This document shows, piece by piece, positions 1-64,000 of a stretch of DNA of 64,000 bases (positions are counted from its first letter, which is position 1; each line of letters starts with the position of its first letter). The stretch is from Pseudomonadota bacterium (GTDB lineage: Bacteria; Pseudomonadota; Gammaproteobacteria; Burkholderiales; Sulfuriferulaceae). The stretch covers positions 7,881-71,880 of the forward strand of contig JAJYMO010000031.1 in assembly GCA_021786845.1 (NCBI GenBank), written 5' to 3'. Below the pieces are notes generated by a model. The model was not told where the DNA came from, made no database searches, and was given only the letters and a program-made list of their open reading frames with translations. A program made the position numbers and the translations under genes.

Positions 1-27
1 AACCTTGATATTTTAATGATAAGAAGT

Positions 28-67
28 CGTGAATGAATAATAAATGGCTATTTATTATTCATTCACG
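28..67 (-). terminator. perfect 18-bp AT-rich stem-loop about 40 nt downstream of the opgH stop; candidate terminator or structural element
   Basis: cgtgaatgaataataaat / ggct / atttattattcattcacg pairs perfectly; there is no clear U-tract on the minus strand, so function is uncertain. Confidence 0.3.
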
Positions 68-106
68 GGTACAAAGGGTATGCATGACGTCATTTGCGCG
101 CAAGTT

Positions 107-1996
107 TCATGCCCAAGCCCGCGCCAGCACCGCCGGAATGGTACGTTCTTCTGGTGTAAGTAACCAGCGATGACGGCGCAGTGACAGACCCCAACGGGAT
201 TCGCTGGTGAACACGGTCAATGGGGCGGAAAACATGAGCGGCAACCCTGTTGGCAATAACCACCATACCGCATCGCGGTGGAACAGAAATGTGGCCACTA
301 AGCCCAGCATGACGGGGAGCATCATGGGCATGAAGCGGTGTAATGCATCGCGCCACAGAATGGAATGGGCTTCGCGCATTGGCGATTTCCACTCCAGGTT
401 CAGCCCGGTCAGCGCGGTGAGCACGAACAAGGTATGGGCCATCATGCGTATGGGCGCTTGCAAGGCGGAAAGCACGGTTTCCAGTAAGGCGCTTTTGATC
501 AGCGCGGCACTGCCGCCATAGCTTGCCTGCTCACCTTTACCCATGACGGTGAGTACTGCCAGCACACGCGGTAACAGTAACAGCGTCAGCGTAAGTGCCC
601 ACAATAATTCCAGCGTAGAAGACATGCCCAGCCAGGAAAATGGATTCGCCATGGCCGTATGGGGTTCCAATAGTCGCACACCCAGGCTAAGTAAAAGAAA
701 GCAAAGCCACAACGGGGCGGAAACATAGGCCATGGCACCGGTCATCAGCATCGCACGGTGGGCGGGCTGAAAACCCGGTTCAGCAATGAGACGAAAGTTC
801 ATCAGATTGCCCTGACACCAGCGTCGGTCGCGCTGGAGTTCCTCCAGCAGATTGGAAGGTTGCTGCTCATAACTGCCTTCCAGATCAGTTACCAGCCAAG
901 TGTAATAACCCGCACGGCGCATCAGCGCGGCTTCCACGAAATCATGCGAAAGAATTTCACCGGACAACCCCCCATTACCGGGTAATCGCGCTAATGCACA
1001 ATGTTTCATGAACGGTTCGACCCGGATGATGGCATTATGTCCCCAGTAATGCGATTCACCCAGTTGCCAGAATTGCATCCCTGCGGTGAACAAGCGTCCG
1101 GTCACTCTTCCTGCAAATTGTTGAGCACGGGCATGCAAGGTTTGTACGCCGCAGGCACGGGGCGCGGTCTGAATGATACCGGCTTTGGGCTGTGTTTCCA
1201 TTAGGCCGACCAAGGCGGCAATGGTCTCCCCGGTCATGACGCTGTCGGCATCGAGCACGACCATATAACGGTAATTTTTCCCCCAGCGGCGGCAGAAATC
1301 CGCCACATTCCCCGCTTTACGCCGACTGCGCTGCTGGCGCAAACGGTAATAAATGCGGCAGCGGTCGCCGAGTTGTTCCCGCAAAGCGATCCAGGCGGCC
1401 AGTTCTTGTGTGCGCAAAATCGGATCATAGGTATCGGACAGCACATAAACGTCAAACAGATCGGCATGCTTGCCCTCGACCAGTGATTCGCAAGTTGCAC
1501 GCAACCCTGCAAACACTGGCGCGGCGGGTTCGTTACAGATCGGCATAATGATCGCTGTTCGGGCCTTCTTATCCAGAACCTGATGACGTCCCGCAGCGAG
1601 AGACAGGGCATGGGAATCAGGATGCCATTGCATCCAGAATCCCATCAGGGCCGTGACAAAGCCCACTGTTACCCAGCCAAACAGCAGCACAAACAATGTC
1701 AGCTGAATGAAATGCAGGAGTGGATGAGGGCTGTTCACTGTCTGGGTATGAAAAAGCAGTGCGGCGGCGATGCCGGTGCTGGTGACGGCAATTGCCATGA
1801 GTGTGATGCGTCGTCGGGAAGCCGCGTCTTTCCATGGCGGCAGCGCATCATGGGTTTTCAGGTCCGCAGCAGTGCTGTGAAACAGTGCCAGCCAAAGGCC
1901 ACGCCAGAATCCGGTCCAAGGTCGTGGCGTCATGCTGCCACGATGGATGGGTGGGGCAGTAAGCCGAGTGATCGTCGGGAGGTCATAAGGTTTCAT
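107..1996 (-). CDS. opgH: glucans biosynthesis glucosyltransferase H (osmoregulated periplasmic glucan synthesis, GT2)
   Basis: 629-aa ORF; multi-TM N- and C-terminal regions; GT2 core with VLDADS and the processive QRDRRWCQGN (QxxRW) motif, typical of MdoH/OpgH. Confidence 0.9.
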   Translation of the reverse strand: MKPYDLPTITRLTAPPIHRGSMTPRPWTGFWRGLWLALFHSTAADLKTHDALPPWKDAASRRRITLMAIAVTSTGIAAALLFHTQTVNSPHPLLHFIQLTLFVLLFGWVTVGFVTALMGFWMQWHPDSHALSLAAGRHQVLDKKARTAIIMPICNEPAAPVFAGLRATCESLVEGKHADLFDVYVLSDTYDPILRTQELAAWIALREQLGDRCRIYYRLRQQRSRRKAGNVADFCRRWGKNYRYMVVLDADSVMTGETIAALVGLMETQPKAGIIQTAPRACGVQTLHARAQQFAGRVTGRLFTAGMQFWQLGESHYWGHNAIIRVEPFMKHCALARLPGNGGLSGEILSHDFVEAALMRRAGYYTWLVTDLEGSYEQQPSNLLEELQRDRRWCQGNLMNFRLIAEPGFQPAHRAMLMTGAMAYVSAPLWLCFLLLSLGVRLLEPHTAMANPFSWLGMSSTLELLWALTLTLLLLPRVLAVLTVMGKGEQASYGGSAALIKSALLETVLSALQAPIRMMAHTLFVLTALTGLNLEWKSPMREAHSILWRDALHRFMPMMLPVMLGLVATFLFHRDAVWWLLPTGLPLMFSAPLTVFTSESRWGLSLRRHRWLLTPEERTIPAVLARAWA

Positions 1997-2033
1997 GCTG
2001 GCAGGTAGGTGGTGTTGAGTTGCAGTGAATTAA

Positions 2034-2270
2034 GCAATTATTGGGCCAGAACAGGATTTTCTTGTTATCTTGTTGATTAATTGTGTTTTTAGTATAAAGG
2101 GGATGGATTTGTTCATGGATTGACGCGGTGATTCAGGATAATCCGTCGCCTGACAGCGACATCTTGCTCAAAAACAATTCAGGATATGTAATAACCTGAT
2201 GATAATAAATTGAATTATGATTGTCGCTGAGCGGTGACAGTTTTGCGAGGGGGTGTGAGGCGTGCTATTG
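2034..2270. repeat. copy 1 of a ~237-bp direct repeat, immediately upstream of opgH
   Basis: about 80% identical by eye to 3520..3757 in the same orientation; includes the identical 33-nt run atgataataaattgaattatgattgtcgctgag; weaker similarity continues into the opgH start (~1960). Confidence 0.85.
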
Positions 2271-2522
2271 GGAAACGATTGATCAAAATCTCACTTGGTA
2301 GGTTTAAACAACCGAGCAATGAGGTCACCGGCCTGAAGGCCGGGGTTTTAAACCAGCAAGGAAAAAGGATAACAGGACAATCCGTCACGCGCGGCGGAAG
2401 GACAGCGCCCCATTGTTGCTTCTGTTTTTGAATCTGTTCCCGCAAACGTTTTTTCTGTCTGACCGTGTTTGTCCACAATACACGGACAGCTATTCCCTCT
2501 TCCCAACCAAACATCTGCAGGC

Positions 2523-3215
2523 CTATTGCATCTCCTTTTTGTCCTCATTGTCATTCTCCTCTGATGCACGGCGGATGACGCGCTGAAAAAGCAGGTTGTT
2601 GGGAATGACGATGACATGTCCATCATCTTGACGCAATTCGGTAAACATAAGGTTTTCTTCGATCACCCGGCCAGAAAGGTTTTCCGGAAAAATTTCGACC
2701 CGCTGACCCAGTCGCATGGGTTGCCAAAACCAGATAAAAAAGCGGGCAGTAATATTGCTGGCCATCGTCCATGTGGCCAAAAGACCAACACCAATGACGG
2801 CCAGCATGCCTATAAAGGTCGTCCAGAGAACCGACACATCGACGCCCCAGAGTCGCAGAATAAGCACCAGCAATAATAGCCCCAGGGCCCAGCGGATTAT
2901 TCGCTGGAGGATGGTGACGTAACTTCTGGATGCGGAATTGGATAGATGGCTGCGTGTTTTGAGCAGGACATGGAGGTGGGCTGTGGCATTATTCAGGAGG
3001 CGGGTAACGATCATATATCCGAGGACGAACAGGATGCTGGCGAGCAGGCTTTTCAGCCACCATTCCGGAGAATCGATCATGTGTTGCGTGGCGACTAATA
3101 TTTTGGTTTTAAGGTTCATTTCGATAAAAATCAAGTGAGTAATGTATCGATTAAATGAATGAATACGCCCTTGGGGATGGCGTCTTGCAAACACACAGTT
3201 AACTCGGAGGGTCAC
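2523..3215 (-). CDS. small-conductance mechanosensitive channel (MscS family); start uncertain (GTG 3215 or ATG 3119)
   Basis: TM helices followed by the MscS beta-domain signature GQRVEIFPENLSGRVIEENLMFTELRQDDGHVIVIPNNLLF. Confidence 0.8.
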   Translation of the reverse strand: MTLRVNCVFARRHPQGRIHSFNRYITHLIFIEMNLKTKILVATQHMIDSPEWWLKSLLASILFVLGYMIVTRLLNNATAHLHVLLKTRSHLSNSASRSYVTILQRIIRWALGLLLLVLILRLWGVDVSVLWTTFIGMLAVIGVGLLATWTMASNITARFFIWFWQPMRLGQRVEIFPENLSGRVIEENLMFTELRQDDGHVIVIPNNLLFQRVIRRASEENDNEDKKEMQ

Positions 3216-3327
3216 AATGAAAATGAAATAAAAGCAGCAATTCTTCCGGGATTACCGGTGGATTTGCTTTGCAATAGCGGTAACATTGTGCTGAATAAAT
3301 TAAAAAATTTGTGGAAACGTTTTGCCT

Positions 3328-3516
3328 TCAAAGCGAAAATAAGCCACATTGGTTTTTACATGAAATCCGGCACCATAGTGAATAGACTTCCAACGATCCT
3401 TCCGGAAAATTGCCGCGCTGTATGCTATCGCGACGGAGAGGGGTAGTGGGCACAGTCGTCGTCGGAATGTCGTATGGTTCCCCGTTAAAGGGATGTGCTG
3501 ATGGGTTGTTGTACAT
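3328..3516 (-). pseudogene. vestigial opgH-like 5' fragment (or small upstream ORF) inside the second repeat region
   Basis: the translation contains EPYDIPTTTVPTTPL, compared with KPYDLPTITRLTAPP at the OpgH N-terminus; the DNA similarity at 3445..3519 vs 1960..2033 is contiguous with repeat copy 2; no further OpgH similarity downstream. Confidence 0.35.
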
Positions 3517-3519
3517 GAA

Positions 3520-3757
3520 GCAATTATTAGGCCAGAATAAGGAATTTTTGTTATTTCTTTGATTAATTGTAATTTTTGTATAAATAAAATGAGTTGATTC
3601 GTGGATTGAGGCTGTGATTCAGGATAAGCTGTCGTTTGACGGAGACATCTTGCTTAAAAATAATTCAAAATATATCATAATGTTATGATAATAAATTGAA
3701 TTATGATTGTCGCTGAGAGGTGACGGTTTTGCAAGCGGCGTGAAGCATGCTATAAAG
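3520..3757. repeat. copy 2 of the ~237-bp direct repeat, upstream of the MscS-like gene and ~350 bp upstream of the sensor kinase
   Basis: aligned by eye to 2034..2270 (see copy 1). Confidence 0.85.
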
Positions 3758-4105
3758 TAGTCTTACTATGAAGCCGGTTAAATGATTGTTTTAAAAATGG
3801 CAGTTAACTGCCGTTTGTTAACCAACCCCGAATTTTGCATAACACACGCATGCACTTGTTTTCTATTGTTTCATATAGAAACTTTATTGCGAGTTGGCAC
3901 TGCGAGCCATCCCTGCTTACCTCGCTTCTATTGGGCGTATGAGTCACTGTGTTGTGCTTTCATAAAATATTTCTGTAAAACAACATGCTGCGCGATAATC
4001 GTGCAAAATACGGGCTAACAATCCGCAACGAAAAAATATTTTCATCATTTCACCGCTTGCCCGATGGGTGAGTAAACCAGGCCGCCGTTTGGTGGAGGAA
4101 TTAAA

Positions 4106-5611
4106 ATGAGCAATCACTCCGGTTCGACAGGAACAGAGGATGGGCACGGCAATGCCATCCAGAGGTTATTACGGTACTACCCAAAATCTTTCCTGAAACT
4201 GATTCTCACCGGTTTTTCCCTTGTGGTATTGCCATTGATTTTCGCGCTTATCTATAGCGCCATGTCCATTGACCAACTGGCGGAGCAGAACCGGAAAACA
4301 GTTTATCAAGCCGAACAAATTGCGCACGGAAGTCGTATCCTTGTGGACGAAGTGTCTTCGATGGAACGCAGTGTCAGGCTGTCGGTCATTCTTGGTGATG
4401 CTTCTCTGCTTGATGGCTATTTCCGGGCGCACACGAATTTTGAAAAGACGGCAACAAGTCTTTCTGCCTTGTCTCTGAGTGTTGACCAACAACAATTGCT
4501 GGATGGTTTGCGTTTGTCAGATACTGCAATTTTTCAGAAAGTGGTTGCTGACCGCCAATCACCCGAAGCGCTTAAATACGAGGTTGGCGATTTTGCTCCT
4601 TTACTGGATTCGACACGAAATTTTCTGGATCACGGCCTTGTGCTCATCGAAAGTGAAGTCAATGCGATGCAAGAAAGGGCCGTTCGGGCACGCCAAATTG
4701 TCATTTGGCAGCTGCTCGCGCTGATTCCGTTTGCGATGCTGTTGGCGTCAGGATTTTCTGTGTTAATCACCCGTCCAATTCGCCAAATTGACGAGGCGAT
4801 CCGGCATATGGGGGAGGGCGAGTTGTTGCGGCCAGTGACGGTGAATGGCCCCGAAGATTTACGGCGTCTGGGAGACAGGTTAGATTGGATGCGCTTGCGT
4901 CTGCTTGAGTTGCAAGAACAAAAGACCAGGTTTTTGCAACATATTTCGCATGAACTCAAAACGCCGCTCACTTCGATTCGCGAGGGCGCAGACTTGTTGG
5001 TGGAAGGGGCCGTCGGCGAACTGAGTGCGAAGCAGAAAAACGTGGCAAAGATACTTTTCAGTAACAGTGTACAATTGCAAAAACGCATTGAGGACCTGTT
5101 AAACTACAGTGCGTTTCAAACTGAAAAATCGAGGTTTGTCGGACGCCGGGTTGTGCTTAAGCCGCTTCTGGATGGCGTATTGCGGGACCATGATCTCGCC
5201 ATTATCAACAAAAATTTGCAAATTGAACTTGTTTGTCCAGATATCCTGCTGGCGTGCGATGAACAAAAAATCAGAATTGTTGTGGACAATCTTTTATCCA
5301 ATGCAGTCAAATTTTCCCCATCAGGTTCCCGTATTGAGGTGTGTGTGAGTCAGACAGTTGATCATATTTTTCTGGATGTTCTGGATGCAGGACCGGGTGT
5401 TGATATCATTGATCGGGACAAAATATTTAATGCATTTTATCGTGGGCAGAGAACACCGCTGAGCACGATTAAAGGAACGGGGTTGGGGTTATCCATTGCA
5501 CGAGAATACGTGCTTGAACATGGCGGCAGCATTGAACTGGTGACACAGGTGGGTGTTGGTGCGCATTTTCGTGTGACGTTGCCAGTTGTTAATTTGGCGG
5601 GTGTCGCATGA
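4106..5611 (+). CDS. sensor histidine kinase (2 TM, HAMP, HisKA, HATPase_c), QseE/GlrK-like by operon context
   Basis: H-box HISHELKTPLTSI; N and G boxes (LLSNAVKFSP, GTGLGLSIAREY); RBS ggtggagg upstream; 4-nt overlap with the next ORF. Confidence 0.85.
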   Translation: MSNHSGSTGTEDGHGNAIQRLLRYYPKSFLKLILTGFSLVVLPLIFALIYSAMSIDQLAEQNRKTVYQAEQIAHGSRILVDEVSSMERSVRLSVILGDASLLDGYFRAHTNFEKTATSLSALSLSVDQQQLLDGLRLSDTAIFQKVVADRQSPEALKYEVGDFAPLLDSTRNFLDHGLVLIESEVNAMQERAVRARQIVIWQLLALIPFAMLLASGFSVLITRPIRQIDEAIRHMGEGELLRPVTVNGPEDLRRLGDRLDWMRLRLLELQEQKTRFLQHISHELKTPLTSIREGADLLVEGAVGELSAKQKNVAKILFSNSVQLQKRIEDLLNYSAFQTEKSRFVGRRVVLKPLLDGVLRDHDLAIINKNLQIELVCPDILLACDEQKIRIVVDNLLSNAVKFSPSGSRIEVCVSQTVDHIFLDVLDAGPGVDIIDRDKIFNAFYRGQRTPLSTIKGTGLGLSIAREYVLEHGGSIELVTQVGVGAHFRVTLPVVNLAGVA

Positions 5612-6171
5612 GAGTAGACCGCCCGGGGATGCTGACTGTATGTCTGCTGTGCGCAACAATCGCTGCTTGTTCGAATGTTCCTGTTGCCCCAATTGATAAG
5701 GTATGTGTGGACGTGTCACCGGCGCCATTGCCGCCATCGCAACCACTTAAAACCAGTCGAATGGAAAAGCTTATGCTGGATTATGATGATCTGGGCAAAC
5801 TGCCGGCTACGGAGTTGAATGACGCCTATCAAAAAGCCAGTCAGGCTTATTCGCAAACTGCGAGTGATTCAAGTCGCCTGCGTCTGGCGATGTTGCTTGC
5901 GCTGCCTGATACCTCATTTCATGACACGACGACTGCACTTGATTTGCTTAATAACTGGCCAAAAGAGGAGGGCACTTCTCCTTCGGCACTGCATGGCTTT
6001 GCCCGCTTACTGAGCGCATTGCTTACGCAACAGCAACGATCAGGCAACGCTTTCAATGATCTGGAGAAAAAACTCAAAGAAGAGCAGAAACGTGCCGAAG
6101 TGCTTCAGAGTAAAATAGATGCCATCAAAGACATGGAAAAGAATCCAATTAACGGGAACAAACCGCAATGA
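5608..6171 (+). CDS. lipoprotein encoded between kinase and regulator (QseG/YfhG-like position)
   Basis: lipobox LLCATIAAC-S; coiled-coil C-terminus; ATGA overlaps at both ends (translational coupling). Confidence 0.7.
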   Translation: MRVDRPGMLTVCLLCATIAACSNVPVAPIDKVCVDVSPAPLPPSQPLKTSRMEKLMLDYDDLGKLPATELNDAYQKASQAYSQTASDSSRLRLAMLLALPDTSFHDTTTALDLLNNWPKEEGTSPSALHGFARLLSALLTQQQRSGNAFNDLEKKLKEEQKRAEVLQSKIDAIKDMEKNPINGNKPQ

Positions 6172-7529
6172 GTGAATTCCGTCCGAGTATTCTGGTTGTT
6201 GATGATGACACGGACTTATTGCAGCTGCTTTCTATTCGTCTCACCGTTGCAGGCTTTGAAGTTGTCACAGTTGAGTCTGCCGAGGCGGCATTGAACTATC
6301 TGGATGTGTCGCGCCCGCATCTGGTGATCACCGATATGCAGATGAGCGGCATGGATGGCATGGCACTGTTTGAACACGTTCATCGTACCACACCAACTTT
6401 GCCAGTGATTATTTTCACCGCCCACGGCACAATCCCCGACGCCGTTTCCGCTACTCAGCGCGGGGTGTTTGGCTACCTGAGCAAGCCATTTGACAGTAAG
6501 GCATTGCTGGATCTGGTCGATCGCGCGCTAAGACTTTCCGTGGGCGCGGTGACCAAAACTGTGCCGCATCAGGATAATTGGCAGGCGGCTATTGTTACCC
6601 AAAGCGCTGTGATGACTGAGTTGCTCGCGAAAACAAAACTCGTTGCGGAGAGTGATGCAAGTGTGCTCATCCAGGGTGAGAGTGGTACTGGAAAAGAGCT
6701 GTTCGCCCAAGCGATTCATTATGCAAGCCGACGTAAACATCACCCTTTTATCGCCGTCAGTTGCGTCGCTATTCCTGAACAATTGCTTGAATCCGAACTT
6801 TTCGGACATGCCAAAGGCGCCTTTACTGGTGCGATCAAAGACCACAAAGGTTTGTTTCAGGTGGCAGAGGGTGGTACGCTCTTCCTCGATGAGATTGGTG
6901 ATATGCCGTTGCCGTTGCAGGCCAAGTTGTTGCGTGTTCTCCAGGAGAGGCAAGTGCGTCCCGTCGGTTCCGCGCAGACCATTCCGCTGGATGTGAGAAT
7001 CATTTCTGCGACGCATCGTGATTTAAAAACGGAGGTCGACGTGGGTAATTTTCGCGAAGATCTCTACTATCGTCTCAATGTGGTGAAATTAACTATTCCG
7101 CCCTTGTCCCAGCGACGTGAGGATATTCCTTTGTTGGCCAAGCATTTTCTTTCGATGCTGGCTGATAAATATGGCAAGCACATCAATGGATTTACGCCGG
7201 ATACGATGGAAATACTTGTTGGCGCGTCCTGGCCGGGTAATGTACGCCAACTCTTGAATGTCGTTGAACAAAGCGTCGCCTTGTGTACAACACCTCTTAT
7301 TTCATTGGCGCTCGTAGAAGATGCGATTCATAAAGAGGAAGCGCATTCAATTTCTCTTGAAGAAGCCAAAAGACGTTTTGAAAGAGATTATCTGGTTCGT
7401 GTTCTAAAAATATCGGAAGGCAACGTCATGCAAGCTGCCAGGTTGTCCAAACGGAACCGCACCGAATTTTACAAGTTGCTTCAGAGGCACCAACTCGAGC
7501 CATCTGCATTTAAACCGTTATCGAACTGA
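6168..7529 (+). CDS. sigma-54-dependent response regulator (NtrC family; GlrR/QseF-like)
   Basis: receiver domain (DDD...ITDMQMSGMDG); AAA+ Walker A GESGTGKE; GAFTGA sigma-54 contact motif; C-terminal HTH. Confidence 0.9.
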   Translation: MSEFRPSILVVDDDTDLLQLLSIRLTVAGFEVVTVESAEAALNYLDVSRPHLVITDMQMSGMDGMALFEHVHRTTPTLPVIIFTAHGTIPDAVSATQRGVFGYLSKPFDSKALLDLVDRALRLSVGAVTKTVPHQDNWQAAIVTQSAVMTELLAKTKLVAESDASVLIQGESGTGKELFAQAIHYASRRKHHPFIAVSCVAIPEQLLESELFGHAKGAFTGAIKDHKGLFQVAEGGTLFLDEIGDMPLPLQAKLLRVLQERQVRPVGSAQTIPLDVRIISATHRDLKTEVDVGNFREDLYYRLNVVKLTIPPLSQRREDIPLLAKHFLSMLADKYGKHINGFTPDTMEILVGASWPGNVRQLLNVVEQSVALCTTPLISLALVEDAIHKEEAHSISLEEAKRRFERDYLVRVLKISEGNVMQAARLSKRNRTEFYKLLQRHQLEPSAFKPLSN

Positions 7530-7614
7530 TGGGTTTTGTCGCCGAACGGTTGGGGATGATTATTTATCAAGGTTTGGCAGCGTTTTATTTTTTGTTCTAA
7601 CAGAGAGGTGATTA

Positions 7615-7839
7615 ATGAAAAAAATGATCGTTGTGAACGCGTTGCTATTATTCGCGTTGGCGGGTTGCGGCCCTATGGGTGAATTCGTTGGCGGTGGAGG
7701 ATATGGCGGGGGTTATTATGGTGGTATGGATAACGGGGGTTTTGGCGGTATGGATAATGGGGGGTTTGGTGGTATGGATGATGGCGGGTACGGTGGCATG
7801 GGTGACGGGGGGTTTGGCGGCATGGGTGATGATGATTGA
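7615..7839 (+). CDS. small Gly/Met/Asp-rich tandem-repeat lipoprotein
   Basis: signal plus lipobox LFALAGC-G; mature part is GGYGGGYYGG followed by GGMDNGGF-type octapeptide repeats and a DDD end; RBS gagagg upstream. Confidence 0.7.
   Translation: MKKMIVVNALLLFALAGCGPMGEFVGGGGYGGGYYGGMDNGGFGGMDNGGFGGMDDGGYGGMGDGGFGGMGDDD
7723..7836 (+). repeat. about 4.7 tandem copies of a 24-bp unit (ggtatggataacgggggttttggc) inside the lipoprotein gene
   Basis: units read directly at 7723, 7747, 7771, 7795 and 7819. Confidence 0.9.
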
Positions 7840-7908
7840 ATTTGCCTCAGGATTTCATGGTGACAATCCGGGGGTCCAGGCCCTGATTTTTTAAAATGTA
7901 AGGAATTA

Positions 7909-8352
7909 TTGATGAAAAATATCCGAAAAACAATATTTGTATGCGCTACGCTGCTAGGGATAAGCATGATCATCCCCGTTTATGCTGATGAGCCTGTCGC
8001 GGGAGGAAGCAACGGCATGTTGCACCAACATACTGACCCAGTCGCGAATGCTGAAAGACATCTTTCTATTTTCAAAAGCGAGTTAAAAATCACACAGGAT
8101 CAAGAGCAATCGTGGATGACCTATGCTGAAAAGACCAAGCGTAATGTCAGAGAGATTAGAGACCGGATGAATGAAGCGATGCACGACAAACCACAAACGG
8201 CGCCAGAACGTTTTGATCGTCATATCGAACTGATGAGGGAACGCCTGGCGAGTTTTGAAAGGATGGACGATGCGTTCAAGCAGTTTTATGCGGTATTGAC
8301 ACCAGAACAGCGGACCGTGGCGGATCAGTATTTTGCAAAAATGCATCATTAA
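7909..8352 (+). CDS. periplasmic Spy/CpxP/ZraP-family protein (LTxxQ motif)
   Basis: signal peptide (LLGISMIIPVYA-DE); KITQDQEQSW and VLTPEQRTVADQYF LTxxQ-type motifs; helical, charged composition. Confidence 0.75.
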   Translation: MMKNIRKTIFVCATLLGISMIIPVYADEPVAGGSNGMLHQHTDPVANAERHLSIFKSELKITQDQEQSWMTYAEKTKRNVREIRDRMNEAMHDKPQTAPERFDRHIELMRERLASFERMDDAFKQFYAVLTPEQRTVADQYFAKMHH

Positions 8353-8568
8353 TCGGTGTATTGGATTGGGTATCGATTGGCTTTTCTGATGAGTGCTGAA
8401 GGAAAATTACAGGGAGTTTTGAGTTGTGGTTGATCAATTGGGGATGTGAATCTTGAGTGATTGCGGGACACGGGAGTCCGGTTATCGGGCTGGGTACAGT
8501 CCGGTCACTTGTGGCGAATGTCGCCTCAAAGGTTTGCACAGGACGATCGTCTGGAATGGGGGGGTGAT

Positions 8569-11500
8569 ATGAAAAGATTGGCGGCGCTTCTGAATACCCC
8601 TGCACGGATGGTAATCACGGTGGGCGTGACTGTTCTGATGGGCGAGTTTTTGATCATGTTGCTGATCGATGTTCTCCATCCGGTTTTTAAAAACAGGGGG
8701 CCGATTTTTTGGGAGTTCATCGATCCACTTGTACTCACTGCGTTCATTTCTCCCGCCCTCTATGTCCTTGTCTTCAGGCCGATGCGCAAACAGCAGGCCG
8801 AACTCGAAGGGCAGATCGACAGGCTGCGCCACAATGAGCAATTGGCGGTATTGATTGAAGCCATCCCCGATGCGGTTTTTTTAAAGGATGGCAAGGGCTG
8901 CTGGTTGATCATCAATCAACAGGCTGAGCAACTTTTCCAGTTGCACAACATTCCCTGGCAGGGGAAAACTGAACGGGAATTGGCAGATATGCACCCAGCA
9001 TTTCGTGCTGTTCACGAGGGGTGCCTGGCGAGCGACGAAAAGGCATGGCAGGCTGGGCGATTGCAGGTGGGCGAAGAAAGCGTGGCAGGGGAAGACGGTC
9101 AATGCACGCTCATTGAGGCGCGCAAGATGCCGATGTTTGATGAGGCGGGGCGACGCAAGGGATTGGCGATCATCGGGCGCGACATCACCGGGCGCAAGGC
9201 ATCGGAAGCGCGCATCGAACGCCTGACGAAACTTTATCGGGCCCTCAGCGAAGTCAATCAGGCCATTGTGCGGATGGACGAGGCCTCCATGCTGTTTCCG
9301 CTGGTGTGCCGGATGGCGGTGGACTTCGGTGGTGTAGAGATGGCCTGGGTCGGTCAGTTGAACGAGGTCAATGGCTTGATCGAACCGGTGGCGAGCCATG
9401 GCAACGGAGTCGAATATCTGAACGATATCGTGATTTCATCGAAAGAGGACGCGCCGGAAGGACGCGGCCCGGCCGGAATCTCATTTCGCGAAAACCGTAA
9501 TGTCATCGTCAACGACTTCCAGACGAGTGAGCTGACAGCACCATGGCGTAAGCTCGCTTTGCGTTATAACTGGGGTGCAGGCGGGTTTTTTCCGATCCAG
9601 CGCGCAGGAAAAGTGTTTGCCGTTTTTAGCGTTTACCATTCGCATTCCGGCGCTTTTGACGCCGAAATGATCGGGCTTCTGGATGAAATGTCACGCGACA
9701 TCTCGTTTGCCCTGGACAGTTTCGATCGGGAAAATGAACGCAGGCAAACGCAGTCAGCACTTCTCGGCAGCGAACGCCATTTTCGCGCCTATTTCGAGCG
9801 GTCCATGGTGGGCATGGCCGCCACCAGCCCGGAAAAAGGCTGGCTGGAGGTCAATGATGCCCTATGCCAGATGCTGGGTTATTCGCGTGAAGAACTGATG
9901 CGTCTGACTTGGGCCGAATTGACCCATCCGGACGATCTTGCCGTCAACAAAACCCTGTTTAACCGGATGCTGCGAGGCGAGCTTGATGAATATGTGCTGG
10001 ATAAGCGCTTCATCCGCAAGAACGGCACCAGCGTTTATGTGCATGTCGCTGTACGTGCCCTGCGCAAGGAGGATGGCCGTCTCAATTATGTCGTCTCGCT
10101 GGTTGAGGACATCACCGAGCGCAAGAAAACAGAAGATATGCTAAGCCTCTTGGGGCGTATCCTGGACGACTCGTCGAACGAACTTTATATGTTTGATGCG
10201 CAGACGTTGCATTTCATACTGGCCAACGCTGGTGCACAGCGCAACTTGGGTTATCCCATAGACGAGCTCAGGGCGCTTACCCCGCTCGACCTCAAGCCAA
10301 AACTCACGCCGGAAATATTCGAGCGCCTCATTGCGCCGCTCAGGCTTGGCAAGGTGGACAATGTGGTTTTCGAGGCCGAACACCAGCGCAAGGACAAGAG
10401 TGTTTACCCCGTAGAAATTCGTCTGCACCTGTCAACCAAAGAAGTCATACCTGTCTTTGTCGCGATTGTTCAGGACATCACCGAGCGCAAGCAAGCCATG
10501 CAGGAATTGCGCATTACCGCTACGGCGTTCGAGACGCAAGAATGCATCATGATTACCGACCAGGATACCCGCATCCTTCGGGTTAACGCTGCCTTCACTC
10601 GCCTGACCGGCTACTCTGCCACAGAGGCGATCGGTCAGACTCCCGCCATGCTCAAATCCGGACGGCAGAATGAAGCCTTTTACCACAATATGTGGGAAAC
10701 CCTTGCCCGTGACAAATACTGGCAGGGAGAAATCTTGAACCGGCGCAAAAATGGCAAGCTCTACCCGGCATGGCAAACCATCACTGCCATTACCGATGAA
10801 GATGGACAGGTAACGAATTATGTCGGGGTGTCTTCAGATCTCACCTTGCGCAAGGAGGCGGATGAACGGATACACGAGCTTGCTTTTTATGATCCGCTCA
10901 CCAATCTGCCCAATCGGCGTTTGTTGCGGGATCGTTTGCAGCAGGCCATGACGGACAGCCTTCGCAGTCGGCGTGGCGGGGCAGTGCTGTTTATCGATCT
11001 GGATAATTTCAAGGTGCTGAATGATATCCGTGGTCACGATATCGGCGATCTGCTGCTGATCAAGGTCGCCGAACGGCTCCACGACTGTGTGCGCAGTCAT
11101 GATACGATCGCTCGCCTGGGTGGCGACGAATTCGTTGTCATTCTTGAGGATTTGAGCGAAGACGCCCAGGAAGCGGTGACCCAGGCGCAAGGTGTTGGCA
11201 AAAAAATTCTTGCGACTATCAGCCGGCCATTTGATCTTCATGGCATTGAATATCACGGCTCATCCAGTATCGGTATCAGCCTGTTTTGCGGTGATGAGAC
11301 CAGCAGCATGGACGACTTGCTCAAGCATGCCGATGTTGCGATGTATCAGGCCAAGACTTCTGGTCGCAATACGATGTATTTTTTTGATCCTGTCATGCAA
11401 GCTAAACTGGAAATGCATGCCACCCTGATGGATGACTTGCGACAGGCGCTGCCGCAACAGCAACTCAAGCTTTACTACCAGGTGCAGGTGGATGAGCACG

Positions 11501-12180
11501 GTGTTGTGGGCGCGGAAGCCTTGCTGCGATGGCAACATCCCGAGCGGGGGCTGGTTTCACCCCTGGAATTCATTCCGCTCGCCGAGGAAAGCGGTCTCAT
11601 CGTACCGATTGGGCAATGGGTACTGCAAACGGCTTGTGCCCAACTCAAGCAATGGGAGAGCGATCCGCGTACCTGTCACCTTCAGCTTGCCATCAACGTC
11701 AGCGCGCGGCAATTCCGTCAGCCGGATCTGATCGAGCAGGTGCTTGAGGTGTTGAATAAATCTGGCATTGATCCACTTAAACTCAAATTCGAATTGACTG
11801 AGAGTCTGGTGCTGGATAATATTGCTGACAGCATCGACAAAATGCAGATATTGCGCAGTATCGGCATACGGTTCTCGCTGGATGACTTTGGTACCGGGCA
11901 ATCCTCACTGACCTACCTCAAACGCTTGCCGCTGGATCAAATCAAGATCGATCAAAGTTTCGTGCGTGATATCATTACCGACCCGAACGACGCTGCGATT
12001 GTTCAGACCATTATCGGGATGGCGAATAACCTCGGATTAAACGTCATTGCTGAAGGAGTTGAAACCGAACAGCAGCGTGACTTCCTCGAACGCAACGGTT
12101 GCCGCGCGTACCAGGGTTACCTGTTTGGTAAACCCGTGCCGATTGAGGTGTTCCAGGATTCTGTTTTCCGTGAAGGATGA
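8569..12180 (+). CDS. membrane-anchored multi-PAS/GAF signalling protein with GGDEF and EAL domains
   Basis: start taken at ATG 8569 (MKRLAALL, G-rich RBS); 2 TM; several PAS blocks ending in ITERK; GAF; RLGGDEFVVIL; EALLRW...ELTES...DDFGTGQSSL. Confidence 0.9.
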   Translation: MKRLAALLNTPARMVITVGVTVLMGEFLIMLLIDVLHPVFKNRGPIFWEFIDPLVLTAFISPALYVLVFRPMRKQQAELEGQIDRLRHNEQLAVLIEAIPDAVFLKDGKGCWLIINQQAEQLFQLHNIPWQGKTERELADMHPAFRAVHEGCLASDEKAWQAGRLQVGEESVAGEDGQCTLIEARKMPMFDEAGRRKGLAIIGRDITGRKASEARIERLTKLYRALSEVNQAIVRMDEASMLFPLVCRMAVDFGGVEMAWVGQLNEVNGLIEPVASHGNGVEYLNDIVISSKEDAPEGRGPAGISFRENRNVIVNDFQTSELTAPWRKLALRYNWGAGGFFPIQRAGKVFAVFSVYHSHSGAFDAEMIGLLDEMSRDISFALDSFDRENERRQTQSALLGSERHFRAYFERSMVGMAATSPEKGWLEVNDALCQMLGYSREELMRLTWAELTHPDDLAVNKTLFNRMLRGELDEYVLDKRFIRKNGTSVYVHVAVRALRKEDGRLNYVVSLVEDITERKKTEDMLSLLGRILDDSSNELYMFDAQTLHFILANAGAQRNLGYPIDELRALTPLDLKPKLTPEIFERLIAPLRLGKVDNVVFEAEHQRKDKSVYPVEIRLHLSTKEVIPVFVAIVQDITERKQAMQELRITATAFETQECIMITDQDTRILRVNAAFTRLTGYSATEAIGQTPAMLKSGRQNEAFYHNMWETLARDKYWQGEILNRRKNGKLYPAWQTITAITDEDGQVTNYVGVSSDLTLRKEADERIHELAFYDPLTNLPNRRLLRDRLQQAMTDSLRSRRGGAVLFIDLDNFKVLNDIRGHDIGDLLLIKVAERLHDCVRSHDTIARLGGDEFVVILEDLSEDAQEAVTQAQGVGKKILATISRPFDLHGIEYHGSSSIGISLFCGDETSSMDDLLKHADVAMYQAKTSGRNTMYFFDPVMQAKLEMHATLMDDLRQALPQQQLKLYYQVQVDEHGVVGAEALLRWQHPERGLVSPLEFIPLAEESGLIVPIGQWVLQTACAQLKQWESDPRTCHLQLAINVSARQFRQPDLIEQVLEVLNKSGIDPLKLKFELTESLVLDNIADSIDKMQILRSIGIRFSLDDFGTGQSSLTYLKRLPLDQIKIDQSFVRDIITDPNDAAIVQTIIGMANNLGLNVIAEGVETEQQRDFLERNGCRAYQGYLFGKPVPIEVFQDSVFREG

Positions 12181-12245
12181 TGGGCGACATGCACGCGTTC
12201 GGGAGGGTGTCCGAACTTCAAAGCAGTGGCGCAGCAAATTCTCGT

Positions 12246-12325
12246 CTTAAAATTCGACCTGCAGCATGAACGGTGGTGCCGTTTTTGCAGGCCAGACTTC
12301 AGCCTGATGTGGTGATAAAAGATAT
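12246..12325. repeat. REP-like palindromic intergenic element (family shared with 38351..38420)
   Basis: core ttgcaggccagacttcagcctgatgtggtgataaaagatat compared with gtaggtcaggcttcagcctgacgcggtgataaaagatac; plus an inverted ttaaaa..gacctgca arm. Confidence 0.7.
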
Positions 12326-12367
12326 GGCGGTTTGTCAATTGGTGCAAAATTTGGACGACTTCCCCCC

Positions 12368-13366
12368 ATGCAAAACATGATCAATTCTGACGTCCCCCCT
12401 GCCATTCTCTTGATGGGCCCCACCGCCTCAGGAAAAACAGCATTGGCGGTGAGCCTGGCGCAACGGTTTCCACTGGAGATTATCAGTGTCGATTCGGCGA
12501 TGGTTTACCGGGAGATGAACATCGGTACTGCCAAGCCGGATGCCGCAACGCTTGCAGCGGCCCCCCATCATTTAATTGATCTGATTTCGCCTTTGCAAGC
12601 TTATTCTGTCGCGCAGTTTTGTTCGGATGCTTTACCGCTCATGACTGCAGCCCATGCGCGAGGTCGTGTGCCGTTGTTGGTGGGCGGAACAATGTTGTAT
12701 TTTAAGGCCTTGCGGGAAGGTTTGAGTGAATTGCCGCCTGCCGATGAGGCGGTGCGTACCCAAATTGAAATCGAAGCCCGCCAGCGGGGTTGGGGCGCAC
12801 TGCATGATGAATTATCCCAACTTGATCCTGAAACCGGTCAACGCTTGCAACCCGGTGATACTCAGCGTATACAGCGTGCTTTGGAAGTGGTGCGCGTGAC
12901 AGGGCAACCGATGTCCAGCTTGTGGGCATTGGGGCGTGCGAGCACTCCCAATTTTCGTTGGTTGCCGATAGCACTGATCCCGGCCGAGCGAAGTGTGTTG
13001 CATGAACGCATTGCCCAGCGTTTTGATGCCATGCTGGAAGCGGGGTTGTTACAGGAGCTAAGCGATTTGCGTCAACGATATGATTTGCATGCTGAATCAC
13101 CTGCCATGCGTTGCGTGGGTTACCGGCAAGCATGGGCCTATCAATCGGGTGAGTACGGTTACCAGGAGATGCGTGAGCGCGGCATTTTTGCAACGCGGCA
13201 GTTGGCCAAGCGGCAGATGACGTGGTTGCGGGGGATGAATGAGGTCCGCACCATGAATTGCCTGGACATGCAATTGTATGCGCAGGTTGAACAGCAAGTG
13301 CTTGAGTTTTTGGCTACTGTTAATCCGTCACACGTGGGTCAATCTACGGGTCAATCAATGTGTTGA
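12368..13366 (+). CDS. miaA: tRNA dimethylallyltransferase
   Basis: LLMGPTASGKT P-loop; DSAMVYREMNIGTAKP; full-length MiaA-like. Confidence 0.9.
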   Translation: MQNMINSDVPPAILLMGPTASGKTALAVSLAQRFPLEIISVDSAMVYREMNIGTAKPDAATLAAAPHHLIDLISPLQAYSVAQFCSDALPLMTAAHARGRVPLLVGGTMLYFKALREGLSELPPADEAVRTQIEIEARQRGWGALHDELSQLDPETGQRLQPGDTQRIQRALEVVRVTGQPMSSLWALGRASTPNFRWLPIALIPAERSVLHERIAQRFDAMLEAGLLQELSDLRQRYDLHAESPAMRCVGYRQAWAYQSGEYGYQEMRERGIFATRQLAKRQMTWLRGMNEVRTMNCLDMQLYAQVEQQVLEFLATVNPSHVGQSTGQSMC

Positions 13367-15072
13367 ATTTGAATCAACTGGTGGAACGGCCTTACGATGA
13401 GCGCGTGGCCAAACAGCTTATGGCAGAGGGATTGCATCAGGCCTTGTCACGGGTGTATGCAGCGCGAGGCGTGACCCACAAGCAACAATTGGAGGGCGCT
13501 TTGTCGGGTATGCTGCATTATCGCCTGCTGAAAAATATCGAGGTCATGGCGCAACGTCTGGCAGATGCTGTGCAAGCGGGCGAACGTGTGGTGGTGATTG
13601 CCGATTATGATGCGGATGGGGCCACCGCATGTGCCGTGGCCGTGCGCGGACTCGGTTTGCTGGGTTTGCCGATACGCTTCTGGGTACCCAATCGATTTAT
13701 TCATGGTTACGGGCTCACATCGGAAATTGTTCGCATGGTGGCGGCTTGGGAGGACAAGCCCGAGGTCATTCTGACTGTTGATAATGGTATGTCCAGTTAT
13801 GATGGTGTGGAAACCGCGCGTGAATTGGGCATGGAGGTGTTGATTACTGACCATCATTTACCGGGCGAACAGGTGCCTGATACGTTGATTGTGAATCCGA
13901 ATCAGCCTGGCTGTCCATTTCCAGACAAGCATCTGGCAGGCGTAGGCGTGATGTTTTATGTGTTGTTGGCGATACGCGCCGAATTACAAGCGCGTGGTGT
14001 GTGGTTGAATGGCGCGCCGAATTTGGCGCAATTGCTTGACTTGGTGGCCTTGGGCACCGTGGCGGATGTGGTGAAACTGGATGAAAATAACCGGATTCTG
14101 GTGGAGCAAGGTTTACGTCGTATTCGGCAGGGACGTGCTTGTGCAGGCGTGAATGCCCTGTTTACCGTGGCAGGACGTCAACTTGAGCAAGCCAGCGCGA
14201 GTGATTTGGGGTTTATGATCGGCCCCCGACTGAACGCCGCAGGGCGTTTGGAAGACATGTCGCAAGGCATTGCCTGTTTGTTGAGCGATAACGAAGACGA
14301 TGCGGCGCAGTTGGCGCAGCGCCTGCATGAGTTGAACGCCGAGCGGCGTGAAATAGAAGCCACCATGCAAGATCAAGTGCAAGCAGCACTGCAAAACAAT
14401 GTTGACCCCGCGTCCGGCTACAGCATGACGGTGTATGATTCGAGCTGGCATGCGGGCGTGGTGGGGATTCTGGCGTCGCGTTTGAAAGAGCGTTATCATC
14501 GCCCAGTGATTTGCTTTGCACGTGGCCAAGGGGATGAAATTAAAGGTTCCGGTCGGTCAATTCCTGGCTTGCATTTGCGCGATGCGCTAGACTGGATCAG
14601 TAAACAGGTCCCCGGTTTAATTTTGAAATTTGGCGGGCATGCTGCCGCAGCTGGGCTGTCTATTCCTGAATTCAGATTCAAAGAGTTCGTCATGTGGTTT
14701 GAGCAGGCCGCACAAACTTTTCTCACACCACAAGATTTGCAAACCAGCATTTGGACGGATGGCGAATTGGGAGCAGCCAATATGGGGCCCGATTTGGCGC
14801 AGGCCATTGCAGAGCAGGTGTGGGGACAAGGTTTTCCGCAGCCCAGTTTCTATGGCATTTTTCGGGTGGTGCAACAACGTGTACTCAAAGAGAAGCACTT
14901 GAAATTGCGCTTGTCCCAAGGTTCGCAACACTGGAACAGCATTTTGTTTCACTGTAATGAAACCTTGCCTGAAACCATTCATGCGGTGTACCAGCTGGAT
15001 TGGAACTGCTACAGGGACAGCGCAGAAGTGCAATTGAGGATCAGCGATTGGTGCGCGGCGCCAGACCAATGA
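13360..15072 (+). CDS. recJ: single-stranded-DNA-specific exonuclease RecJ
   Basis: DHH motifs (IADYDADGATA, ITDHHLPG) and a DHHA1-like GGHAAAAG; GTG start overlapping the miaA stop. Confidence 0.9.
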   Translation: MLNLNQLVERPYDERVAKQLMAEGLHQALSRVYAARGVTHKQQLEGALSGMLHYRLLKNIEVMAQRLADAVQAGERVVVIADYDADGATACAVAVRGLGLLGLPIRFWVPNRFIHGYGLTSEIVRMVAAWEDKPEVILTVDNGMSSYDGVETARELGMEVLITDHHLPGEQVPDTLIVNPNQPGCPFPDKHLAGVGVMFYVLLAIRAELQARGVWLNGAPNLAQLLDLVALGTVADVVKLDENNRILVEQGLRRIRQGRACAGVNALFTVAGRQLEQASASDLGFMIGPRLNAAGRLEDMSQGIACLLSDNEDDAAQLAQRLHELNAERREIEATMQDQVQAALQNNVDPASGYSMTVYDSSWHAGVVGILASRLKERYHRPVICFARGQGDEIKGSGRSIPGLHLRDALDWISKQVPGLILKFGGHAAAAGLSIPEFRFKEFVMWFEQAAQTFLTPQDLQTSIWTDGELGAANMGPDLAQAIAEQVWGQGFPQPSFYGIFRVVQQRVLKEKHLKLRLSQGSQHWNSILFHCNETLPETIHAVYQLDWNCYRDSAEVQLRISDWCAAPDQ

Positions 15073-15197
15073 CCATTGGCTGGTGCTCAGGTTTTCCATA
15101 AATTTCTAAAGAAACAATATGTTCCACGCAGCGCCGAACAAGGCTAACGCAAAGATCAACTTCAGCCAGCGCAGATTCAATCTTAAGCCGAGTGTTA

Positions 15198-15425
15198 CTG
15201 GTCAATTAAATGGCCTCACTACCGGCCAACAATTTTGGCCCACCTTAAGGGGTGGTCAAATGGCCACCGTCACTGTAGCGTTACCGTTTGTTCACGAAAC
15301 GACGGGACCGAAATGAAGGAGTGGGTTGTGATACATAAAATTAAGGGCATTGCACGATGGTGGAAGCGGATTGTCTGTTCGGACCATTGCAACGGAATTG
15401 GGGATATCCCGCAAGATAAGCGGTT
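15198..15425 (+). mobile_element. IS21-family-like left-end relic with a frameshifted, truncated istA 5' region
   Basis: reiterated terminal motifs (ggtcaattaaatggcc, ggccaacaattttggccc, ggtcaaatggccac); then MKEWVVIHKIKG / frameshift / HDGGSGLSVRTIATELGISRK (HTH N-terminus typical of IstA); ~90% identical over ~110 bp to 46617..46727. Confidence 0.5.
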
Positions 15426-15469
15426 GCGTAGCCGGTTATCATGTAAATGAGCAGATGTGGAATACACGA

Positions 15470-16369
15470 TTATGCTTGCTTGAGCTTTGCTGCACGGCTT
15501 CCCGGCAGGTGCAGGGCCATATTTTCTTGTAGCAGCGTGCTGCATTCAGCAACGCTGACTGAACGTCCACTGGTCGTGTCGGGTAATCGTCCATCATTGG
15601 AAAAAATGGCAGACAGTGAGTCGTTTATCGCTGTTTGTGCTGCAAATAGACAGGGTGTGGAATACAGAACCAATTTTGACCCGGCTTCCATCAGCTCAGA
15701 CAGGGTCACGCGCGGACTTTTACCCCCGGCAATTTGATTGAACAGCAATGGTTTGTCGGTAATTTTTCGTGCCTCGCGCAATGTTTCGATGGAGTGCACC
15801 CCATCAACCATGATTACATCAACATCAGTCATGGAAATACGCTCTATACGCCGGTAAATCTCATCACCGACAGCGTCGGTACGTGCCAGCACACACAAAT
15901 CAGTGCGTTGCGCCAGAACCATTTCCAGTTTTTCCATATACTCCTCAAGTGGTAACAGAATCTTGCCGTCAAAGTGCCCGCAACGACGGGGACGTTTTTG
16001 ATCTTCAAGCATAATCATTGCGACACCCATGCGTTCAAGTTGGGTGCTGACATGGCAGGCAACTGATGCATCCACGTAGCCATCGTCAATATCCACTAAC
16101 AACTTATGTTCCGGAAGTATCTGACGGATACGCCATGCTGCCTGCACCATATCGCTCCATGCGATGTAGCCAAGGTCTGGCAAGCCATAGTGGCTTGCGG
16201 CAAAGCCGAAACCGCTGTAAAACAGGTTGGTGGAGTGTTTGGAGGCAATGGTCGCGGAAAATGCATCAAAAATACCGATAAAAGGCGCAACAAATTGACC
16301 ACTACGAATTTCTTTACGTAGTGCCGCCCCTGGATGGATCATTGGAACCACTTTACTGTTGACTGACAT
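15470..16369 (-). CDS. isocitrate lyase / PEP mutase superfamily enzyme (methylisocitrate-lyase- or oxaloacetate-decarboxylase-like)
   Basis: DIDDGYVD and EDQKRPRRCGHFDGK motifs of the ICL/PEPM fold. Confidence 0.7.
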   Translation of the reverse strand: MSVNSKVVPMIHPGAALRKEIRSGQFVAPFIGIFDAFSATIASKHSTNLFYSGFGFAASHYGLPDLGYIAWSDMVQAAWRIRQILPEHKLLVDIDDGYVDASVACHVSTQLERMGVAMIMLEDQKRPRRCGHFDGKILLPLEEYMEKLEMVLAQRTDLCVLARTDAVGDEIYRRIERISMTDVDVIMVDGVHSIETLREARKITDKPLLFNQIAGGKSPRVTLSELMEAGSKLVLYSTPCLFAAQTAINDSLSAIFSNDGRLPDTTSGRSVSVAECSTLLQENMALHLPGSRAAKLKQA

Positions 16370-16953
16370 TTTTTAGCCTCTCCATAGAAAAAGTTTGTAT
16401 TCGCGATCATTGTGATGACAGGTAGATACATGTCGTTTCCGCTCCTGTTTAATAAACAAATGAAGCCTGTGTCACATCGCAGGAAGCAGACGGCGGTTGG
16501 GGACAGCTCTTTGGTACCGAATGTGTTTGATTAAACCCGAAAATGTTGGTTAAAAGGAAATGGCTGACGTCAAATGCAGATTGATGGAAGAAGGGTGTAA
16601 CAAGTAACACCAGACGATGGTGAGATAAACATTGTTATAAAAAGTTCATCCTTTCATCCTGGTGAGCGGCCAGTTAATCTCTAATAATTAATATCACGTT
16701 GATATAAAACAATAAAATTTAAATTTTCGTGGTATCAATTTATCGGGAATGAGGTGGTAACCACATGATTTATTTATAACTTGAGGGAAAAAACAGGACC
16801 AAAAACCAAACAGCCGGTGAGTGGAAATTTGTTCCAGCAAGCGCTGGTTGATCAAATCAACGGGAATACTGCGCACCCCAAATGAAAATCCGGATGCAGG
16901 GAAGTGGATACGCCCGAGAACTTTTAAGTATTCTCGGTGGTCGAACTGGGGTG

Positions 16954-17643
16954 ATGAATATCTTGCGAAAAATAGTATTCAGTGTGGCCGTTGTTTTGGC
17001 AGGCGCCATCGTCGTGCTTGTCCTGCGTGGCAAGTTTCACACACATGTTCCTGTTCAGCCAAATCCTCAAACCGGACAACAGTTCGTCCAGATCAATCCG
17101 CAAATTGGGCAACAGATTAATCCGCAAGTTGTGCAGCTGGTCATGAAGAAAAAGCCGCATCACGCGGCTTGGTCAAGTGAAAATAAGGCACCTGTTGCTG
17201 CAGTAAATATCTCGCGTCAACCTGTGAAACCGGTGGTGCAGGCACAACAAAAAAGCACAGAGCGGGTACCTGTGATACGTCAGATACAGACGGCTGACTT
17301 GCTGACAAAACCCGTCGCTAGCGAGCCGGTTAAAATAAATTCCCAGCAAAGTGCTCTCCCGAAGGTGGGAAAGGCAAGCGGGGCAGAAGCTGTCGATGGA
17401 TTCGGTCTTGATGTTGGGAATGGTCTTCCCTTACCCACCATAAATAATGCCCTGGTTGCCCCACAAGACAGGCCTGCAGGATTTCATGTCGGTGTGAATT
17501 ATCATCTGGATCAAAATTGGGAATTAACCGGACTGGCAGGCGTAACGACGACTGAAGGTATCGTTGCTAACCCTGCTAACCTTACTAACCCTGTAAAACC
17601 TTCTGTTAACCAAGTCGGGATTCAGGCCGGTTACCGGTTTTGA
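16954..17643 (+). CDS. hypothetical secreted or membrane-anchored protein with Q/P-rich repeats and an OMP-like C-terminus
   Basis: start taken at MNILRKIVFSVAVVLAGAIVVLVL; QPNPQTGQQFVQINPQIGQQINPQVVQ repeats; ends ...VGIQAGYRF (terminal aromatic as in beta-barrel OMPs). Confidence 0.5.
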   Translation: MNILRKIVFSVAVVLAGAIVVLVLRGKFHTHVPVQPNPQTGQQFVQINPQIGQQINPQVVQLVMKKKPHHAAWSSENKAPVAAVNISRQPVKPVVQAQQKSTERVPVIRQIQTADLLTKPVASEPVKINSQQSALPKVGKASGAEAVDGFGLDVGNGLPLPTINNALVAPQDRPAGFHVGVNYHLDQNWELTGLAGVTTTEGIVANPANLTNPVKPSVNQVGIQAGYRF

Positions 17644-17661
17644 ACAGAGGTCTCTATTCCT

Positions 17662-19707
17662 TTATTTCACCCGCATTCCCGGCTGGGCACCCTCATCGGG
17701 TGCCAACAGGAATAGTCCCGGCGTGTCGCCAGAAGCAGCCAATACCATGCCTTCAGACAGACCAAATTTCATTTTTCGTGGCGCGAGGTTGGCGACCATG
17801 ACCGTTAACCGACCGATAAGCCCGGCGGGATCGTAGGCCGATTTGATGCCGGCGAACACATTACGCGGTGTGGCTTCACCAATGTCCAGAGTGAGGCGGA
17901 TCAATTTATCTGCGCCTTCAACGTGTTCAGCGTTGAGAATGCGGGCGACGCGCAAGTCAATTTTGGCAAAATCGTCCACATGAATGGTGTCGGATTGCGT
18001 CGTTTCAGCCGATGGCGCAGCAACTTTTGTTGCGGGTGCCGCGACGGGTTCAGGCGCAGCAGTGGCAGGTGCGGCGTTGGCATCCAGCATTTTATCCACT
18101 TGCCGGGCGTCGACACGCGCCATCAGGTGCTGGTAAATATTGACTGTGTGGTCGCTGAGGAGGTGTTGGGCATCAGACCATTGCAATGGTGCGATATTGA
18201 GGAATCGCTCGGCATCGCGGGCGAGATGGGGCAGCACGGGTTTTAAATACAGAGTGAGCAGGCGAAACAGGTTGATGGCCACGCTGCACACCTCATGCAG
18301 GTCGGCATCGCGCCCAGCTTGTTTGGCGATGTCCCAAGGTTTGTGTTCATTCACGTATTGGTTGGCCAGATCAGCCAAGCCCATGATTTCACGTAATGCC
18401 CGGCCATAATCCAGCACAGTGTAACCGTTGGCGATGCTGTCAGCCGCCTGCTGTGTTGCGGTCAACAAGGCATTGTCGGGGCATTGTGTGGCCAGTTTGC
18501 CTGAAAACCGCTGTTGGATGAAACCGGCGGTGCGGCTGGCGATGTTGACGTATTTCCCCACCAGATCGCTGTTGACACGGGCAATAAAATCGCTCAGATT
18601 GAGATCAATGTCTTCCATACTGCCATTGAGCTTGCTGGCCAAATAGTAGCGCAACCATTCGGGGTTCATGCCGCTGTCCAGATAACTTTGGGCGGTGATG
18701 AACGTGCCGCGTGATTTGGACATTTTTGCGCCGTTGACTGTTAAAAATCCATGCACGAAGACGCCGTTGGGTGTGCGATACCCTGCGCCGTGCAGCATGG
18801 CTGGCCAAAACAGGGCGTGAAAATAAAGAATGTCCTTACCGATGAAATGATAGAGTTCGGTATCGCTGCCGGCGCGCCACCACGCATCAAAATCCAGCTG
18901 TTTCTTTTTGGCAAAATTGGCAAAGCTGGCCATGTAACCGATAGGCGCATCCAGCCACACATAAAAATATTTGCCTGGCGCACCAGGAATTTCAAAGCCG
19001 AAATAGGGTGCGTCACGGGAAATATCCCAATTCTGGAGGCCGACCTTAAACCATTCATCCAGTTTGTTGGCAGCTTCGCGTTGCAAGGTGCCGGAGCGCG
19101 TCCACTGCTGTAGAAATTCAGTGCAATCGCCAAGTTTAAAAAAGTAGTGTTCAGACAGCCGCCGTACCGGTACGGTGCCGGACAGGGCAGAAACTGGCTG
19201 GATGAGGTCGGTGGGTGAATAGGTGGCGCCACATATTTCGCAGCCATCGCCATACTGATCTGCCGCCCCGCAGCGAGGACATTGACCTTTGATGAAGCGA
19301 TCCGCCAGAAACATGTCTTTGCTGGCATCATAGTACTGCTCAATTGTCTTCTGTTCGATCAGACCCGCTTCGCGCAGCTTCACAAATACTTCGCCCGACA
19401 GGGTACGGTTTTCTTCCGAATGGGTAGAGTGATAATTGTCGTATTCGACATTAAACCCGGTAAAGTCACGCAGATGTTCCTGGTGTACGCGTGAGATGAG
19501 TGCCTCTGGTGAGATACCCTCGCTTTGGGCGCGCAGCATAATGGGCGTGCCGTGCGTGTCGTCAGCGCACACATAGTAGCATTCATGGCCATTCATCTTC
19601 TGGAATCGGACCCAAATGTCGGTTTGGACGTGTTCCACGAGGTGGCCAAGATGAATCGCGCCATTCGCATAAGGCAGCGCAGAAGTGACTAAAATTTTAC
19701 GGGTCAT
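17662..19707 (-). CDS. metG: methionine--tRNA ligase
   Basis: [13 protein letters not shown] (HIGH) and KMSKS motifs; Zn knuckle CPRCG...CEICG; C-terminal tRNA-binding domain. Confidence 0.95.
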
Positions 19708-19814
19708 AAGTCATTCTATCGATATTTAAATTATATTCAATGTGATGCATCAACATGATGCACCTTCTTTTTTTAGGCTCTGTCGCTAAATGTTGTTGAA
19801 ATAAGACCTCTCTG

Positions 19815-19908
19815 ATCCCCCCTTTGCAAAGGGGGGGTAGGGGGGATTTGCAGTGGTGCCGAATGACGCGCAGCAAATCCCCCTTAATCCCCCTTTTTTA
19901 AAGGGGGA
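19815..19908. repeat. composite palindromic C/G-tract element (three nested hairpins) downstream of acnA
   Basis: cccccctttgcaaaggggggg; ggggggatttgc...gcaaatccccc; cccccttttttaaaggggg. Confidence 0.7.
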
Positions 19909-19983
19909 AAGTGTGTCTGGGTATCTGACAGATCATCCAATTTTCCACCTCGATATGATTCAACACGCATCTGCGACAGATCG

Positions 19984-22671
19984 TCATTTTAACAGTTGTT
20001 GCAACACATACGGCAAAATACCGCCATGGCGGTAATAATCGACTTCGATCGGCGTGTCGATGCGCAAGGTCAACATGACCGTGCGGGTGCGGCCATCCGC
20101 ATAACGAATCAGCAGTTGCACGTCCTGTTGCGGGGTGATGCCCTGGTCCAGGCCCAATAAATCGAATTGTTCGCTGCCATCCAGTTGCAGGCTTTCTGTG
20201 CTGTCACCCGCTTTGAATTGGCAGGGCAGCACGCCCATGCCGGCCAGGTTGGCGCGGTGGATGCGCTCAAAACTTTTGGCGATGACTGCTTTCACACCCA
20301 ACAAGCGGGTGCCCTTGGCCGCCCAGTCTCGCGATGAACCAGTGCCGTACTCTTCGCCCGCAAACACCATTAACGGCGTGTGTTGGGTTTGATAACGCAT
20401 GGACGCATCGTAAACAGGGAGAATTTCACCCCCGGGCTGGAAGCGGGTAATGCCGCCTTCGCTGCCGGGCACCATGCGATTTTTGATGCGTACATTGGCA
20501 AATGTGCCTCTTACCATCAATTCATGGTTGCCACGGCGCGCGCCGTAACTGTTGAAATTTGCCTTGTCGACACCATGCGCTTGCAAGTACAGTCCGGCAG
20601 GGGAATCGGCACGAATAGACCCCGCAGGACTGATGTGGTCTGTGGTGACCGAATCACCGAAAATTGCCAGTGCCCGTGCGTGATGAATGTCTCCCATGGC
20701 GGGCACTTCGCCGGAAAAGAAAGGTGGTTGCTGGATATAAGTGGAATCGGGATTCCAGGCGTATACCTGCCCGCTGGGGGCAGGGACTGCTGCCCACAGC
20801 GGATTGTCTGCGCTGAGGTCGGCGTAACGGGCGCGATAGCTGGCCGGGTCAGTGGCGGTATACATGACGGCCGCAATTTCCTCTGCACTCGGCCAGATGT
20901 CGCGTAAATAAACCGGCTGCCCTTGCGCATCGGTACCCAGTGCATCCTGTGCAAGGTTGATGCACATATTGCCTGCCAGAGCACTGGCCACCACCAGCGG
21001 GGGACTCATCAGAAAATTGGCTTTCACATTCTGGTGCACACGCGCTTCAAAATTGCGGTTACCGGACAGTACCGCTGCCACCACCAAATCACCCTCAACA
21101 ATGGCCGTTTCAATGTCGGCCAACAAAGGGCCCGAATTGCCGATACACGTGGTACAGCCATAACCGACCAGATTAAAGCCCAATTGTGCCAGCGGTTCGA
21201 ACAACCCGGCGGCCTGAAGGTAATCGGTGACCACGCGTGATCCCGGTGCCAAAGAGGTTTTGACGTGTGCAGGCACGCGCATTCCGCGTGCTGCGGCTTT
21301 TTTAGCCAGCAAGCCGGCTGCCAGCATGACGCTGGGGTTAGAGGTGTTGGTGCAAGAGGTGATTGCCGCAATCACAATGTCGCCGTGTCCGATTGCCCCC
21401 GGCGCAACCTTGACTTGCGCGTGCGAAAGACTTGCCTGATCTGCGATGGATTTTTCCCAGCCGCCTTCTTTTTTGGGGCGCGCCATTAACTCGTGAAATT
21501 TTTGCGCCACCTGATCGAGCGCAATACGGTCTTGCGGCCGCTGTGGGCCAGCGACAGAAGGCACCACAGTGGACAAATCGAACACCAGTGTTTCGGAATA
21601 ATCGCAAGCCCCTGGCTGTGGGATGCCAAACAAACCCTGGGCCTGAAAGTAATTGCGCAACGTGGCCACATCCACCGGATCGCGTCCGGTGGCCAGCAAG
21701 TAATCACAAGTGGCCTCATCTGGCGGGAAGAAACCCATGGTGGCGCCGTATTCCGGGGCCATGTTGGCAATGGTGGCACGATCCGGCAAGGAAAGTGCCC
21801 GCGCACCCTCGCCAAAAAATTCGACAAACTTGCCCACCACCTTGGCGCAGCGCAACATTTCAGTCAATGTCAGCACCACATCGGTAGCGGTGACACCCGC
21901 TTTCACGTGACCGAGCAGATTTACACCCACCACATCGGGGGTGAGAAAGTACACCGGTTGACCCAGCATGGCGGCTTCGGCTTCAATGCCGCCCACACCC
22001 CAGGCCACGATGCCCAGGCCGTTAATCATGGTGGTGTGCGAATCCGTGCCAACCAGGCTGTCAGGGAAATACATGCCGCCCTTGTGCATCACTCCATGCG
22101 CCAGATATTCCATGTTGACCTGATGCACAATACCGATGCCAGGTGGGACTACTTTAAATGTGTCAAACGCCTGCATACCCCATTTCAGCAGTTCATAGCG
22201 CTCCTGATTGCGTGAAAACTCCAGGGCCATGTTCTGTTGCAACGCATCGGCTTGGCCAAAGACATCCACCTGTACAGAATGATCCACCACCATATCCACC
22301 GGCGCGAGCGGTTCAATCAGGCCAGGGTCTTTGCCGGCCAGTACTGCGGCAGCACGCATGGCAGCCAGATCGGCCAGCAAAGGCACACCAGTAAAATCTT
22401 GCAAGATCACGCGTGACACCACAAAAGGGATTTCTTCCGTACGCGGGCCGTTCGGCTGCCAATTTGCCAGTTGGCGCACATGCAGTTCGGTGATTCTTTG
22501 GCCATCGCAATGGCGCAATACCGATTCCAGCACCATGCGAATCGAAACCGGCAAGCGGGAAATTGCACCGATCCCCGCTGTTTCCAGCGCGGGAAGTGAA
22601 ACCATCTGACCGTTTGTGCCATTGCCGGTTTTGAAATGGGAAAGGGTATGAAATGGATACGCTGATGTCAT
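19984..22671 (-). CDS. acnA: aconitate hydratase A
   Basis: 895 aa; aconitase family with Fe-S ligand motifs ([18 protein letters not shown]) and a swivel domain. Confidence 0.95.
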
Positions 22672-22954
22672 AATAGGGGGAGGTTTTCAAAATAATTGAG
22701 GTGAATTTTACCGCAAAACAGGTGTCTCTCGCATGAGAATATGAGTGCGGTGGTGTGTTATTTGGAAAAAATGGGCAATGTACATGCCGGAGAGGTGTTG
22801 TTCGGATCAGACGGTGAGCTGGATGGTTAGGGTTCGGTCACCAATTTTTGCCGCAAGCAGGGCGCTGATGGATGGTGCATCGCGGTGGGGAGATGTCTAA
22901 ATACTGGATTCCCGCTTGCGTAAAAATAACGAAAGCAGGGCTTGTGTCAAGAAT

Positions 22955-22978
22955 CCCCTCTCCCTTAAGGAAGAGGGG
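22955..22978 (-). terminator. GC-rich near-perfect palindrome 11 nt downstream of the prmB stop (same C-tract/aagg family as 19815..19908)
   Basis: cccctctcccttaaggaagagggg; preceded at 22904..22935 by a degenerate arm of the 36312..36434 MITE (ctggattcccgcttgcg...). Confidence 0.4.
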
Positions 22979-22988
22979 TAGAGGTCAC

Positions 22989-25410
<2,422 letters not shown>

Positions 25411-25427
25411 CTGTGCAGAGTGTTCAA

Positions 25428-25862
25428 TCACTTTATAGCACCCCGATGCGGACAATTAACCCGGTTACAGTCCACATACAGATGCAACGAATGATCGTGG
25501 ATAGTGAAGCCTCGTTCTGTAGCGATACTCTTTTGCCGGCGTTCAATTTCCTCATCAAAAAATTCTTCAAGATGACCACACTGAAGACAGACCAGGTGAT
25601 CGTGATGTTGCCCGGCATTGAGTTCATATACCGCCTTGTCGCTGTCAAAATGGTGGCGGATCAACAGGCCAGCCTGTTCAAACTGGGTGAGTACACGATA
25701 AACTGTTGCCAGGCCAATATCGATATCGTCTGCAATCAACATGCGGTAAATGTCTTCGGCAGCAAGATGTTGCCTGGTACTGTGCTCGAACAGTTTCAGT
25801 ACTTTAAGGCGTGGCAGGGTGGCTTTCAGGCCCGTGCTCTTCAAGTTGGTCGGTGTGCTCAT
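25428..25862 (-). CDS. fur: ferric uptake regulator
   Basis: winged-helix N-terminus; HHDHLVCLQCG...C-x metal sites. Confidence 0.95.
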   Translation of the reverse strand: MSTPTNLKSTGLKATLPRLKVLKLFEHSTRQHLAAEDIYRMLIADDIDIGLATVYRVLTQFEQAGLLIRHHFDSDKAVYELNAGQHHDHLVCLQCGHLEEFFDEEIERRQKSIATERGFTIHDHSLHLYVDCNRVNCPHRGAIK

Positions 25863-25932
25863 GACAATTCGTGCGTTTTAATGAGAATATAGGCTATCAT
25901 AGAGGCTTTGCTTTACTTTGCAAGTATTGATT

Positions 25933-27211
<1,279 letters not shown>

Positions 27212-27239
27212 GTTTTGGAAGCATAGCTGGAGCAATGCT

Positions 27240-28262
27240 GTGGATAGTGTTGATCTTTCTGTCCTGAAATCTCTGTATGCATGGCAAACGGAAGCGCTTC
27301 CACTTTGGCTGGTAACTGTGGTGGAGACCTTTGGCTCAAGCCCTCGCCCGAAGGGTGCGATGCTTGCTCTGCGAGGTGATGGCCTTGTGGTGGGTTCAGT
27401 ATCGGGAGGTTGCATTGAGGCTGATCTCGTGAGTCGAGCAGTGCAAGGGCAGCTAAAGGGCGATTGTTGTGAAGTGGTGATGTATGGTGTGACTCAGGAA
27501 GACGCGCAAAATTTTGGTCTGCCCTGTGGTGGATCGTTGCGTCTGGTCATCGAACCGGTGCGGAATCCGGATTGGGTCGGACGCGTCCTTCAATCCATTC
27601 AATCTCATCAACTGATACGTCGTACTGTACATCTTGAATCCATGCGGGTATTGCTGGATAACGCCAGTCGAATCGAAACGACCACTTTTGACGGTGAACA
27701 AATGACCATGGTGCATGGCCCTCGCTGGCGGTTATTGATCATCGGCGCTGGCCAAACTTCCGGTTATCTTGCACGCATGGCCCAAGCGCTTGATTATCAG
27801 GTCACTGTTTGCGACCCGACCCAAGCGTTGCGTCAGACGTGGCATGTGCCGGACGCCATTCTGATGAGTGAGATGCCTGACGAAGTGGTACGGGCTTTTG
27901 AGGTGGATGCCTGTACGGCCATTGTGGCGCTTTCCCACGACCCCAAGTTAGACGATATGGCGCTGCTGGAGGCGCTTAAAACACCCGCGTTCTATATCGG
28001 CGCGCTTGGTTCTCAAGCCAATAATATGAAACGGCGCGCGAGGTTGGCCTTGTTCGACCTTACGCAAAAAGAAATCAACAGGTTGCATGGGCCTGTGGGC
28101 TTACCGATAGGAAGCCGTACGCCACCGGAGATTGCAGTATCTGTTCTGGCGCACATGATCTCGATCAGAAATCAGTCGGCCATTGCAAGTCGTGTCAGTC
28201 GGTCCAAAAAAAGCGTGTTGACGAGGGGTCGGTGTGATGTCGCTCCGGTTTCTGTAGTTTGA
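27240..28262 (+). CDS. XdhC/CoxI-family molybdenum-enzyme maturation protein
   Basis: N-terminal XdhC_CoxI block (SSPRPKGAMLALRGDG..GSVSGGCIE) and a C-terminal Rossmann block (LLIIGAGQ...). Confidence 0.8.
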   Translation: MDSVDLSVLKSLYAWQTEALPLWLVTVVETFGSSPRPKGAMLALRGDGLVVGSVSGGCIEADLVSRAVQGQLKGDCCEVVMYGVTQEDAQNFGLPCGGSLRLVIEPVRNPDWVGRVLQSIQSHQLIRRTVHLESMRVLLDNASRIETTTFDGEQMTMVHGPRWRLLIIGAGQTSGYLARMAQALDYQVTVCDPTQALRQTWHVPDAILMSEMPDEVVRAFEVDACTAIVALSHDPKLDDMALLEALKTPAFYIGALGSQANNMKRRARLALFDLTQKEINRLHGPVGLPIGSRTPPEIAVSVLAHMISIRNQSAIASRVSRSKKSVLTRGRCDVAPVSVV

Positions 28263-28369
28263 TGGTGGTATGGTATGATTACCCTGATGCTTTGTTCCAC
28301 GCTTGGAGTTTAAGATTTTTTCGGGTGAATGATATTTTTATTTCAATACGCGACAAAGGAGCTTAAACC

Positions 28370-29110
28370 ATGACCACCAGCAATACGATCGAACCAACCC
28401 CATCCATCTCTGCAGAACAACGGTACCGAATGATTGCTGAAGCGGCTTATTTTCGGGCTGAAAATCGTGGGTTTTCTGGCGCAAACATGGCACAGGACTG
28501 GATTGAAGCCGAGGCGGAAATCGATCGGCAATTGCATCCGGTTTTCGGGATGATGGAAAAGAAATCTTCTTTTGAAGATACACTTCGTCAGCAGATTCTG
28601 CGTTGGGATGCGCGTCTTGACCAGTTGGCTGAAAATGCCACAATGGCCAAGACAACCGCCAGGGCCAAAATCAGGAAGCAAATCAGCGAAATAACTGCCA
28701 ACCGTGAGGCGCTTAAAGAGAGCCTCCATGCACTGCAAGCCAGTACCACTTCTACGTGGGATGATTTGAAGCATCAGGCCGAGCAGATATTGGCGAAGAT
28801 GCAGGGTGTGTATGATCATGCAGCCAGCCAGAAGGAAGCTTTTGAACAGCAACTTACCACGCAGCTTGCGGTTTGGGATGTTCGATACCAGGATCTCAAA
28901 GCCAGGGCAAAAAATGCGGGTGTTGAGGTGCAATCGAATCTTCACTCAAAAATGTACGTGTTGGAAGAACACCGTGTTGCCGCTGAAGCGCAATTGGTGG
29001 AATTGCGTACTCGAAGTGCTGAAGCGTGGGAAGACATTAAGACCGGCACTGACAAAACCTGGAAAACATTGCACGATACCCTGGATCGGGTTGCCGATCA
29101 CTTTAAGTGA
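28370..29110 (+). CDS. DUF2934-type N-terminal domain protein with a long coiled-coil repeat region
   Basis: EQRYRMIAEAAYFRAENRGFSG..QDWIEAEAEI (DUF2934-like); then repeated W-containing helical units (STWDDLKHQAEQ, AEAWEDIKTGTDKTWKTL). Confidence 0.6.
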   Translation: MTTSNTIEPTPSISAEQRYRMIAEAAYFRAENRGFSGANMAQDWIEAEAEIDRQLHPVFGMMEKKSSFEDTLRQQILRWDARLDQLAENATMAKTTARAKIRKQISEITANREALKESLHALQASTTSTWDDLKHQAEQILAKMQGVYDHAASQKEAFEQQLTTQLAVWDVRYQDLKARAKNAGVEVQSNLHSKMYVLEEHRVAAEAQLVELRTRSAEAWEDIKTGTDKTWKTLHDTLDRVADHFK

Positions 29111-29112
29111 GT

Positions 29113-29676
29113 TCAGGCCAAGAACGGCAGTTGTTCTGGAAAGTCCACGTCGAACAGCACCCCTGGGTCATTCAGTTCCAATTCCAGAATCGCTTCTGCA
29201 TGGGTGTGTAACAAGGAGCGGGCACCCCTGTCGCCCTGCAAGACCATCAGTGAGGGACCAAAAACATGGTCAAAACACACCGGATGGCCTCGTTTGCCAG
29301 CATACAGCGGCACAATGATCTGTCCTCGCCTTGATGCTTGCGCCACAGCCCTGATGCTGGAGGCATGCAGATGAGGCATATCGGCAAGACCAATTGCCCA
29401 GCCTCCAGCATTCGCTGTCTCAATCACCCCATGCGCGAGGCTGAGTGCCATGCCCTGATCAGACTGTGAGCAGTGAGTACAGGCGACGCCAGCGTTGGAC
29501 AGCAGTTGTGCCAATGCAATATCTTCAGATCGAAGGACGACGAGCACATCATCCATGACATTGAGCCATTTTAGCGCACAGTGCAACACCATCGGCTGGC
29601 CGTCGATGAGCGCAAGCCGCTTGTCGGTTCCAAAGCGTCGCGATTGCCCTGCAGCAAGTATCAGACCCTGGATCAT
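29113..29676 (-). CDS. molybdenum cofactor cytidylyltransferase-like nucleotidyltransferase (MocA family)
   Basis: MIQGLILAAGQSRRFGTDKRL N-terminal signature. Confidence 0.75.
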   Translation of the reverse strand: MIQGLILAAGQSRRFGTDKRLALIDGQPMVLHCALKWLNVMDDVLVVLRSEDIALAQLLSNAGVACTHCSQSDQGMALSLAHGVIETANAGGWAIGLADMPHLHASSIRAVAQASRRGQIIVPLYAGKRGHPVCFDHVFGPSLMVLQGDRGARSLLHTHAEAILELELNDPGVLFDVDFPEQLPFLA

Positions 29677-29781
29677 CCTGGGATTGGCCGCTTAATGCGT
29701 GGCTTGTTTATGACGCTGATGAGTGGCGAAGCAAATAGGCTTTCGTTGCATGTGATTACCTTAACAAACAAGTGGTTCCGA

Positions 29782-30840
29782 TCACAATAAGCGTTCATGT
29801 GGTGATTCGCAGGAGGCGGCCTTCAGAATGGTGCGGCTGATTAATGCGGACAACAGGGGTAGCTTATAAGCGTTCCCGGATAAAGGGGTCGCAGTGGTGA
29901 TGGCGGCTTCTGCTGCAGTCCTCGCATTGTCCGGATCGATTTTAGCGCCTGTCAGAATATTTTCAGCCTCTTGTGCTCTTCGGGGCGTTGGGGAGACGCT
30001 GCCAAGGACAATCCGGGCCTGTTGGCAAATATCATTATGATCAATAACAAAAACGGCCGCAACAGCCGCCAGTGGCCAGTCAAAAGCCGCTTTTTCACTC
30101 AGTTGCAGGTAGGCGGATCGATGCGCAGGGTGAGGTGCGGGGAGTTTGACTGCTGTGATCAGTTCTCCTGCTTGAAGAATGTTTTCATGGCGCGGATCAC
30201 GAGAGGGTAGCATGAAAAAATCGTCGATGGGAATAACCCGTTGCGCACCCTGGGCGCTGACACACTTAATCTGAGCCTGGAAAGCCAGCAATGCTGTCGC
30301 CGGCGTGGAAGGGTGGACAATGGCGCATCCGTCATGATTGGCAAATACAGCGTGGTACCGGTTGTCACCTGCATAGGCAAAACAGTGTTCGCCACCTTTA
30401 CGCAGGCAATGATGTGCAGGCGAACGAAGGTACCAGCATCGTGGACGTTGCAAAAGATTGCCTCCCAACGTCGCCCTGTTGCGGATTTGCGGACTTGCTG
30501 CCGCAGTGACTGTTTGGACAAGCGCAGGAAAGTATTTCCCCACGCCGGAATGCGCGGCGATTTGTGCCAGCGTAGCCAATGCACCAATCGTGAATCCGCC
30601 ATCGGCATCTTCCGAAATGCTCTGAAATTCAGACAGATGGTTGATGTCAATCAAACGCCTGGGACTAACCAGACCCTCTTTCATGAGGTCAAGCAGGTCT
30701 ACGCCGCCGGCCTTGATGAGCATGGCTTGAGACGCAACAGGTTTGCCTTGTGTGCCTAACATCGCCTCAGTGGTGGTGTGTGTTGCCGAAGTGGCTGCGT
30801 TTTCAAACGACGTTGCCTGTTGCCATTCAAAAGATTCCAT
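29782..30840 (-). CDS. xanthine dehydrogenase-family FAD-binding subunit (CoxM/PaoB-like)
   Basis: FAD_binding_5-type motifs (LIKAGGVDLLDLMK, ATLGGNL); start taken at MESFEWQQ (alternative 30864). Confidence 0.8.
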   Translation of the reverse strand: MESFEWQQATSFENAATSATHTTTEAMLGTQGKPVASQAMLIKAGGVDLLDLMKEGLVSPRRLIDINHLSEFQSISEDADGGFTIGALATLAQIAAHSGVGKYFPALVQTVTAAASPQIRNRATLGGNLLQRPRCWYLRSPAHHCLRKGGEHCFAYAGDNRYHAVFANHDGCAIVHPSTPATALLAFQAQIKCVSAQGAQRVIPIDDFFMLPSRDPRHENILQAGELITAVKLPAPHPAHRSAYLQLSEKAAFDWPLAAVAAVFVIDHNDICQQARIVLGSVSPTPRRAQEAENILTGAKIDPDNARTAAEAAITTATPLSGNAYKLPLLSALISRTILKAASCESPHERLL

Positions 30841-33181
30841 CAACAGGCCCCTTGTTGGCGTCACGCAGCGCTTGAAGAACCCTGGCAGGTGTCATGGGCA
30901 AAGTATTGATTCGGATTCCGATGGCGTTATAGACAGCGTTAGCAATAGCGGCGGCTGTCGCGATATTTGCCGGTTCGCCGACGCCATAGGCATCGGTGGC
31001 ACTCAAGCCCTGATAATTTTCCAGTACCATGACATCGATTTTTGGCAGTCCGCTTGGCCCGGCGAATTTGTAGTCGATAAAATTGGGATTCATCATGCAG
31101 CCAGTATGGGGGTCAATGATTCGCTCTTCCAATAAGGCATAAGAAATACCCATCAAGATGCCGCCGTGGATTTGGCTCTCGATTTGCAAAGGATTGATGG
31201 GCCTTCCGCAATCATGAACGGCAACCACACGTTCGATGTGTATGACACCGGTTTGTGTGTCTACCGTAACGGCCACGAACTGCACCCCACCCAAATCATT
31301 CAGTGCGATCGCTGAATCACCATTGCGGCTATGAAAGCCGGCATAGTCATCGCTACGGCTGGCGACGGCACTGATCCGGTCGGTACGCAACGTGCGGACT
31401 GCTTCTTTCCATGGGATACGTCGGGGCGGCGTGTCTGCCGACTGTACCCAGCCGTCCTGTATTTTTAATTGCTGCGGATCAAGATTCCAATGTGACGCGA
31501 CCGATTGCAGCAGCGCATTTTTGATCTGCCATGCCGCAGAGCGAGCCGGAGGGGTGATGGATGCCGAAGTGCGGCTCCCGTAAGATGGCGGCCCTGAAGG
31601 AAACTCCGTGTCGCCGATGCGTACACCAATCGCGTCGGGCTGTAATCCTAATTCCTCCGCAACAACCTGCTGGAGTAGTGTGCCGATACCGGTGCCAATA
31701 TCTTGTACGCTTGACAGCACTTCCACCTTGCCGTCTCGCCACAAACGCACTTCGCAGGCCGAGTTGATCTGAACATTAGACATCCATAGTGACTGGGCCA
31801 TCCCCAAGCCGTGTTTGATGGAGCCGGAATCAAAGCCGGGTGTTTTGCGATGCGCCCAACCAATTTTCAGGGCGCCGAGCCGTCGTTCTTCACGCCGTAC
31901 GGGGCTGAGGTCGATCACCTCACGTAACACGAGGGGGTCGAAAGAGAGCTTCTCTGCGAGTGCATCAATCGATTGCTCTAACGCAAAAGCACCTTGTGTG
32001 TTACCCGGTCCGCGCATGGCGGTGCTTGGCGATGTGTTGGTGAAAACATCAAATTGCAATGACTTAAGATTTGGGCAAGCGTAGAGAGCCATCGCAATAT
32101 CACCCACGCCTGCGCCCTGCGCAATACCGGCACTCCCCCAGGCATGCAGCGAGATGGCGGTGAGTTTGCCGTCGCGGCGGGCACCGATCCGCAAATGTTG
32201 CTGACTGGATGGACGGTTTCCACTGTCCATCTGTTCCTCATCACGCCGGTACACGAGGCGGACAGGCGCCCTGGACAGGCGTGACAGCGTGACAGCGATC
32301 TTTCCATACTGACCAAGCTGTGATTTGGAGCCAAACCCGCCGCCAATGGCCTGTGCACGGACCCGTACACGTGACAGCGGCAACTGAAAGGTCGCCGCAA
32401 GTTGCGCGCGTACGCCCGCAGTAAATTGTGTCGACATCCACACGTCCAGACCCTCTTCGCGCCAGTCAGCGACGATGGCATGCGGCTCCATGCAACAATG
32501 GGTCTGTACTTGGGTGAAAAATGTCTCTTCCACAATAAAATCCGCAGAAGAAAAACCATCGTTCACATTGCCTTGCTCCCTCTTGCTGGGGCCACGCACG
32601 TTGCCTTCAAGTGGCAGATCGGCGACGAATGGAAATCCAGCGACGGGAATATGAGCCGCCTCGTCCTGCCGATAAATGGTCGAGGCATCCGACCTCATGG
32701 CTGACTCGATATCGATGGCAAAGGGCAGGGGGTCGAATTCAACCTTGATTAACTTGATGGCGGCCTCCGCTGCAGCGAGCGTTTCCGCAGCAACGGCGGC
32801 GATGGGTTGACCGACGTAGCGCACTGCAGGTGCATGGCCGTCAGACAGCGCTTCGATCACGGTGACCACGGCACGCACGCCCAGGAAGTTGCGCGCAGGC
32901 GCAAGGTCCAAGGACCGAATTCTGGCATGAGGAAGGGGTGAGCGCATCACAGCTGCGAACAACATACCCGGCAACTGCACATCAACCGTATAACAGGCTG
33001 CCCCAGTGACTTTGCCCACGGCATCCCAGCGCGGTGTGTTGCGGCCAATAAAATTCAGATCGGCATTGGGGGCCAGCGCGGGAGGCTCACTATCGGATAT
33101 CTCACGCGTAACTTGATCCAGGCCGAGATGAGCCATGCCTGCCGATAACCGTTCATGATGTTTTGGCGTGTTGTCATTCAT
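30827..33181 (-). CDS. xanthine dehydrogenase-family molybdopterin-binding large subunit (aldehyde oxidase type)
   Basis: 784 aa; Ald_Xan_dh motifs (GGGFGSK, MGISYALLEE); operon with the 2Fe-2S and FAD subunits. Confidence 0.9.
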   Translation of the reverse strand: MNDNTPKHHERLSAGMAHLGLDQVTREISDSEPPALAPNADLNFIGRNTPRWDAVGKVTGAACYTVDVQLPGMLFAAVMRSPLPHARIRSLDLAPARNFLGVRAVVTVIEALSDGHAPAVRYVGQPIAAVAAETLAAAEAAIKLIKVEFDPLPFAIDIESAMRSDASTIYRQDEAAHIPVAGFPFVADLPLEGNVRGPSKREQGNVNDGFSSADFIVEETFFTQVQTHCCMEPHAIVADWREEGLDVWMSTQFTAGVRAQLAATFQLPLSRVRVRAQAIGGGFGSKSQLGQYGKIAVTLSRLSRAPVRLVYRRDEEQMDSGNRPSSQQHLRIGARRDGKLTAISLHAWGSAGIAQGAGVGDIAMALYACPNLKSLQFDVFTNTSPSTAMRGPGNTQGAFALEQSIDALAEKLSFDPLVLREVIDLSPVRREERRLGALKIGWAHRKTPGFDSGSIKHGLGMAQSLWMSNVQINSACEVRLWRDGKVEVLSSVQDIGTGIGTLLQQVVAEELGLQPDAIGVRIGDTEFPSGPPSYGSRTSASITPPARSAAWQIKNALLQSVASHWNLDPQQLKIQDGWVQSADTPPRRIPWKEAVRTLRTDRISAVASRSDDYAGFHSRNGDSAIALNDLGGVQFVAVTVDTQTGVIHIERVVAVHDCGRPINPLQIESQIHGGILMGISYALLEERIIDPHTGCMMNPNFIDYKFAGPSGLPKIDVMVLENYQGLSATDAYGVGEPANIATAAAIANAVYNAIGIRINTLPMTPARVLQALRDANKGPVDGIF

Positions 33182-33719
33182 GGTTGCCCTCCTGTTTATT
33201 GGCCAAGGACAACATGGCCTGTATCACATGGGGATAGGTGCCACACCGGCAAAGGTGGCCGCTGATGGCGACCTCAATTTCCGCAGCGTCAGGGTGAGGA
33301 TTGTGTGCCAAAAGGGCTGCGCAACTCATCACGATGCCGGGCGTGCAAAAGCCGCATTGGACGGCATCGTGTTCGATAAAGGCTTTTTGTACGGGATGCA
33401 GATGGTCTGTTTCGCTCAGACCTTCGATTGTGGTGATTTTTTGTGAGGTGACTTCAATTGCCAATACGCTGCATGCGGCGACAGGCAGGTCATCAAGCCA
33501 GACTGTGCAAGCAGAACACGCGCCATGATTACAGGCAACCTTTGTTCCAGTCAGGTTTAATGAAGTTCGCAGTGCCTCAGCCAGCGTCGTCCGTGGTTCC
33601 ACATCAATTGACTGTGAAACACCATTGACATTAAGCACCATTGAAACGGCGCCTGGTCCAAGAATTTCAGCGGCTGGTTTTGTTTGGTCTTTGCCAGTCT
33701 TGTGCGTTTTGTCAGACAT
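33174..33719 (-). CDS. (2Fe-2S)-binding small subunit of the molybdenum hydroxylase
   Basis: C-x4-C-x2-C (CNHGACSACTV) and CGFCTPG...CRCGTY motifs; no twin-arginine signal. Confidence 0.9.
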   Translation of the reverse strand: MSDKTHKTGKDQTKPAAEILGPGAVSMVLNVNGVSQSIDVEPRTTLAEALRTSLNLTGTKVACNHGACSACTVWLDDLPVAACSVLAIEVTSQKITTIEGLSETDHLHPVQKAFIEHDAVQCGFCTPGIVMSCAALLAHNPHPDAAEIEVAISGHLCRCGTYPHVIQAMLSLANKQEGNHE

Positions 33720-34032
33720 GTGCTAAATCCTCCGAAAACAGCTACGGATTTTTCATCAAATCAGATTTGGTGCGATATTGTTCGAGATGGGGGTATCAGG
33801 TGTTGTCAGTACCAAAATGGCCCCCGCAATGTGAAAGGAACTGGTGTAACTTTAACACACTATTTGTTGCACAGAGAGTGGGTTATATTAATCCGGGACA
33901 CAAGGGGCCTGTCATTCGACCAAATGTATTCCCGGTTTCACTGGCTTTCACAGACAGTCTTGAGGGGGCAAGGCGCTCATAAACAACAGCTGTCCCCCGC
34001 CTTGTGTGCCTAAACCTATTTACGGATGATAA

Positions 34033-34260
34033 TCAATATGTTGCTGTCCATATATCACCGATTTTTTCATATTTTTTCTTTACCGCGGACCATGCCACCT
34101 TATGCGCAGTTTCTTCCTGAGAAATGTCGCCACGGCGTTTTTCGGGACTCGCATATTCTTGCCAGGCATGATTAAAGGTTTCCCGATAAATATCCTGTGC
34201 ATGGGGAGGAAGTGCATGGATTATATTGTCCGGTAAGTCTTTATTGGTTTTATAGGGCAT
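34033..34260 (-). CDS. ChaB-family protein
   Basis: MPYKTNKDLPDNIIHALPPHAQDIYRETFNHAWQEY matches the ChaB N-terminal pattern. Confidence 0.75.
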   Translation of the reverse strand: MPYKTNKDLPDNIIHALPPHAQDIYRETFNHAWQEYASPEKRRGDISQEETAHKVAWSAVKKKYEKIGDIWTATY

Positions 34261-34331
34261 CAGATGACTCCTTGAAATTTATAGTACAATGGTGACCATT
34301 TGCAAAGTATTGGACGCTGGCTGATGATTTT

Positions 34332-35063
34332 TCAATCAATCGGTACGCCAATAGTGGCTTTGAGCACCCATTGGTCAGAGACTGCATTGAGCCCTCGGCC
34401 TATGTCTAAATTCAGATCCCACTTGTCCAGGCTGGTGTCTATCACACCCTATAACATTTGGCTGTATTGATTTAAATTGCCCAAGTTATTGGCAACACCG
34501 AGTCCATTATAACTTTCAAAACCCGGTTGCGTGACGTGCGTGACGGCATACGCCAGTTTTGTGTCCCATTCTACTGTCGTGGGTGCAGGCACTGGACCTG
34601 ATACCACCCAATCCAAATTGGAGTTTACGGCAAAAGTCCAGCCTAAATATCGCAGGCCGAAAATACCTTTGAGTTCTGCATTCCATGAGTTGGGATCTAA
34701 TTCGGTGCTGACTTTGCCAATTTCAAAATTCGCACCCCAAAAATAAATTTGACCGGTTGTTTTGGGCGCGATAAATTTGATGCGCACCTTCCCACCATCG
34801 ACTTGAGCGCCGGTGGTCGCATTGTCTGTACTTAACACATAAGCACCAAGTTCTAAATTGGGTGTGAGGTCAGATGAAAACTCGGGGGTGAAACGAAAAA
34901 GGTGAGCTGAAGGCAGTACCCCAGGGTAAGTGCCAGCATCATTGCCTGACGGAACAGTGTTGGTGTGCAGATCTAAGCCATATTGTCCCGGGGCATCCAT
35001 TTCATCCATGTAGGCCTGAATTTCTTCAGGGGCAGCAACAGCGAAGGGCGAGGTGCCGCACAT
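34332..35063 (-). pseudogene. outer-membrane beta-barrel-like gene with an in-frame TAG (34449..34451) and an incomplete signal peptide
   Basis: alternating beta-strand pattern; the frame continues 38 codons past the TAG; upstream in-frame sequence reads ...YGYRLRLILMCGTSPFAVA-APEE with no ATG/GTG before the hydrophobic core and a TAA 13 codons upstream of ATG 35063. Confidence 0.45.
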
Positions 35064-35578
35064 CAGAATCAGTCTTAATCTGTAACCATATGAATTAAAT
35101 TATAAACTTGCTAGCTTGGTGGCAAGATTTAGTCACCAAACCTTTCCGGCCACACAAGGCCAGCCCGTATGCATACTAATCGTTCTGTGTTACCTAAGCA
35201 ACATCGCATACAATATCACGCCTGCCACAAGCGACGCATTCAGTTTTTTAATCAGCTTCCCTTGCCGGATCTGCTGGCATCCGCTGACTCTCGGGGTAGC
35301 AGGGTCGGCATGTTTTTGAAGATTTATTGCCCAGTGCTGGAGACCCAAAGCGGTGGTGGGGAGGCCACCGACTGAGACGTATAAGGAAACGAAGGCATGA
35401 CAGACTGCATTGGGAGTCATAGGCAGATGAATTGTGGTTGCCCCAATTCGTTCGCTGTTGAGCCGTAGCTGTCCAAAAAATTCATCCATAATCAGTGCAT
35501 TCGCACAGAGTAGCGTGCTACAATGTTTCAACTTGAACCTTAATCCCACCCCGCCTGCTTCGTGGGCATGCAGCAACA

Positions 35579-35974
35579 ATGCCAGAATCCACGTCCACCA
35601 GCCGCCAGAGCAAGCTGCAAGAAGACACCCGTTTCAGGGTGTTGCGCCTGTTGCAAGACAACCCAAATCTGTCCCAACGTGAGCTGGCCAAAGCCTTGGG
35701 CATCAGCCTGGGTGGTGTGCACTATTGCCTGCAAGCCTTGCTGGATAAAGACTTAATCAAAATACACAATTTCCAGAGCAGCACGCGTAAGCTGGCCTAT
35801 GCTTACTTGCTCACCCCGGCAGGCATCGTCGAAAAAGCCACCCTGACCGGCCGCTTTCTCAAACGCAAAATGGAAGAGTATGGGCAATTGCGGCTGGAAA
35901 TCGAATCCTTGCAGCAGGAAAATATTGATCTCGCGCACAATGGCAAACCTCAGAATGGAAACCAGCATCCATGA
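35579..35974 (+). CDS. MarR-family EPS-associated transcriptional regulator
   Basis: RFRVLRLLQDNPNLSQRELAKALGISLGGVHYCLQALLDKDLIKI...KLAYAYLLTPAGIVEKATLTGRFLKRKMEEY, the pattern of the EPS-locus MarR subfamily. Confidence 0.75.
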   Translation: MPESTSTSRQSKLQEDTRFRVLRLLQDNPNLSQRELAKALGISLGGVHYCLQALLDKDLIKIHNFQSSTRKLAYAYLLTPAGIVEKATLTGRFLKRKMEEYGQLRLEIESLQQENIDLAHNGKPQNGNQHP

Positions 35975-36266
35975 ACAAGATCACCCCTGTCATCTTGTGT
36001 GGCGGTTCCGGCACACGCCTATTGCCGCTGTCTCGTGCGGGGTTCCCAAAACAATTTTTCGTGTTGTCGGGCACCGCAGAAGTTACCTGTGGCGACAAAG
36101 TGATCTTGCTGAAGGAAACCAATTCACCTGCGTCCCGTTGGGCGAAATGCATCGCCTGCACAATTCAGGCACCATCCCGCTGGAAATTATTGAAGTACAA
36201 TCGGGTAGCTATTTGGGTGAGGATGATATTGTGTGGTTTGATGACTGCTATGGGTGGGCTGTGTAA
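35971..36266 (+). pseudogene. manC: mannose-1-phosphate guanylyltransferase (manC/cpsB) relic: large internal deletion plus a frameshift
   Basis: N-terminus MNKITPVILCGGSGTRLLPLSRAGFPKQF joins directly to the cupin-end GTAEVTCGDKVILLKE; after a 1-nt frame change comes GNQFTCVPLGEMHRLHNSGTIPLEIIEVQSGSYLGEDDIVWFDDCYG (ManC C-terminus); ~95 codons instead of ~470. Confidence 0.8.
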
Positions 36267-36311
36267 GCAGTAATTGTTCACCCAGGTTGTCTATATGAGG
36301 TCAAAAAATGT

Positions 36312-36434
36312 GTCATTCCCGGGAAAGCGGGAATCCAGTGGGTTGAATAATTCCCGTGTAACGGGACAAAACCGGTGTCTTGTCTGCTTCGCAGCGTGTT
36401 TGTGTGGCTGGATTTCCGCTTTCGCGGGAATGAC
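36312..36434. mobile_element. 123-bp MITE-like element with 27-bp terminal inverted repeats
   Basis: gtcattcccgggaaagcgggaatccag ... ctggatttccgctttcgcgggaatgac (25/27 complementary); each arm is itself a hairpin; no coding capacity. Confidence 0.75.
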
Positions 36435-36480
36435 GAAGCTAATAGATTATTTGGGATTAATTTAGTTTTGGATACTCAAC

Positions 36481-37257
36481 ATGAAAGCAGTGATTTTAGC
36501 AGGCGGTCTCGGCACGCGACTCAGTGAAGAAACGGCACTGCGCCCCAAACCGATGGTGGATATAGGCGGCAAGCCTATTCTCTGGCACATCATGAAAATG
36601 TATTCGGCGCATGGGATCCATGATTTCATTATTTGCTGCGGCTATAAAGGTTACATAATTAAGGAATATTTCGCGAATTACTTTCTGCATATGTCGGATG
36701 TGACTTTTGATATGCAGGCCAACAGTATGCATGTTCACCAGAAACGTGCTGAACCCTGGAAGGTGACCTTGGTGGATACAGGCGATGAATCCATGACAGG
36801 CGGAAGACTTGCACGCGTGGCTGAGCATGTGAAAGACGAAGAATCCTTTTGTTTGACCTATGGTGATGGGGTGGCCGATGTAGACATTGCCGCCACGATT
36901 GCGTTTCATCGCCAACACGGTAAAGCGGCGACGCTGACCGCCACGTATCCGCCTGGGCGCTTCGGTGCTTTGGATATTCAAAACCATCAAGTCAAAAGCT
37001 TCAAGGAAAAGCCAAGAGGCGATGGCGCGCTCATTAATGGCGGGTTTTTCGTATTGTCCCCCAAGGTGTTGTCTTATATACGCGATGGCGATAACACCAT
37101 TTGGGAACAGGAACCGCTGGCACAATTGGCTGCAGACGGTGAATTGATGGCTTATCAGCACGAGGGGTTCTGGCAACCCATGGACACCCTGCGCGATAAG
37201 CATTATTTGGAAGAATTATGGGCCAATGGCAAAGCGCCATGGAAAAAGTGGGACTAA
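36481..37257 (+). CDS. rfbF: glucose-1-phosphate cytidylyltransferase
   Basis: [18 protein letters not shown]...[16 protein letters not shown]; 258 aa, colinear with RfbF/DdhA. Confidence 0.9.
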
Positions 37258-37259
37258 AC

Positions 37260-38336
37260 ATGGCAGTGAATGCAGAATTCTGGCGCGGCAAGCGCGTATT
37301 GATGACCGGGCATACCGGTTTCAAAGGCAGTTGGCTGTCTCTCTGGTTACAGTCCATGGGCGCGCAAGTGGTGGGCTATGCGCTTGTACCACCGACGAAC
37401 CCGAGTCTGTTTGACGTGGCCCAAGTGGCTCAAGGCATGACCAGTATCATCGGTGATATACGGGATTTAGAGTCATTGCGTGCAGCGTTCGGCACACACC
37501 AACCCGAAATCGTGATCCATATGGCTGCACAACCGCTGGTGCGTTATTCCTATCAGGCACCTGTTGAGACTTATTCCACCAACGTCATGGGCACGGTGAA
37601 TGTGCTTGAGGCGATACGCAGCACCGCCAGCGTAAAGACGGTAGTGAATGTCACCAGCGACAAATGTTACGATAACAAAGAATGGCTGTGGGGCTACCGG
37701 GAAAACGAAGCCATGGGCGGCTTTGATCCTTACAGCAGCAGCAAGGGGTGTGCGGAACTGGTGGCCGCAGCCTATCGAAACTCATACTTTCATCCTGAAA
37801 AATATGCAGAGCATGGCGTGGCACTGGCTTCGGCCAGAGCTGGCAACGTGATTGGCGGCGGCGATTGGGCGGAAGACCGGCTGATTCCCGATATGATGCG
37901 TGCGATCTCCCAGAGTAAGCCCGTCCATATTCGCAATCCGCATGCGATCCGTCCCTGGCAACATGTGCTTGAACCCTTGTCGGGTTACCTGATTCTTGCA
38001 CAAAAACTGTATGAAGAAGGTGCAGTTTACGGCGAAGGCTGGAATTTCGGCCCGCATGACCAGGACGCCAAACCCGTGCAATGGATCGTAGCGCAATTGA
38101 CGGCACATTGGGGCAAAGGCGCAAGCTGGACATTGGATGGCGGCAACCATCCGCATGAAGCGCATTATCTTAAACTGGATTGTTCCAAAGCGCAAGCGCG
38201 CTTAAACTGGCAGCCCAGATGGCATTTGGATGAAACGCTCAGTAAAATAGTCGAATGGCATCAAGCACATCACAACGCTGCAAACATGCGTGATGTGTCA
38301 TTGTGCCAAATTGCCCAATATAATGTGAACGGGTGA
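37260..38336 (+). CDS. rfbG: CDP-glucose 4,6-dehydratase
   Basis: WRGKRVLMTGHTGFKGSWL Rossmann motif; YSSSK catalytic motif; start at ATG 37260, 3 nt after the rfbF stop. Confidence 0.9.
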   Translation: MAVNAEFWRGKRVLMTGHTGFKGSWLSLWLQSMGAQVVGYALVPPTNPSLFDVAQVAQGMTSIIGDIRDLESLRAAFGTHQPEIVIHMAAQPLVRYSYQAPVETYSTNVMGTVNVLEAIRSTASVKTVVNVTSDKCYDNKEWLWGYRENEAMGGFDPYSSSKGCAELVAAAYRNSYFHPEKYAEHGVALASARAGNVIGGGDWAEDRLIPDMMRAISQSKPVHIRNPHAIRPWQHVLEPLSGYLILAQKLYEEGAVYGEGWNFGPHDQDAKPVQWIVAQLTAHWGKGASWTLDGGNHPHEAHYLKLDCSKAQARLNWQPRWHLDETLSKIVEWHQAHHNAANMRDVSLCQIAQYNVNG

Positions 38337-38350
38337 AATGAGGTCAAGGG

Positions 38351-38420
38351 TAGGTCAGGCTTCAGCCTGACGCGGTGATAAAAGATACGTTGAATTGTCG
38401 GGTTAAAACCTGACCTGCAA
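38351..38420. repeat. REP-like palindromic element (second family member)
   Basis: gtcaggcttcagcctgac perfect palindrome; shares a ~34-nt core and the ttaaaa..gacctgca arm with 12246..12325. Confidence 0.7.
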
Positions 38421-38478
38421 TAGTGCATGTAGTAGGCAGAGCATTGGCCTGCCTGTGGACACAAATAAGGAAATATAA

Positions 38479-38709
38479 ATGAGGCAAACAATATTTAGAG
38501 GAAATTTGTGTGTAGATGAAAACCACCAATTACACATTAACGTGCCCGCAGACATGGGTGATGAATTTGAAGTGATCGTTTTGCCTTTGCGTCCTCAATT
38601 AGCCAAAAATGCGCTGAGTGACGATGAGCAATTTATGCTTGCTGCTTATTCTGCAGTGATTGATAACGACCCCGAAGAGGATGCAATCTGGGAAAAATAT
38701 GTCAAATAA
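38479..38709 (+). CDS. putative type II antitoxin (MazE/AbrB-like N-terminus, acidic Trp-containing tail)
   Basis: 76 aa; [18 protein letters not shown] then [27 protein letters not shown]; overlaps the downstream toxin-domain ORF by 11 nt. Confidence 0.55.
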
Positions 38710-40315
38710 TTTTAAGTTCCATCCTGGCACGATTCATGTGTATAAAGTCCCCTTTGTCGAAGGGCATGCTGCCAAGCCACGTCCTGTGATCATTACTTCA
38801 TTGCCTAATAGCAAGGGTGATGTGATGGGTATTCCTGGCAGCTCACAGATGCACCAATGGAACGAAACTCATCAAGTGATTATTGACCCACGAGAGATGG
38901 CGTCCAGTGGTTTAGATAAACCCACCGTGTTTCCAATCAGTAAACAAATGGTTTTTTCCACAAGGTTTTTTGCTGGTGAAATCGGGGAAATAAACACCCC
39001 AACCCTGGAAGCAGTCATGCGTTTGATTATGGCGCATCAAGTTGAACAGTTTCACTCAGCCACGCAGCTACAAAAAGCTTTCCAACCCGGCACCACCGTC
39101 ATCCCACCCTCCGGCAAAGTTATCGGCACTGCGGAAATTCAGAACATGGTGGAAGCCTCGCTGGATGCATGGCTCACAACTGGTCGGTTTAACACCGAAT
39201 TTGAAGCCCGTCTGGCCAAATATTTGGGTGTGAAACACCTCATTACCGTCAACTCGGGTTCTTCCGCCAATCTGGTGGCGTTTTCCGCGTTGACCTCGCA
39301 CCGCTTGGGCGACCGAGCCATCAAGCCGGGCGATGAAGTCATCGGCGTGGCGGCAGGTTTTCCTACTACCGTGAACCCTATCCTGCAATTCGGCGCAGTG
39401 CCTGTGTTCGTGGATGTGGACACTGCCACCCACAACATTGATGCCAGCCTGATTGAAGCGGCGATCAGTCCCAAAACCAAAGCCATCATGCTGGCACACA
39501 GTCTGGGCAACCCGTTTAACCTGGATGCGGTCACTGCGCTGTGCAAGAAATATAAACTCTGGTTGGTGGAAGATTGCTGCGACGCTCTGGGTGCCACGTA
39601 CAACGGGCAAATGGTCGGTACTTTCGGTGACATTGCCACACTCAGTTTTTACCCTGCGCACCACATCACCATGGGTGAGGGCGGTGCGGTGTTCACCAAC
39701 AACGCCGAACTGAAAAAGATTGCTGAATCTTTCCGTGACTGGGGACGCGACTGCTATTGCCCGCCTGGCAAAGACAACACCTGCAACAAACGCTTTAGTT
39801 GGAAATTGGGCGATTTGCCCGAGGGCTACGATCATAAGTACACCTACAGTCATTTGGGCTACAACCTCAAAATCACCGACATGCAAGCCGCGTGCGGCTT
39901 GGCGCAACTGGACCGTTTGCCCGAGTTCATCGCCGCACGCAAGCACAACTATGCTTTCCTCAAAGCTCGCCTGAAATCCTGCGAAGAATTTCTGATTTTG
40001 CCCGAAGCTACGCCCAACAGCGATCCCTCCTGGTTTGGCTTCCTCATCTCCATCCGCGAAAGTGCTGGCGTGAACAGGGTGGACTTGATCAATTACCTGG
40101 ATCAAAACAAAATCGGCACCCGCCTGTTGTTTGCAGGTAACCTCACCCGTCAACCTTACATGCTGGGCAGAAATTTCCGGGTCAGCGGCGAACTTGCCCG
40201 TACCGATGAAGTGATGAACAATGCCTTCTGGATCGGCGTGTATCCGGGTTTGACAGAAGAAATGCTGGAATTTGTGGCGAGCAAGATTGAGGCTTACTTT
40301 GGGGTGGGGTTTTGA
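38699..40315 (+). CDS. rfbH: single uninterrupted ORF (538 aa): N-terminal PemK/MazF-like toxin domain (~aa 1-115) fused in frame to a complete CDP-4-dehydro-6-deoxyglucose 3-dehydrase (RfbH/DdhC, E1)
   Basis: toxin part: [28 protein letters not shown]...[18 protein letters not shown]...[12 protein letters not shown]; RfbH part is colinear from ~[48 protein letters not shown] through [41 protein letters not shown] to the C-terminus; possible internal starts at ATG 39017 and 39029. Confidence 0.8.
40145..40313 (+). repeat. rfbH 3' end, copy A of a ~165-bp direct duplication bracketing the vapBC cassette
   Basis: aligned by eye to 41206..41365 (~88% identity, one 8-nt net indel). Confidence 0.85.
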
Positions 40316-40438
40316 TGAATAATATCTGCCCCTTGTCATTCTGTTGCCGGGAACGCCGTGCATTCTATGCAAAATTCAGCTTGACAATTTAAGACTGGTC
40401 TATAAACTGGTCTGATATCAAACGGTGGGAGTCATGCC

Positions 40439-40684
40439 ATGAATATTGAAATTGGATCGTATGAAGCAAAGACGAAGCTACCCGAATTATTGCGCGGTGT
40501 GCAACTTGGCAATCGGTATACGATTACGCTTAGAGGGTTAGTTGTGGCAGAATTGATACCACCAGACATTTCCAAACAACATGCTGCTGCTGAGGCCGTT
40601 GCAGACATGCAAAGATTTATCTCGTCGCATGATGCCATGGAAGGCATTGACACGAAAGCACTGATTGAGGACGGACGGGATTGA
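40439..40684 (+). CDS. type II antitoxin, Phd/YefM-like (VapB role)
   Basis: MNIEIGSYEAKTKLPELLRGVQLGNRYTITLRGLVVAELIP, the Phd/YefM N-terminal pattern; 4-nt overlap with the PIN gene. Confidence 0.8.
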   Translation: MNIEIGSYEAKTKLPELLRGVQLGNRYTITLRGLVVAELIPPDISKQHAAAEAVADMQRFISSHDAMEGIDTKALIEDGRD

Positions 40685-41100
40685 CGCGGTTCGTTCTTGA
40701 TAACTCTGTCACGATGCGTTGGTTATTTGGCGATGGTTCGTCTAATGATCAGATTTACGCAAAACGGGTGTTGGCAGCGATTGGAGACGCAAATGTGCTT
40801 GTACCTGCGATATGGTGTCTTGAGGTTGCTAACGTGATAACCAGAGCGGAAAGCAAATATGGACTGACGGAGGCACGCAGTTCAGAATTTGTGCATGTGT
40901 TACAGCGGATGGCGATACAAGTTGATGCGGAAACTTGTCAATATGCCATGAGTGAAACCTTACAACTTGCGCGACGTTACAACTTGTCATCGTATGATGC
41001 CGCATATTTGGAACTTGCGATGAGGAAAGCTGTACCGCTTGCTACGCTGGATGATGTGCTGGTAAAAGCTGCTGATAAAATCGGCGTTAAGCGACTTTAA
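40681..41100 (+). CDS. vapC: PIN-domain ribonuclease toxin VapC
   Basis: FVLDNSV (first acidic residue), LEVANV, SSYDAAYLELA, LATLD: the PIN acidic quartet layout. Confidence 0.8.
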   Translation: MTRFVLDNSVTMRWLFGDGSSNDQIYAKRVLAAIGDANVLVPAIWCLEVANVITRAESKYGLTEARSSEFVHVLQRMAIQVDAETCQYAMSETLQLARRYNLSSYDAAYLELAMRKAVPLATLDDVLVKAADKIGVKRL

Positions 41101-41205
41101 TCACAGGAAGCGCAGGAAGCAGGGTCAGGCATTACTTTTGACATTTTGTCATTCTTATTTTAGGGCCACTTAAATTTAAAGAAAGCAATCAGAGGGTAAG
41201 ACTTT

Positions 41206-41365
41206 ACTCGCCAACCTTACATGTTGGGCAGAAACTTTCGTGTCAGCGGCGAACTCACCCGCACCGATGAATAATGCTTTCTGGGTCGGCGTATATCCGG
41301 GACTGACAGAAGAAATGCTGGAATTTGTGGTGGGTAAGATTGAGGCTTACTTTGGGGTGGGTTTT
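41206..41365 (+). pseudogene. relic duplicate of the rfbH 3' end (copy B), frameshifted
   Basis: ...[20 protein letters not shown] then stop, because gatgaagtgatgaacaatgcc became gatgaataatgc; the remainder still matches [16 protein letters not shown]. Confidence 0.85.
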
Positions 41366-41387
41366 TATTAAGAGGACGGATTTATCA

Positions 41388-43097
41388 TTGAAGGCTTCTG
41401 ACGCACTTGCTAAATTTCTTATTGCTCATCGAATTCAAACCTGTTTTGAACTGGTGGGTGGCATGATCACGCACCTTCTTGATAGTTTTGCTGAATCAGG
41501 GCAGTTCAACATCGTCTCCATGCACCACGAGCAATCTGCGGCATTCGCTGCTGAGGGTGTGGCAAGGCAGAGCAAAGGCAAAACAATGGCGGTGGCAATG
41601 GGAACCAGTGGCCCAGGTGCAACCAATTTGATCACTGGACTGGGGAGTTGCTGGTTTGATTCTGTGCCCTGTTTATTCATTACCGGGCAAGTCAACACAA
41701 GAGAACTCAAGGGTGAGCGAGCGATCAGGCAGCAAGGTTTCCAGGAGCTGGATATTGTTGAAGTGGTGCGTTCGCTGACCAAATATGCGGAGAGGGTCGA
41801 TCATCCTGATGATTTATTGCCTGCATTGCACCGCGCGTTGTCAATCGCGCTGAGTGGTCGCCAAGGCCCGGTGTTATTGGATATACCCAACGATGTACAG
41901 CGGGCGGATATTCCAGATGCATTGATCGAGAAATGGCTAAACATTCCATTGGATATTGTCCCAGGGCGTGGAATAGGTGCAAGTAACCTGAAGCAATTGG
42001 AGGCGCTGTGCAAGGATGCCCAGCGACCCTTGATTTGCATTGGCGGCGGTGCGCGATGGGCGGATGCGATGGATGACTGGCTTTTCGCCGCAGATACACT
42101 CGGCATTCCGTATGTGTCAACGTTAATGGGACATGAACGAGTGATTTCCCGTAACAACTACTTCAATATGATCGGCAGTTACGGTAATCGTGAGGCTAAT
42201 TGGGCAGTCCAGAATTGCGATGTGCTGATAGTCGTGGGCGCGCGACTTGATGTTCGGCAAACGGGTTCCGATGCGGAAGACTTTGCCCGCAATGCGCGGA
42301 TTGTCCAGATAGACATTGATCCTGCTCAATTAGATAATCGGGTGCAGGCTGACTTGAGTATCTGTTCAACGGCAGCAAGTTTTTTTAACATTTTTGTTCT
42401 CCAGGCCAGTATGTTTCCAAATATTGACCGAGCCTGGCTGGCTGAACTGTCCATACGACGCGCGCAAGCTCAGATCAATGAATATACAGATTGGGAAATT
42501 AGTCCCAGCGAGGTGTTTAAAAATTTAAATCAGAGTTTGGCGCAATACGCAGTTGATTATGTTTGCGACGTAGGTAATCACCAAATGTGGGCAGCACAAA
42601 GCCTGCGCCTGTCTCCCAATCAAGCCGTTCACTACAGCGGCGGCATGGGAGCAATGGGTTTTGCTTTGCCTGCTGCGTTTGGCGTTGCGATACAGTCTCA
42701 ACATAAAGTCATTGTTATTACAGGTGATGGCAGCCTGCAAATTAATATTCAAGAACTGGACACGCTCAATCGCTTGGGGCTGGATATGACGATTATCGTC
42801 ATGAATAACTCGGTGTTAGGTATGGTTAAAAATTTTCAGGATATGTATTTCGATGGCCGCGACCAATCAACCCGCAAAGGCTATAGCAGCCCCTCTTTTA
42901 CTGATATTGCACAAGCTTACGGCATTGAGGCTTATCGTACCACCAATGCGGCAGAGACAGATCGTGCGCTAGCGTTGATCGCTGACCACAAAGGCCCGTT
43001 ACTCATTGAGATTATGATGGATGGAGCGACGGAATGCCGGCCTCGCTTAGCTTTTGGATCGAAACTGGATGAACAGTTCCCCAAGTTAAATAGTTAG
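41388..43097 (+). CDS. thiamine-diphosphate-dependent enzyme of the acetolactate-synthase fold (YerE-like branched-chain sugar synthase by context)
   Basis: TTG start with RBS agagga; GTSGPGATNLITG; GDGSLQINIQELDT...NN TPP-binding motif; sits directly after rfbH as yerE does in the yersiniose cluster. Confidence 0.75.
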   Translation: MKASDALAKFLIAHRIQTCFELVGGMITHLLDSFAESGQFNIVSMHHEQSAAFAAEGVARQSKGKTMAVAMGTSGPGATNLITGLGSCWFDSVPCLFITGQVNTRELKGERAIRQQGFQELDIVEVVRSLTKYAERVDHPDDLLPALHRALSIALSGRQGPVLLDIPNDVQRADIPDALIEKWLNIPLDIVPGRGIGASNLKQLEALCKDAQRPLICIGGGARWADAMDDWLFAADTLGIPYVSTLMGHERVISRNNYFNMIGSYGNREANWAVQNCDVLIVVGARLDVRQTGSDAEDFARNARIVQIDIDPAQLDNRVQADLSICSTAASFFNIFVLQASMFPNIDRAWLAELSIRRAQAQINEYTDWEISPSEVFKNLNQSLAQYAVDYVCDVGNHQMWAAQSLRLSPNQAVHYSGGMGAMGFALPAAFGVAIQSQHKVIVITGDGSLQINIQELDTLNRLGLDMTIIVMNNSVLGMVKNFQDMYFDGRDQSTRKGYSSPSFTDIAQAYGIEAYRTTNAAETDRALALIADHKGPLLIEIMMDGATECRPRLAFGSKLDEQFPKLNS

Positions 43098-43113
43098 CTG
43101 GCTCATCAATATC

Positions 43114-44055
43114 ATGCAAATAGCTATTCTCGGCGCAACCAGCCAAATTGCCAAAGATTTAATCGTTTCATTTTCCACAGCGTCGAATGATGCCCTGCAC
43201 CTGTTCGCACGACGACCTGATGAAGTGACGCAGTGGCTGGACGCCGTGGGCATCAAGGCTCGCTACATCGCATCGGACTATGCCGTATTCGCTGGCCATG
43301 AATTTGATGCCGTAATCAATTTTATTGGCGTTGGCAATCCTGCGCTGGTGGTGGAAATGGGTGCATCCATCTTCGACATCACGCACCAGTTTGACGGCAT
43401 AGCGATGGACTATGTGCGTCAACACCCAACTTGCCGCTATATTTTTTTGAGTAGTGGCGCAGCGTATGGCGCACAATTCACTGAACCTGTCAGCATCACC
43501 ACGCCTGCGCTGGTACCCATCAATACACTCAGTCCCCAAGACTGGTATGGTGTGGCAAAGTTGTATGCCGAATGCCGTCACCGCGCGCAGGCTGCGCTCC
43601 CTATCATTGATATTCGCATATTCAATTATTTTAGCCGCAGCCAGGACATCGCGGCACGTTTTCTCATCACCGATATGCTGCGTGCCATTCGTGATCAAAC
43701 CGTTATGCAAACCTCCGTCGACCACATCACGCGCGACTTTCTGCACCCGACCGATTTTTACGGCTTGGTGAGCGCATTGTTGTCAGCCCCGCCAGCCAAT
43801 GCCGTGGTGGATGCCTACACGCGGGCACCGATCTCCAAATCAGCTTTGCTGGCAGCCATGCAAGAACAATTTGGTTTGCAGTATGAAGTCGCCGCAACCA
43901 CCACAAGCGTCAATGCCACAGGCGGCAAGCCACATTACTATTCGTTAAACCGGCGTGCTGCAGATTTTGGGTATCAGCCCAGCTTAACTTCGTTAGAGGG
44001 CATCATGCAGGAAGCGCATATCATGCTGTTTGACAGGTACAATAACCGTCATTGA
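43114..44055 (+). CDS. NAD(P)-dependent extended SDR (epimerase/reductase family; YerF-like by context)
   Basis: ILGATSQIAKDL Rossmann variant; YGVAK catalytic YxxxK. Confidence 0.7.
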   Translation: MQIAILGATSQIAKDLIVSFSTASNDALHLFARRPDEVTQWLDAVGIKARYIASDYAVFAGHEFDAVINFIGVGNPALVVEMGASIFDITHQFDGIAMDYVRQHPTCRYIFLSSGAAYGAQFTEPVSITTPALVPINTLSPQDWYGVAKLYAECRHRAQAALPIIDIRIFNYFSRSQDIAARFLITDMLRAIRDQTVMQTSVDHITRDFLHPTDFYGLVSALLSAPPANAVVDAYTRAPISKSALLAAMQEQFGLQYEVAATTTSVNATGGKPHYYSLNRRAADFGYQPSLTSLEGIMQEAHIMLFDRYNNRH

Positions 44056-44135
44056 CTGACCCTTGGTTATGGGGAGGTTACGATTTTCAGTGAAAAGTGG
44101 TTTGCTCCTTTTACTCAATAGAACCGAAAGGCGAC

Positions 44136-44444
44136 ATGATGAGATTAACAGAACAGCAAAGAGCGATCATTCGTGCGGCAGTGATGGAAATTTTCGGCGC
44201 TGATGCCAAGGTGTGGCTGTTTGGATCACGGGTGGATGACCACCAGCGTGGTGGAGATATTGACTTGCTGATTAAATCCCAAACTGGCGATGCAATGAAC
44301 GTAACGCGTGCTGAAATTAATTTGCAAACCATGCTACAAGCCAAACTGGGAGAGCAAAAGATAGATATCTTGCTGGATTACCCTTCACGTCTTACTTATC
44401 CACCTATTTTTCAGGTGGCGAAACAAACGGGTGTTGTATTATGA
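44136..44444 (+). CDS. minimal nucleotidyltransferase (MNT), antitoxin partner of the HEPN protein
   Basis: VWLFGSRVDDHQRGGDIDLLI (GS...DxD pol-beta NTase motif); 4-nt overlap with the downstream ORF. Confidence 0.8.
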   Translation: MMRLTEQQRAIIRAAVMEIFGADAKVWLFGSRVDDHQRGGDIDLLIKSQTGDAMNVTRAEINLQTMLQAKLGEQKIDILLDYPSRLTYPPIFQVAKQTGVVL

Positions 44445-44623
44445 CTGCCGACGTGTCTGTTTTGCGCTTACAAGATGCGTGGCGTGAATGTGAGAGAAAT
44501 GCCTATCATCTTTGCCTGGCCATTACTTTGCTTGATCCTGTTATGCCGATGACGGGTAAGATATACACACAACTCACAGATGAACAGGTACGTATTATTG
44601 ACCAGTTTATCAGTGGCGCGTAA
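44441..44623 (+). pseudogene. HEPN-domain toxin gene, 5' fragment (interrupted by IS insertion)
   Basis: reads ...TDEQVRIIDQFIS then enters IS sequence and stops; continues at 45999. Confidence 0.7.
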
Positions 44624-45997
44624 AACCTCGCCGTTCAGGGCGGGGATGGACAGCGCGGACGGCGTAGCCGTCCTTGTCTTGAAATCGCCATGTTTTCTAT
44701 GCAAAATATTGTTTTAATTGATTGTATTTAATGTAAAATTTACACATGAAACGCTTACAAGCCTACAAGTTTGAACTCATGCCCGATGGTGAGCAATCAC
44801 GCGCCATGCGTCAATACGCGGGTTGCTGCCGTGTGGTGTACAACAAAGCTTTAGCATGGCAAAACGAACAATACCAAGCCGACAACACATTCAAATTCAA
44901 CTACACCAAAATAGCTAACCTGTTGCCACAATGGAAAGCAGAGCTTGCTTGGCTCAAAGACGCGCCAAGCCAAACACTACAACAATCACTCAAAAACTTA
45001 GAATCCAGTTTTAGAAACTTCTTCGCCAAGCGTGCCGACTTCCCTAAATTCAAAAAGAAAGGTCAATCTGACAGCTTTCGCTTCCCGCAAGGCTACAAGC
45101 TTGAGCAACAAAACAATCGAATATGTCTGCCCAAGTTGGGCTGGATACGTTACCGTAACAGCCGTGAAATATTGGGTGCAGTCAAGAATATCACCGTGTC
45201 GCTCAAATGTGGCAAGTGGTATGCATCCATTCAAACCGAACGGGAAGTAGAACAAGCCAATCACCCATCCATCAGCATGGTGGGTGTGGATGTAGGCATT
45301 ACCCGATTCGCCACGCTCAGCAATGGTCAAGTGTTTGAAGCCATCAACAGCTTCAAACAAAAGCAAGCCAGACTGGCGCGCTATCAGCGGGCCCTAAACC
45401 GAAAAGTGAAATTCAGCAATAACTGGAAAAAGCAGAAAGGCAAAATCACCCAGTTACACAGCACCATTGCGAATATCAGGAAAGACTACCTGCACAAAAC
45501 GACGACCGCTATCAGCCAAAACCACGCCATGATAGTAATTGAAGATTTGCAGGTCAGCAATATGAGCAAAAGTGCAAAAGGCACTGTTGAAGTCCAGGGC
45601 AGGAACGTCAAAGCCAAATCAGGCTTGAACCGATCCATTCTGGATCAAGGTTGGTTTGAATTCAGGCGACAGCTTGAGTACAAACAAGCATGGGCGGGTG
45701 GACAGGTCATTGCGGTCAACCCACGCAACACCAGCCGTACTTGCCCTTGCTGTGGTCACATTGCCAAAGAGAATCGCCTCACGCAAGCCCAGTTCGAGTG
45801 TGTGGAATGTGGCTATGCTGAAAATGCAGACCTGGTTGGTGCAATCAACATATTGGCGGCAGGACATGCCGTGTTAGCGTGTGGAGTGACGGTGCAACAA
45901 GGCCGCGCTGTGAAGCACGAACCCGCCGAAGTGACTCAAGCAGTCCTTGCTTGAGCGCCGCAGGAATCTCCTTGCTTTAGCTGGGGGAGGATGTCAA
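44614..45997 (+). mobile_element. TnpB-only IS200/IS605-family (IS1341-type) element, ~1.38 kb; boundaries +/- a few nt
   Basis: left subterminal hairpins (cctcgccgttcagggcgggg; ggacggcgtagccgtcc); right end gaatctccttgctttagctgggggaggatgTCAA; removing 44614..45997 restores one ORF (...DQFIS-LRFTKLQD...). Confidence 0.75.
44746..45954 (+). CDS. tnpB: RNA-guided endonuclease TnpB (IS605 OrfB family), apparently intact
   Basis: 402 aa; N-terminal MKRLQAYKFELMP; RuvC motifs VGVDVGI, MIVIEDL, NADLVGAINI; zinc finger CPCCGH...CVECG. Confidence 0.9.
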   Translation: MKRLQAYKFELMPDGEQSRAMRQYAGCCRVVYNKALAWQNEQYQADNTFKFNYTKIANLLPQWKAELAWLKDAPSQTLQQSLKNLESSFRNFFAKRADFPKFKKKGQSDSFRFPQGYKLEQQNNRICLPKLGWIRYRNSREILGAVKNITVSLKCGKWYASIQTEREVEQANHPSISMVGVDVGITRFATLSNGQVFEAINSFKQKQARLARYQRALNRKVKFSNNWKKQKGKITQLHSTIANIRKDYLHKTTTAISQNHAMIVIEDLQVSNMSKSAKGTVEVQGRNVKAKSGLNRSILDQGWFEFRRQLEYKQAWAGGQVIAVNPRNTSRTCPCCGHIAKENRLTQAQFECVECGYAENADLVGAINILAAGHAVLACGVTVQQGRAVKHEPAEVTQAVLA

Positions 45998-45998
45998 T

Positions 45999-46382
45999 TT
46001 GAGATTTACCAAATTACAGGACGCAATGGGTAATCATTTGTTTCCTTCAATATTGGAATATCTGCAAGAGCCCTATGAAGATCGCCCCATGCTGGATAAA
46101 CTGAACCGTTTGGAAAAACTGGGTTATCTCATCAGTACAGAAGCATGGCAGGGCATACGCCATACCCGAAACAAATTTACCCATGATTATCCTGACGATG
46201 CAGAAAAAAATGCTGCACTCATTAATATCGCCAGTGAAGCCGCTGAGTTAATGTGCTGGATGTTGGCATCCATAGAGAAAAAGTTGCACAGAGAGCAAGG
46301 TGCATTCAAGTTGGGAAGCCCCTTATCCGTGAGCTATCCAAAACGATGGACCATGCATATCAAGGCTGGAGCGCAAAATTGA
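45999..46382 (+). pseudogene. HEPN-domain toxin gene, 3' fragment
   Basis: RFTKLQDAMGNHLFPSIL...; the HEPN Rx4-6H motif lies in GIRHTRNKFTHDYP. Confidence 0.7.
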
Positions 46383-46474
46383 AAGCTGATTGCTCGGCGG
46401 CAAACAGCGTGCGAAATTCTCCAGGGGCGGCTTGGCCTGCAAATTTTATACGGTTAACAGTAAGGTTATCAATA

Positions 46475-46592
46475 AGATGTAAATTGCCATCCTCGGTGCA
46501 ACCAGTCAAATTGCCAAAGACTTGATCGTTTCGTTTTCTGTGGCATCAAAGGACGTCCTGGACCTGTTCGCACGGCGACCTGATGAGGTGAC
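46475..46592 (+). pseudogene. divergent duplicate of the first ~118 bp of the reductase gene at 43114, with a stop at codon 2
   Basis: atgTaaattgccatcctcggtgcaaccagtcaaattgccaaagac... compared with atgcaaatagctattctcggcgcaaccagccaaattgccaaagat...; similarity ends abruptly at the IS21-like end. Confidence 0.8.
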
Positions 46593-46727
46593 TGTCAATG
46601 GCCATTAATTTTGACCCACTACTGGCCAACAATTTTGACCCGCCTTAAGGGATGGTCAAATGGCCACCGTCACTGTAGCGTTACCGCTTGTTCGCGAAAC
46701 GACGGAACCAAAATGAAGGGGTGGGTG
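46593..46727 (+). mobile_element. IS21-family-like left-end relic (terminal repeats plus the first ~6 istA codons only)
   Basis: begins tgtcaatggcc; its last ~110 bp (46617..46727) are ~90% identical to 15198..15425, the terminal part more divergent; truncated after MKGW. Confidence 0.5.
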
Positions 46728-46886
46728 TCAGGCCGCGTCCTGATTTTTCCAGTTGCCATTATTTTCAGCATCAGTGGCACAGATCAAAAAGCCTTGCCAC
46801 ATATGGGTTCGCTAAAAAACAGATGGCAAATTTACGCGCCGACTGGTGGGAGGTATTGGATGCTGTTTAACACTCTTGCAACGTAC

Positions 46887-46979
46887 TGGCGGAGAGAGAG
46901 GGATTCGAACCCTCGGTAAGGCTATAAACCCTACGCTCCCTTAGCAGGGGAGTACCTTCGACCACTCGGCCATCTCTCC
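46887..46979 (-). tRNA. tRNA-Ser (anticodon GCU), 93 nt with long variable arm and encoded CCA
   Basis: reverse complement folds as GGAGAGA acceptor / CTCCC-CTGCTAA-GGGAG anticodon arm / GAGGG-TTCGAAT-CCCTC T-arm / TCTCTCC-G-CCA. Confidence 0.9.
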
Positions 46980-47104
46980 GTGTATTGCAGTTCAATACAG
47001 GCGCGAATAGTATCCCAAGAAGTGCGTTCAGTCAAATTTTCATCGGTGTGATGTAGTTGGCGCAAGCCGGTGATCAAAAGGCCTCTGTGAAGGAGTGCTT
47101 TGAT

Positions 47105-48334
47105 TCAACGTGGCTTTTCTAACTCAAACACATCATGCAAGACGCGCACAGCCAGTTCCAAATATTTCTCATCAATCACCACAGAGATTTTAATCTCGGA
47201 GGTAGAGATCATTTGGATGTTAATGTTTTCTTGTGCAAGTGTTTTGAACATGGTGCTGGCGATGCCGACATGGGAGCGCATGCCCACGCCGACGATGGAC
47301 AGTTTGGCGATATGCTTGTCACCTTTGATCTCTTTGGCACCCAGTTTGGCTTGAAGCGAAGTAAGCAGCTGCATGGTGCGCGGGTATTCACTGCGATTTA
47401 CCGTGAAGGTGAAATCGGTGGTCTTGTCCGCACCAGTATTTTGGATAATCATGTCCACGTCAATATTGGCTTCCGCAACGGGCCCCAGTATCTGATAAGC
47501 GACGCCAGGGGTATCTGGCACGCCCAGGATGGTGATTTTCGCTTCATCGCGATTAAACGCAATACCTGAAATGATTGCTTGTTCCATGGTGTTAGGTTCT
47601 TCCTCGAAAGTAATGAGCGTGCCTTCACCTTCGTCCTGAAAGCTGGACAGCACGCGCAGTTTGACTTTGTATTTGCCCGCAAATTCAACAGCGCGGATTT
47701 GCAGCACTTTGGAGCCCAGGCTGGCCATTTCCAGCATTTCTTCAAAGGTAATGGTATCCAAACGGCGGGCATTGGACACAATGCGCGGGTCAGTGGTATA
47801 AACACCATCAACATCGGTGTAGATTTGACATTCGTCAGCATTGAGCGCGGCAGCCAGTGCAACACCGGTAGTGTCTGAGCCACCGCGTCCCAAGGTGGTG
47901 ATGTTGCCTTGCTCATCGACGCCCTGAAAGCCCGCCACCACCACAACACGACCAGATTCCAAATCTTGCCGCATATTTTGTTCTTCAATGCTGACAATGC
48001 GTGCTTTGGTGTGAGCGTTGTCGGTGAGGATGCGGACTTGCGAGCCGGTGTAGCTGCGGGCTTTCAAACCGAGGTCTTTCAGTGCCATGGCCAGCAACGC
48101 AACAGTGACCTGTTCGCCAGTAGAAATCAGCGCATCCAGTTCGCGTGGATCAGGTTCAGATTGCACTTCTTTCGCCAGAGCAATCAGCCGGTTGGTTTCA
48201 CCGCTCATGGCAGAGAGCACCACCACCACCTGATGACCCAGCATCTTGAATTTTGCAACGCGTTCGGCGACATGCTTGATGCGTTCAACGCTGGCGACAG
48301 AGGTGCCGCCGTATTTTTGTACAATTAAAGCCAT
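47105..48334 (-). CDS. lysC: aspartate kinase
   Basis: MALIVQKYGGTSV; two C-terminal ACT domains. Confidence 0.95.
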   Translation of the reverse strand: MALIVQKYGGTSVASVERIKHVAERVAKFKMLGHQVVVVLSAMSGETNRLIALAKEVQSEPDPRELDALISTGEQVTVALLAMALKDLGLKARSYTGSQVRILTDNAHTKARIVSIEEQNMRQDLESGRVVVVAGFQGVDEQGNITTLGRGGSDTTGVALAAALNADECQIYTDVDGVYTTDPRIVSNARRLDTITFEEMLEMASLGSKVLQIRAVEFAGKYKVKLRVLSSFQDEGEGTLITFEEEPNTMEQAIISGIAFNRDEAKITILGVPDTPGVAYQILGPVAEANIDVDMIIQNTGADKTTDFTFTVNRSEYPRTMQLLTSLQAKLGAKEIKGDKHIAKLSIVGVGMRSHVGIASTMFKTLAQENINIQMISTSEIKISVVIDEKYLELAVRVLHDVFELEKPR

Positions 48335-48417
48335 AGGTTCGTTACATTTCTGCTGTATATCATGTCAAAACGCTATTCTAACCGAGCGGAGTGGTTTTGG
48401 CGAGTTGATGTGTCGCG

Positions 48418-49218
48418 TTAAATCTCAGTCAGTTCCGGTGTCAAATGGGGTGCTAAAACCTGTAATAATTGTGCGAACACCTTTGGCGTGCCTGCAACGA
48501 TGTTACCACTTTCGATGTAACTGTCGTCCCCCTTGAAATCACCCACTAAACCGCCCGCTTCCTGGACAAGCAGACAACCGGCAGCAATGTCCCATTTGGA
48601 CAGTCCAATTTCCCAAAAGCCATCCAGGCGCCCCGCTGCAACATAAGCCAGATCCAGTGCGGCGGACCCCGGACGACGCAGGCCGGCTGATTTTTGGAGC
48701 AAATCACGGAACATGGCGAGGTAAGTGTCCATATGTTTAAAATCCTTATAAGGAAATCCGGTACCAATGAGTGACTCGGCAAGCCGGATACGTTTGGAAA
48801 CACGAATTCGACGGTCGTTTAAGTAAGCGCCTTTGCCCCGTGAGGCGATAAATAAATCGTTGCGGGTTGGGTCATACACCACAGCCTGATCAAGCTGGCC
48901 TTTGACCGCCAGCGCGATGGAAACCGAATATTGCGGGAAACCGTGAATAAAGTTGGTGGTGCCATCAAGCGGATCAATAATCCACTGGAAGTCTGACGAA
49001 CCCTGGCGGCCGCTTTCTTCCGCGAGGATGGCATGATCAGGGTAGGCCTCCAGCAGGGTTTCGATAATGACAGCTTCTGCGGCCCGGTCAACCTCGCTGA
49101 CAAAATCGTTATGCTGTTTTGTAAGTACGGTGAGTTGATCGAGATCGAGCGAAGCGCGGTTAATGATGGCGGCGGCGCGACGGGCGGCTTTAACGGCCGT
49201 GGTGAGCATAGGGTGCAT
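48418..49218 (-). CDS. suhB: inositol monophosphatase family protein
   Basis: EESG...[12 protein letters not shown] and WDIAAG motifs. Confidence 0.9.
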
Positions 49219-49353
49219 GATGGGAGTAGGTAAGCAAAAACAGTGGCTATTTTATCCTAAATCGCGTAGTTTGCACGATTCGATATGTTTTCGCCTGTCC
49301 TTACCCATTATTAATGGTGTGGAATATTCAGGCCCAAGGTTTAGAAAAATACC

Positions 49354-50124
49354 ATGCAACAAAATCAGGTTGAAAATTTGAGTCAGGTACGTGTGGTGCT
49401 CAGTCATACCAGCCACCCGGGTAATATCGGTTCGGCAGCACGGGCCATGAAAACCATGGGGCTATCCCGTTTGTATCTGGTGAATCCAAAGCGGTTCCCT
49501 GATGCCATTGCGGTAGCGATGTCTGTAGGTGCTGCGGATCTGCTGGACAGCGCGCAAGTGGTCGGTAGCCTGGAGGAAGCTTTGGTTGGCGTGACATTGG
49601 TGGCGGGTTGCACAGCGCGCACGCGTGGTTTATCACATGCCATGTTGAGTGCCCGCGACGCTGCACCCCAGATGGCAGCACAGGCTGCACATTCACCTGT
49701 GGCATTGGTATTCGGCACAGAAATGTCTGGCTTGACCAATGCCGAATTGAATTTATGTCATTTGCTCGTGCATATCCCTGCCAATCCGGATTTCAGTTCG
49801 TTGAATCTGGCAGCAGCGGTACAAATACTCGCCTATGAGATGCGTATCGCTTGTGGTGCCGGAATTATGCCGGATCAGGCAGATTTGCCGCTGGCGCAGC
49901 ACGATGAAATGGAGCACTACTATCAATTATTGGAACATACGCTAGTTGAAATTGGGTTTATGAATCCTGCGGCGCCAAGGCGTTTAATGACGCGGCTACG
50001 GCGCTTGTATGCCCGTGCACGCATCGAGAGGGAAGAGCTCAATATTTTGATGGGCATACTAAAACGTATCCATCAGCCCAAAGAGGGCGTTCGTCGCGTG
50101 ATTGAACCCGAACATGACGGTTGA
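49354..50124 (+). CDS. trmJ: tRNA (cytidine/uridine-2'-O)-methyltransferase TrmJ (SpoU class)
   Basis: VLSHTSHPGNIGSAARAMKTMG and FGTEMSGLTN...IPANPDFSSLNLAAAV SPOUT motifs. Confidence 0.85.
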   Translation: MQQNQVENLSQVRVVLSHTSHPGNIGSAARAMKTMGLSRLYLVNPKRFPDAIAVAMSVGAADLLDSAQVVGSLEEALVGVTLVAGCTARTRGLSHAMLSARDAAPQMAAQAAHSPVALVFGTEMSGLTNAELNLCHLLVHIPANPDFSSLNLAAAVQILAYEMRIACGAGIMPDQADLPLAQHDEMEHYYQLLEHTLVEIGFMNPAAPRRLMTRLRRLYARARIEREELNILMGILKRIHQPKEGVRRVIEPEHDG

Positions 50125-50199
50125 CTGTTTCCTGGTTGAATAATTCTGTTCTGTATTGCATACTCACGGGTATTTTTAATGCGGCGGTAAAGACCAATC

Positions 50200-50961
50200 G
50201 TGTTCCATAAACTGCGAGAAGACATAGCTGTGGTGTTTGACCGGGATCCTGCGGCACGTTCGGTGTTTGAGGTGCTCACGACCTATCCCGGCATTCATGC
50301 TTTGATTTTGCATCGATGGGCGGCGTGTATGTGGCATTTTGGCTGGAAATGGATGGCGCGATTTACCGCTTACTTTGCTCGTTGGGCGACAGGGATAGAG
50401 ATTCATCCGGGTGCCCAGATTGGACGACGGGTGTTTATTGATCATGGCATGGGCGTGGTCATTGGTGAAACGGCAGTGATTGGCGATGACTGCACCCTCT
50501 ATCACCAGGTTACTCTGGGCGGAACCTCGTGGCGTGAGGGCAAACGCCACCCTACTTTAGGATGTGGCGTGGTCGTGGGCGCAGGCGCTAAAATTCTTGG
50601 CCCCATTATGATTGGTGATGGCGCGAAGATCGGATCGAATGCCGTGGTTGTCAAGGATGTGCCAGGCGGCGCAACAGCGGTAGGCATCCCTGCGCGAATT
50701 ATTAACCCGCAAGCTGACGTCAAGCCTGTACCAAGACCTGCCGAATTGAAACAGATTGATTTTACAGCCTACGCAATCAGTGCTGACATGAATGACCCCA
50801 TGGTGAAAGCCATGCATGGCTTGATCAATCACGTGGCAAAGTTGGACGAGCGGCTGGCCTGGGCACAAAACCAGATTCAGCAAATGGAAAATCGTGCGCC
50901 TGAATCAGCACCGAAGCCAGATGATTTCGATCCCGATTATCTGAATAAAATAGTTGACTAA
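50200..50961 (+). CDS. cysE: serine O-acetyltransferase
   Basis: [16 protein letters not shown]-terminal motif; hexapeptide repeats. Confidence 0.9.
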
Positions 50962-50974
50962 AATATTTGGGTAT
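50950..50974 (+). promoter_or_regulatory. candidate type-1 IscR binding site in the iscR promoter region
   Basis: atagttgactaaaatatttgggtat resembles the E. coli iscR operator ATAGTTGACCAATTTACTCGGGAAT (recalled from memory); lies 43 nt upstream of the iscR ATG. Confidence 0.5.
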
Positions 50975-51016
50975 TATATGCTTCATGGCATATTGTTATC
51001 GGTGTGGAGGTGTCTT

Positions 51017-51499
51017 ATGCGTTTGACAACCAAAGGTCGCTTTGCCGTCACGGCATTAATTGATTTGGCCTTGCACCATCAACAAGGGCCGGTGACACTG
51101 GCAGCCATCAGTGAGCGGCAAAAAATTTCTTTGTCCTATCTGGAACAGTTGTTTGGCAAGTTGCGTCGTCGCAAGTTGGTCGAAAGTGTGCGTGGACCAG
51201 GCGGTGGTTATTTGATAGAAACCCCATTTGAAAATATCACAGTGGGACAAATTATCCGCGCGGTGGATGAGCCTATGGATGCCACGCAATGCGGCGGGAA
51301 ACAAGACTGTCAAGGTGAAGAACGCCCCTGTATGACGCATGAGTTGTGGAGTAACTTGAACACACATATTCGTGATTATTTGGAAACGGTGACTTTGGCC
51401 AGCCTGGTGAATGCCCAACTCGCAAAGAAAGATCGTTGTGCGAAAATGAGCCTGGAACCTCAGGTAGCGAAAGTGACCAGAATGGCTGAAACCGTATAA
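51017..51499 (+). CDS. iscR: Fe-S cluster assembly transcriptional regulator IscR (Rrf2 family)
   Basis: [18 protein letters not shown]; cluster-ligand cysteines C-x5-C-x5-C region; RBS ggagg. Confidence 0.9.
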
Positions 51500-51530
51500 G
51501 GCTTTGTGCCTTAAATTGGAGTTGAAAGAA

Positions 51531-52739
51531 ATGAATTTACCCATCTATCTGGACTATGCAGCTACCACGCCGGTGGATCCGCGTGTGGCAGCAAAAATGA
51601 TTCCCTGGCTGACCGAGCAATTCGGCAATCCCGCCAGTCGTTCACATTCTTTTGGTTGGGCCGCTGAAGAAGCGGTGGAGCACGCACGCGAACAAGTCGC
51701 ACAATTGGTGAATGCTGATTCAAAAGAAATTGTTTGGACTTCCGGTGCGACAGAAGCCATCAATCTGGCTTTAAAGGGTGCGGCACATTTTTACAAAGAC
51801 AAGGGCAAGCATCTTGTTTCCGTGATGACTGAACACAAAGCCACCCTGGACACGTTGCGAGATTTGGAGCGTGAAGGTTTTGAAGTCACTTACCTGGCAC
51901 CGTTGGCCAATGGATTGCTGGACATAGACTTGTTCCGTGCGGCGATACGCCCCGATACAATTGTTGCTTCTGTGATGTTCGTGAACAATGAAATCGGTGT
52001 GATTCAGGATGTGGCTGCACTGGGCGAAATTTGCCGTGAACGCGGTGTCATTTTTCATGTGGATGCTGCGCAAGCGACGGGGAAAGTGGATATTGATCTC
52101 AAGAAGCTGAAAGTGGATTTGATGTCGTTCTCAGCCCACAAGACCTACGGTCCAAAAGGGATTGGTGCATTGTATGTGCGCCGCAAACCGCGTGTCCGCC
52201 TGGAAGCGCAAATGCATGGCGGAGGACATGAGCGGGGAATGCGCTCAGGCACACTGGCCACCCATCAGATTGTGGGCATGGGTGAAGCGTTTCATATTGC
52301 GCGTGAAGAGATGGCCATTGAAAATGTGCGCATTCGTCGTTTGCGCGATCGCTTGCTGGCAGGCCTGTCTGATATCGAGGCAGTGCACGTCAATGGCGAC
52401 ATGGTGCAACGCGTTGCGAACAATTTGAACATTAGCTTTAACTATGTAGAGGGCGAATCCTTGTTGATGGCCATCAAAGATTTGGCCGTTTCATCGGGTT
52501 CAGCGTGTACTTCAGCCAGTCTGGAGCCTTCCTATGTACTGAAAGCGCTCGGTCTGCCCGATGAATTGGCACACAGTTCCATTCGTTTCTCGATCGGTCG
52601 TTTTACGACTGAAGCAGAGGTGGATTATACCATTGCGCTGCTGCATGAAAAAATTCAAAAGTTGCGTGATTTGTCACCCCTTTGGGATATGTACAAAGAG
52701 GGCGTTGATTTGAATACGGTCAAATGGGCAGCACATTAA
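51531..52739 (+). CDS. iscS: cysteine desulfurase IscS
   Basis: [15 protein letters not shown]; [12 protein letters not shown] (PLP lysine); SSGSACTS active-site loop. Confidence 0.95.
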
Positions 52740-52754
52740 TTTAGGAGAGCTATC

Positions 52755-53159
52755 ATGGCATACAGTGAAAAAGTACTTGATCATTATGAAAATCCACGAA
52801 ATGTGGGCAGCTTTGCAGCTGAGGATGAAGGCGTTGGCACGGGCATGGTGGGCGCACCTGCCTGCGGGGATGTGATGAAACTGCAAATCCGTGTCAATGA
52901 TGCGGGTATCATTGAAGACGCCAAATTCAAGACATATGGCTGCGGTTCAGCCATCGCGTCCAGTTCCCTCGTTACCGAGTGGGTCAAGGGAAAATCCCTC
53001 GATCAAGCGTTGGACATCAAAAACACCGCCATTGCTGAGGAGTTGGCTTTGCCGCCCGTAAAAATCCATTGTTCGATTTTGGCTGAGGATGCGATTAAGG
53101 CCGCGGTAGAAGATTACCGCAACAAACATGCACAAGTCGTGGCTGAAATACAGGGGTAA
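52755..53159 (+). CDS. iscU: Fe-S cluster scaffold IscU
   Basis: [31 protein letters not shown]. Confidence 0.95.
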
Positions 53160-53161
53160 AT

Positions 53162-53488
53162 ATGATGTCCATCACACTCACGGAATCAGCAGCGCAACGT
53201 GTCGCCGATTTTATTGCAAAGCGGGGTAAGGGTGTAGGTCTGCGTTTAGGGGTGCGCACCAGCGGTTGTTCAGGCATGGCGTATAAGCTGGAATTTGCGG
53301 ATCATATTGAAGCTGACGATCTGGTTTTTACAGACCATGGCGTCAGCGTTTTGGTGGACCCAAAGAGTTTGCCTTATATTGATGGTATGGAGCTGGATTT
53401 TACGCGTGAAGGTCTTAACGAAGGGTTTAAATTCAACAACCCGAATGTGAAGGATGCGTGTGGGTGTGGCGAAAGCTTTAATGTTTAA
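53162..53488 (+). CDS. iscA: iron-sulfur cluster insertion protein IscA
   Basis: GCSG...CGCGESF motif. Confidence 0.9.
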
Positions 53489-53512
53489 GGGTTATTTGTT
53501 AAACGAGCCCTA

Positions 53513-54058
53513 ATGGTTAGCCCAATGCTACCCGATTTTAAATCCACGCATTTTGAACTGTTTGGTCTGCCAGAGCGCTTTGAACTGGATGGGGCGCAGC
53601 TGGATGCGGCTTATCGGCATTTACAGGTGCAAGTCCATCCAGACAAGTTTGCCCATTTGCCTGAATCAGAGCAACGGGTGTCGATGCAATGGTCAACTCG
53701 TGTCAATGAGGCCTATCAAGCACTTAAAACGCCACTTAATCGGGCGATTTATTTGTTGACGCTGCACGGAATAAACGCATTGGCCCCCGAGAACACCCAG
53801 CTTTCGATGACGTTTCTGATGCAGCAAATTGAATGGCGGGAAGGCATACAATCAGCGCAGAACGCAGGTGATTTACCCGCCTTGCAAACGATTGAGCGCG
53901 AATTGAATCAAGCTGAAAAGATGACTGTAGCACGGTTGGCTGAAGAAATGGATGGGGGCAAGCAGTGGTCTGTTGCCGCCCAAACGGTACGCCAACTTAA
54001 ATTTATCAATAAAATTCACGAAGAAATCGACGACAGCTACGCCGCATTGGATATGTAA
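53513..54058 (+). CDS. hscB: co-chaperone HscB
   Basis: J domain with VHPDKF; operon position between iscA and hscA. Confidence 0.9.
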   Translation: MVSPMLPDFKSTHFELFGLPERFELDGAQLDAAYRHLQVQVHPDKFAHLPESEQRVSMQWSTRVNEAYQALKTPLNRAIYLLTLHGINALAPENTQLSMTFLMQQIEWREGIQSAQNAGDLPALQTIERELNQAEKMTVARLAEEMDGGKQWSVAAQTVRQLKFINKIHEEIDDSYAALDM

Positions 54059-54061
54059 ATC

Positions 54062-55942
54062 ATGGCATTATTGCAAATTTCCGAACCTGGCTTAAGTACT
54101 GCGCCACATCAACACAGGCTGGCCGTGGGCATTGATTTGGGGACCACAAACTCGTTAGTGGCCAGTGTGCGTAATGGCGTGGCGATGGTGCTGAATGACC
54201 CGGATGGGCGTGCTCTTCTCCCTTCGGTGGTGCGTTATCAGACCAACATCGCGCCAGTGGTGGGGCATGCTGCACAACATATGCAGTCACGCGATCCCTT
54301 TAACACGATTGTTTCAGCCAAACGTTTCATGGGTCGAGCGCTGGCTGACATCCCCGACGCGGCGAGTTATCCCTACCATTTTGTCGACGCACCCAGTATG
54401 GTGCAATGGCGCACCGTGGCCGGTATGAAAAATGCAGTTGAAGTGTCGGCTGAAATTTTGTCCGTGTTGCGTATACGCGCTGAGCACACTTTAGGGGGCG
54501 CATTGATGGGGGCGGTGATTACTGTACCCGCTTACTTTGATGATGCGCAGCGCCAAGCCACCAAGGACGCCGCTCAACTTGCCGGTATCAACGTATTGCG
54601 TTTGCTCAATGAGCCGACTGCGGCAGCGATTGCTTATGGTTTGGACAATGCTGCCGAAGGGGTCTATGCGGTGTATGACTTGGGTGGCGGTACATTTGAT
54701 CTTTCCATTTTGCGTTTGTCACAGGGTGTGTTTGAGGTGCTGTCTACCAATGGGGATTCTGCGCTAGGTGGCGATGATTTTGATCAGCGTTTATTTTGCT
54801 GGATACTCGAACAGGCACATTTTCCTGATTTGACGCCTGAAGACAACCGTTTGCTGTTGACCCACGCCCGTGTGGCGAAGGAGGCACTGACAGAGCGTCC
54901 GGAAGTGTCGATTACCGCCGTGTTGGCTTCAGGGTTGACCATTGATATGGTGCTGACGGCGGAAAAATTTAATGAGTTGACTGCGGCATTGGTGAATAAA
55001 ACTTTGCAGCCGGTGCGTAAAGCTTTGCGTGATGCACGACTCAATGTTGAAGATATCCGTGGTGTGGTGATGGTGGGTGGGGCAACACGGATGCCGTGTA
55101 TCCAGGCGGCAGTCGCTGCTTTGTTTGGACAAACGCCTTTGACTAACCTTGATCCCGACAAAGTCGTGGCTTTAGGCGCTGCCATGCAAGCCAATGTGCT
55201 GGCGGGTAATCGTCAGGATGAGGAAGATTGGCTGTTACTGGATGTTACGCCATTGTCCCTGGGCATAGAAACCATGGGTGGTTTGGTGGAAAAAATTATT
55301 CCACGAAATACCACGCTGCCCGTTGCTCGCGCACAGGAATTTACTACCCACAAAGACGGGCAAACTGCCATGAGCATCCATGTGCTGCAAGGCGAGCGCG
55401 AGTTGGTGACGGATTGCCGTTCGCTGGCGCGTTTCGAGTTGCGGGGCATCCCTCCCATGGTGGCGGGCGCGGCGCGAATTCGTGTGAGCTTGCAAGTGGA
55501 TGCGGATGGATTGTTGTCCGTGGCAGCACAGGAAATGCAAAGCGGCGTGCAGGCTGCGGTGACCGTCAAGCCGACTTATGGTTTGGGTGAAGAAGATATC
55601 GCGAAAATGTTGCAGGCGGGCAACACTTTTGCGCGCGAAGACATGGGAGCGAGGGCATTGCAGGAAGTGCGCGTAGATGCCGAGCGACTGATTGATGCGA
55701 CGCAAACCGCCCTGGAAGAAGATGGCACCAGGTTATTAAGTAGCGATGACTATGCAAACATTCTGGCTGCGGTACAAATTTTGAGTGAAGTGTTGTTGAG
55801 TACGGATCATTTGGCGATTAAGGCGGCAACAGAAAAGCTGAATCAAGCCACCACCGAATTTGCTGCCCGCCGTATGGATACCCATGTGCGTCAAGCCCTG
55901 GCAGGGCAGAATTTAGATGAAATTTCCAGTAAATTCGGGTAA
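54062..55942 (+). CDS. hscA: Fe-S protein assembly chaperone HscA (Hsp70 family)
   Basis: [28 protein letters not shown]. Confidence 0.95.
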
Positions 55943-55956
55943 GTACGGAGAAACTT

Positions 55957-56295
55957 ATGACACAACTGATCGTTTTACCCCATGCCCTGCTCTGCCCGGA
56001 AGGCGCCGTGCTCGACGCGCCCGAGGGCGAAAGTATTTGCGACGTTTTATTGGACAATGGTATTGCCATTGAACATGCCTGTGAAAAATCTTGCGCATGC
56101 ACCACTTGCCATGTGATCGTCCGGGAAGGGTTCGATTCACTGGTGCCCTCGGATGAACTTGAAGACGATATGCTCGACAAAGCCTGGGGGCTCGCACCTC
56201 ATTCCCGTTTGTCTTGCCAAGCCATTGTCAGCACACAGAATTTGGTGATTGAAATTCCAAAATACAGCGTCAACATGGTCAAGGAAGGGCACTAA
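55957..56295 (+). CDS. fdx: ISC-system [2Fe-2S] ferredoxin
   Basis: C-x5-C-x2-C...C (CEKSCACTTCH...SRLSCQ). Confidence 0.9.
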   Translation: MTQLIVLPHALLCPEGAVLDAPEGESICDVLLDNGIAIEHACEKSCACTTCHVIVREGFDSLVPSDELEDDMLDKAWGLAPHSRLSCQAIVSTQNLVIEIPKYSVNMVKEGH

Positions 56296-56296
56296 A

Positions 56297-56491
56297 ATGA
56301 AATGGACAGATACCCAGAGCATTGCCATTGCGCTGCTTGAAATGCATCCCGACATTGATCCGCGCTATGTGCGCTTTACAGACCTGCACGCTTGGGTGGT
56401 CGCACTACCCAATTTTGCCGACGTGCCAGAGCGTTCAAATGAAAAAATTCTTGAAGCGATTCAGATGACGTGGATAGACGAAGCAGATTAA
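56297..56491 (+). CDS. iscX: Fe-S assembly protein IscX
   Basis: MKWTDTQSIAIAL...DPRYVRFTDLHAWV; 64 aa; last gene of the isc operon. Confidence 0.85.
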   Translation: MKWTDTQSIAIALLEMHPDIDPRYVRFTDLHAWVVALPNFADVPERSNEKILEAIQMTWIDEAD

Positions 56492-56654
56492 GATTTGCGG
56501 AGTCAAGTCAGCAGCGTAACTTTTTTGAGTGGAAAGGCGTTGCACCCAAGCGCGATGAATCGCTGTACTTTGAACTTGAATCTGCCATTCATTCAATTGT
56601 CATGCTGAGAAATCAGATAGGAATAGTTTGAGATGTTTCCAAAAGCCATGAGTT

Positions 56655-57500
56655 ATGCTTGACCAATACGCGCTTGCTCAGGCCATTCAACGTAATGTCA
56701 GTGATGCCCTGCAGGAAGATGTGGGCAATGGTGACCTCACCGCACAATTGATCCCTGCATCTGCCCAGGCGCATGCGCGTGTCATCAGTCGCGAAGCCGC
56801 AGTATTGTGCGGGAAAGCCTGGTTTGACACCTGCTTTCGCCGACTGGATGAGCAAATTGAAATGATTTGGCATGCGCAAGATGGCGATACCCTTGCTGCA
56901 GATCAGGTGTTTTGTGAGATGCATGGCAATGCTCGCGCAATCCTCACTGCGGAACGTGCCGGATTGAATTTTCTGCAAACATTGTCCGCGACAGCCACAC
57001 AGACCAGACAATATGTCACTGCCCTGGCGGGTGCAACCAGCCTCATTATGGACACACGGAAAACCTTGCCCGGTTTGCGCATGGCGCAAAAGTACGCTGT
57101 GCTGATGGGCGGCGGCAGTAATCAACGTATTGGCTTGTTCGATGGTATTCTTATCAAGGAAAATCATATTGCCGCAGCGGGAAGCATCTCTGCGGTGCTG
57201 GCTGCAACGCGGAATGCTACGGTGCCGGTGCAAATAGAAGTTGAAAATCTGGATGAATTGGCAAGTGCCCTGGATGCGGGGGCGTGCCTTATTTTGCTGG
57301 ACAATTTTGACATTGCCCAGTTGCGTGCGGCGGTTGCGTTGGCGGCAGGCCGAGCTGTGCTGGAAGCTTCAGGTGGTATCGCATTGGCGGACATCCCGCA
57401 GCTTGCGGCGACCGGCGTGCAGCGCATTTCAATTGGGGGCATGACCAAACATATACGTGCCATTGACCTTTCTTTGCGTATTGATGCGCTGGATGCCTGA
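56655..57500 (+). CDS. nadC: nicotinate-nucleotide diphosphorylase (carboxylating)
   Basis: QRPTase pattern (ERAGLNFLQTLS.., DTRKT.PG.R...KYAV..GG..NHR); 281 aa. Confidence 0.9.
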   Translation: MLDQYALAQAIQRNVSDALQEDVGNGDLTAQLIPASAQAHARVISREAAVLCGKAWFDTCFRRLDEQIEMIWHAQDGDTLAADQVFCEMHGNARAILTAERAGLNFLQTLSATATQTRQYVTALAGATSLIMDTRKTLPGLRMAQKYAVLMGGGSNQRIGLFDGILIKENHIAAAGSISAVLAATRNATVPVQIEVENLDELASALDAGACLILLDNFDIAQLRAAVALAAGRAVLEASGGIALADIPQLAATGVQRISIGGMTKHIRAIDLSLRIDALDA

Positions 57501-57603
57501 CTTGAATTTTTATCAATGAATATGTCGACGCAAGTTAAAGTTGCAACTTTTGCCCGGTCATTGCACCGTCCATGCCCTGGCTCCCTGTATCGTTTGACTT
57601 GAT

Positions 57604-58644
57604 GTGCCGATGATCCATTCCACAAAAAAACAGTTAATCGCTTATATACCAGGCTTGATTCCCGCATCGACCATGCTTGCGCCTTTACTGACCGACATGG
57701 CGATGCCCGGCCTGGGTACGTTACTGGCCCGTGCAAAGTTCACGCGCCACACCGGTATCGACAGCCTGCATGGGGCTTTGTATGCCGCGCTGGGCATCGC
57801 CCGCCAAACCGATTGGCCGGTTGCACCCATTACCTTGTTGCGTGATGGACATGCCCCAGAAAAAGCCCATTGGTATCGTGCCGACCCTGTTCATTTACAA
57901 CCGGCACGCGATCAGCTGATGTTGGTCGATCAAGCTGCTTTTGCGCTCGATGCAAGTGAGGCAACACAGCTGGTAGACGCCTTTAACCAGCATTTTCGTG
58001 ATCGTGACTACAGACTGTTGGCACCGCACCCCAAACGCTGGTATCTGCAAACGGCTCATCCTCCCCGGATACGTACACATCCCTTGCGCAGCGCCAGCGG
58101 ACAGGCCATCAATCAATTGCTGCCACAGGGTGAAGATGCTCTGGACTGGCATCGCCTGTACAATGAAATTCAAATGTTGTTTTTTGACCTGCCAGTGAAT
58201 ACCGCTCGCGAATCACGCGGTGAATTGCCGGTGAACAGTCTTTGGTGTTGGGGCGGCGGCATTCTGCCTGTGCAAACGGCCAAAAAAGACAGTTTTCTAT
58301 GGAGTACCGATTCGGATCTGTGTGCTGTGGCAGAATTTTCACATATTCCGTATGCCGCTCCACCCGGGCAGGCCAAGCTGATTCGGCAATCAGGTATGCT
58401 GTTGCTTGATGCGCTGGAAGGTAGCGCGCAATATGGCGATTACACCACCTGGCGCGAAAATTTGCTTCAGCTTGAGCAGCACTGGTTTGTGCCGTGGCTT
58501 ACCCAATTGAAACGGGCTGAATTAGACAGCCTCGAAATATGGAGTGAATACGCCGGGCAGGTTTTAAGCTGGCGCATGACTCGTCGGGATATATTGCGAT
58601 TTTGGCGACGTGCAGGATTAACACAGAGTCTGGCTGTGGGGTGA
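57604..58644 (+). CDS. conserved hypothetical protein (family not confidently recognised)
   Basis: 346-aa ORF with good coding look; motif NSLWCWGGG; no catalytic motif I can name. Confidence 0.45.
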   Translation: MPMIHSTKKQLIAYIPGLIPASTMLAPLLTDMAMPGLGTLLARAKFTRHTGIDSLHGALYAALGIARQTDWPVAPITLLRDGHAPEKAHWYRADPVHLQPARDQLMLVDQAAFALDASEATQLVDAFNQHFRDRDYRLLAPHPKRWYLQTAHPPRIRTHPLRSASGQAINQLLPQGEDALDWHRLYNEIQMLFFDLPVNTARESRGELPVNSLWCWGGGILPVQTAKKDSFLWSTDSDLCAVAEFSHIPYAAPPGQAKLIRQSGMLLLDALEGSAQYGDYTTWRENLLQLEQHWFVPWLTQLKRAELDSLEIWSEYAGQVLSWRMTRRDILRFWRRAGLTQSLAVG

Positions 58645-59835
58645 TGCCTGTTGGAATTGGCGTGGCTTGCCTGTTGCGATGGCTGCCAGCAAACGCTGAC
58701 GTGGGGTGGCCAAATTCAATCGCATGAACCCGCTGCCTGCGTGACCAAATTGAATGCCGGGGCTTAAACCAAGATGGTATGTTTCTACAAACAGGGCTTG
58801 CAGTGCCCTGTCATCCAAACCATAAGCACGACAATCCAGCCATATTAATACCGTGCCTTGCGGTGAAATGGGGCGCACCAGCGGCCAATGCTGGTGTATG
58901 GCATGCAGGATTTGCTCCCGGCTGTCACGCAAATACAGCATCAGTGCGTTGCGCCACGTCGTGCCATGGCGGTAAGCCGCCTCCCAGGCCGTAAGGCTGA
59001 ACGGGTTATGTGTTGTCATGTCCGTCATCACCGACAGCATGCGTGCTCGCGTCTCATCATTCATAATGATTAAGGCAGCTAAACCCAGTCCCGGCTGATT
59101 AAATGTTTTCCCCGGGCTGACCGCCATGATCAGGCGGTCATCTTCGCGTGCCAGTTGCGCAAGCGGTATATGCCGAAATTCGGGATAAATGAGATCGGCA
59201 TGGATTTCATCGCTGAATATCAGTAATTGGTAACGTCGGGCAATCTCAAGGACGGCCTGCAGTTCATCTTGTTGCCAAACACGGCCCACCGGATTGTGTG
59301 GAGAGCACAACACCAATATTTTCGCACCCAGTGCTGCACACTGCTCCAGGTGCGGCAAGTTCATGCGGTAATGCAAGTGACCGTCGATGTTTTCCAAAAC
59401 CAGCGAATTTTCAACCGGAACGCGACCATTGGCATGAATGGCTAACTGGAATGGCGCATAGAGTGGCGTTTGAAGAATAACGCCATCACCGGGTGCGGTG
59501 AATGTTTGCAGTGCCATGCGAAAGGAAGCCAGTACGCCCGGCGCCAATAAAATTTGATCGCGCTGGAGTGACAGGTCAAATTGATCTTGTGTCCAGTTGA
59601 TCAGGCTGTCATACACACCCTGGTGGGCGATGGTATACCCATAAATGGGGTGTTTTGCGCGTGCGATCAGGGCTTCTGTGACCTGTAGCGGTCCGGGGAA
59701 ATCCATGTCGGCTACCCACAAAGGCAACACGTCGTGGTTGCCGAAGCGCGATAAACAGCCATCCCACTTCAAGCTGTGCGTGCCGGTGCGGTCAAGTGGC
59801 TGATCGAAATCGAAGTTCAGGACAGGCGCTCCCAT
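58618..59835 (-). CDS. PLP-dependent C-S lyase of the MalY/PatB family (OvoB-like by context)
   Basis: FDQPLDRTGTHSLKWD N-terminus; PLP-lysine context SPGKTFN; 19-nt overlap with the ovoA 3' end. Confidence 0.75.
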   Translation of the reverse strand: MGAPVLNFDFDQPLDRTGTHSLKWDGCLSRFGNHDVLPLWVADMDFPGPLQVTEALIARAKHPIYGYTIAHQGVYDSLINWTQDQFDLSLQRDQILLAPGVLASFRMALQTFTAPGDGVILQTPLYAPFQLAIHANGRVPVENSLVLENIDGHLHYRMNLPHLEQCAALGAKILVLCSPHNPVGRVWQQDELQAVLEIARRYQLLIFSDEIHADLIYPEFRHIPLAQLAREDDRLIMAVSPGKTFNQPGLGLAALIIMNDETRARMLSVMTDMTTHNPFSLTAWEAAYRHGTTWRNALMLYLRDSREQILHAIHQHWPLVRPISPQGTVLIWLDCRAYGLDDRALQALFVETYHLGLSPGIQFGHAGSGFMRLNLATPRQRLLAAIATGKPRQFQQASPHSQTLC

Positions 59836-61931
59836 AAACTTACCTCTGACAGGCTGTGCTGAAATTTGCGTCGGGTTTCGCGGATGACAAAGGGTATATC
59901 AACGGGTGGTGCCATCAGCCGGAAATGGGTGCTTAAAATTGCTTTCAACCCATCCAGCCCCGTGACGTTTTCGCCATTGCGCTTGAAGCCGCCCAGCCAT
60001 TCTTCTCGTGGGGTATGGCTTGTTAGCCAGGTATAGGGTGAAGTGATCATCAGTACGCCGCCTGCATTGATGCGGCTGTGCACCTCACGCAAAAATAATT
60101 CGGGGCGATATAACCGGTCGATAAGGTTGGCCGCCAGTACCAAATCAAAATTGCGCAATGTGGTTTTTAAATTGCAGGCATCGCCCTGTAAAAAATGTAC
60201 TTTATGGCGTACCGCATCCAAACCCATGGCGGCTAATTCTCGCGTGGTGTAAGTGCGCAGATCGCCTTCTTCGACCAGACTGTAACGAATTTGGCCCGAT
60301 TGCGCAAGCATTGCACCCATTTGAATAAATCGTGCTGAAAAATCCACACCGGTGACATGGTCGAATGTGCGTGCTAACTCAAATGTGGCGCGCCCTACTG
60401 CACATCCCAAATCCAGCGCGGTGTGCATGGCTTTGCCCTGCATGGCCGAGATGGCCAGTTCAGCCAGGGTTTTTGGAAAATTCGCCACGTTATAGTAGCA
60501 AGCGCCATAATGAAATTCTGCATATTCCGCCAGCTGCTGATCACTTTCATAATACAGATCAGGGGGAGGGGGTGGTGCCTCGCCCACAACATAACGAAAA
60601 CCGGCATGCTGAAAAAAGTGCTTGCGAAAGGCATAACGCGCGGAACGTCGGGTTTCATTGCCTGTGGAAATCCAGGAACCCCCCTTGATGAGCATATGAT
60701 GTCCATCAAAGGTCGGAACAGTGAAGTCATCATAATGGGGGTGTACTTCGAAACCCGGAAACGGGTAAATTGGCGTGGCACACCATTGCCACACGTTGCC
60801 GACCACATCAAAACATTCGCCCTGAGCGAACTGTGTAACCGGACAAGCCGACGCCCAATAATCCAGATGCAAATTGGCATCTGTCCTGGCATCCGGCAGC
60901 AATTCTTTTCGATGGGCCGTATCGTACAAGCGATACCATTCGGCTTCAGTCGGCAGACGCACGGGTTGGCCAGTCATGGCGGCGTGCCATTGGCACCACG
61001 CGTGTGCTTCATGGTAATTGACTTCCGCAGGCCAATCCCAAGGCATGTCAATGAGGGAAGTCATCAGGCGCAGTTGCCAGGAGTGGTTTAATTTTAACCA
61101 GAATTCAGGATGTCGCACCTGAGTAAAGCACCGCCAGGCCCAGCCTTCCTCATCCCAGAATGTGGTGTTTTCATAGCCGCCAGCCTCAACAAATGCCAGA
61201 AACTGGGCATTGGAAACCAGATACTTACCGGCTTGAAAACCGGCTACGTCGACAATTTGCTCACCGTATTCATTGTCCCACCCGTATAGGGGGTCATTAC
61301 GTGGTTTGCCCATTTTTACCTGGCCTGCTGTCATGTTGACGAGGGCATGTTCAGGTGTCTGGTCTGTTAAAGGACAGGCAGGCCAGGCAGGATGAGGGTG
61401 TACCCATTCGATCCTTTGTTGCCGTATCAGGACGGATGAGGTTTCCAGGTGGATGCGTTCGTGCTCTATCGCCATTAAAATGGTCCACCAGGGGTGCGCC
61501 CAGTGTATGGGCAAGCTTAATGGGGTTTGAGCGATCAGGGTATCTACCGCCTTGCGCACCGCACTTCGGTAAGCTTTGACTTCTGCCACAGTGGGCCAGG
61601 TGTAATGGTTTTCATCCAGGTCATCCCAGCTCATTTCATCCACACCCACAGCAAACATTGCTTCATATTCCGGATGGATGCGCTGGCTAATCAAACCGGC
61701 AATCAATAGTTTATTGATGAAAAATGTGGCGGTGTGGCCAAAATAAAAAATAAGGGGATGGCGTAGCGGAATGGGTTTGTGAAAGTAGGCCTCATCACAA
61801 GTGAGTATTTCGAATAATTGTTCGTAGCGCGAAAAGGTCGCATTAAAATAGACGCGAATTTGTTGGCGTAGCGCGTCAACATTGTCGCCATCCAATTGCG
61901 GGGTTCTGGGAAAGAACTCAGTGATCATCAA
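59817..61931 (-). CDS. ovoA: 5-histidylcysteine sulfoxide synthase / mercaptohistidine methyltransferase OvoA
   Basis: three-domain layout: DinB-like N-terminus (HPLIFYFGHTATFFINKL); FGE-sulfatase-like middle (GNVWQWC, GGSW); C-terminal SAM methyltransferase (ALDLGCAVGRATFEL); 704 aa. Confidence 0.8.
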   Translation of the reverse strand: MMITEFFPRTPQLDGDNVDALRQQIRVYFNATFSRYEQLFEILTCDEAYFHKPIPLRHPLIFYFGHTATFFINKLLIAGLISQRIHPEYEAMFAVGVDEMSWDDLDENHYTWPTVAEVKAYRSAVRKAVDTLIAQTPLSLPIHWAHPWWTILMAIEHERIHLETSSVLIRQQRIEWVHPHPAWPACPLTDQTPEHALVNMTAGQVKMGKPRNDPLYGWDNEYGEQIVDVAGFQAGKYLVSNAQFLAFVEAGGYENTTFWDEEGWAWRCFTQVRHPEFWLKLNHSWQLRLMTSLIDMPWDWPAEVNYHEAHAWCQWHAAMTGQPVRLPTEAEWYRLYDTAHRKELLPDARTDANLHLDYWASACPVTQFAQGECFDVVGNVWQWCATPIYPFPGFEVHPHYDDFTVPTFDGHHMLIKGGSWISTGNETRRSARYAFRKHFFQHAGFRYVVGEAPPPPPDLYYESDQQLAEYAEFHYGACYYNVANFPKTLAELAISAMQGKAMHTALDLGCAVGRATFELARTFDHVTGVDFSARFIQMGAMLAQSGQIRYSLVEEGDLRTYTTRELAAMGLDAVRHKVHFLQGDACNLKTTLRNFDLVLAANLIDRLYRPELFLREVHSRINAGGVLMITSPYTWLTSHTPREEWLGGFKRNGENVTGLDGLKAILSTHFRLMAPPVDIPFVIRETRRKFQHSLSEVSLWERLS

Positions 61932-61951
61932 AAACGCTCCAACTTTGGGTT

Positions 61952-63115
61952 TTAATCGTCCATATACCGCGTCTGCCGCATCATTTTAAGCCATAATCTA
62001 ACTTGTTTAATGTCCTGGAAGACGGTTAATTCCTGTTTAATCAACTCTGCTCTTCGTTTCGTCAAGTTTATTTTCTCAGCCAGTTGACGTATCAGATTCC
62101 TGGGTGTGAGGAATGAATGGGCGTGGCTTTGCAATTGATCCATTGTGGTGTGTTGCCTGTGCAAGATTTCCGTTTCCAGTTCTTTCAGTTGTTCTCGCAA
62201 GATTTTGTTGTATTGTTTCAGGCGTTCATCCGTGAGTGCGTTGATTGTGGATTGATCAATGTGTTCAACCTGCAATTGTATTTCAAGCAGTTGCAGTAAA
62301 TTATTGCTGGAGTAGGCATCGTTGACGCGTTGCATCAACAGCGTTTTTTGCGCGCGGGATTGCTCATCCGTTTCTCGGTCAGGGTGCAGGATACTGGCTA
62401 ATTTGCGATAAATCTCACGTAACGACAGTTTCATTTCTGCGGCAGCTTTGGCTTCCTGGGCAAATTGCCGGGCAGATTTTTTTGACTCGGCGTACGAGGC
62501 GTATTCTGTGTTGCCATGCGCACCCTTCTCATCTTGTTCAGCGGCTTTTTGCCGCATCCAGCGGAGCATGTCCTCAGGGTTGTCGATGTGCGCGGCTTCA
62601 CTTAAATCAATGTCCAGGTCATCCTGTATCCTGGCTTTTAAGTCAGCCATGAACTCGGCTTCTTCTTCATCAAAGTCTGATCCACTGTGTTTTTTATAGA
62701 GGTCTTTCAGTTGCTCATCCTCACTGTCTTCAAGTAGCCGGGCACTGTGTTCGCAAATCAGCTCTCGCAGCTGGTCGCGCTCGTTTTGACTCAGTCCTTT
62801 CTGGTCAATGACACTGTCCATACAGAATAGCCATTCTACCCGCAAACGGTCTATTTTTTGATAAGCGGGAAGGAAATCCTTCTGCCATTTACGGTGAAAT
62901 TCGGGCAGAATGGTTTCCCATTCTGCAAGGCATTGTCTGTTTTGATTTATTTTTTGAATCAGTGTATTGAAAGTTTGTTGTGCTTTGCTCAGTGGGCGTA
63001 TGGATTGGTCGGCAGCGATGCGGACATCCGTTGTAACAGTTAGAGGCCTTTTGGGTGTCATGACAGGAATAAACTCAAACCAGATCGTGGAAGACAGGTC
63101 TGCGAACAGCACCAT
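61952..63115 (-). CDS. J-domain-containing protein (start uncertain: 63115 or 63061)
   Basis: central J-like segment LREIYRKLASILHPDRE...RVNDAY with the HPD motif; otherwise a charged coiled-coil. Confidence 0.6.
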   Translation of the reverse strand: MVLFADLSSTIWFEFIPVMTPKRPLTVTTDVRIAADQSIRPLSKAQQTFNTLIQKINQNRQCLAEWETILPEFHRKWQKDFLPAYQKIDRLRVEWLFCMDSVIDQKGLSQNERDQLRELICEHSARLLEDSEDEQLKDLYKKHSGSDFDEEEAEFMADLKARIQDDLDIDLSEAAHIDNPEDMLRWMRQKAAEQDEKGAHGNTEYASYAESKKSARQFAQEAKAAAEMKLSLREIYRKLASILHPDRETDEQSRAQKTLLMQRVNDAYSSNNLLQLLEIQLQVEHIDQSTINALTDERLKQYNKILREQLKELETEILHRQHTTMDQLQSHAHSFLTPRNLIRQLAEKINLTKRRAELIKQELTVFQDIKQVRLWLKMMRQTRYMDD

Positions 63116-63131
63116 TTTGGTGATGCGCTGA

Positions 63132-63962
63132 TCACCACTTCACCACATGGACGTCATTCAGGGAACGCCCCAGAAACCGTTCCCCGATGGTTTGAAATTT
63201 TACCGGCACATCGGTCACGTAATAATCGTAGTCAGGTTGATTCAGGCTGGGATTCAGCAAGCCTTGCGCAGCCAGTAATTCAGCGGTTTTTTGCGCCATG
63301 GCTTCTGCGGAATCCACCAGGCGCACGCCTTCTCCCATCACTGAATGCAGCAACGGTTTAATGAGGGGGTAGTGGGTGCAACCCAACACCAGCGTGTCTA
63401 CGCCTTCGGCAATCACCGGGCGCAGATACTCTTGCGCGGTGAGGCGTGTGACTTCATGTTCCAGCCAACCTTCTTCCACCAGGGGAACAAATAATGGGCA
63501 GGCTTGCGAATACACACGTGCACCGCGCAACTGGGCGTGTATCGCTCGCGCATAGGCGTTGCTGTTGACGGTGGCGGGTGTGCCGATGACACCAATCTGG
63601 GCTGAAATCGAGACTTGCACGGCGGCCTGAGCGCCGGCTTCAATCACATCCAGTACAGGCACTGGTGCTGCATCACGCACCGTTTGTGCGGCAACGGCGG
63701 CCATGGTATTGCAAGCAATGATGAGTATTTTAACGTTTTTTTCGAGCAGAAATTGAGCGATTTGCTGGGTGTAATGCGCGATGGTTTCCACGGACTTTAC
63801 GCCATAAGGTACGCGTGCTGTATCACCAAAATAAACGATGTGCTCAAATGGCAAGCGTTCCATGAGTGCTCGCACCACGGTTAAACCGCCGACACCGGAA
63901 TCGAAGACGCCTATTGCTGAGTGGGGGTCAGAGCGCATGGTTAAATTAACGTGCTCACCCAT
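63132..63962 (-). CDS. murI: glutamate racemase
   Basis: IGVFDSGVGGLTV, IIACNTM and GCTHYP motifs. Confidence 0.95.
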   Translation of the reverse strand: MGEHVNLTMRSDPHSAIGVFDSGVGGLTVVRALMERLPFEHIVYFGDTARVPYGVKSVETIAHYTQQIAQFLLEKNVKILIIACNTMAAVAAQTVRDAAPVPVLDVIEAGAQAAVQVSISAQIGVIGTPATVNSNAYARAIHAQLRGARVYSQACPLFVPLVEEGWLEHEVTRLTAQEYLRPVIAEGVDTLVLGCTHYPLIKPLLHSVMGEGVRLVDSAEAMAQKTAELLAAQGLLNPSLNQPDYDYYVTDVPVKFQTIGERFLGRSLNDVHVVKW

Positions 63963-64000
63963 AAGGCGAGAGGTGAAACAGTGAAAATACGCTTTGGTTC

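What the first reader, a model, noticed from the sequence alone, without database searches (positions are those of the whole stretch)
1960..3822. Homologous ~240-bp upstream segments precede both opgH and an MscS-like channel, just upstream of a GlrK-like kinase operon
2034..2270 and 3520..3757 are direct repeats (~80% identity, with one identical 33-nt run). Weaker similarity extends into the opgH start codon region. The second copy retains a decayed OpgH-like N-terminus (EPYDIPTTTVPTT vs KPYDLPTITRLTA) before the MscS-like gene. Two genes that both act in adaptation to low osmolarity therefore sit behind the same leader. This suggests either a shared osmoregulated promoter/5' UTR on the minus strand or a promoter capture by segmental duplication. 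There is an alternative on the plus strand. Each copy has a sigma70-like promoter (copy 1: TTGTTG-N17-TATAAA at 2070..2098). Each also has a conserved small hairpin plus U-run (tgtcgctgag.ggtgac.gttttg), then a further hairpin (ccggcctgaaggccgg at ~2328; ggcagttaactgcc at ~3800). That would give two homologous ~140-230-nt RNAs. Copy 2 lies directly upstream of and co-oriented with the kinase gene; copy 1 lies a further ~1.5 kb upstream, beyond the minus-strand mscS-like gene. This is reminiscent of glmY upstream of glrK and of the GlmY/GlmZ pair in E. coli. It is speculative, because the stems are short.
Basis: partly seen in the sequence, partly recalled or inferred. Interest (0 to 1): 0.65.

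Follow-up and report, generated by a model that had tools for sequence, protein, structure and literature searches.

The report
Duplicated GlrR/sigma-54 promoter module
The repeated ~240-bp segment is most likely not a pair of small-RNA genes but two copies of a sigma-54 promoter with binding sites for the neighbouring GlrR/QseF-type regulator, one driving the periplasmic-glucan gene opgH and the other, a duplicate, placed in front of an acquired small MscS-like channel gene.

Summary
The repeat is real: 2034-2270 and 3520-3757 are 80.7% identical (random pairs 50.5±2.5%), with one identical 33-nt run.

Each copy carries, on the minus strand, a sigma-54 -24/-12 element (TGGCCc/tAATAATTGCT), an IHF-like site, and two TGTC-N10-GACA palindromes 78 nt apart. 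TGTC-N10-GACA is the published GlrR/QseF binding motif.

The adjacent regulator is 57% identical to E. coli GlrR, with an identical recognition helix.

- The closest relative has one module between opgH and the kinase, and no mscS-like gene.
- Gallionella keeps the module upstream of opgH.
- Comamonadaceae genomes have glrR, two perfect sites, an IHF-type site, TGGCA(C/T)-N5-TTGC, then opgG-opgH or opgH alone.

So the window shows a lineage-specific duplication of an enhancer-promoter module. The duplicate carries a decayed opgH 5' end and sits upstream of the mscS-like gene.

The GlmY/GlmZ-like plus-strand RNA idea is not supported: there is no Rfam match, and the only well-conserved helices are the palindromes. 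Low-depth unstranded RNA over copy 2 in one sample leaves a kinase leader possible.

This is a new member of a known promoter type, with a target I found no report of (OPG genes).

The parts
1955..2270 (.). Duplicated segment, copy 1. It covers the opgH 5' end (codons 1-14), the short leader, the sigma-54 promoter, the IHF-like site and two activator-binding sites.
   Evidence: 80.7% identity to copy 2 over 2034-2270 and 64.6% over 1955-2033, falling to background outside.
3441..3757 (.). Duplicated segment, copy 2. It has the same elements in the same register.
2033..2048 (-). Sigma-54 -24/-12 promoter of opgH, TGGCCCAATAATTGCT. The predicted start is about 2022, which gives a leader of about 26 nt to the ATG at 1996.
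   Evidence: motif. (14 of 16 columns invariant across window copy 1, copy 2, L001 and Gallionella L004). [quoted passage not shown]
2066..2078 (-). IHF-like site AATCAACAAGATA, matching 12 of 13 positions of WATCARNNNNTTR.
   Evidence: The equivalent site is perfect in Gallionella L004 (AATCAATAGGTTA, read from the alignment) and in two Comamonadaceae genomes. Consensus from PMC3045617.
2144..2161 (.). Proximal activator-binding site, CGTCGCCTGACAGCGACA, with one mismatch to TGTC-N10-GACA. It is a perfect TGTC in three other strains, which carry C2144T.
2222..2239 (.). Distal activator-binding site, TGTCGCTGAGCGGTGACA (perfect).
107..1996 (-). opgH (mdoH), the glucosyltransferase for osmoregulated periplasmic glucans. 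It is the target of the copy-1 promoter.
   Evidence: NF003960, 928 bits, cut-off 829.
3519..3534 (-). Sigma-54 -24/-12 promoter, copy 2, TGGCCTAATAATTGCT. The predicted start is about 3508.
   Evidence: An RNA contig in run X12 ends at 3499 and is contiguous with the mscS-like start.
3552..3564 (-). IHF-like site, copy 2, AATCAAAGAAATA (12 of 13).
3630..3647 (.). Proximal activator-binding site, copy 2, TGTCGTTTGACGGAGACA (perfect).
3708..3725 (.). Distal activator-binding site, copy 2, TGTCGCTGAGAGGTGACG (one mismatch).
3426..3483 (-). Decayed opgH 5' remnant. The original ATG is now GGG.
   Evidence: In L035 the same codon is AGG.
3120..3508 (-). Predicted long leader of the mscS-like gene. 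Its length varies between strains: in the X12/X15 strain, 3157-3422 is replaced by 124 nt.
   Evidence: No terminator-like site lies on the minus strand in between.
2523..3119 (-). Small MscS-like channel gene (198 aa, no C-terminal domain).
   Evidence: a family of 180-198 aa proteins; the window's own product is 198 aa.
2328..2372 (.). 45-nt high-copy interspersed repeat with a hairpin (CCGGCCTGAAGGCCGG), lying between the mscS-like 3' end and copy 1.
   Evidence: depth about 80-220 times the flanks in four DNA samples, with many different flanking sequences; an inverted copy lies upstream of the mscS-like gene in another strain.
4106..5611 (+). QseE/GlrK-like sensor kinase.
   Evidence: 30% identity to E. 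coli GlrK, E = 4e-56.
5608..6171 (+). Lipoprotein in the QseG position, with lipobox IAAC.
   Evidence: sequence. (no significant similarity to E. coli QseG). PMC12691602 (position conserved).
6168..7529 (+). GlrR/QseF-like sigma-54 activator, with a GAFTGA motif and recognition helix RNRTEFYKLL.
   Evidence: best NCBIfam family is GlrR at 619.6 bits, against NtrC at 433. (57% identity over the full length).

Best explanation
Each copy of the repeat is a sigma-54-dependent promoter with its upstream enhancer, read on the minus strand.

Proposed mechanism:
1. The neighbouring QseE/GlrK-like kinase, working with the lipoprotein encoded between kinase and regulator, phosphorylates the GlrR/QseF-like activator (inferred from the E. 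coli system).
2. The activator binds the two TGTC-N10-GACA palindromes. Their centres lie about 131 and 209 nt upstream of the predicted start.
3. IHF bends the AT-rich spacer.
4. The activator's ATPase opens the sigma-54 holoenzyme complex at TGGCC(C/T)AATAATTGCT.

Copy 1 drives opgH. This is the ancestral arrangement: opgH lies divergent from the kinase operon with one module between them.

Copy 2 is a lineage-specific duplicate of that module. It still carries about 14 decayed codons of opgH and now sits about 390 nt upstream of a small MscS-like channel gene whose relatives are scattered across unrelated mine-drainage bacteria. The duplication has therefore probably recruited that gene into the same regulon.

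Shown here: the sequence elements, their register, their conservation across genera, the similarity of the regulator, the single-copy state in the nearest relative, and the link between glrR, the module and the opg genes in other Betaproteobacteria.

Inferred: actual binding, dependence on sigma-54, the start sites, the signal sensed, and whether copy 2 is active.
For: Motifs. Both copies carry TGGC-N7-TTGC on the minus strand, plus two TGTC-N10-GACA sites (perfect or one mismatch) exactly 78 nt apart. The window's other three perfect TGTC-N10-GACA sites all lie inside long ORFs.

Literature. GlrR binds TGTCN10GACA motifs more than 100 bp upstream of the sigma-54 promoters of glmY and glmZ, with IHF sites in between (PMC3045617).

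Comparison with E. coli glmY. Its sites, read from the genome, are TGTCGCTTTCTGGCGACA and TGTCTCTTTTTAGCGACA, starting at -196 and -133. These are the same type and at a similar distance as here.

Regulator. The best NCBIfam family is GlrR (619.6 bits, against 433 for NtrC). It is 57% identical to E. coli GlrR over the full length, and the recognition helix RNRTEFYKLL is identical.

Footprinting. In the alignment of copy 1, copy 2, L001 and Gallionella L004, 22 of 24 core positions are invariant, against 82 of 257 other columns (Fisher p = 9e-9).

Evolution. L001 (kinase 95% identical) has opgH directly divergent from the kinase, one module and no mscS-like gene.

Independent recurrence. A metagenome scan with a purely structural DNA pattern returned loci in which a GlrR-like gene is followed by the module and then opgG, with opgH after it in L047. 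Complete genomes of Ramlibacter tataouinensis, Variovorax terrae and Rhodoferax koreense show kinase, small protein, GlrR, two perfect sites, an IHF-type site (perfect in two of the three), TGGCA(C/T)AGGGTTTGC, then opgG-opgH or opgH alone.

Copy 2. All core elements are intact, while the opgH start codon is lost. The same holds in L035, a contig from another sample whose cassette is 86.5% identical.

RNA. An X12 metatranscriptome contig joins the mscS-like start to the copy-2 leader and ends at 3499, 9 nt from the predicted start. The opgH RNA contigs do not extend into the enhancer.
Against: No experimental or stranded transcript data exist. All RNA evidence comes from unstranded assembled contigs of related strains.

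The opgH RNA contigs end at 1955-1966, about 55-65 nt short of the predicted start at 2022. They fit the prediction but do not confirm it.

The -24 element reads TGGCC(C/T) rather than TGGCAC. The IHF-like sites match 12 of 13 positions. There is no Shine-Dalgarno sequence before opgH.

In run X15, a strain about 90% identical shows low-depth RNA over 3530-3888, contiguous with the kinase 5' end. Something is therefore transcribed across copy 2 in at least one sample.

The regulator scores below NCBIfam's GlrR equivalog cut-off (619.6 against 763).

rpoN was not looked for in the window.

The leader in front of the mscS-like gene is long (about 390 nt), so a closer promoter cannot be excluded.
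Confidence: 0.85

Rival explanations
1. Two homologous plus-strand small RNAs, analogous to GlmY/GlmZ. Each would start from a sigma-70-like promoter inside the repeat and end at the small hairpin plus U-run or at the next hairpin. Copy 2 would be co-oriented with the kinase gene, as glmY is with glrK.
For: - The palindromes fold as 10-bp hairpins followed by GTTTTG.
- Plus-strand folds of both copies have z-scores of -2.5 and -3.0.
- Low-depth RNA covers 3530-3888 in X15.
- The position upstream of the kinase resembles glmY-glrK.
Against: - No GlmY/GlmZ or any other Rfam match at E <= 1, while the same library finds E. coli glmY at 146 bits.
- The consensus fold of four orthologous modules contains only the two binding-site palindromes and one weak 7-pair helix. 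The covariation term is -1.19 kcal/mol.
- The two copies give different minimum-energy folds.
- The proposed -35 hexamer matches 3 of 6 positions, was not listed by the scan, overlaps the IHF-like site, and its -10 is not conserved in L004.
- The downstream hairpins are not homologous. One belongs to a high-copy repeat, and the other is absent from L001.
- The RNA depth in X15 equals that of the kinase mRNA, which is not the abundance expected of an sRNA. It is zero in X12.
Confidence: 0.05
2. The module works in both directions at copy 2 (and in the single-copy ancestor). Besides activating the minus-strand sigma-54 promoter, the binding sites overlap or feed a plus-strand promoter for the kinase operon, which would give autoregulation. 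This would add to the main explanation rather than replace it.
For: - The scan finds plus-strand sigma-70-like sites that overlap the proximal binding site in both copies: TTGACG-17-AATAAT at 3636-3664 (10 of 12) and CTGACA-17-AACAAT at 2150-2178.
- A loose GG-N10-GC motif follows the distal site on the plus strand in both copies: 2251-2266 and 3736-3751.
- X15 RNA contigs cover 3530-3888 and continue into the kinase gene.
Against: - The number of promoter-like hits is no higher than in shuffled sequence (6 found, 4.7±2.1 expected).
- The plus-strand GG-N10-GC motif is a poor match and has the wrong spacing in L001 (read from the alignment).
- The X15 contig begins upstream of both candidate starts.
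- The strand of the RNA is unknown.
- X12 shows no RNA over this region.
Confidence: 0.2
3. Copy 2 is a decaying, non-functional relic of the duplication. The mscS-like gene would then be expressed from another promoter closer to its start.
For: - The opgH remnant has lost its start codon.
- The leader would be about 390 nt long, and its length varies between strains.
- Homologs of the mscS-like gene in other taxa have no such module.
Against: - All core promoter and enhancer positions, and their 78-nt register, are intact in copy 2 and in L035, while the surrounding sequence has diverged.
- An RNA contig runs from the gene start to within 9 nt of the predicted start and stops there.
- No terminator-like site lies in between on the minus strand.
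Confidence: 0.12
4. The repeat is a mobile or assembly-derived element: a MITE-like repeat, or a chimera of two strains joined at the identical 33-mer.
For: - A high-copy 45-nt repeat lies next to copy 1.
- In L035 a site-specific recombinase gene follows the cassette.
- Short-k assemblies break at the 33-mer.
Against: - Only two copies exist in the window.
- No pair of inverted repeats was reported at the two ends of either copy.
- Contigs from four independent samples tile the whole arrangement at equal depth. In X2, where a variant interrupts the 33-mer, contigs cross the repeat.
- The content of the repeat is fully accounted for by promoter elements that relatives keep in single copy.
Confidence: 0.03

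Closest known systems
The GlrR/QseF-dependent sigma-54 promoters of glmY and glmZ (and rpoE P2) in Enterobacteriaceae
   Same: - A sigma-54 -24/-12 core.
- Several TGTC-N10-GACA activator sites more than 100 bp upstream, with the extended form TGTC(G/T)C...G(C/A)GACA.
- An IHF-type site in between.
- Physical linkage to the kinase-lipoprotein-regulator operon.
- A regulator 57% identical to GlrR, with an identical recognition helix.
   Different: - The promoters drive protein-coding envelope genes (opgH, an mscS-like gene), not an sRNA or a sigma factor.
- There are two sites rather than three, in a fixed 78-nt register.
- No overlapping sigma-70 promoter was detected.
- The host is an uncultured betaproteobacterium from mine drainage.
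- The module is present twice.
The QseE-QseG-QseF (GlrK-YfhG-GlrR) two-component system
   Same: The gene order is kinase, lipoprotein, sigma-54 activator. This cluster is reported to be widespread in Gamma- and Betaproteobacteria and Acidithiobacillia (PMC12691602).
   Different: - The kinase is only 30% identical to GlrK.
- The lipoprotein has no detectable sequence similarity to E. coli QseG.
- In the passages of that paper retrieved here, the only target named is glmY.
GlmY/GlmZ small RNAs (Rfam RF00128, RF00083)
   Same: They also sit next to the glrK-type kinase gene, and a homologous type of promoter and enhancer precedes them.
   Different: No sequence or structure match was found. The conserved palindromes here are DNA binding sites. 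The promoter faces away from the kinase.
Regulon growth by promoter duplication or promoter capture
   Same: A whole regulatory region, including a fragment of the original gene's coding sequence, was copied in front of another gene.
   Different: What was copied is a complete long-range enhancer-promoter unit of about 230 nt, with its internal spacing preserved. The old and new targets both plausibly act in osmotic and envelope homeostasis.

Membership tests
GlrR/QseF-dependent sigma-54 promoter (glmY type) | A sigma-54 core with GG and GC ten bases apart (TGGC-N7-TTGC) | tested here: met
   2033-2048(-) and 3519-3534(-). 14 of 16 columns are invariant across four orthologous modules.
GlrR/QseF-dependent sigma-54 promoter (glmY type) | Two or more TGTC-N10-GACA sites more than 100 bp upstream | tested here: met
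   Two per copy, with centres about -131 and -209, each perfect or with one mismatch. Consensus from PMC3045617.
GlrR/QseF-dependent sigma-54 promoter (glmY type) | An IHF site between enhancer and core | tested here: inconclusive
   12 of 13 match to WATCARNNNNTTR in both copies. Perfect in L004 and in two Comamonadaceae genomes. Binding was not tested.
GlrR/QseF-dependent sigma-54 promoter (glmY type) | A cognate GlrR-type activator with a matching DNA-binding helix | tested here: met
   6168-7529(+). The best NCBIfam family is GlrR. It is 57% identical to E. coli GlrR, and RNRTEFYKLL is identical.
GlrR/QseF-dependent sigma-54 promoter (glmY type) | Transcription starts about 12 nt after the GC and depends on sigma-54 and the activator | not testable with these tools
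   Only unstranded RNA contigs are available. Their ends at 3499 and 1955-1966 are compatible with the prediction but not decisive.
GlmY/GlmZ sRNA | A match to the Rfam covariance models | tested here: not met
   No hit at E <= 1 in 1-9000. Positive control: E. coli glmY scores 146 bits.
GlmY/GlmZ sRNA | A conserved secondary structure supported by covariation | tested here: not met
   The only well-conserved helices are the two binding palindromes. The covariation term is -1.19 kcal/mol. Only four sequences were available, so power is low.
GlmY/GlmZ sRNA | A discrete, abundant short transcript | tested here: inconclusive
   No RNA over either copy in X12. In X15, low depth over 3530-3888, equal to the kinase mRNA depth, strand unknown.
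QseE-QseG-QseF two-component system | Gene order kinase, lipoprotein, sigma-54 response regulator | tested here: met
   4106-5611, 5608-6171 (lipobox IAAC) and 6168-7529.
QseE-QseG-QseF two-component system | Orthology of each protein to its E. coli counterpart | tested here: inconclusive
   Regulator: 57% identity, but 619.6 bits is below the equivalog cut-off of 763. Kinase: 30% identity, E = 4e-56. Lipoprotein: E = 5.3.
Mobile repeat (MITE/REP) as the identity of the ~240-bp repeat | Many copies and terminal inverted repeats | tested here: not met
   Two copies only. No pair of inverted repeats was reported at the ends of either copy. Relatives carry a single copy.
OpgH (MdoH) | An NCBIfam equivalog score above the cut-off | tested here: met
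   NF003960, 928 bits, cut-off 829.
MscS family | Transmembrane region, beta domain and C-terminal alpha/beta domain | tested here: inconclusive
   Only the beta domain (PF00924) is detected, and the protein ends soon after it. Homologs are all 180-214 aa, so this is a genuine short subfamily.

The most novel reading that the evidence does not exclude
In Betaproteobacteria the QseE-QseG-QseF system may be, at its core, a controller of periplasmic-glucan synthesis. Its sigma-54 enhancer-promoter module is physically tied to opgH or opgGH in Nitrosomonadales-type lineages and in Comamonadaceae. The enterobacterial glmY promoter next to glrK would then be a later re-use of the same locus-linked module. 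The window would record the regulon growing by duplication of the whole module, which brought in a horizontally spread small MscS-like channel. That would give this long-puzzling two-component system a concrete osmotic or periplasmic output. It would also give OPG osmoregulation a dedicated transcriptional regulator that can be tested in cultured Ramlibacter, Variovorax or Rhodoferax.
Probability: 0.4. Interest if true: 0.65.

Novelty: new member of a known kind. Interest (0 to 1): 0.5.

Why it matters
Known targets of GlrR/QseF are glmY, glmZ and rpoE in enterobacteria. A 2025 study showed that the qseEGF cluster is widespread in Beta- and Gammaproteobacteria and Acidithiobacillia (PMC12691602). 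In the passages of that paper I retrieved, the only target named is glmY.

This work gives a specific and repeatedly observed target outside the enterics: the genes for osmoregulated periplasmic glucans. The promoter architecture is conserved from an uncultured mine-drainage bacterium to cultured Comamonadaceae. Full-text searches found no paper linking GlrR, QseF or sigma-54 with opgH or opgG.

The result turns two open questions into simple knockout and reporter experiments. One is what QseEF controls outside enterics. The other is how opg transcription is regulated.

The duplication is also a clean natural example of a whole enhancer-promoter unit being copied, with its spacing kept, in front of an acquired gene.

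Tried and rejected
- GlmY/GlmZ or any other known RNA family: the Rfam search at E <= 1 gave only two spurious eukaryotic hits.
- tRNA or tmRNA in 1900-4200: none.
- Plus-strand sRNA structure: folds and the consensus fold show only the binding palindromes.
- Sigma-70 and terminator scans: the number of hits is no higher than in shuffled sequence.
- A third copy, or other regulon members, in the window: none. The three other perfect TGTC-N10-GACA sites lie inside long ORFs. A weak candidate near 33510-33720 has two one-mismatch sites at a different spacing and was not pursued.
- Modules near the kinase operon in Nitrosomonas, Sideroxydans and Sulfuriferula loci: none found within 10 kb, and opgH is not in those flanks.
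- Modules upstream of mscS-like homologs in other taxa: none. There the gene heads sucrose or trehalose synthesis operons.
- A plus-strand sigma-54 promoter for the kinase (TGGCAC at about 3895): the -12 spacing is wrong and it is not conserved in L001 (read).
- Strand-specific RNA evidence: every RNA run holding this DNA is available only as unstranded contigs.
- Of the 22 metagenome pattern hits, roughly half are GC-rich coding sequence and look like chance matches.

Full report

Yes. The repeat finder reports one 250-nt direct repeat, 2003-2252 vs 3489-3738, at 79% identity without gaps. The identical 33-mer at 2199-2231 and 3685-3717 has no third copy, even with three mismatches allowed. 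Similarity continues at 64.6% into the first ~14 codons of opgH (1955-2033 vs 3441-3519) and then drops to background.

- opgH at 107-1996(-): MdoH equivalog, 928 bits.
- A small MscS-like gene.
- A kinase at 4106-5611.
- A lipoprotein at 5608-6171.
- A sigma-54 activator at 6168-7529.

Contigs from four independent DNA samples tile the whole arrangement at uniform depth, so the duplication is not an assembly artefact.

**2. What the repeat contains**

Read on the minus strand, each copy has three kinds of element.

- **A sigma-54 -24/-12 element.** TGGCCCAATAATTGCT at 2048-2033 and TGGCCTAATAATTGCT at 3534-3519.
- **Two TGTC-N10-GACA palindromes, exactly 78 nt apart.** They lie at 2144-2161 and 2222-2239 in copy 1, and at 3630-3647 and 3708-3725 in copy 2. 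Each is perfect or has one mismatch. In three other strains C2144T makes the imperfect copy-1 site perfect.
- **An IHF-like site** (AATCAA-N4-ATA, 12 of 13 positions) in the AT-rich spacer.

TGTCN10GACA is the published binding motif of GlrR/QseF. That regulator binds more than 100 bp upstream of the sigma-54 promoters of glmY and glmZ and needs IHF (PMC3045617). I read the E. coli glmY upstream region directly. Its sites (TGTCGCTTTCTGGCGACA, TGTCTCTTTTTAGCGACA, TGTCTGTAAATCACGACA, starting at -196, -133 and -229) and its core (TGGCACAGTTACTGCA) have the same form and geometry as here, where the site centres lie at about -131 and -209.

The window's regulator has GlrR as its best NCBIfam family (619.6 bits, against 433 for NtrC, although below the equivalog cut-off of 763). 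It is 57% identical to E. coli GlrR end to end, and the recognition helix RNRTEFYKLL is identical.

**3. Comparative evidence**

Searching genomes with the kinase gave relatives from 95% down to about 41% identity.

- **L001, the closest relative.** opgH is directly divergent from the kinase, with one module between them and no mscS-like gene.
- **Gallionella L004.** OpgH is 75% identical and lies 3.6 kb beyond the regulator. It keeps the module: two perfect sites 78 nt apart, a perfect IHF site and TGGCCTGATAATTGCT.

In the four-way alignment, 22 of 24 core positions are invariant against 82 of 257 others (Fisher p = 9e-9).

I then scanned metagenome contigs with a purely structural DNA pattern: the sigma-54 core, a gap, then two sites 78 nt apart. 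It returned 22 loci. Four of them lie next to GlrR-type genes or opg genes:
- L051 is the Gallionella locus again.
- L047, L042 and L059 have a GlrR-like gene, then the module (CTGGCAC-N5-TTGC in two and GTGGCAC-N5-TTGC in L042; sites TGTCGCC...GGCGACA), then opgG. L047 continues into opgH.

A protein search placed L047 in Comamonadaceae. Three cultured genomes there show the same order: Ramlibacter tataouinensis CP000245.1, Variovorax terrae and Rhodoferax koreense CP019236.1. Each has kinase, small protein, GlrR, two perfect sites 67 nt apart, an IHF-type site (perfect in two of the three), TGGCA(C/T)AGGGTTTGC, then opgG-opgH or opgH alone.

So the link between this regulator type, this promoter type and the OPG genes recurs in separate lineages.

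**4. The duplication**

Copy 2 carries a decayed opgH 5' end whose ATG has become GGG. It lies about 390 nt upstream of the mscS-like gene at 2523-3119(-).

That gene belongs to a genuine family of 180-198 aa proteins found in Acidithiobacillus, Ferrovum and Sulfuriferula. Elsewhere it heads sucrose or trehalose synthesis operons and has no module.

L035 is a contig from another sample. It has the same cassette (proximal site, sigma-54 core, remnant, gene) at 86.5% identity, but a PF10136 site-specific recombinase gene follows it.

Pairwise identities between module copies:

| Pair | Identity |
|---|---|
| copy 1 vs copy 2 | 75% |
| copy 1 vs L001 | 73% |
| copy 2 vs L001 | 69% |
| copy 2 vs L035 | 78% |

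The duplication is therefore not recent, yet every core element and the 78-nt register survive in copy 2 and L035. That argues for continued function.

**5. RNA evidence**

Only unstranded contigs are available.

- opgH RNA contigs in two metatranscriptomes stop at 1955-1966 and do not run into the enhancer.
- In X12, a 252-nt contig joins the mscS-like start (3106-3156) to the copy-2 leader (3423-3499) and ends 9 nt from the predicted start at 3508. It shows no RNA over 3530-3977.
- In X15, a strain about 90% identical shows depth of about 5 over 3530-3888, contiguous with the kinase 5' end.

Some transcription across copy 2, possibly a long kinase leader, therefore cannot be excluded.

**6. 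The plus-strand sRNA idea**

- No Rfam match was found. The positive control, E. coli glmY, scores 146 bits.
- The consensus fold of four modules contains only the two palindromes and one weak helix.
- The proposed sigma-70 promoter is weak, overlaps the IHF-like site and is not conserved in Gallionella.
- The downstream hairpins are unrelated to each other. One is part of a 45-nt high-copy repeat.

**7. Comparison with what is known, and novelty**

This is a GlrR/QseF-type sigma-54 promoter, which is a known kind. Its targets, opgH and an mscS-like gene, and its host class are not ones I could find described. Full-text searches found no paper that links GlrR, QseF or sigma-54 with opgH or opgG. 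The 2025 survey of qseEGF distribution names only glmY as a target in the passages I retrieved.

**Verdict:** Interest is moderate.

Noticed in passing
window 2328-2372: A 45-nt element with a hairpin (CCGGCCTGAAGGCCGGGGTTTTAAACC...) is about 80-220 times deeper than its flanks in four DNA metagenomes and has many different flanking sequences. It is a high-copy interspersed (REP- or MITE-like) repeat. In the X12/X15 strain an inverted copy lies between 3156 and 3423, so there the mscS-like gene is flanked by inverted copies.
   Followed up: partly
L035 1523-2074: In a related metagenome contig, the cassette of module copy 2 plus the mscS-like gene is followed by a PF10136 site-specific recombinase gene. 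Homology to the window stops at about 2382, next to the 45-nt repeat. This hints at how the cassette moved.
   Followed up: partly
L036-L040 (homologs of window 2523-3119): The small MscS-like protein (180-198 aa, no C-terminal domain) occurs in Acidithiobacillus, Ferrovum and Sulfuriferula. It often sits directly upstream of sucrose or trehalose synthesis genes (PfkB, sucrose-phosphate synthase/phosphatase, sucrose synthase; or a Glyco_transf_20/S6PP fusion). That suggests an osmolyte-linked channel subfamily.
   Followed up: partly
window 3530-3888 and 4002-4131: In metatranscriptome X15, a strain about 90% identical shows low-depth RNA across the copy-2 enhancer, contiguous with the kinase gene. 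The strand is unknown. It may be a long kinase leader.
   Followed up: partly
window 7615-8352: Directly after the regulator gene come two small genes. One encodes a small lipoprotein-like protein made of five 24-nt tandem repeats (GGxGGMD motifs). The other encodes an LTXXQ (CpxP/Spy-type) periplasmic protein, which L001 also has. They form an envelope-stress-flavoured neighbourhood.
   Followed up: no
window 28-67: A perfect 18-bp AT-rich hairpin with a 4-nt loop lies just downstream of the opgH stop codon. In L001 and L004 an OpgG/OpgD homolog follows opgH on the same strand. In the window that gene would lie beyond the left edge.
   Followed up: no
window 3159-3446 (+) and L035 266-556: A 95-96 aa ORF antisense to the mscS-like leader is called as a gene in L035. 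It has no Pfam match, and most of it is replaced by other sequence in the X12/X15 strain. It is probably not a gene.
   Followed up: partly
L046 and L052: Low-GC metagenome loci with two identical sites (TGTCGGATTTTCCCGACA) 78 nt apart and the core CTGGCATCTTTTTTGC, next to a more distant (39-47% identical) sigma-54 activator. This may be a related enhancer type with other targets (response-regulator and kinase genes downstream).
   Followed up: no

Follow-up and report, generated by a model that had tools for sequence, protein, structure and literature searches.

The locus described here raises the question of whether a toxin domain can be a genuine part of a sugar-biosynthetic enzyme or whether such a fusion only appears to exist. 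It lies in a stretch of 64,000 nucleotides from a member of the Sulfuriferulaceae (assembly GCA_021786845.1, contig JAJYMO010000031.1, positions 7,881 to 71,880), referred to as the window in the following. In an earlier note made from these letters alone, a PemK/MazF-type domain had been recognized in frame with RfbH, the E1 dehydrase of 3,6-dideoxyhexose synthesis, and two readings had been offered. Either the domain is tethered to RfbH and has an antitoxin of its own, or a toxin-antitoxin (TA) cassette captured the 5' end of rfbH and RfbH is made from an internal ATG.

From ATG 38699 to the stop at 40315 a single frame of 538 codons is open without any stop between the two parts, and the coordinates given previously for this frame, for the 76-codon ORF and for their overlap of 11 nt proved accurate (Table 1). 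A mechanical ORF call starts at TTG 38660. In the alignment, nearly all homologues start at the position of ATG 38699, one homologous locus with a GTG there. The domain does not occur as a stand-alone protein of about 110 aa: as had been claimed, no stop follows it and the frame continues through RfbH, here as well as in all homologues. The protein is presumably made as one polypeptide from ATG 38699.

Table 1. Features of the fused rfbH locus and its surroundings, in positions of the window
Feature	Position	Strand	Description and basis
rfbF, glucose-1-phosphate cytidylyltransferase type	36481-37257	+	Pfam; conserved upstream operon partner
rfbG, CDP-glucose 4,6-dehydratase type	37218-38336	+	Pfam; conserved upstream operon partner
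Antitoxin-like small ORF	38479-38709	+	76 aa; 11-nt overlap with fusion start
Exchangeable specificity cassette (putative)	38599-39078	+	Antitoxin C-half, MazF domain and junction helix; window versus Sulfuriferula L018
Fusion ORF	38699-40315	+	538 aa; predicted MazF-fold domain plus RfbH (E1, CDP-6-deoxy-L-threo-D-glycero-4-hexulose-3-dehydrase)
Predicted MazF/PemK-fold beta-barrel, residues 1-100	38699-38998	+	Fold, PF02452 in relatives, invariant columns, dN/dS
Continuous predicted helix, residues 100-122	38996-39064	+	Holds ATG 39017 (M107) and ATG 39029 (M111)
RfbH/E1 catalytic part, residues 107-538	39017-40315	+	NCBIfam, 3BCX alignment and structure match
Phd/YefM-like antitoxin, second separate TA cassette	40439-40684	+	Pfam; Phd match weak
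PIN-domain toxin, second separate TA cassette	40681-41100	+	Pfam; PIN E 1.6e-9
Frameshifted rfbH 3' remnant	41201-41371	+	85-90% identical to 40140-40313, 8-nt deletion

The C-terminal part is a complete and conserved RfbH, as the earlier note had stated. Residues 108-534 match the NCBIfam RfbH equivalog NF011936 (profile positions 10-436 of 440) with 754.7 bits against a cut-off of 423, and residues 107-538 align with residues 6-437 of Yersinia E1 (PDB 3BCX; E 6e-203), with 64% identity across the full length of that enzyme and a TM-score of 0.93. In this alignment H321 corresponds to His220 of E1, which we take to replace the PLP-binding Schiff-base lysine. Residues C294, C352, C354 and C362, invariant in 57 sequences, have the spacing of what we take to be the E1 [2Fe-2S] motif, C-X57-C-X1-C-X7-C. 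The genes rfbF and rfbG are located upstream of the fused rfbH in all loci. A gene for the E3 reductase (rfbI/ascD) was seen neither near the locus in the window nor in the homologous locus L007; it may be encoded elsewhere.

For the N-terminal part, residues 1-106 of the window protein gave no match in Pfam, NCBIfam or PADLOC, and the proposed check against PF02452 returned nothing at E <= 0.1 to 1. Because this HMM test fails for the window's own sequence, the identity of the domain was derived from its relatives, from profile comparison and from the fold. Fourteen of 21 family members match PF02452 (PemK) at E <= 1, the best at 4.1e-7. The variant N-domains of loci L018 and L019, located at the same position, reach 26.7-26.8 bits and exceed the gathering cut-off of 23.1, and precomputed PF02452 matches exist for the proteins P0004, P0006, P0008, P0011, P0047 and P0066. 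The AlphaFold (AF2) model of residues 1-144 has a pLDDT of 84.7. Foldseek with the full fusion model returned aminotransferase-fold matches only, so that a model of the domain alone was needed. With this model the top 50 PDB matches were all MazF (E 1.5e-6 to 8e-5), and had target-normalised TM-scores of 0.61-0.83, mostly 0.7-0.83, over about 115 aligned columns. A PDB sequence-profile search with the N-domain gave chance-level matches only and no MazF. Residues 1 to about 100 are thus predicted to have a MazF/Kid/CcdB-type SH3-like barrel with a C-terminal helix, and this fold together with the PF02452 matches of the relatives supports the original assignment to the PemK/MazF type.

The family alignment of the N-domain contains 19 invariant positions; R28 is invariant and position 48 is always Ser or Thr. 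By hhalign, R28 was placed on R25 and S48 on T48 of Bacillus subtilis MazF, which we take to be the catalytic Arg and Thr (R29 and T52 in Escherichia coli MazF). Since this match is weak (E 0.0075, stated probability 5%) and the MazF sequences used were approximate, the mapping of catalytic residues is provisional. Both positions fit predicted strands, and every type of the N-domain keeps the residues that align with the catalytic Arg and Thr/Ser of MazF. We infer that the domain is probably still an RNase-type toxin.

In 15 genome loci, comparison of orthologous rfbG-rfbH junctions, as suggested in the earlier note, revealed the small ORF and the fusion, placed between rfbG and the catalytic part of RfbH. 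These loci include one complete genome and isolates, among them Methylobacter tundripaludum SV96, Methylomonas methanica R-45363 and Rugosibacter aromaticivorans. The frame is unbroken in all of them; 14 are complete, with about 538-587 aa, and L014 ends at a contig end. Among the 120 best RfbH relatives about 58 carry the fusion (496-561 aa, mostly 530-560), and an exhaustive search of 1.84 billion representatives yielded further, more distant RfbH-type fusions. The fusion recurs in dozens of metagenomic protein clusters at 40-95% identity, and its hosts belong to dozens of bacterial lineages, many of them proteobacterial, and include at least one Holophaga MAG. The N-domain was found fused to RfbH-type enzymes only, its stand-alone relatives being distant (E no better than about 1e-11). 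A neighbor-joining tree from the 120 best matches of a fused query was midpoint-rooted, and given this rooting and sampling the tree does not tell a single origin followed by loss from multiple origins. Median dN/dS was lowest in RfbH (0.078), followed by the small ORF (0.09) and the N-domain (0.105), which indicates purifying selection on all three parts. A recent capture of the rfbH 5' end by a TA cassette is not supported, given the conservation in 15 loci and dozens of clusters. The related notion that the toxin "lost its stop" is likewise unsupported, as the fusion and the overlapping small ORF are widely recurrent. A literature search yielded no description of a MazF-RfbH fusion, in agreement with the earlier note. 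Public records label the fusion only "RfbH" and its partner "hypothetical protein", and some start the gene at an internal Met, an annotation blind spot that hides the N-domain.

The small ORF is present and overlaps the fusion start in all 14 genome loci with complete upstream sequence, by 11-14 nt in these loci and by 4-14 nt among homologues in general, and the constancy of this overlap fits translational coupling. Its presence in L015 was established by direct reading of the DNA; in L014, which is cut by the contig edge, the C-terminal 32 aa are all that is left of it. The family of the small protein comprises 211 protein clusters, and every named one is "hypothetical". The small protein has no Pfam domain, no PDB-sequence match and no recognizable DNA-binding or antitoxin domain; the window ORF gave no match in Pfam, NCBIfam or PADLOC, and a PDB profile search with the family returned chance-level matches only. 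An identity with the XF1863-type MazF antitoxins (Makarova 2009, PMC2701414) was considered and dropped, as nothing connects that type to the small protein. Across the loci examined no conserved operator or palindrome was found upstream of the small ORF. The spacer after rfbG consists of a few bases in several loci, and a weak promoter-like site is located at 38295-38324 in the window.

The N-terminal half of the small ORF (38479-38598) is conserved across toxin types, and its C-terminal half (38599-38706), which encodes an acidic, Trp-containing stretch, co-varies with the type of the toxin domain. A ..DP(E/A)EDAIW(E/Q)KY.. tail accompanies window-type and type-3 N-domains, and a ..EEDxWNDL tail accompanies classical PemK-type N-domains (L018, L019). 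When the window is compared with Sulfuriferula locus L018, nucleotide identity across 38599-39078 is about 42%, which is chance level, versus 72% in the antitoxin N-half and about 84% in RfbH (95% at the amino acid level). The stretch exchanged in this mosaic consists of exactly the antitoxin C-half, the toxin domain and the junction helix. A conserved overlapping partner with a co-varying C-half is consistent with the earlier proposal of an upstream antitoxin, and the antitoxin region appears to be specific to its cognate toxin. The small ORF is missing from two loci, and in both of them the N-domain is degenerate, with V17/P18, N37, K39/G40, S81 and K82 altered, and rfbG overlaps the fusion directly. 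In this small sample the toxin may be inactive, although the degenerate lineages keep R28 and T48.

Downstream of the intact rfbH, a promoter-like TTGACA-16-TAAACT (40381-40408) precedes the second TA cassette, which sits between the intact gene and the rfbH 3' remnant. Judged by its sequence, the latter is what is left of an older rfbH 3' end. It runs on into a TPP-enzyme gene, as in the ancestral arrangement, and locus L004 is colinear with the window across 41235-44013. TA, defence or mobile genes adjoin the fused rfbH in the window (vapBC, an MNT-like gene and TnpB) and in L023 (AIPR).

We consider the locus best explained as a MazEF-type TA pair embedded in the CDP-3,6-dideoxyhexose (rfbF-rfbG-rfbH) operon with the toxin tethered to RfbH, and put the probability of this reading at about 60%. 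It corresponds to the first reading of the earlier note, which the conserved architecture supports. The conserved two-gene module would encode, besides the antitoxin-like protein of 76 aa, a bifunctional protein of 538 aa, in which a MazF-fold endoribonuclease-type domain would be joined via one continuous helix to a complete RfbH/E1 dehydrase. The families of both parts act as homodimers, so that pairing of the MazF domains on the RfbH dimer is probable. The acidic, Trp-containing C-half of the small protein would neutralize the toxin domain by analogy to the action of MazE on MazF. The most likely role, and at the same time the least certain element of the proposal, would be that of an addiction or defence module that keeps itself in O-antigen loci, which are recombination hot spots and under selection by phages. 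As the toxin is located upstream in the same frame, a frameshift, nonsense mutation or insertion that kills it also kills RfbH. Toxicity of the module, like its purpose, is what we infer. Several observations count against the TA reading: the association with RfbH only could reflect a functional link to the enzyme instead of selfish addiction, the pair has no conserved operator or promoter of its own, the N-domain of the window is without a PF02452 match, the hhalign match to MazF is weak and the small protein is without a recognizable antitoxin domain.

A domesticated, non-toxic module is possible, although we consider it unlikely. Here, the MazF-fold domain and the small protein would be accessories of the enzyme and might serve as a dimerization or scaffolding unit, as a switch of E1 activity or in RNA-binding feedback on rfb mRNA. 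This would agree with the fusion to RfbH-type enzymes only, with the distance of stand-alone relatives, with the fused helix devoid of a flexible linker and with a window sequence below the Pfam PemK thresholds. Without a promoter or operator of its own the pair would be expressed like ordinary operon genes, and a small-protein N-half that stays constant while the toxin type changes points to a role independent of the toxin. However, no type has lost the putative catalytic Arg and Thr/Ser, a dedicated coupled partner with a co-varying C-half is what neutralization predicts and the partner is lost exactly where the domain is degenerate. Swaps of whole specificity cassettes are hard to explain for a structural accessory, and canonical RfbH, including the E1 of solved structure, works without such a domain.

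More doubtful is a functional tether, in which the state of RfbH (candidate signals being dimerization, [2Fe-2S]/PMP redox or CDP-sugar binding) would control when the antitoxin tail is let go and RNA is cleaved, or vice versa. In the AlphaFold model the helix comprising residues 100-122/123 is unbroken with pLDDT >90 and there is no linker between the domains; residues 100-122 are predicted to form both the C-terminal helix of MazF and the first helix of RfbH. This linker-less shared helix and the exclusive association with RfbH make such a tether conceivable. If it existed, synthesis of a phage-receptor sugar would double as a sensor, and hijacking or blockage of the pathway would trigger growth arrest.

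According to the 3BCX alignment, residue 107 corresponds to Leu6 of canonical E1, within its first helix. Of 51 fused homologues, only 23 have Met at position 107, whereas 24 have Leu there, and three have Met at position 111. As the junction Met is not conserved, an internal start is not a general feature, and the second reading of the earlier note, RfbH made from ATG 39017 or 39029, is unsupported as a general mechanism. Its local version, a decaying toxin gene with RfbH made in this organism only from one of these ATGs, is in our view very improbable. A GGAAG is indeed present 6 nt upstream of ATG 39017 in the window, the NCBI annotation of a 96%-identical gene starts at that Met (432 aa) and canonical E1 begins about five residues before the Met107 position. 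Against this, every homologue has the open frame, with purifying selection acting on it, 19 positions of the N-domain are invariant, and neither Met107 nor Met111 is conserved. The N-domain of L022 is intact and in frame, which makes the short annotation merely a choice of start, and ribosomes that start at 38699 would have no stop before RfbH, even if an internal start were used. Finally, a sequencing or assembly error that erased a stop or frameshift separating rfbH from a stand-alone toxin gene, which only the prior expectation of toxins as stand-alone genes would favor and for which a check had been proposed, can be dismissed, because the window, L003 and L022 are independent assemblies with an identical open frame and about 93% of positions the same in all three, and the same continuous frame is found in all 15 genome loci, isolates and one complete genome among them.

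Of the known systems, the MazEF and PemIK (Kid-Kis) type II TA pairs (PF02452) resemble the module in the predicted MazF fold, in the conserved Arg and Ser/Thr at aligned positions, in an upstream antitoxin gene that overlaps the toxin start and in an antitoxin C-half that co-varies with the toxin. E. coli MazE has an acidic, Trp-containing C-terminus, as does the small protein here. In contrast to these pairs, the toxin has no stop and passes via its C-terminal helix directly into an enzyme of 432 residues, no known antitoxin family matches the antitoxin N-domain and the window toxin domain stays below Pfam thresholds. Furthermore, the pair resides in a biosynthetic operon and lacks a conserved promoter or operator specific to it; classic TA operons are autoregulated, whereas here the rfbG spacer often comprises only a few bases. 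With RfbH/DdhC/AscC (E1; PDB 3BCX) the fusion shares 64% identity, the His in place of the Schiff-base Lys, the four Cys and the gene order rfbF-rfbG-rfbH. It differs by the 101-residue N-terminal extension of predicted MazF fold, by the dedicated small upstream partner and by the absence of an E3 reductase gene (rfbI/ascD) beside the window locus and in L007.

A precedent for a MazF-like fold inside a larger protein is CalpT (CRISPR-T), the target of the type III CRISPR Lon-SAVED protease, from which cleavage releases a MazF-like fragment of about 23 kDa (PMC9704534). Compared by description only, CalpT differs in that it belongs to a cyclic-oligoadenylate signalling cascade with proteolytic activation and has neither a fused metabolic enzyme nor an overlapping antitoxin gene.

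Type II toxins are normally small free proteins, whereas here a MazF-type toxin would be covalently part of a housekeeping-type biosynthetic enzyme, with a cognate antitoxin and exchangeable cassettes. If the domain is active, this would add a novel route by which a TA module becomes entrenched, as truncation of the toxin destroys an O-antigen sugar enzyme, and it would tie TA biology directly to a surface sugar recognized by phages and immune systems. Cultured hosts exist, so the idea is directly testable. Chromosomal TA cassettes stabilize variable gene arrays such as superintegrons, and like them the module described here is located in a recombination-prone, horizontally exchanged locus. 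In those arrays the cassettes are separate genes, whereas here the putative toxin is covalently part of the cargo enzyme.

The ORF table and raw sequence bear out the anatomy that the earlier note had proposed, an antitoxin-like gene overlapping by 11 nt an open frame that joins a PemK/MazF-type domain to the E1 dehydrase RfbH. The small ORF has 76 codons and the fusion ORF (mazF::rfbH) encodes 538 aa. No stop codon lies between the N-terminal ~100 residues and the remainder, so that a ribosome starting at 38699 must read on into RfbH. The mechanical ORF start is TTG 38660, but in nearly all homologues the start aligns with ATG 38699, which one locus (L017) has as GTG. This ATG is situated within the conserved ..W-E-K-Y-V.. 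codons of the small ORF, as would suit translational coupling.

Every feature of RfbH/E1 that we tested was found in the enzyme part, except for an adjoining E3 gene. Residues 108-534 match the NCBIfam RfbH equivalog with 754.7 bits (cut-off 423), Pfam DegT spans residues 144-530, and residues 6-437 of the Yersinia E1 dehydrase (PDB 3BCX) align with query residues 107-538 (E 6e-203). Compared with canonical E1 the protein has 101 additional N-terminal residues; its full-length AlphaFold model (pLDDT 85) gives a target-normalised TM of 0.93 when superposed on 3BCX. H321 corresponds in the 3BCX alignment to E1 His220, the histidine that stands in for the usual Schiff-base lysine, and Cys294, 352, 354 and 362 are spaced C-X57-C-X1-C-X7-C, as in the E1 [2Fe-2S] motif; these residues are invariant among 57 aligned sequences. 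Judged from its sequence, the enzyme part looks fully functional. No E3 reductase gene of the rfbI/ascD type was seen near fused rfbH in window 29000-48000 or in the whole locus of Methylobacter tundripaludum (L007), and the electron donor of E1 may be encoded elsewhere.

For the N-terminal part, the PemK/MazF profile match called for in the earlier note was not obtained with the window sequence itself: no match was found in Pfam, NCBIfam or PADLOC, and a family profile of the domain found no MazF among PDB sequences. Its MazF identity hence rests on relatives, fold and profile alignment. PF02452 (PemK) is matched by 14 of 21 close homologues at E <= 1 (best 4e-7), and in other loci the variant N-domains that occupy this position exceed the Pfam gathering score. 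The AlphaFold model of residues 1-144 (pLDDT 84.7) has exclusively MazF structures as its top 50 PDB matches, including M. tuberculosis MazF-mt1 and -mt3, B. subtilis MazF and S. aureus MazF (E 1.5e-6, target-normalised TM 0.7-0.83, ~115 aligned columns). A weak profile-profile alignment (E 0.0075) provisionally places the invariant R28 on R25 and S/T48 on T48 of B. subtilis MazF, the catalytic pair; both positions agree with predicted strands. Residues 100-122 are predicted to form one unbroken helix, in which the C-terminal helix of MazF passes without a linker into the first helix of RfbH.

The mazF::rfbH gene is no accident: it is a conserved architecture, widespread and under selection. 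With the N-terminal 111 residues as query, all 11 matches were RfbH-junction fragments. A scan of one genome per species yielded 15 loci, in hosts including Methylobacter tundripaludum SV96, Methylomonas methanica R-45363, Crenothrix, Gallionellales, Rhodoferax, Rugosibacter, Macondimonas and Holophaga. In these loci the frame is unbroken throughout (14 loci complete at about 538-587 aa, one ended by a contig edge). When the full protein served as query, fusions made up ~58 of the 120 best RfbH relatives (496-561 aa, mostly 530-560). Among 1.84 billion representatives, searched exhaustively with a profile, there were 212 matches; the strong ones examined were fusion fragments, some of them from more distant RfbH-type enzymes of low or high GC, and stand-alone MazF toxins of 105-125 aa appeared only at E ~1e-11 or weaker. 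Median pairwise dN/dS was lowest in RfbH (0.078), followed by the small ORF (0.09) and the N-domain (0.105); the direction is clear although dS is near saturation for many pairs.

Named fusions are labelled only RfbH or CDP-6-deoxy-D-xylo-4-hexulose-3-dehydrase; WP_237218129.1 from the complete Rugosibacter aromaticivorans genome is one example. The public annotation of a 96%-identical gene (L022, 3001-4299; P0018) begins at an internal Met and gives 432 aa. Upstream of that Met the frame continues through an intact MazF-fold domain, indicating that the short annotation reflects start choice only, and annotation of this kind conceals the domain in some records. Translation of RfbH from internal ATGs at 39017 or 39029, as also considered in the earlier note, is no conserved feature since both methionines are poorly kept: position 107 is Met in 23 and Leu in 24 of 51 fused homologues, and 3 of the 51 have Met at position 111. 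In canonical E1 the counterpart of position 107 is Leu6, within the first helix. In the window, ATG 39017 is preceded by GGAAG at a distance of 6 nt, and an internal start is possible in this genome. Of the note's two readings, the tethered toxin domain is supported, while recent capture of the rfbH 5' end by a TA cassette is unsupported, the fusion being conserved in 15/15 loci. A missed stop through sequencing error is excluded by three independent assemblies (window, L003 and L022), with ~93% of positions over this stretch identical in all three and no indel.

The loci thus hold a single-frame MazF-fold::RfbH protein, conserved and selected, together with a conserved overlapping partner gene. 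The antitoxin-like ORF is present in all 14 genome loci with complete upstream sequence (75-114 aa), overlapping the fusion start by 11-14 nt; in L014 only its C-terminal 32 aa are seen, at a contig edge. Its C-terminus is strongly conserved. The family comprises 211 protein clusters, none with a Pfam domain, and all named ones are called hypothetical. In the window, the sequence separating rfbG from the small ORF folds into stable hairpins (GGTCAGGCTTCAGCCTGAC and others; -45.7 kcal/mol, z -2.9) and is conserved solely in the closest relatives, L003 and L022, being short or unrelated elsewhere.

At least three N-domain types occur at the same position. Window-type and related type 3 (L023) domains go with the partner tail ..DP(E/A)EDAIW(E/Q)KY.., whereas classical PemK-type domains (Sulfuriferula L018, and L019) go with ..GFV..L..EEDxWNDL. 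Compared with L018 the window is a mosaic (see table), which argues that antitoxin C-half and toxin domain were swapped as one cassette between otherwise near-identical genes. In two loci with a degenerate N-domain (V17/P18, N37, K39/G40, S81 and K82 changed; no Pfam match for that of L020) the small ORF is absent and rfbG directly overlaps the fusion, as expected if a harmful domain is the sole reason for keeping the partner. At the level of sequence comparison, the partner's C-half co-varies and co-exchanges with the toxin domain. Synonymous divergence between window and L003 is uneven (N-domain 0.13, small ORF 0.31, RfbH 0.57), which suggests that even close relatives differ by recombination with breakpoints within the gene.

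Features of the mazF::rfbH region and its surroundings (window coordinates)
Feature	Position	Remarks
Truncated manC-like fragment and the inverted repeats after it	35971-36434	fragment with ~30 residues of NTP_transferase only
Inverted repeat pair, 27 nt	36312-36338 / 36408-36434	after manC fragment; 93% complementary
rfbG-small ORF spacer	38337-38478	
Small ORF	38479-38709	
Antitoxin N-half	38479-38598	72% nt identity to L018
Antitoxin C-half, MazF domain and junction helix	38599-39078	~42% nt identity to L018 (chance level)
mazF::rfbH	38699-40315	ATG to stop
RfbH	39079-40278 (last interval scored)	~84% nt, 95% aa identity to L018
Phd/YefM-like + PIN (vapBC-type) cassette and rfbH remnant	40439-41371	cassette between intact rfbH stop and remnant
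Older rfbH 3'-end remnant	41201-41371	171 nt, frameshifted, 85-90% identical to 40140-40313, 8-nt deletion
TPP-dependent acetolactate-synthase-like enzyme and short-chain epimerase/reductase	41325-44055	3' of rfbH
MNT-like ORF and overlapping ORF	44097-44623	115 aa and 60 aa
IS605-family OrfB/TnpB	44746-45954	Pfam OrfB_IS605, Cas12f1-like TNB, HTH_OrfB; directly 3' of sugar genes

In the window the order is manC fragment, rfbF, rfbG, small ORF and mazF::rfbH, followed by the Phd-like/PIN cassette, the rfbH remnant, the TPP enzyme and epimerase/reductase, the MNT-like gene and TnpB. The remnant reads on into the TPP-enzyme gene, an arrangement shared with Gallionellales L004, which is colinear with the window from its rfbH 3' end into that gene; the intact rfbH 3' end and the vapBC cassette of the window therefore arrived by insertion or allele replacement. 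The TPP enzyme may resemble YerE; by that analogy, it and the epimerase/reductase suggest a branched-chain 3,6-dideoxyhexose of yersiniose type. NeuB and a TPP enzyme take this position in L020 and L021, and a full manC replaces the fragment in L007 and L022. In M. tundripaludum the module is part of a complete O-antigen cluster that includes wzx and a glycosyltransferase. The 115-aa ORF carries a minimal nucleotidyltransferase motif (..FGSRVDDHQRGGDIDLLI..) and possibly forms an MNT/HEPN-type TA pair with the 60-aa ORF; the same stretch (509 nt) is 93.5% identical in L003 (856-1364), there on the opposite side of the rfb genes, and so looks mobile. In the fused locus L023 (258-737 and 4127-5815) rfbF and rfbG are separated by an inserted 23S_rRNA_IVP-family gene and an AIPR (abortive-infection) gene is directly 3' of fused rfbH, indicating that defence-type genes cluster around such rfbH genes.

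As to toxicity and purpose, we infer that the N-domain is probably still an RNase-type toxin, neutralised by the acidic, Trp-bearing tail of the partner as in MazE-MazF, that the MazF domains probably pair on the RfbH dimer, and that the module may act as an addiction or defence element in O-antigen loci. Placed upstream in the frame of a useful enzyme, a toxin would be shielded, since truncating mutations would also abolish RfbH. The main rival, a domesticated, enzyme-related role, is kept alive by misfits to a classic TA operon: no conserved operator or own promoter was found upstream of the small ORF across loci, rfbG is in many cases followed by a very short spacer, no DNA-binding domain is recognisable in the small protein, and the MazF-fold domain is associated with RfbH only. 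The architecture is testable in cultured hosts.

In agreement with the earlier note, no description of a MazF/PemK-RfbH or -DegT fusion was found in the literature searched, and the large TA survey of Makarova et al. (2009; PMC2701414) lists none in the passages searched. Precomputed Pfam matches combine PF02452 and PF01041 on a few members, so that databases hold the architecture implicitly. CalpT of type III CRISPR is a precedent for a MazF-like fold within a larger protein (PMC9704534), in a context unrelated to that of mazF::rfbH. The module departs from MazEF/PemIK in that its toxin domain does not stand alone and no autoregulation is apparent, but these are the closest known systems: the module agrees with them in its fold and active-site positions, and likewise in having an antitoxin gene that overlaps the toxin and pairs with it as a cognate.
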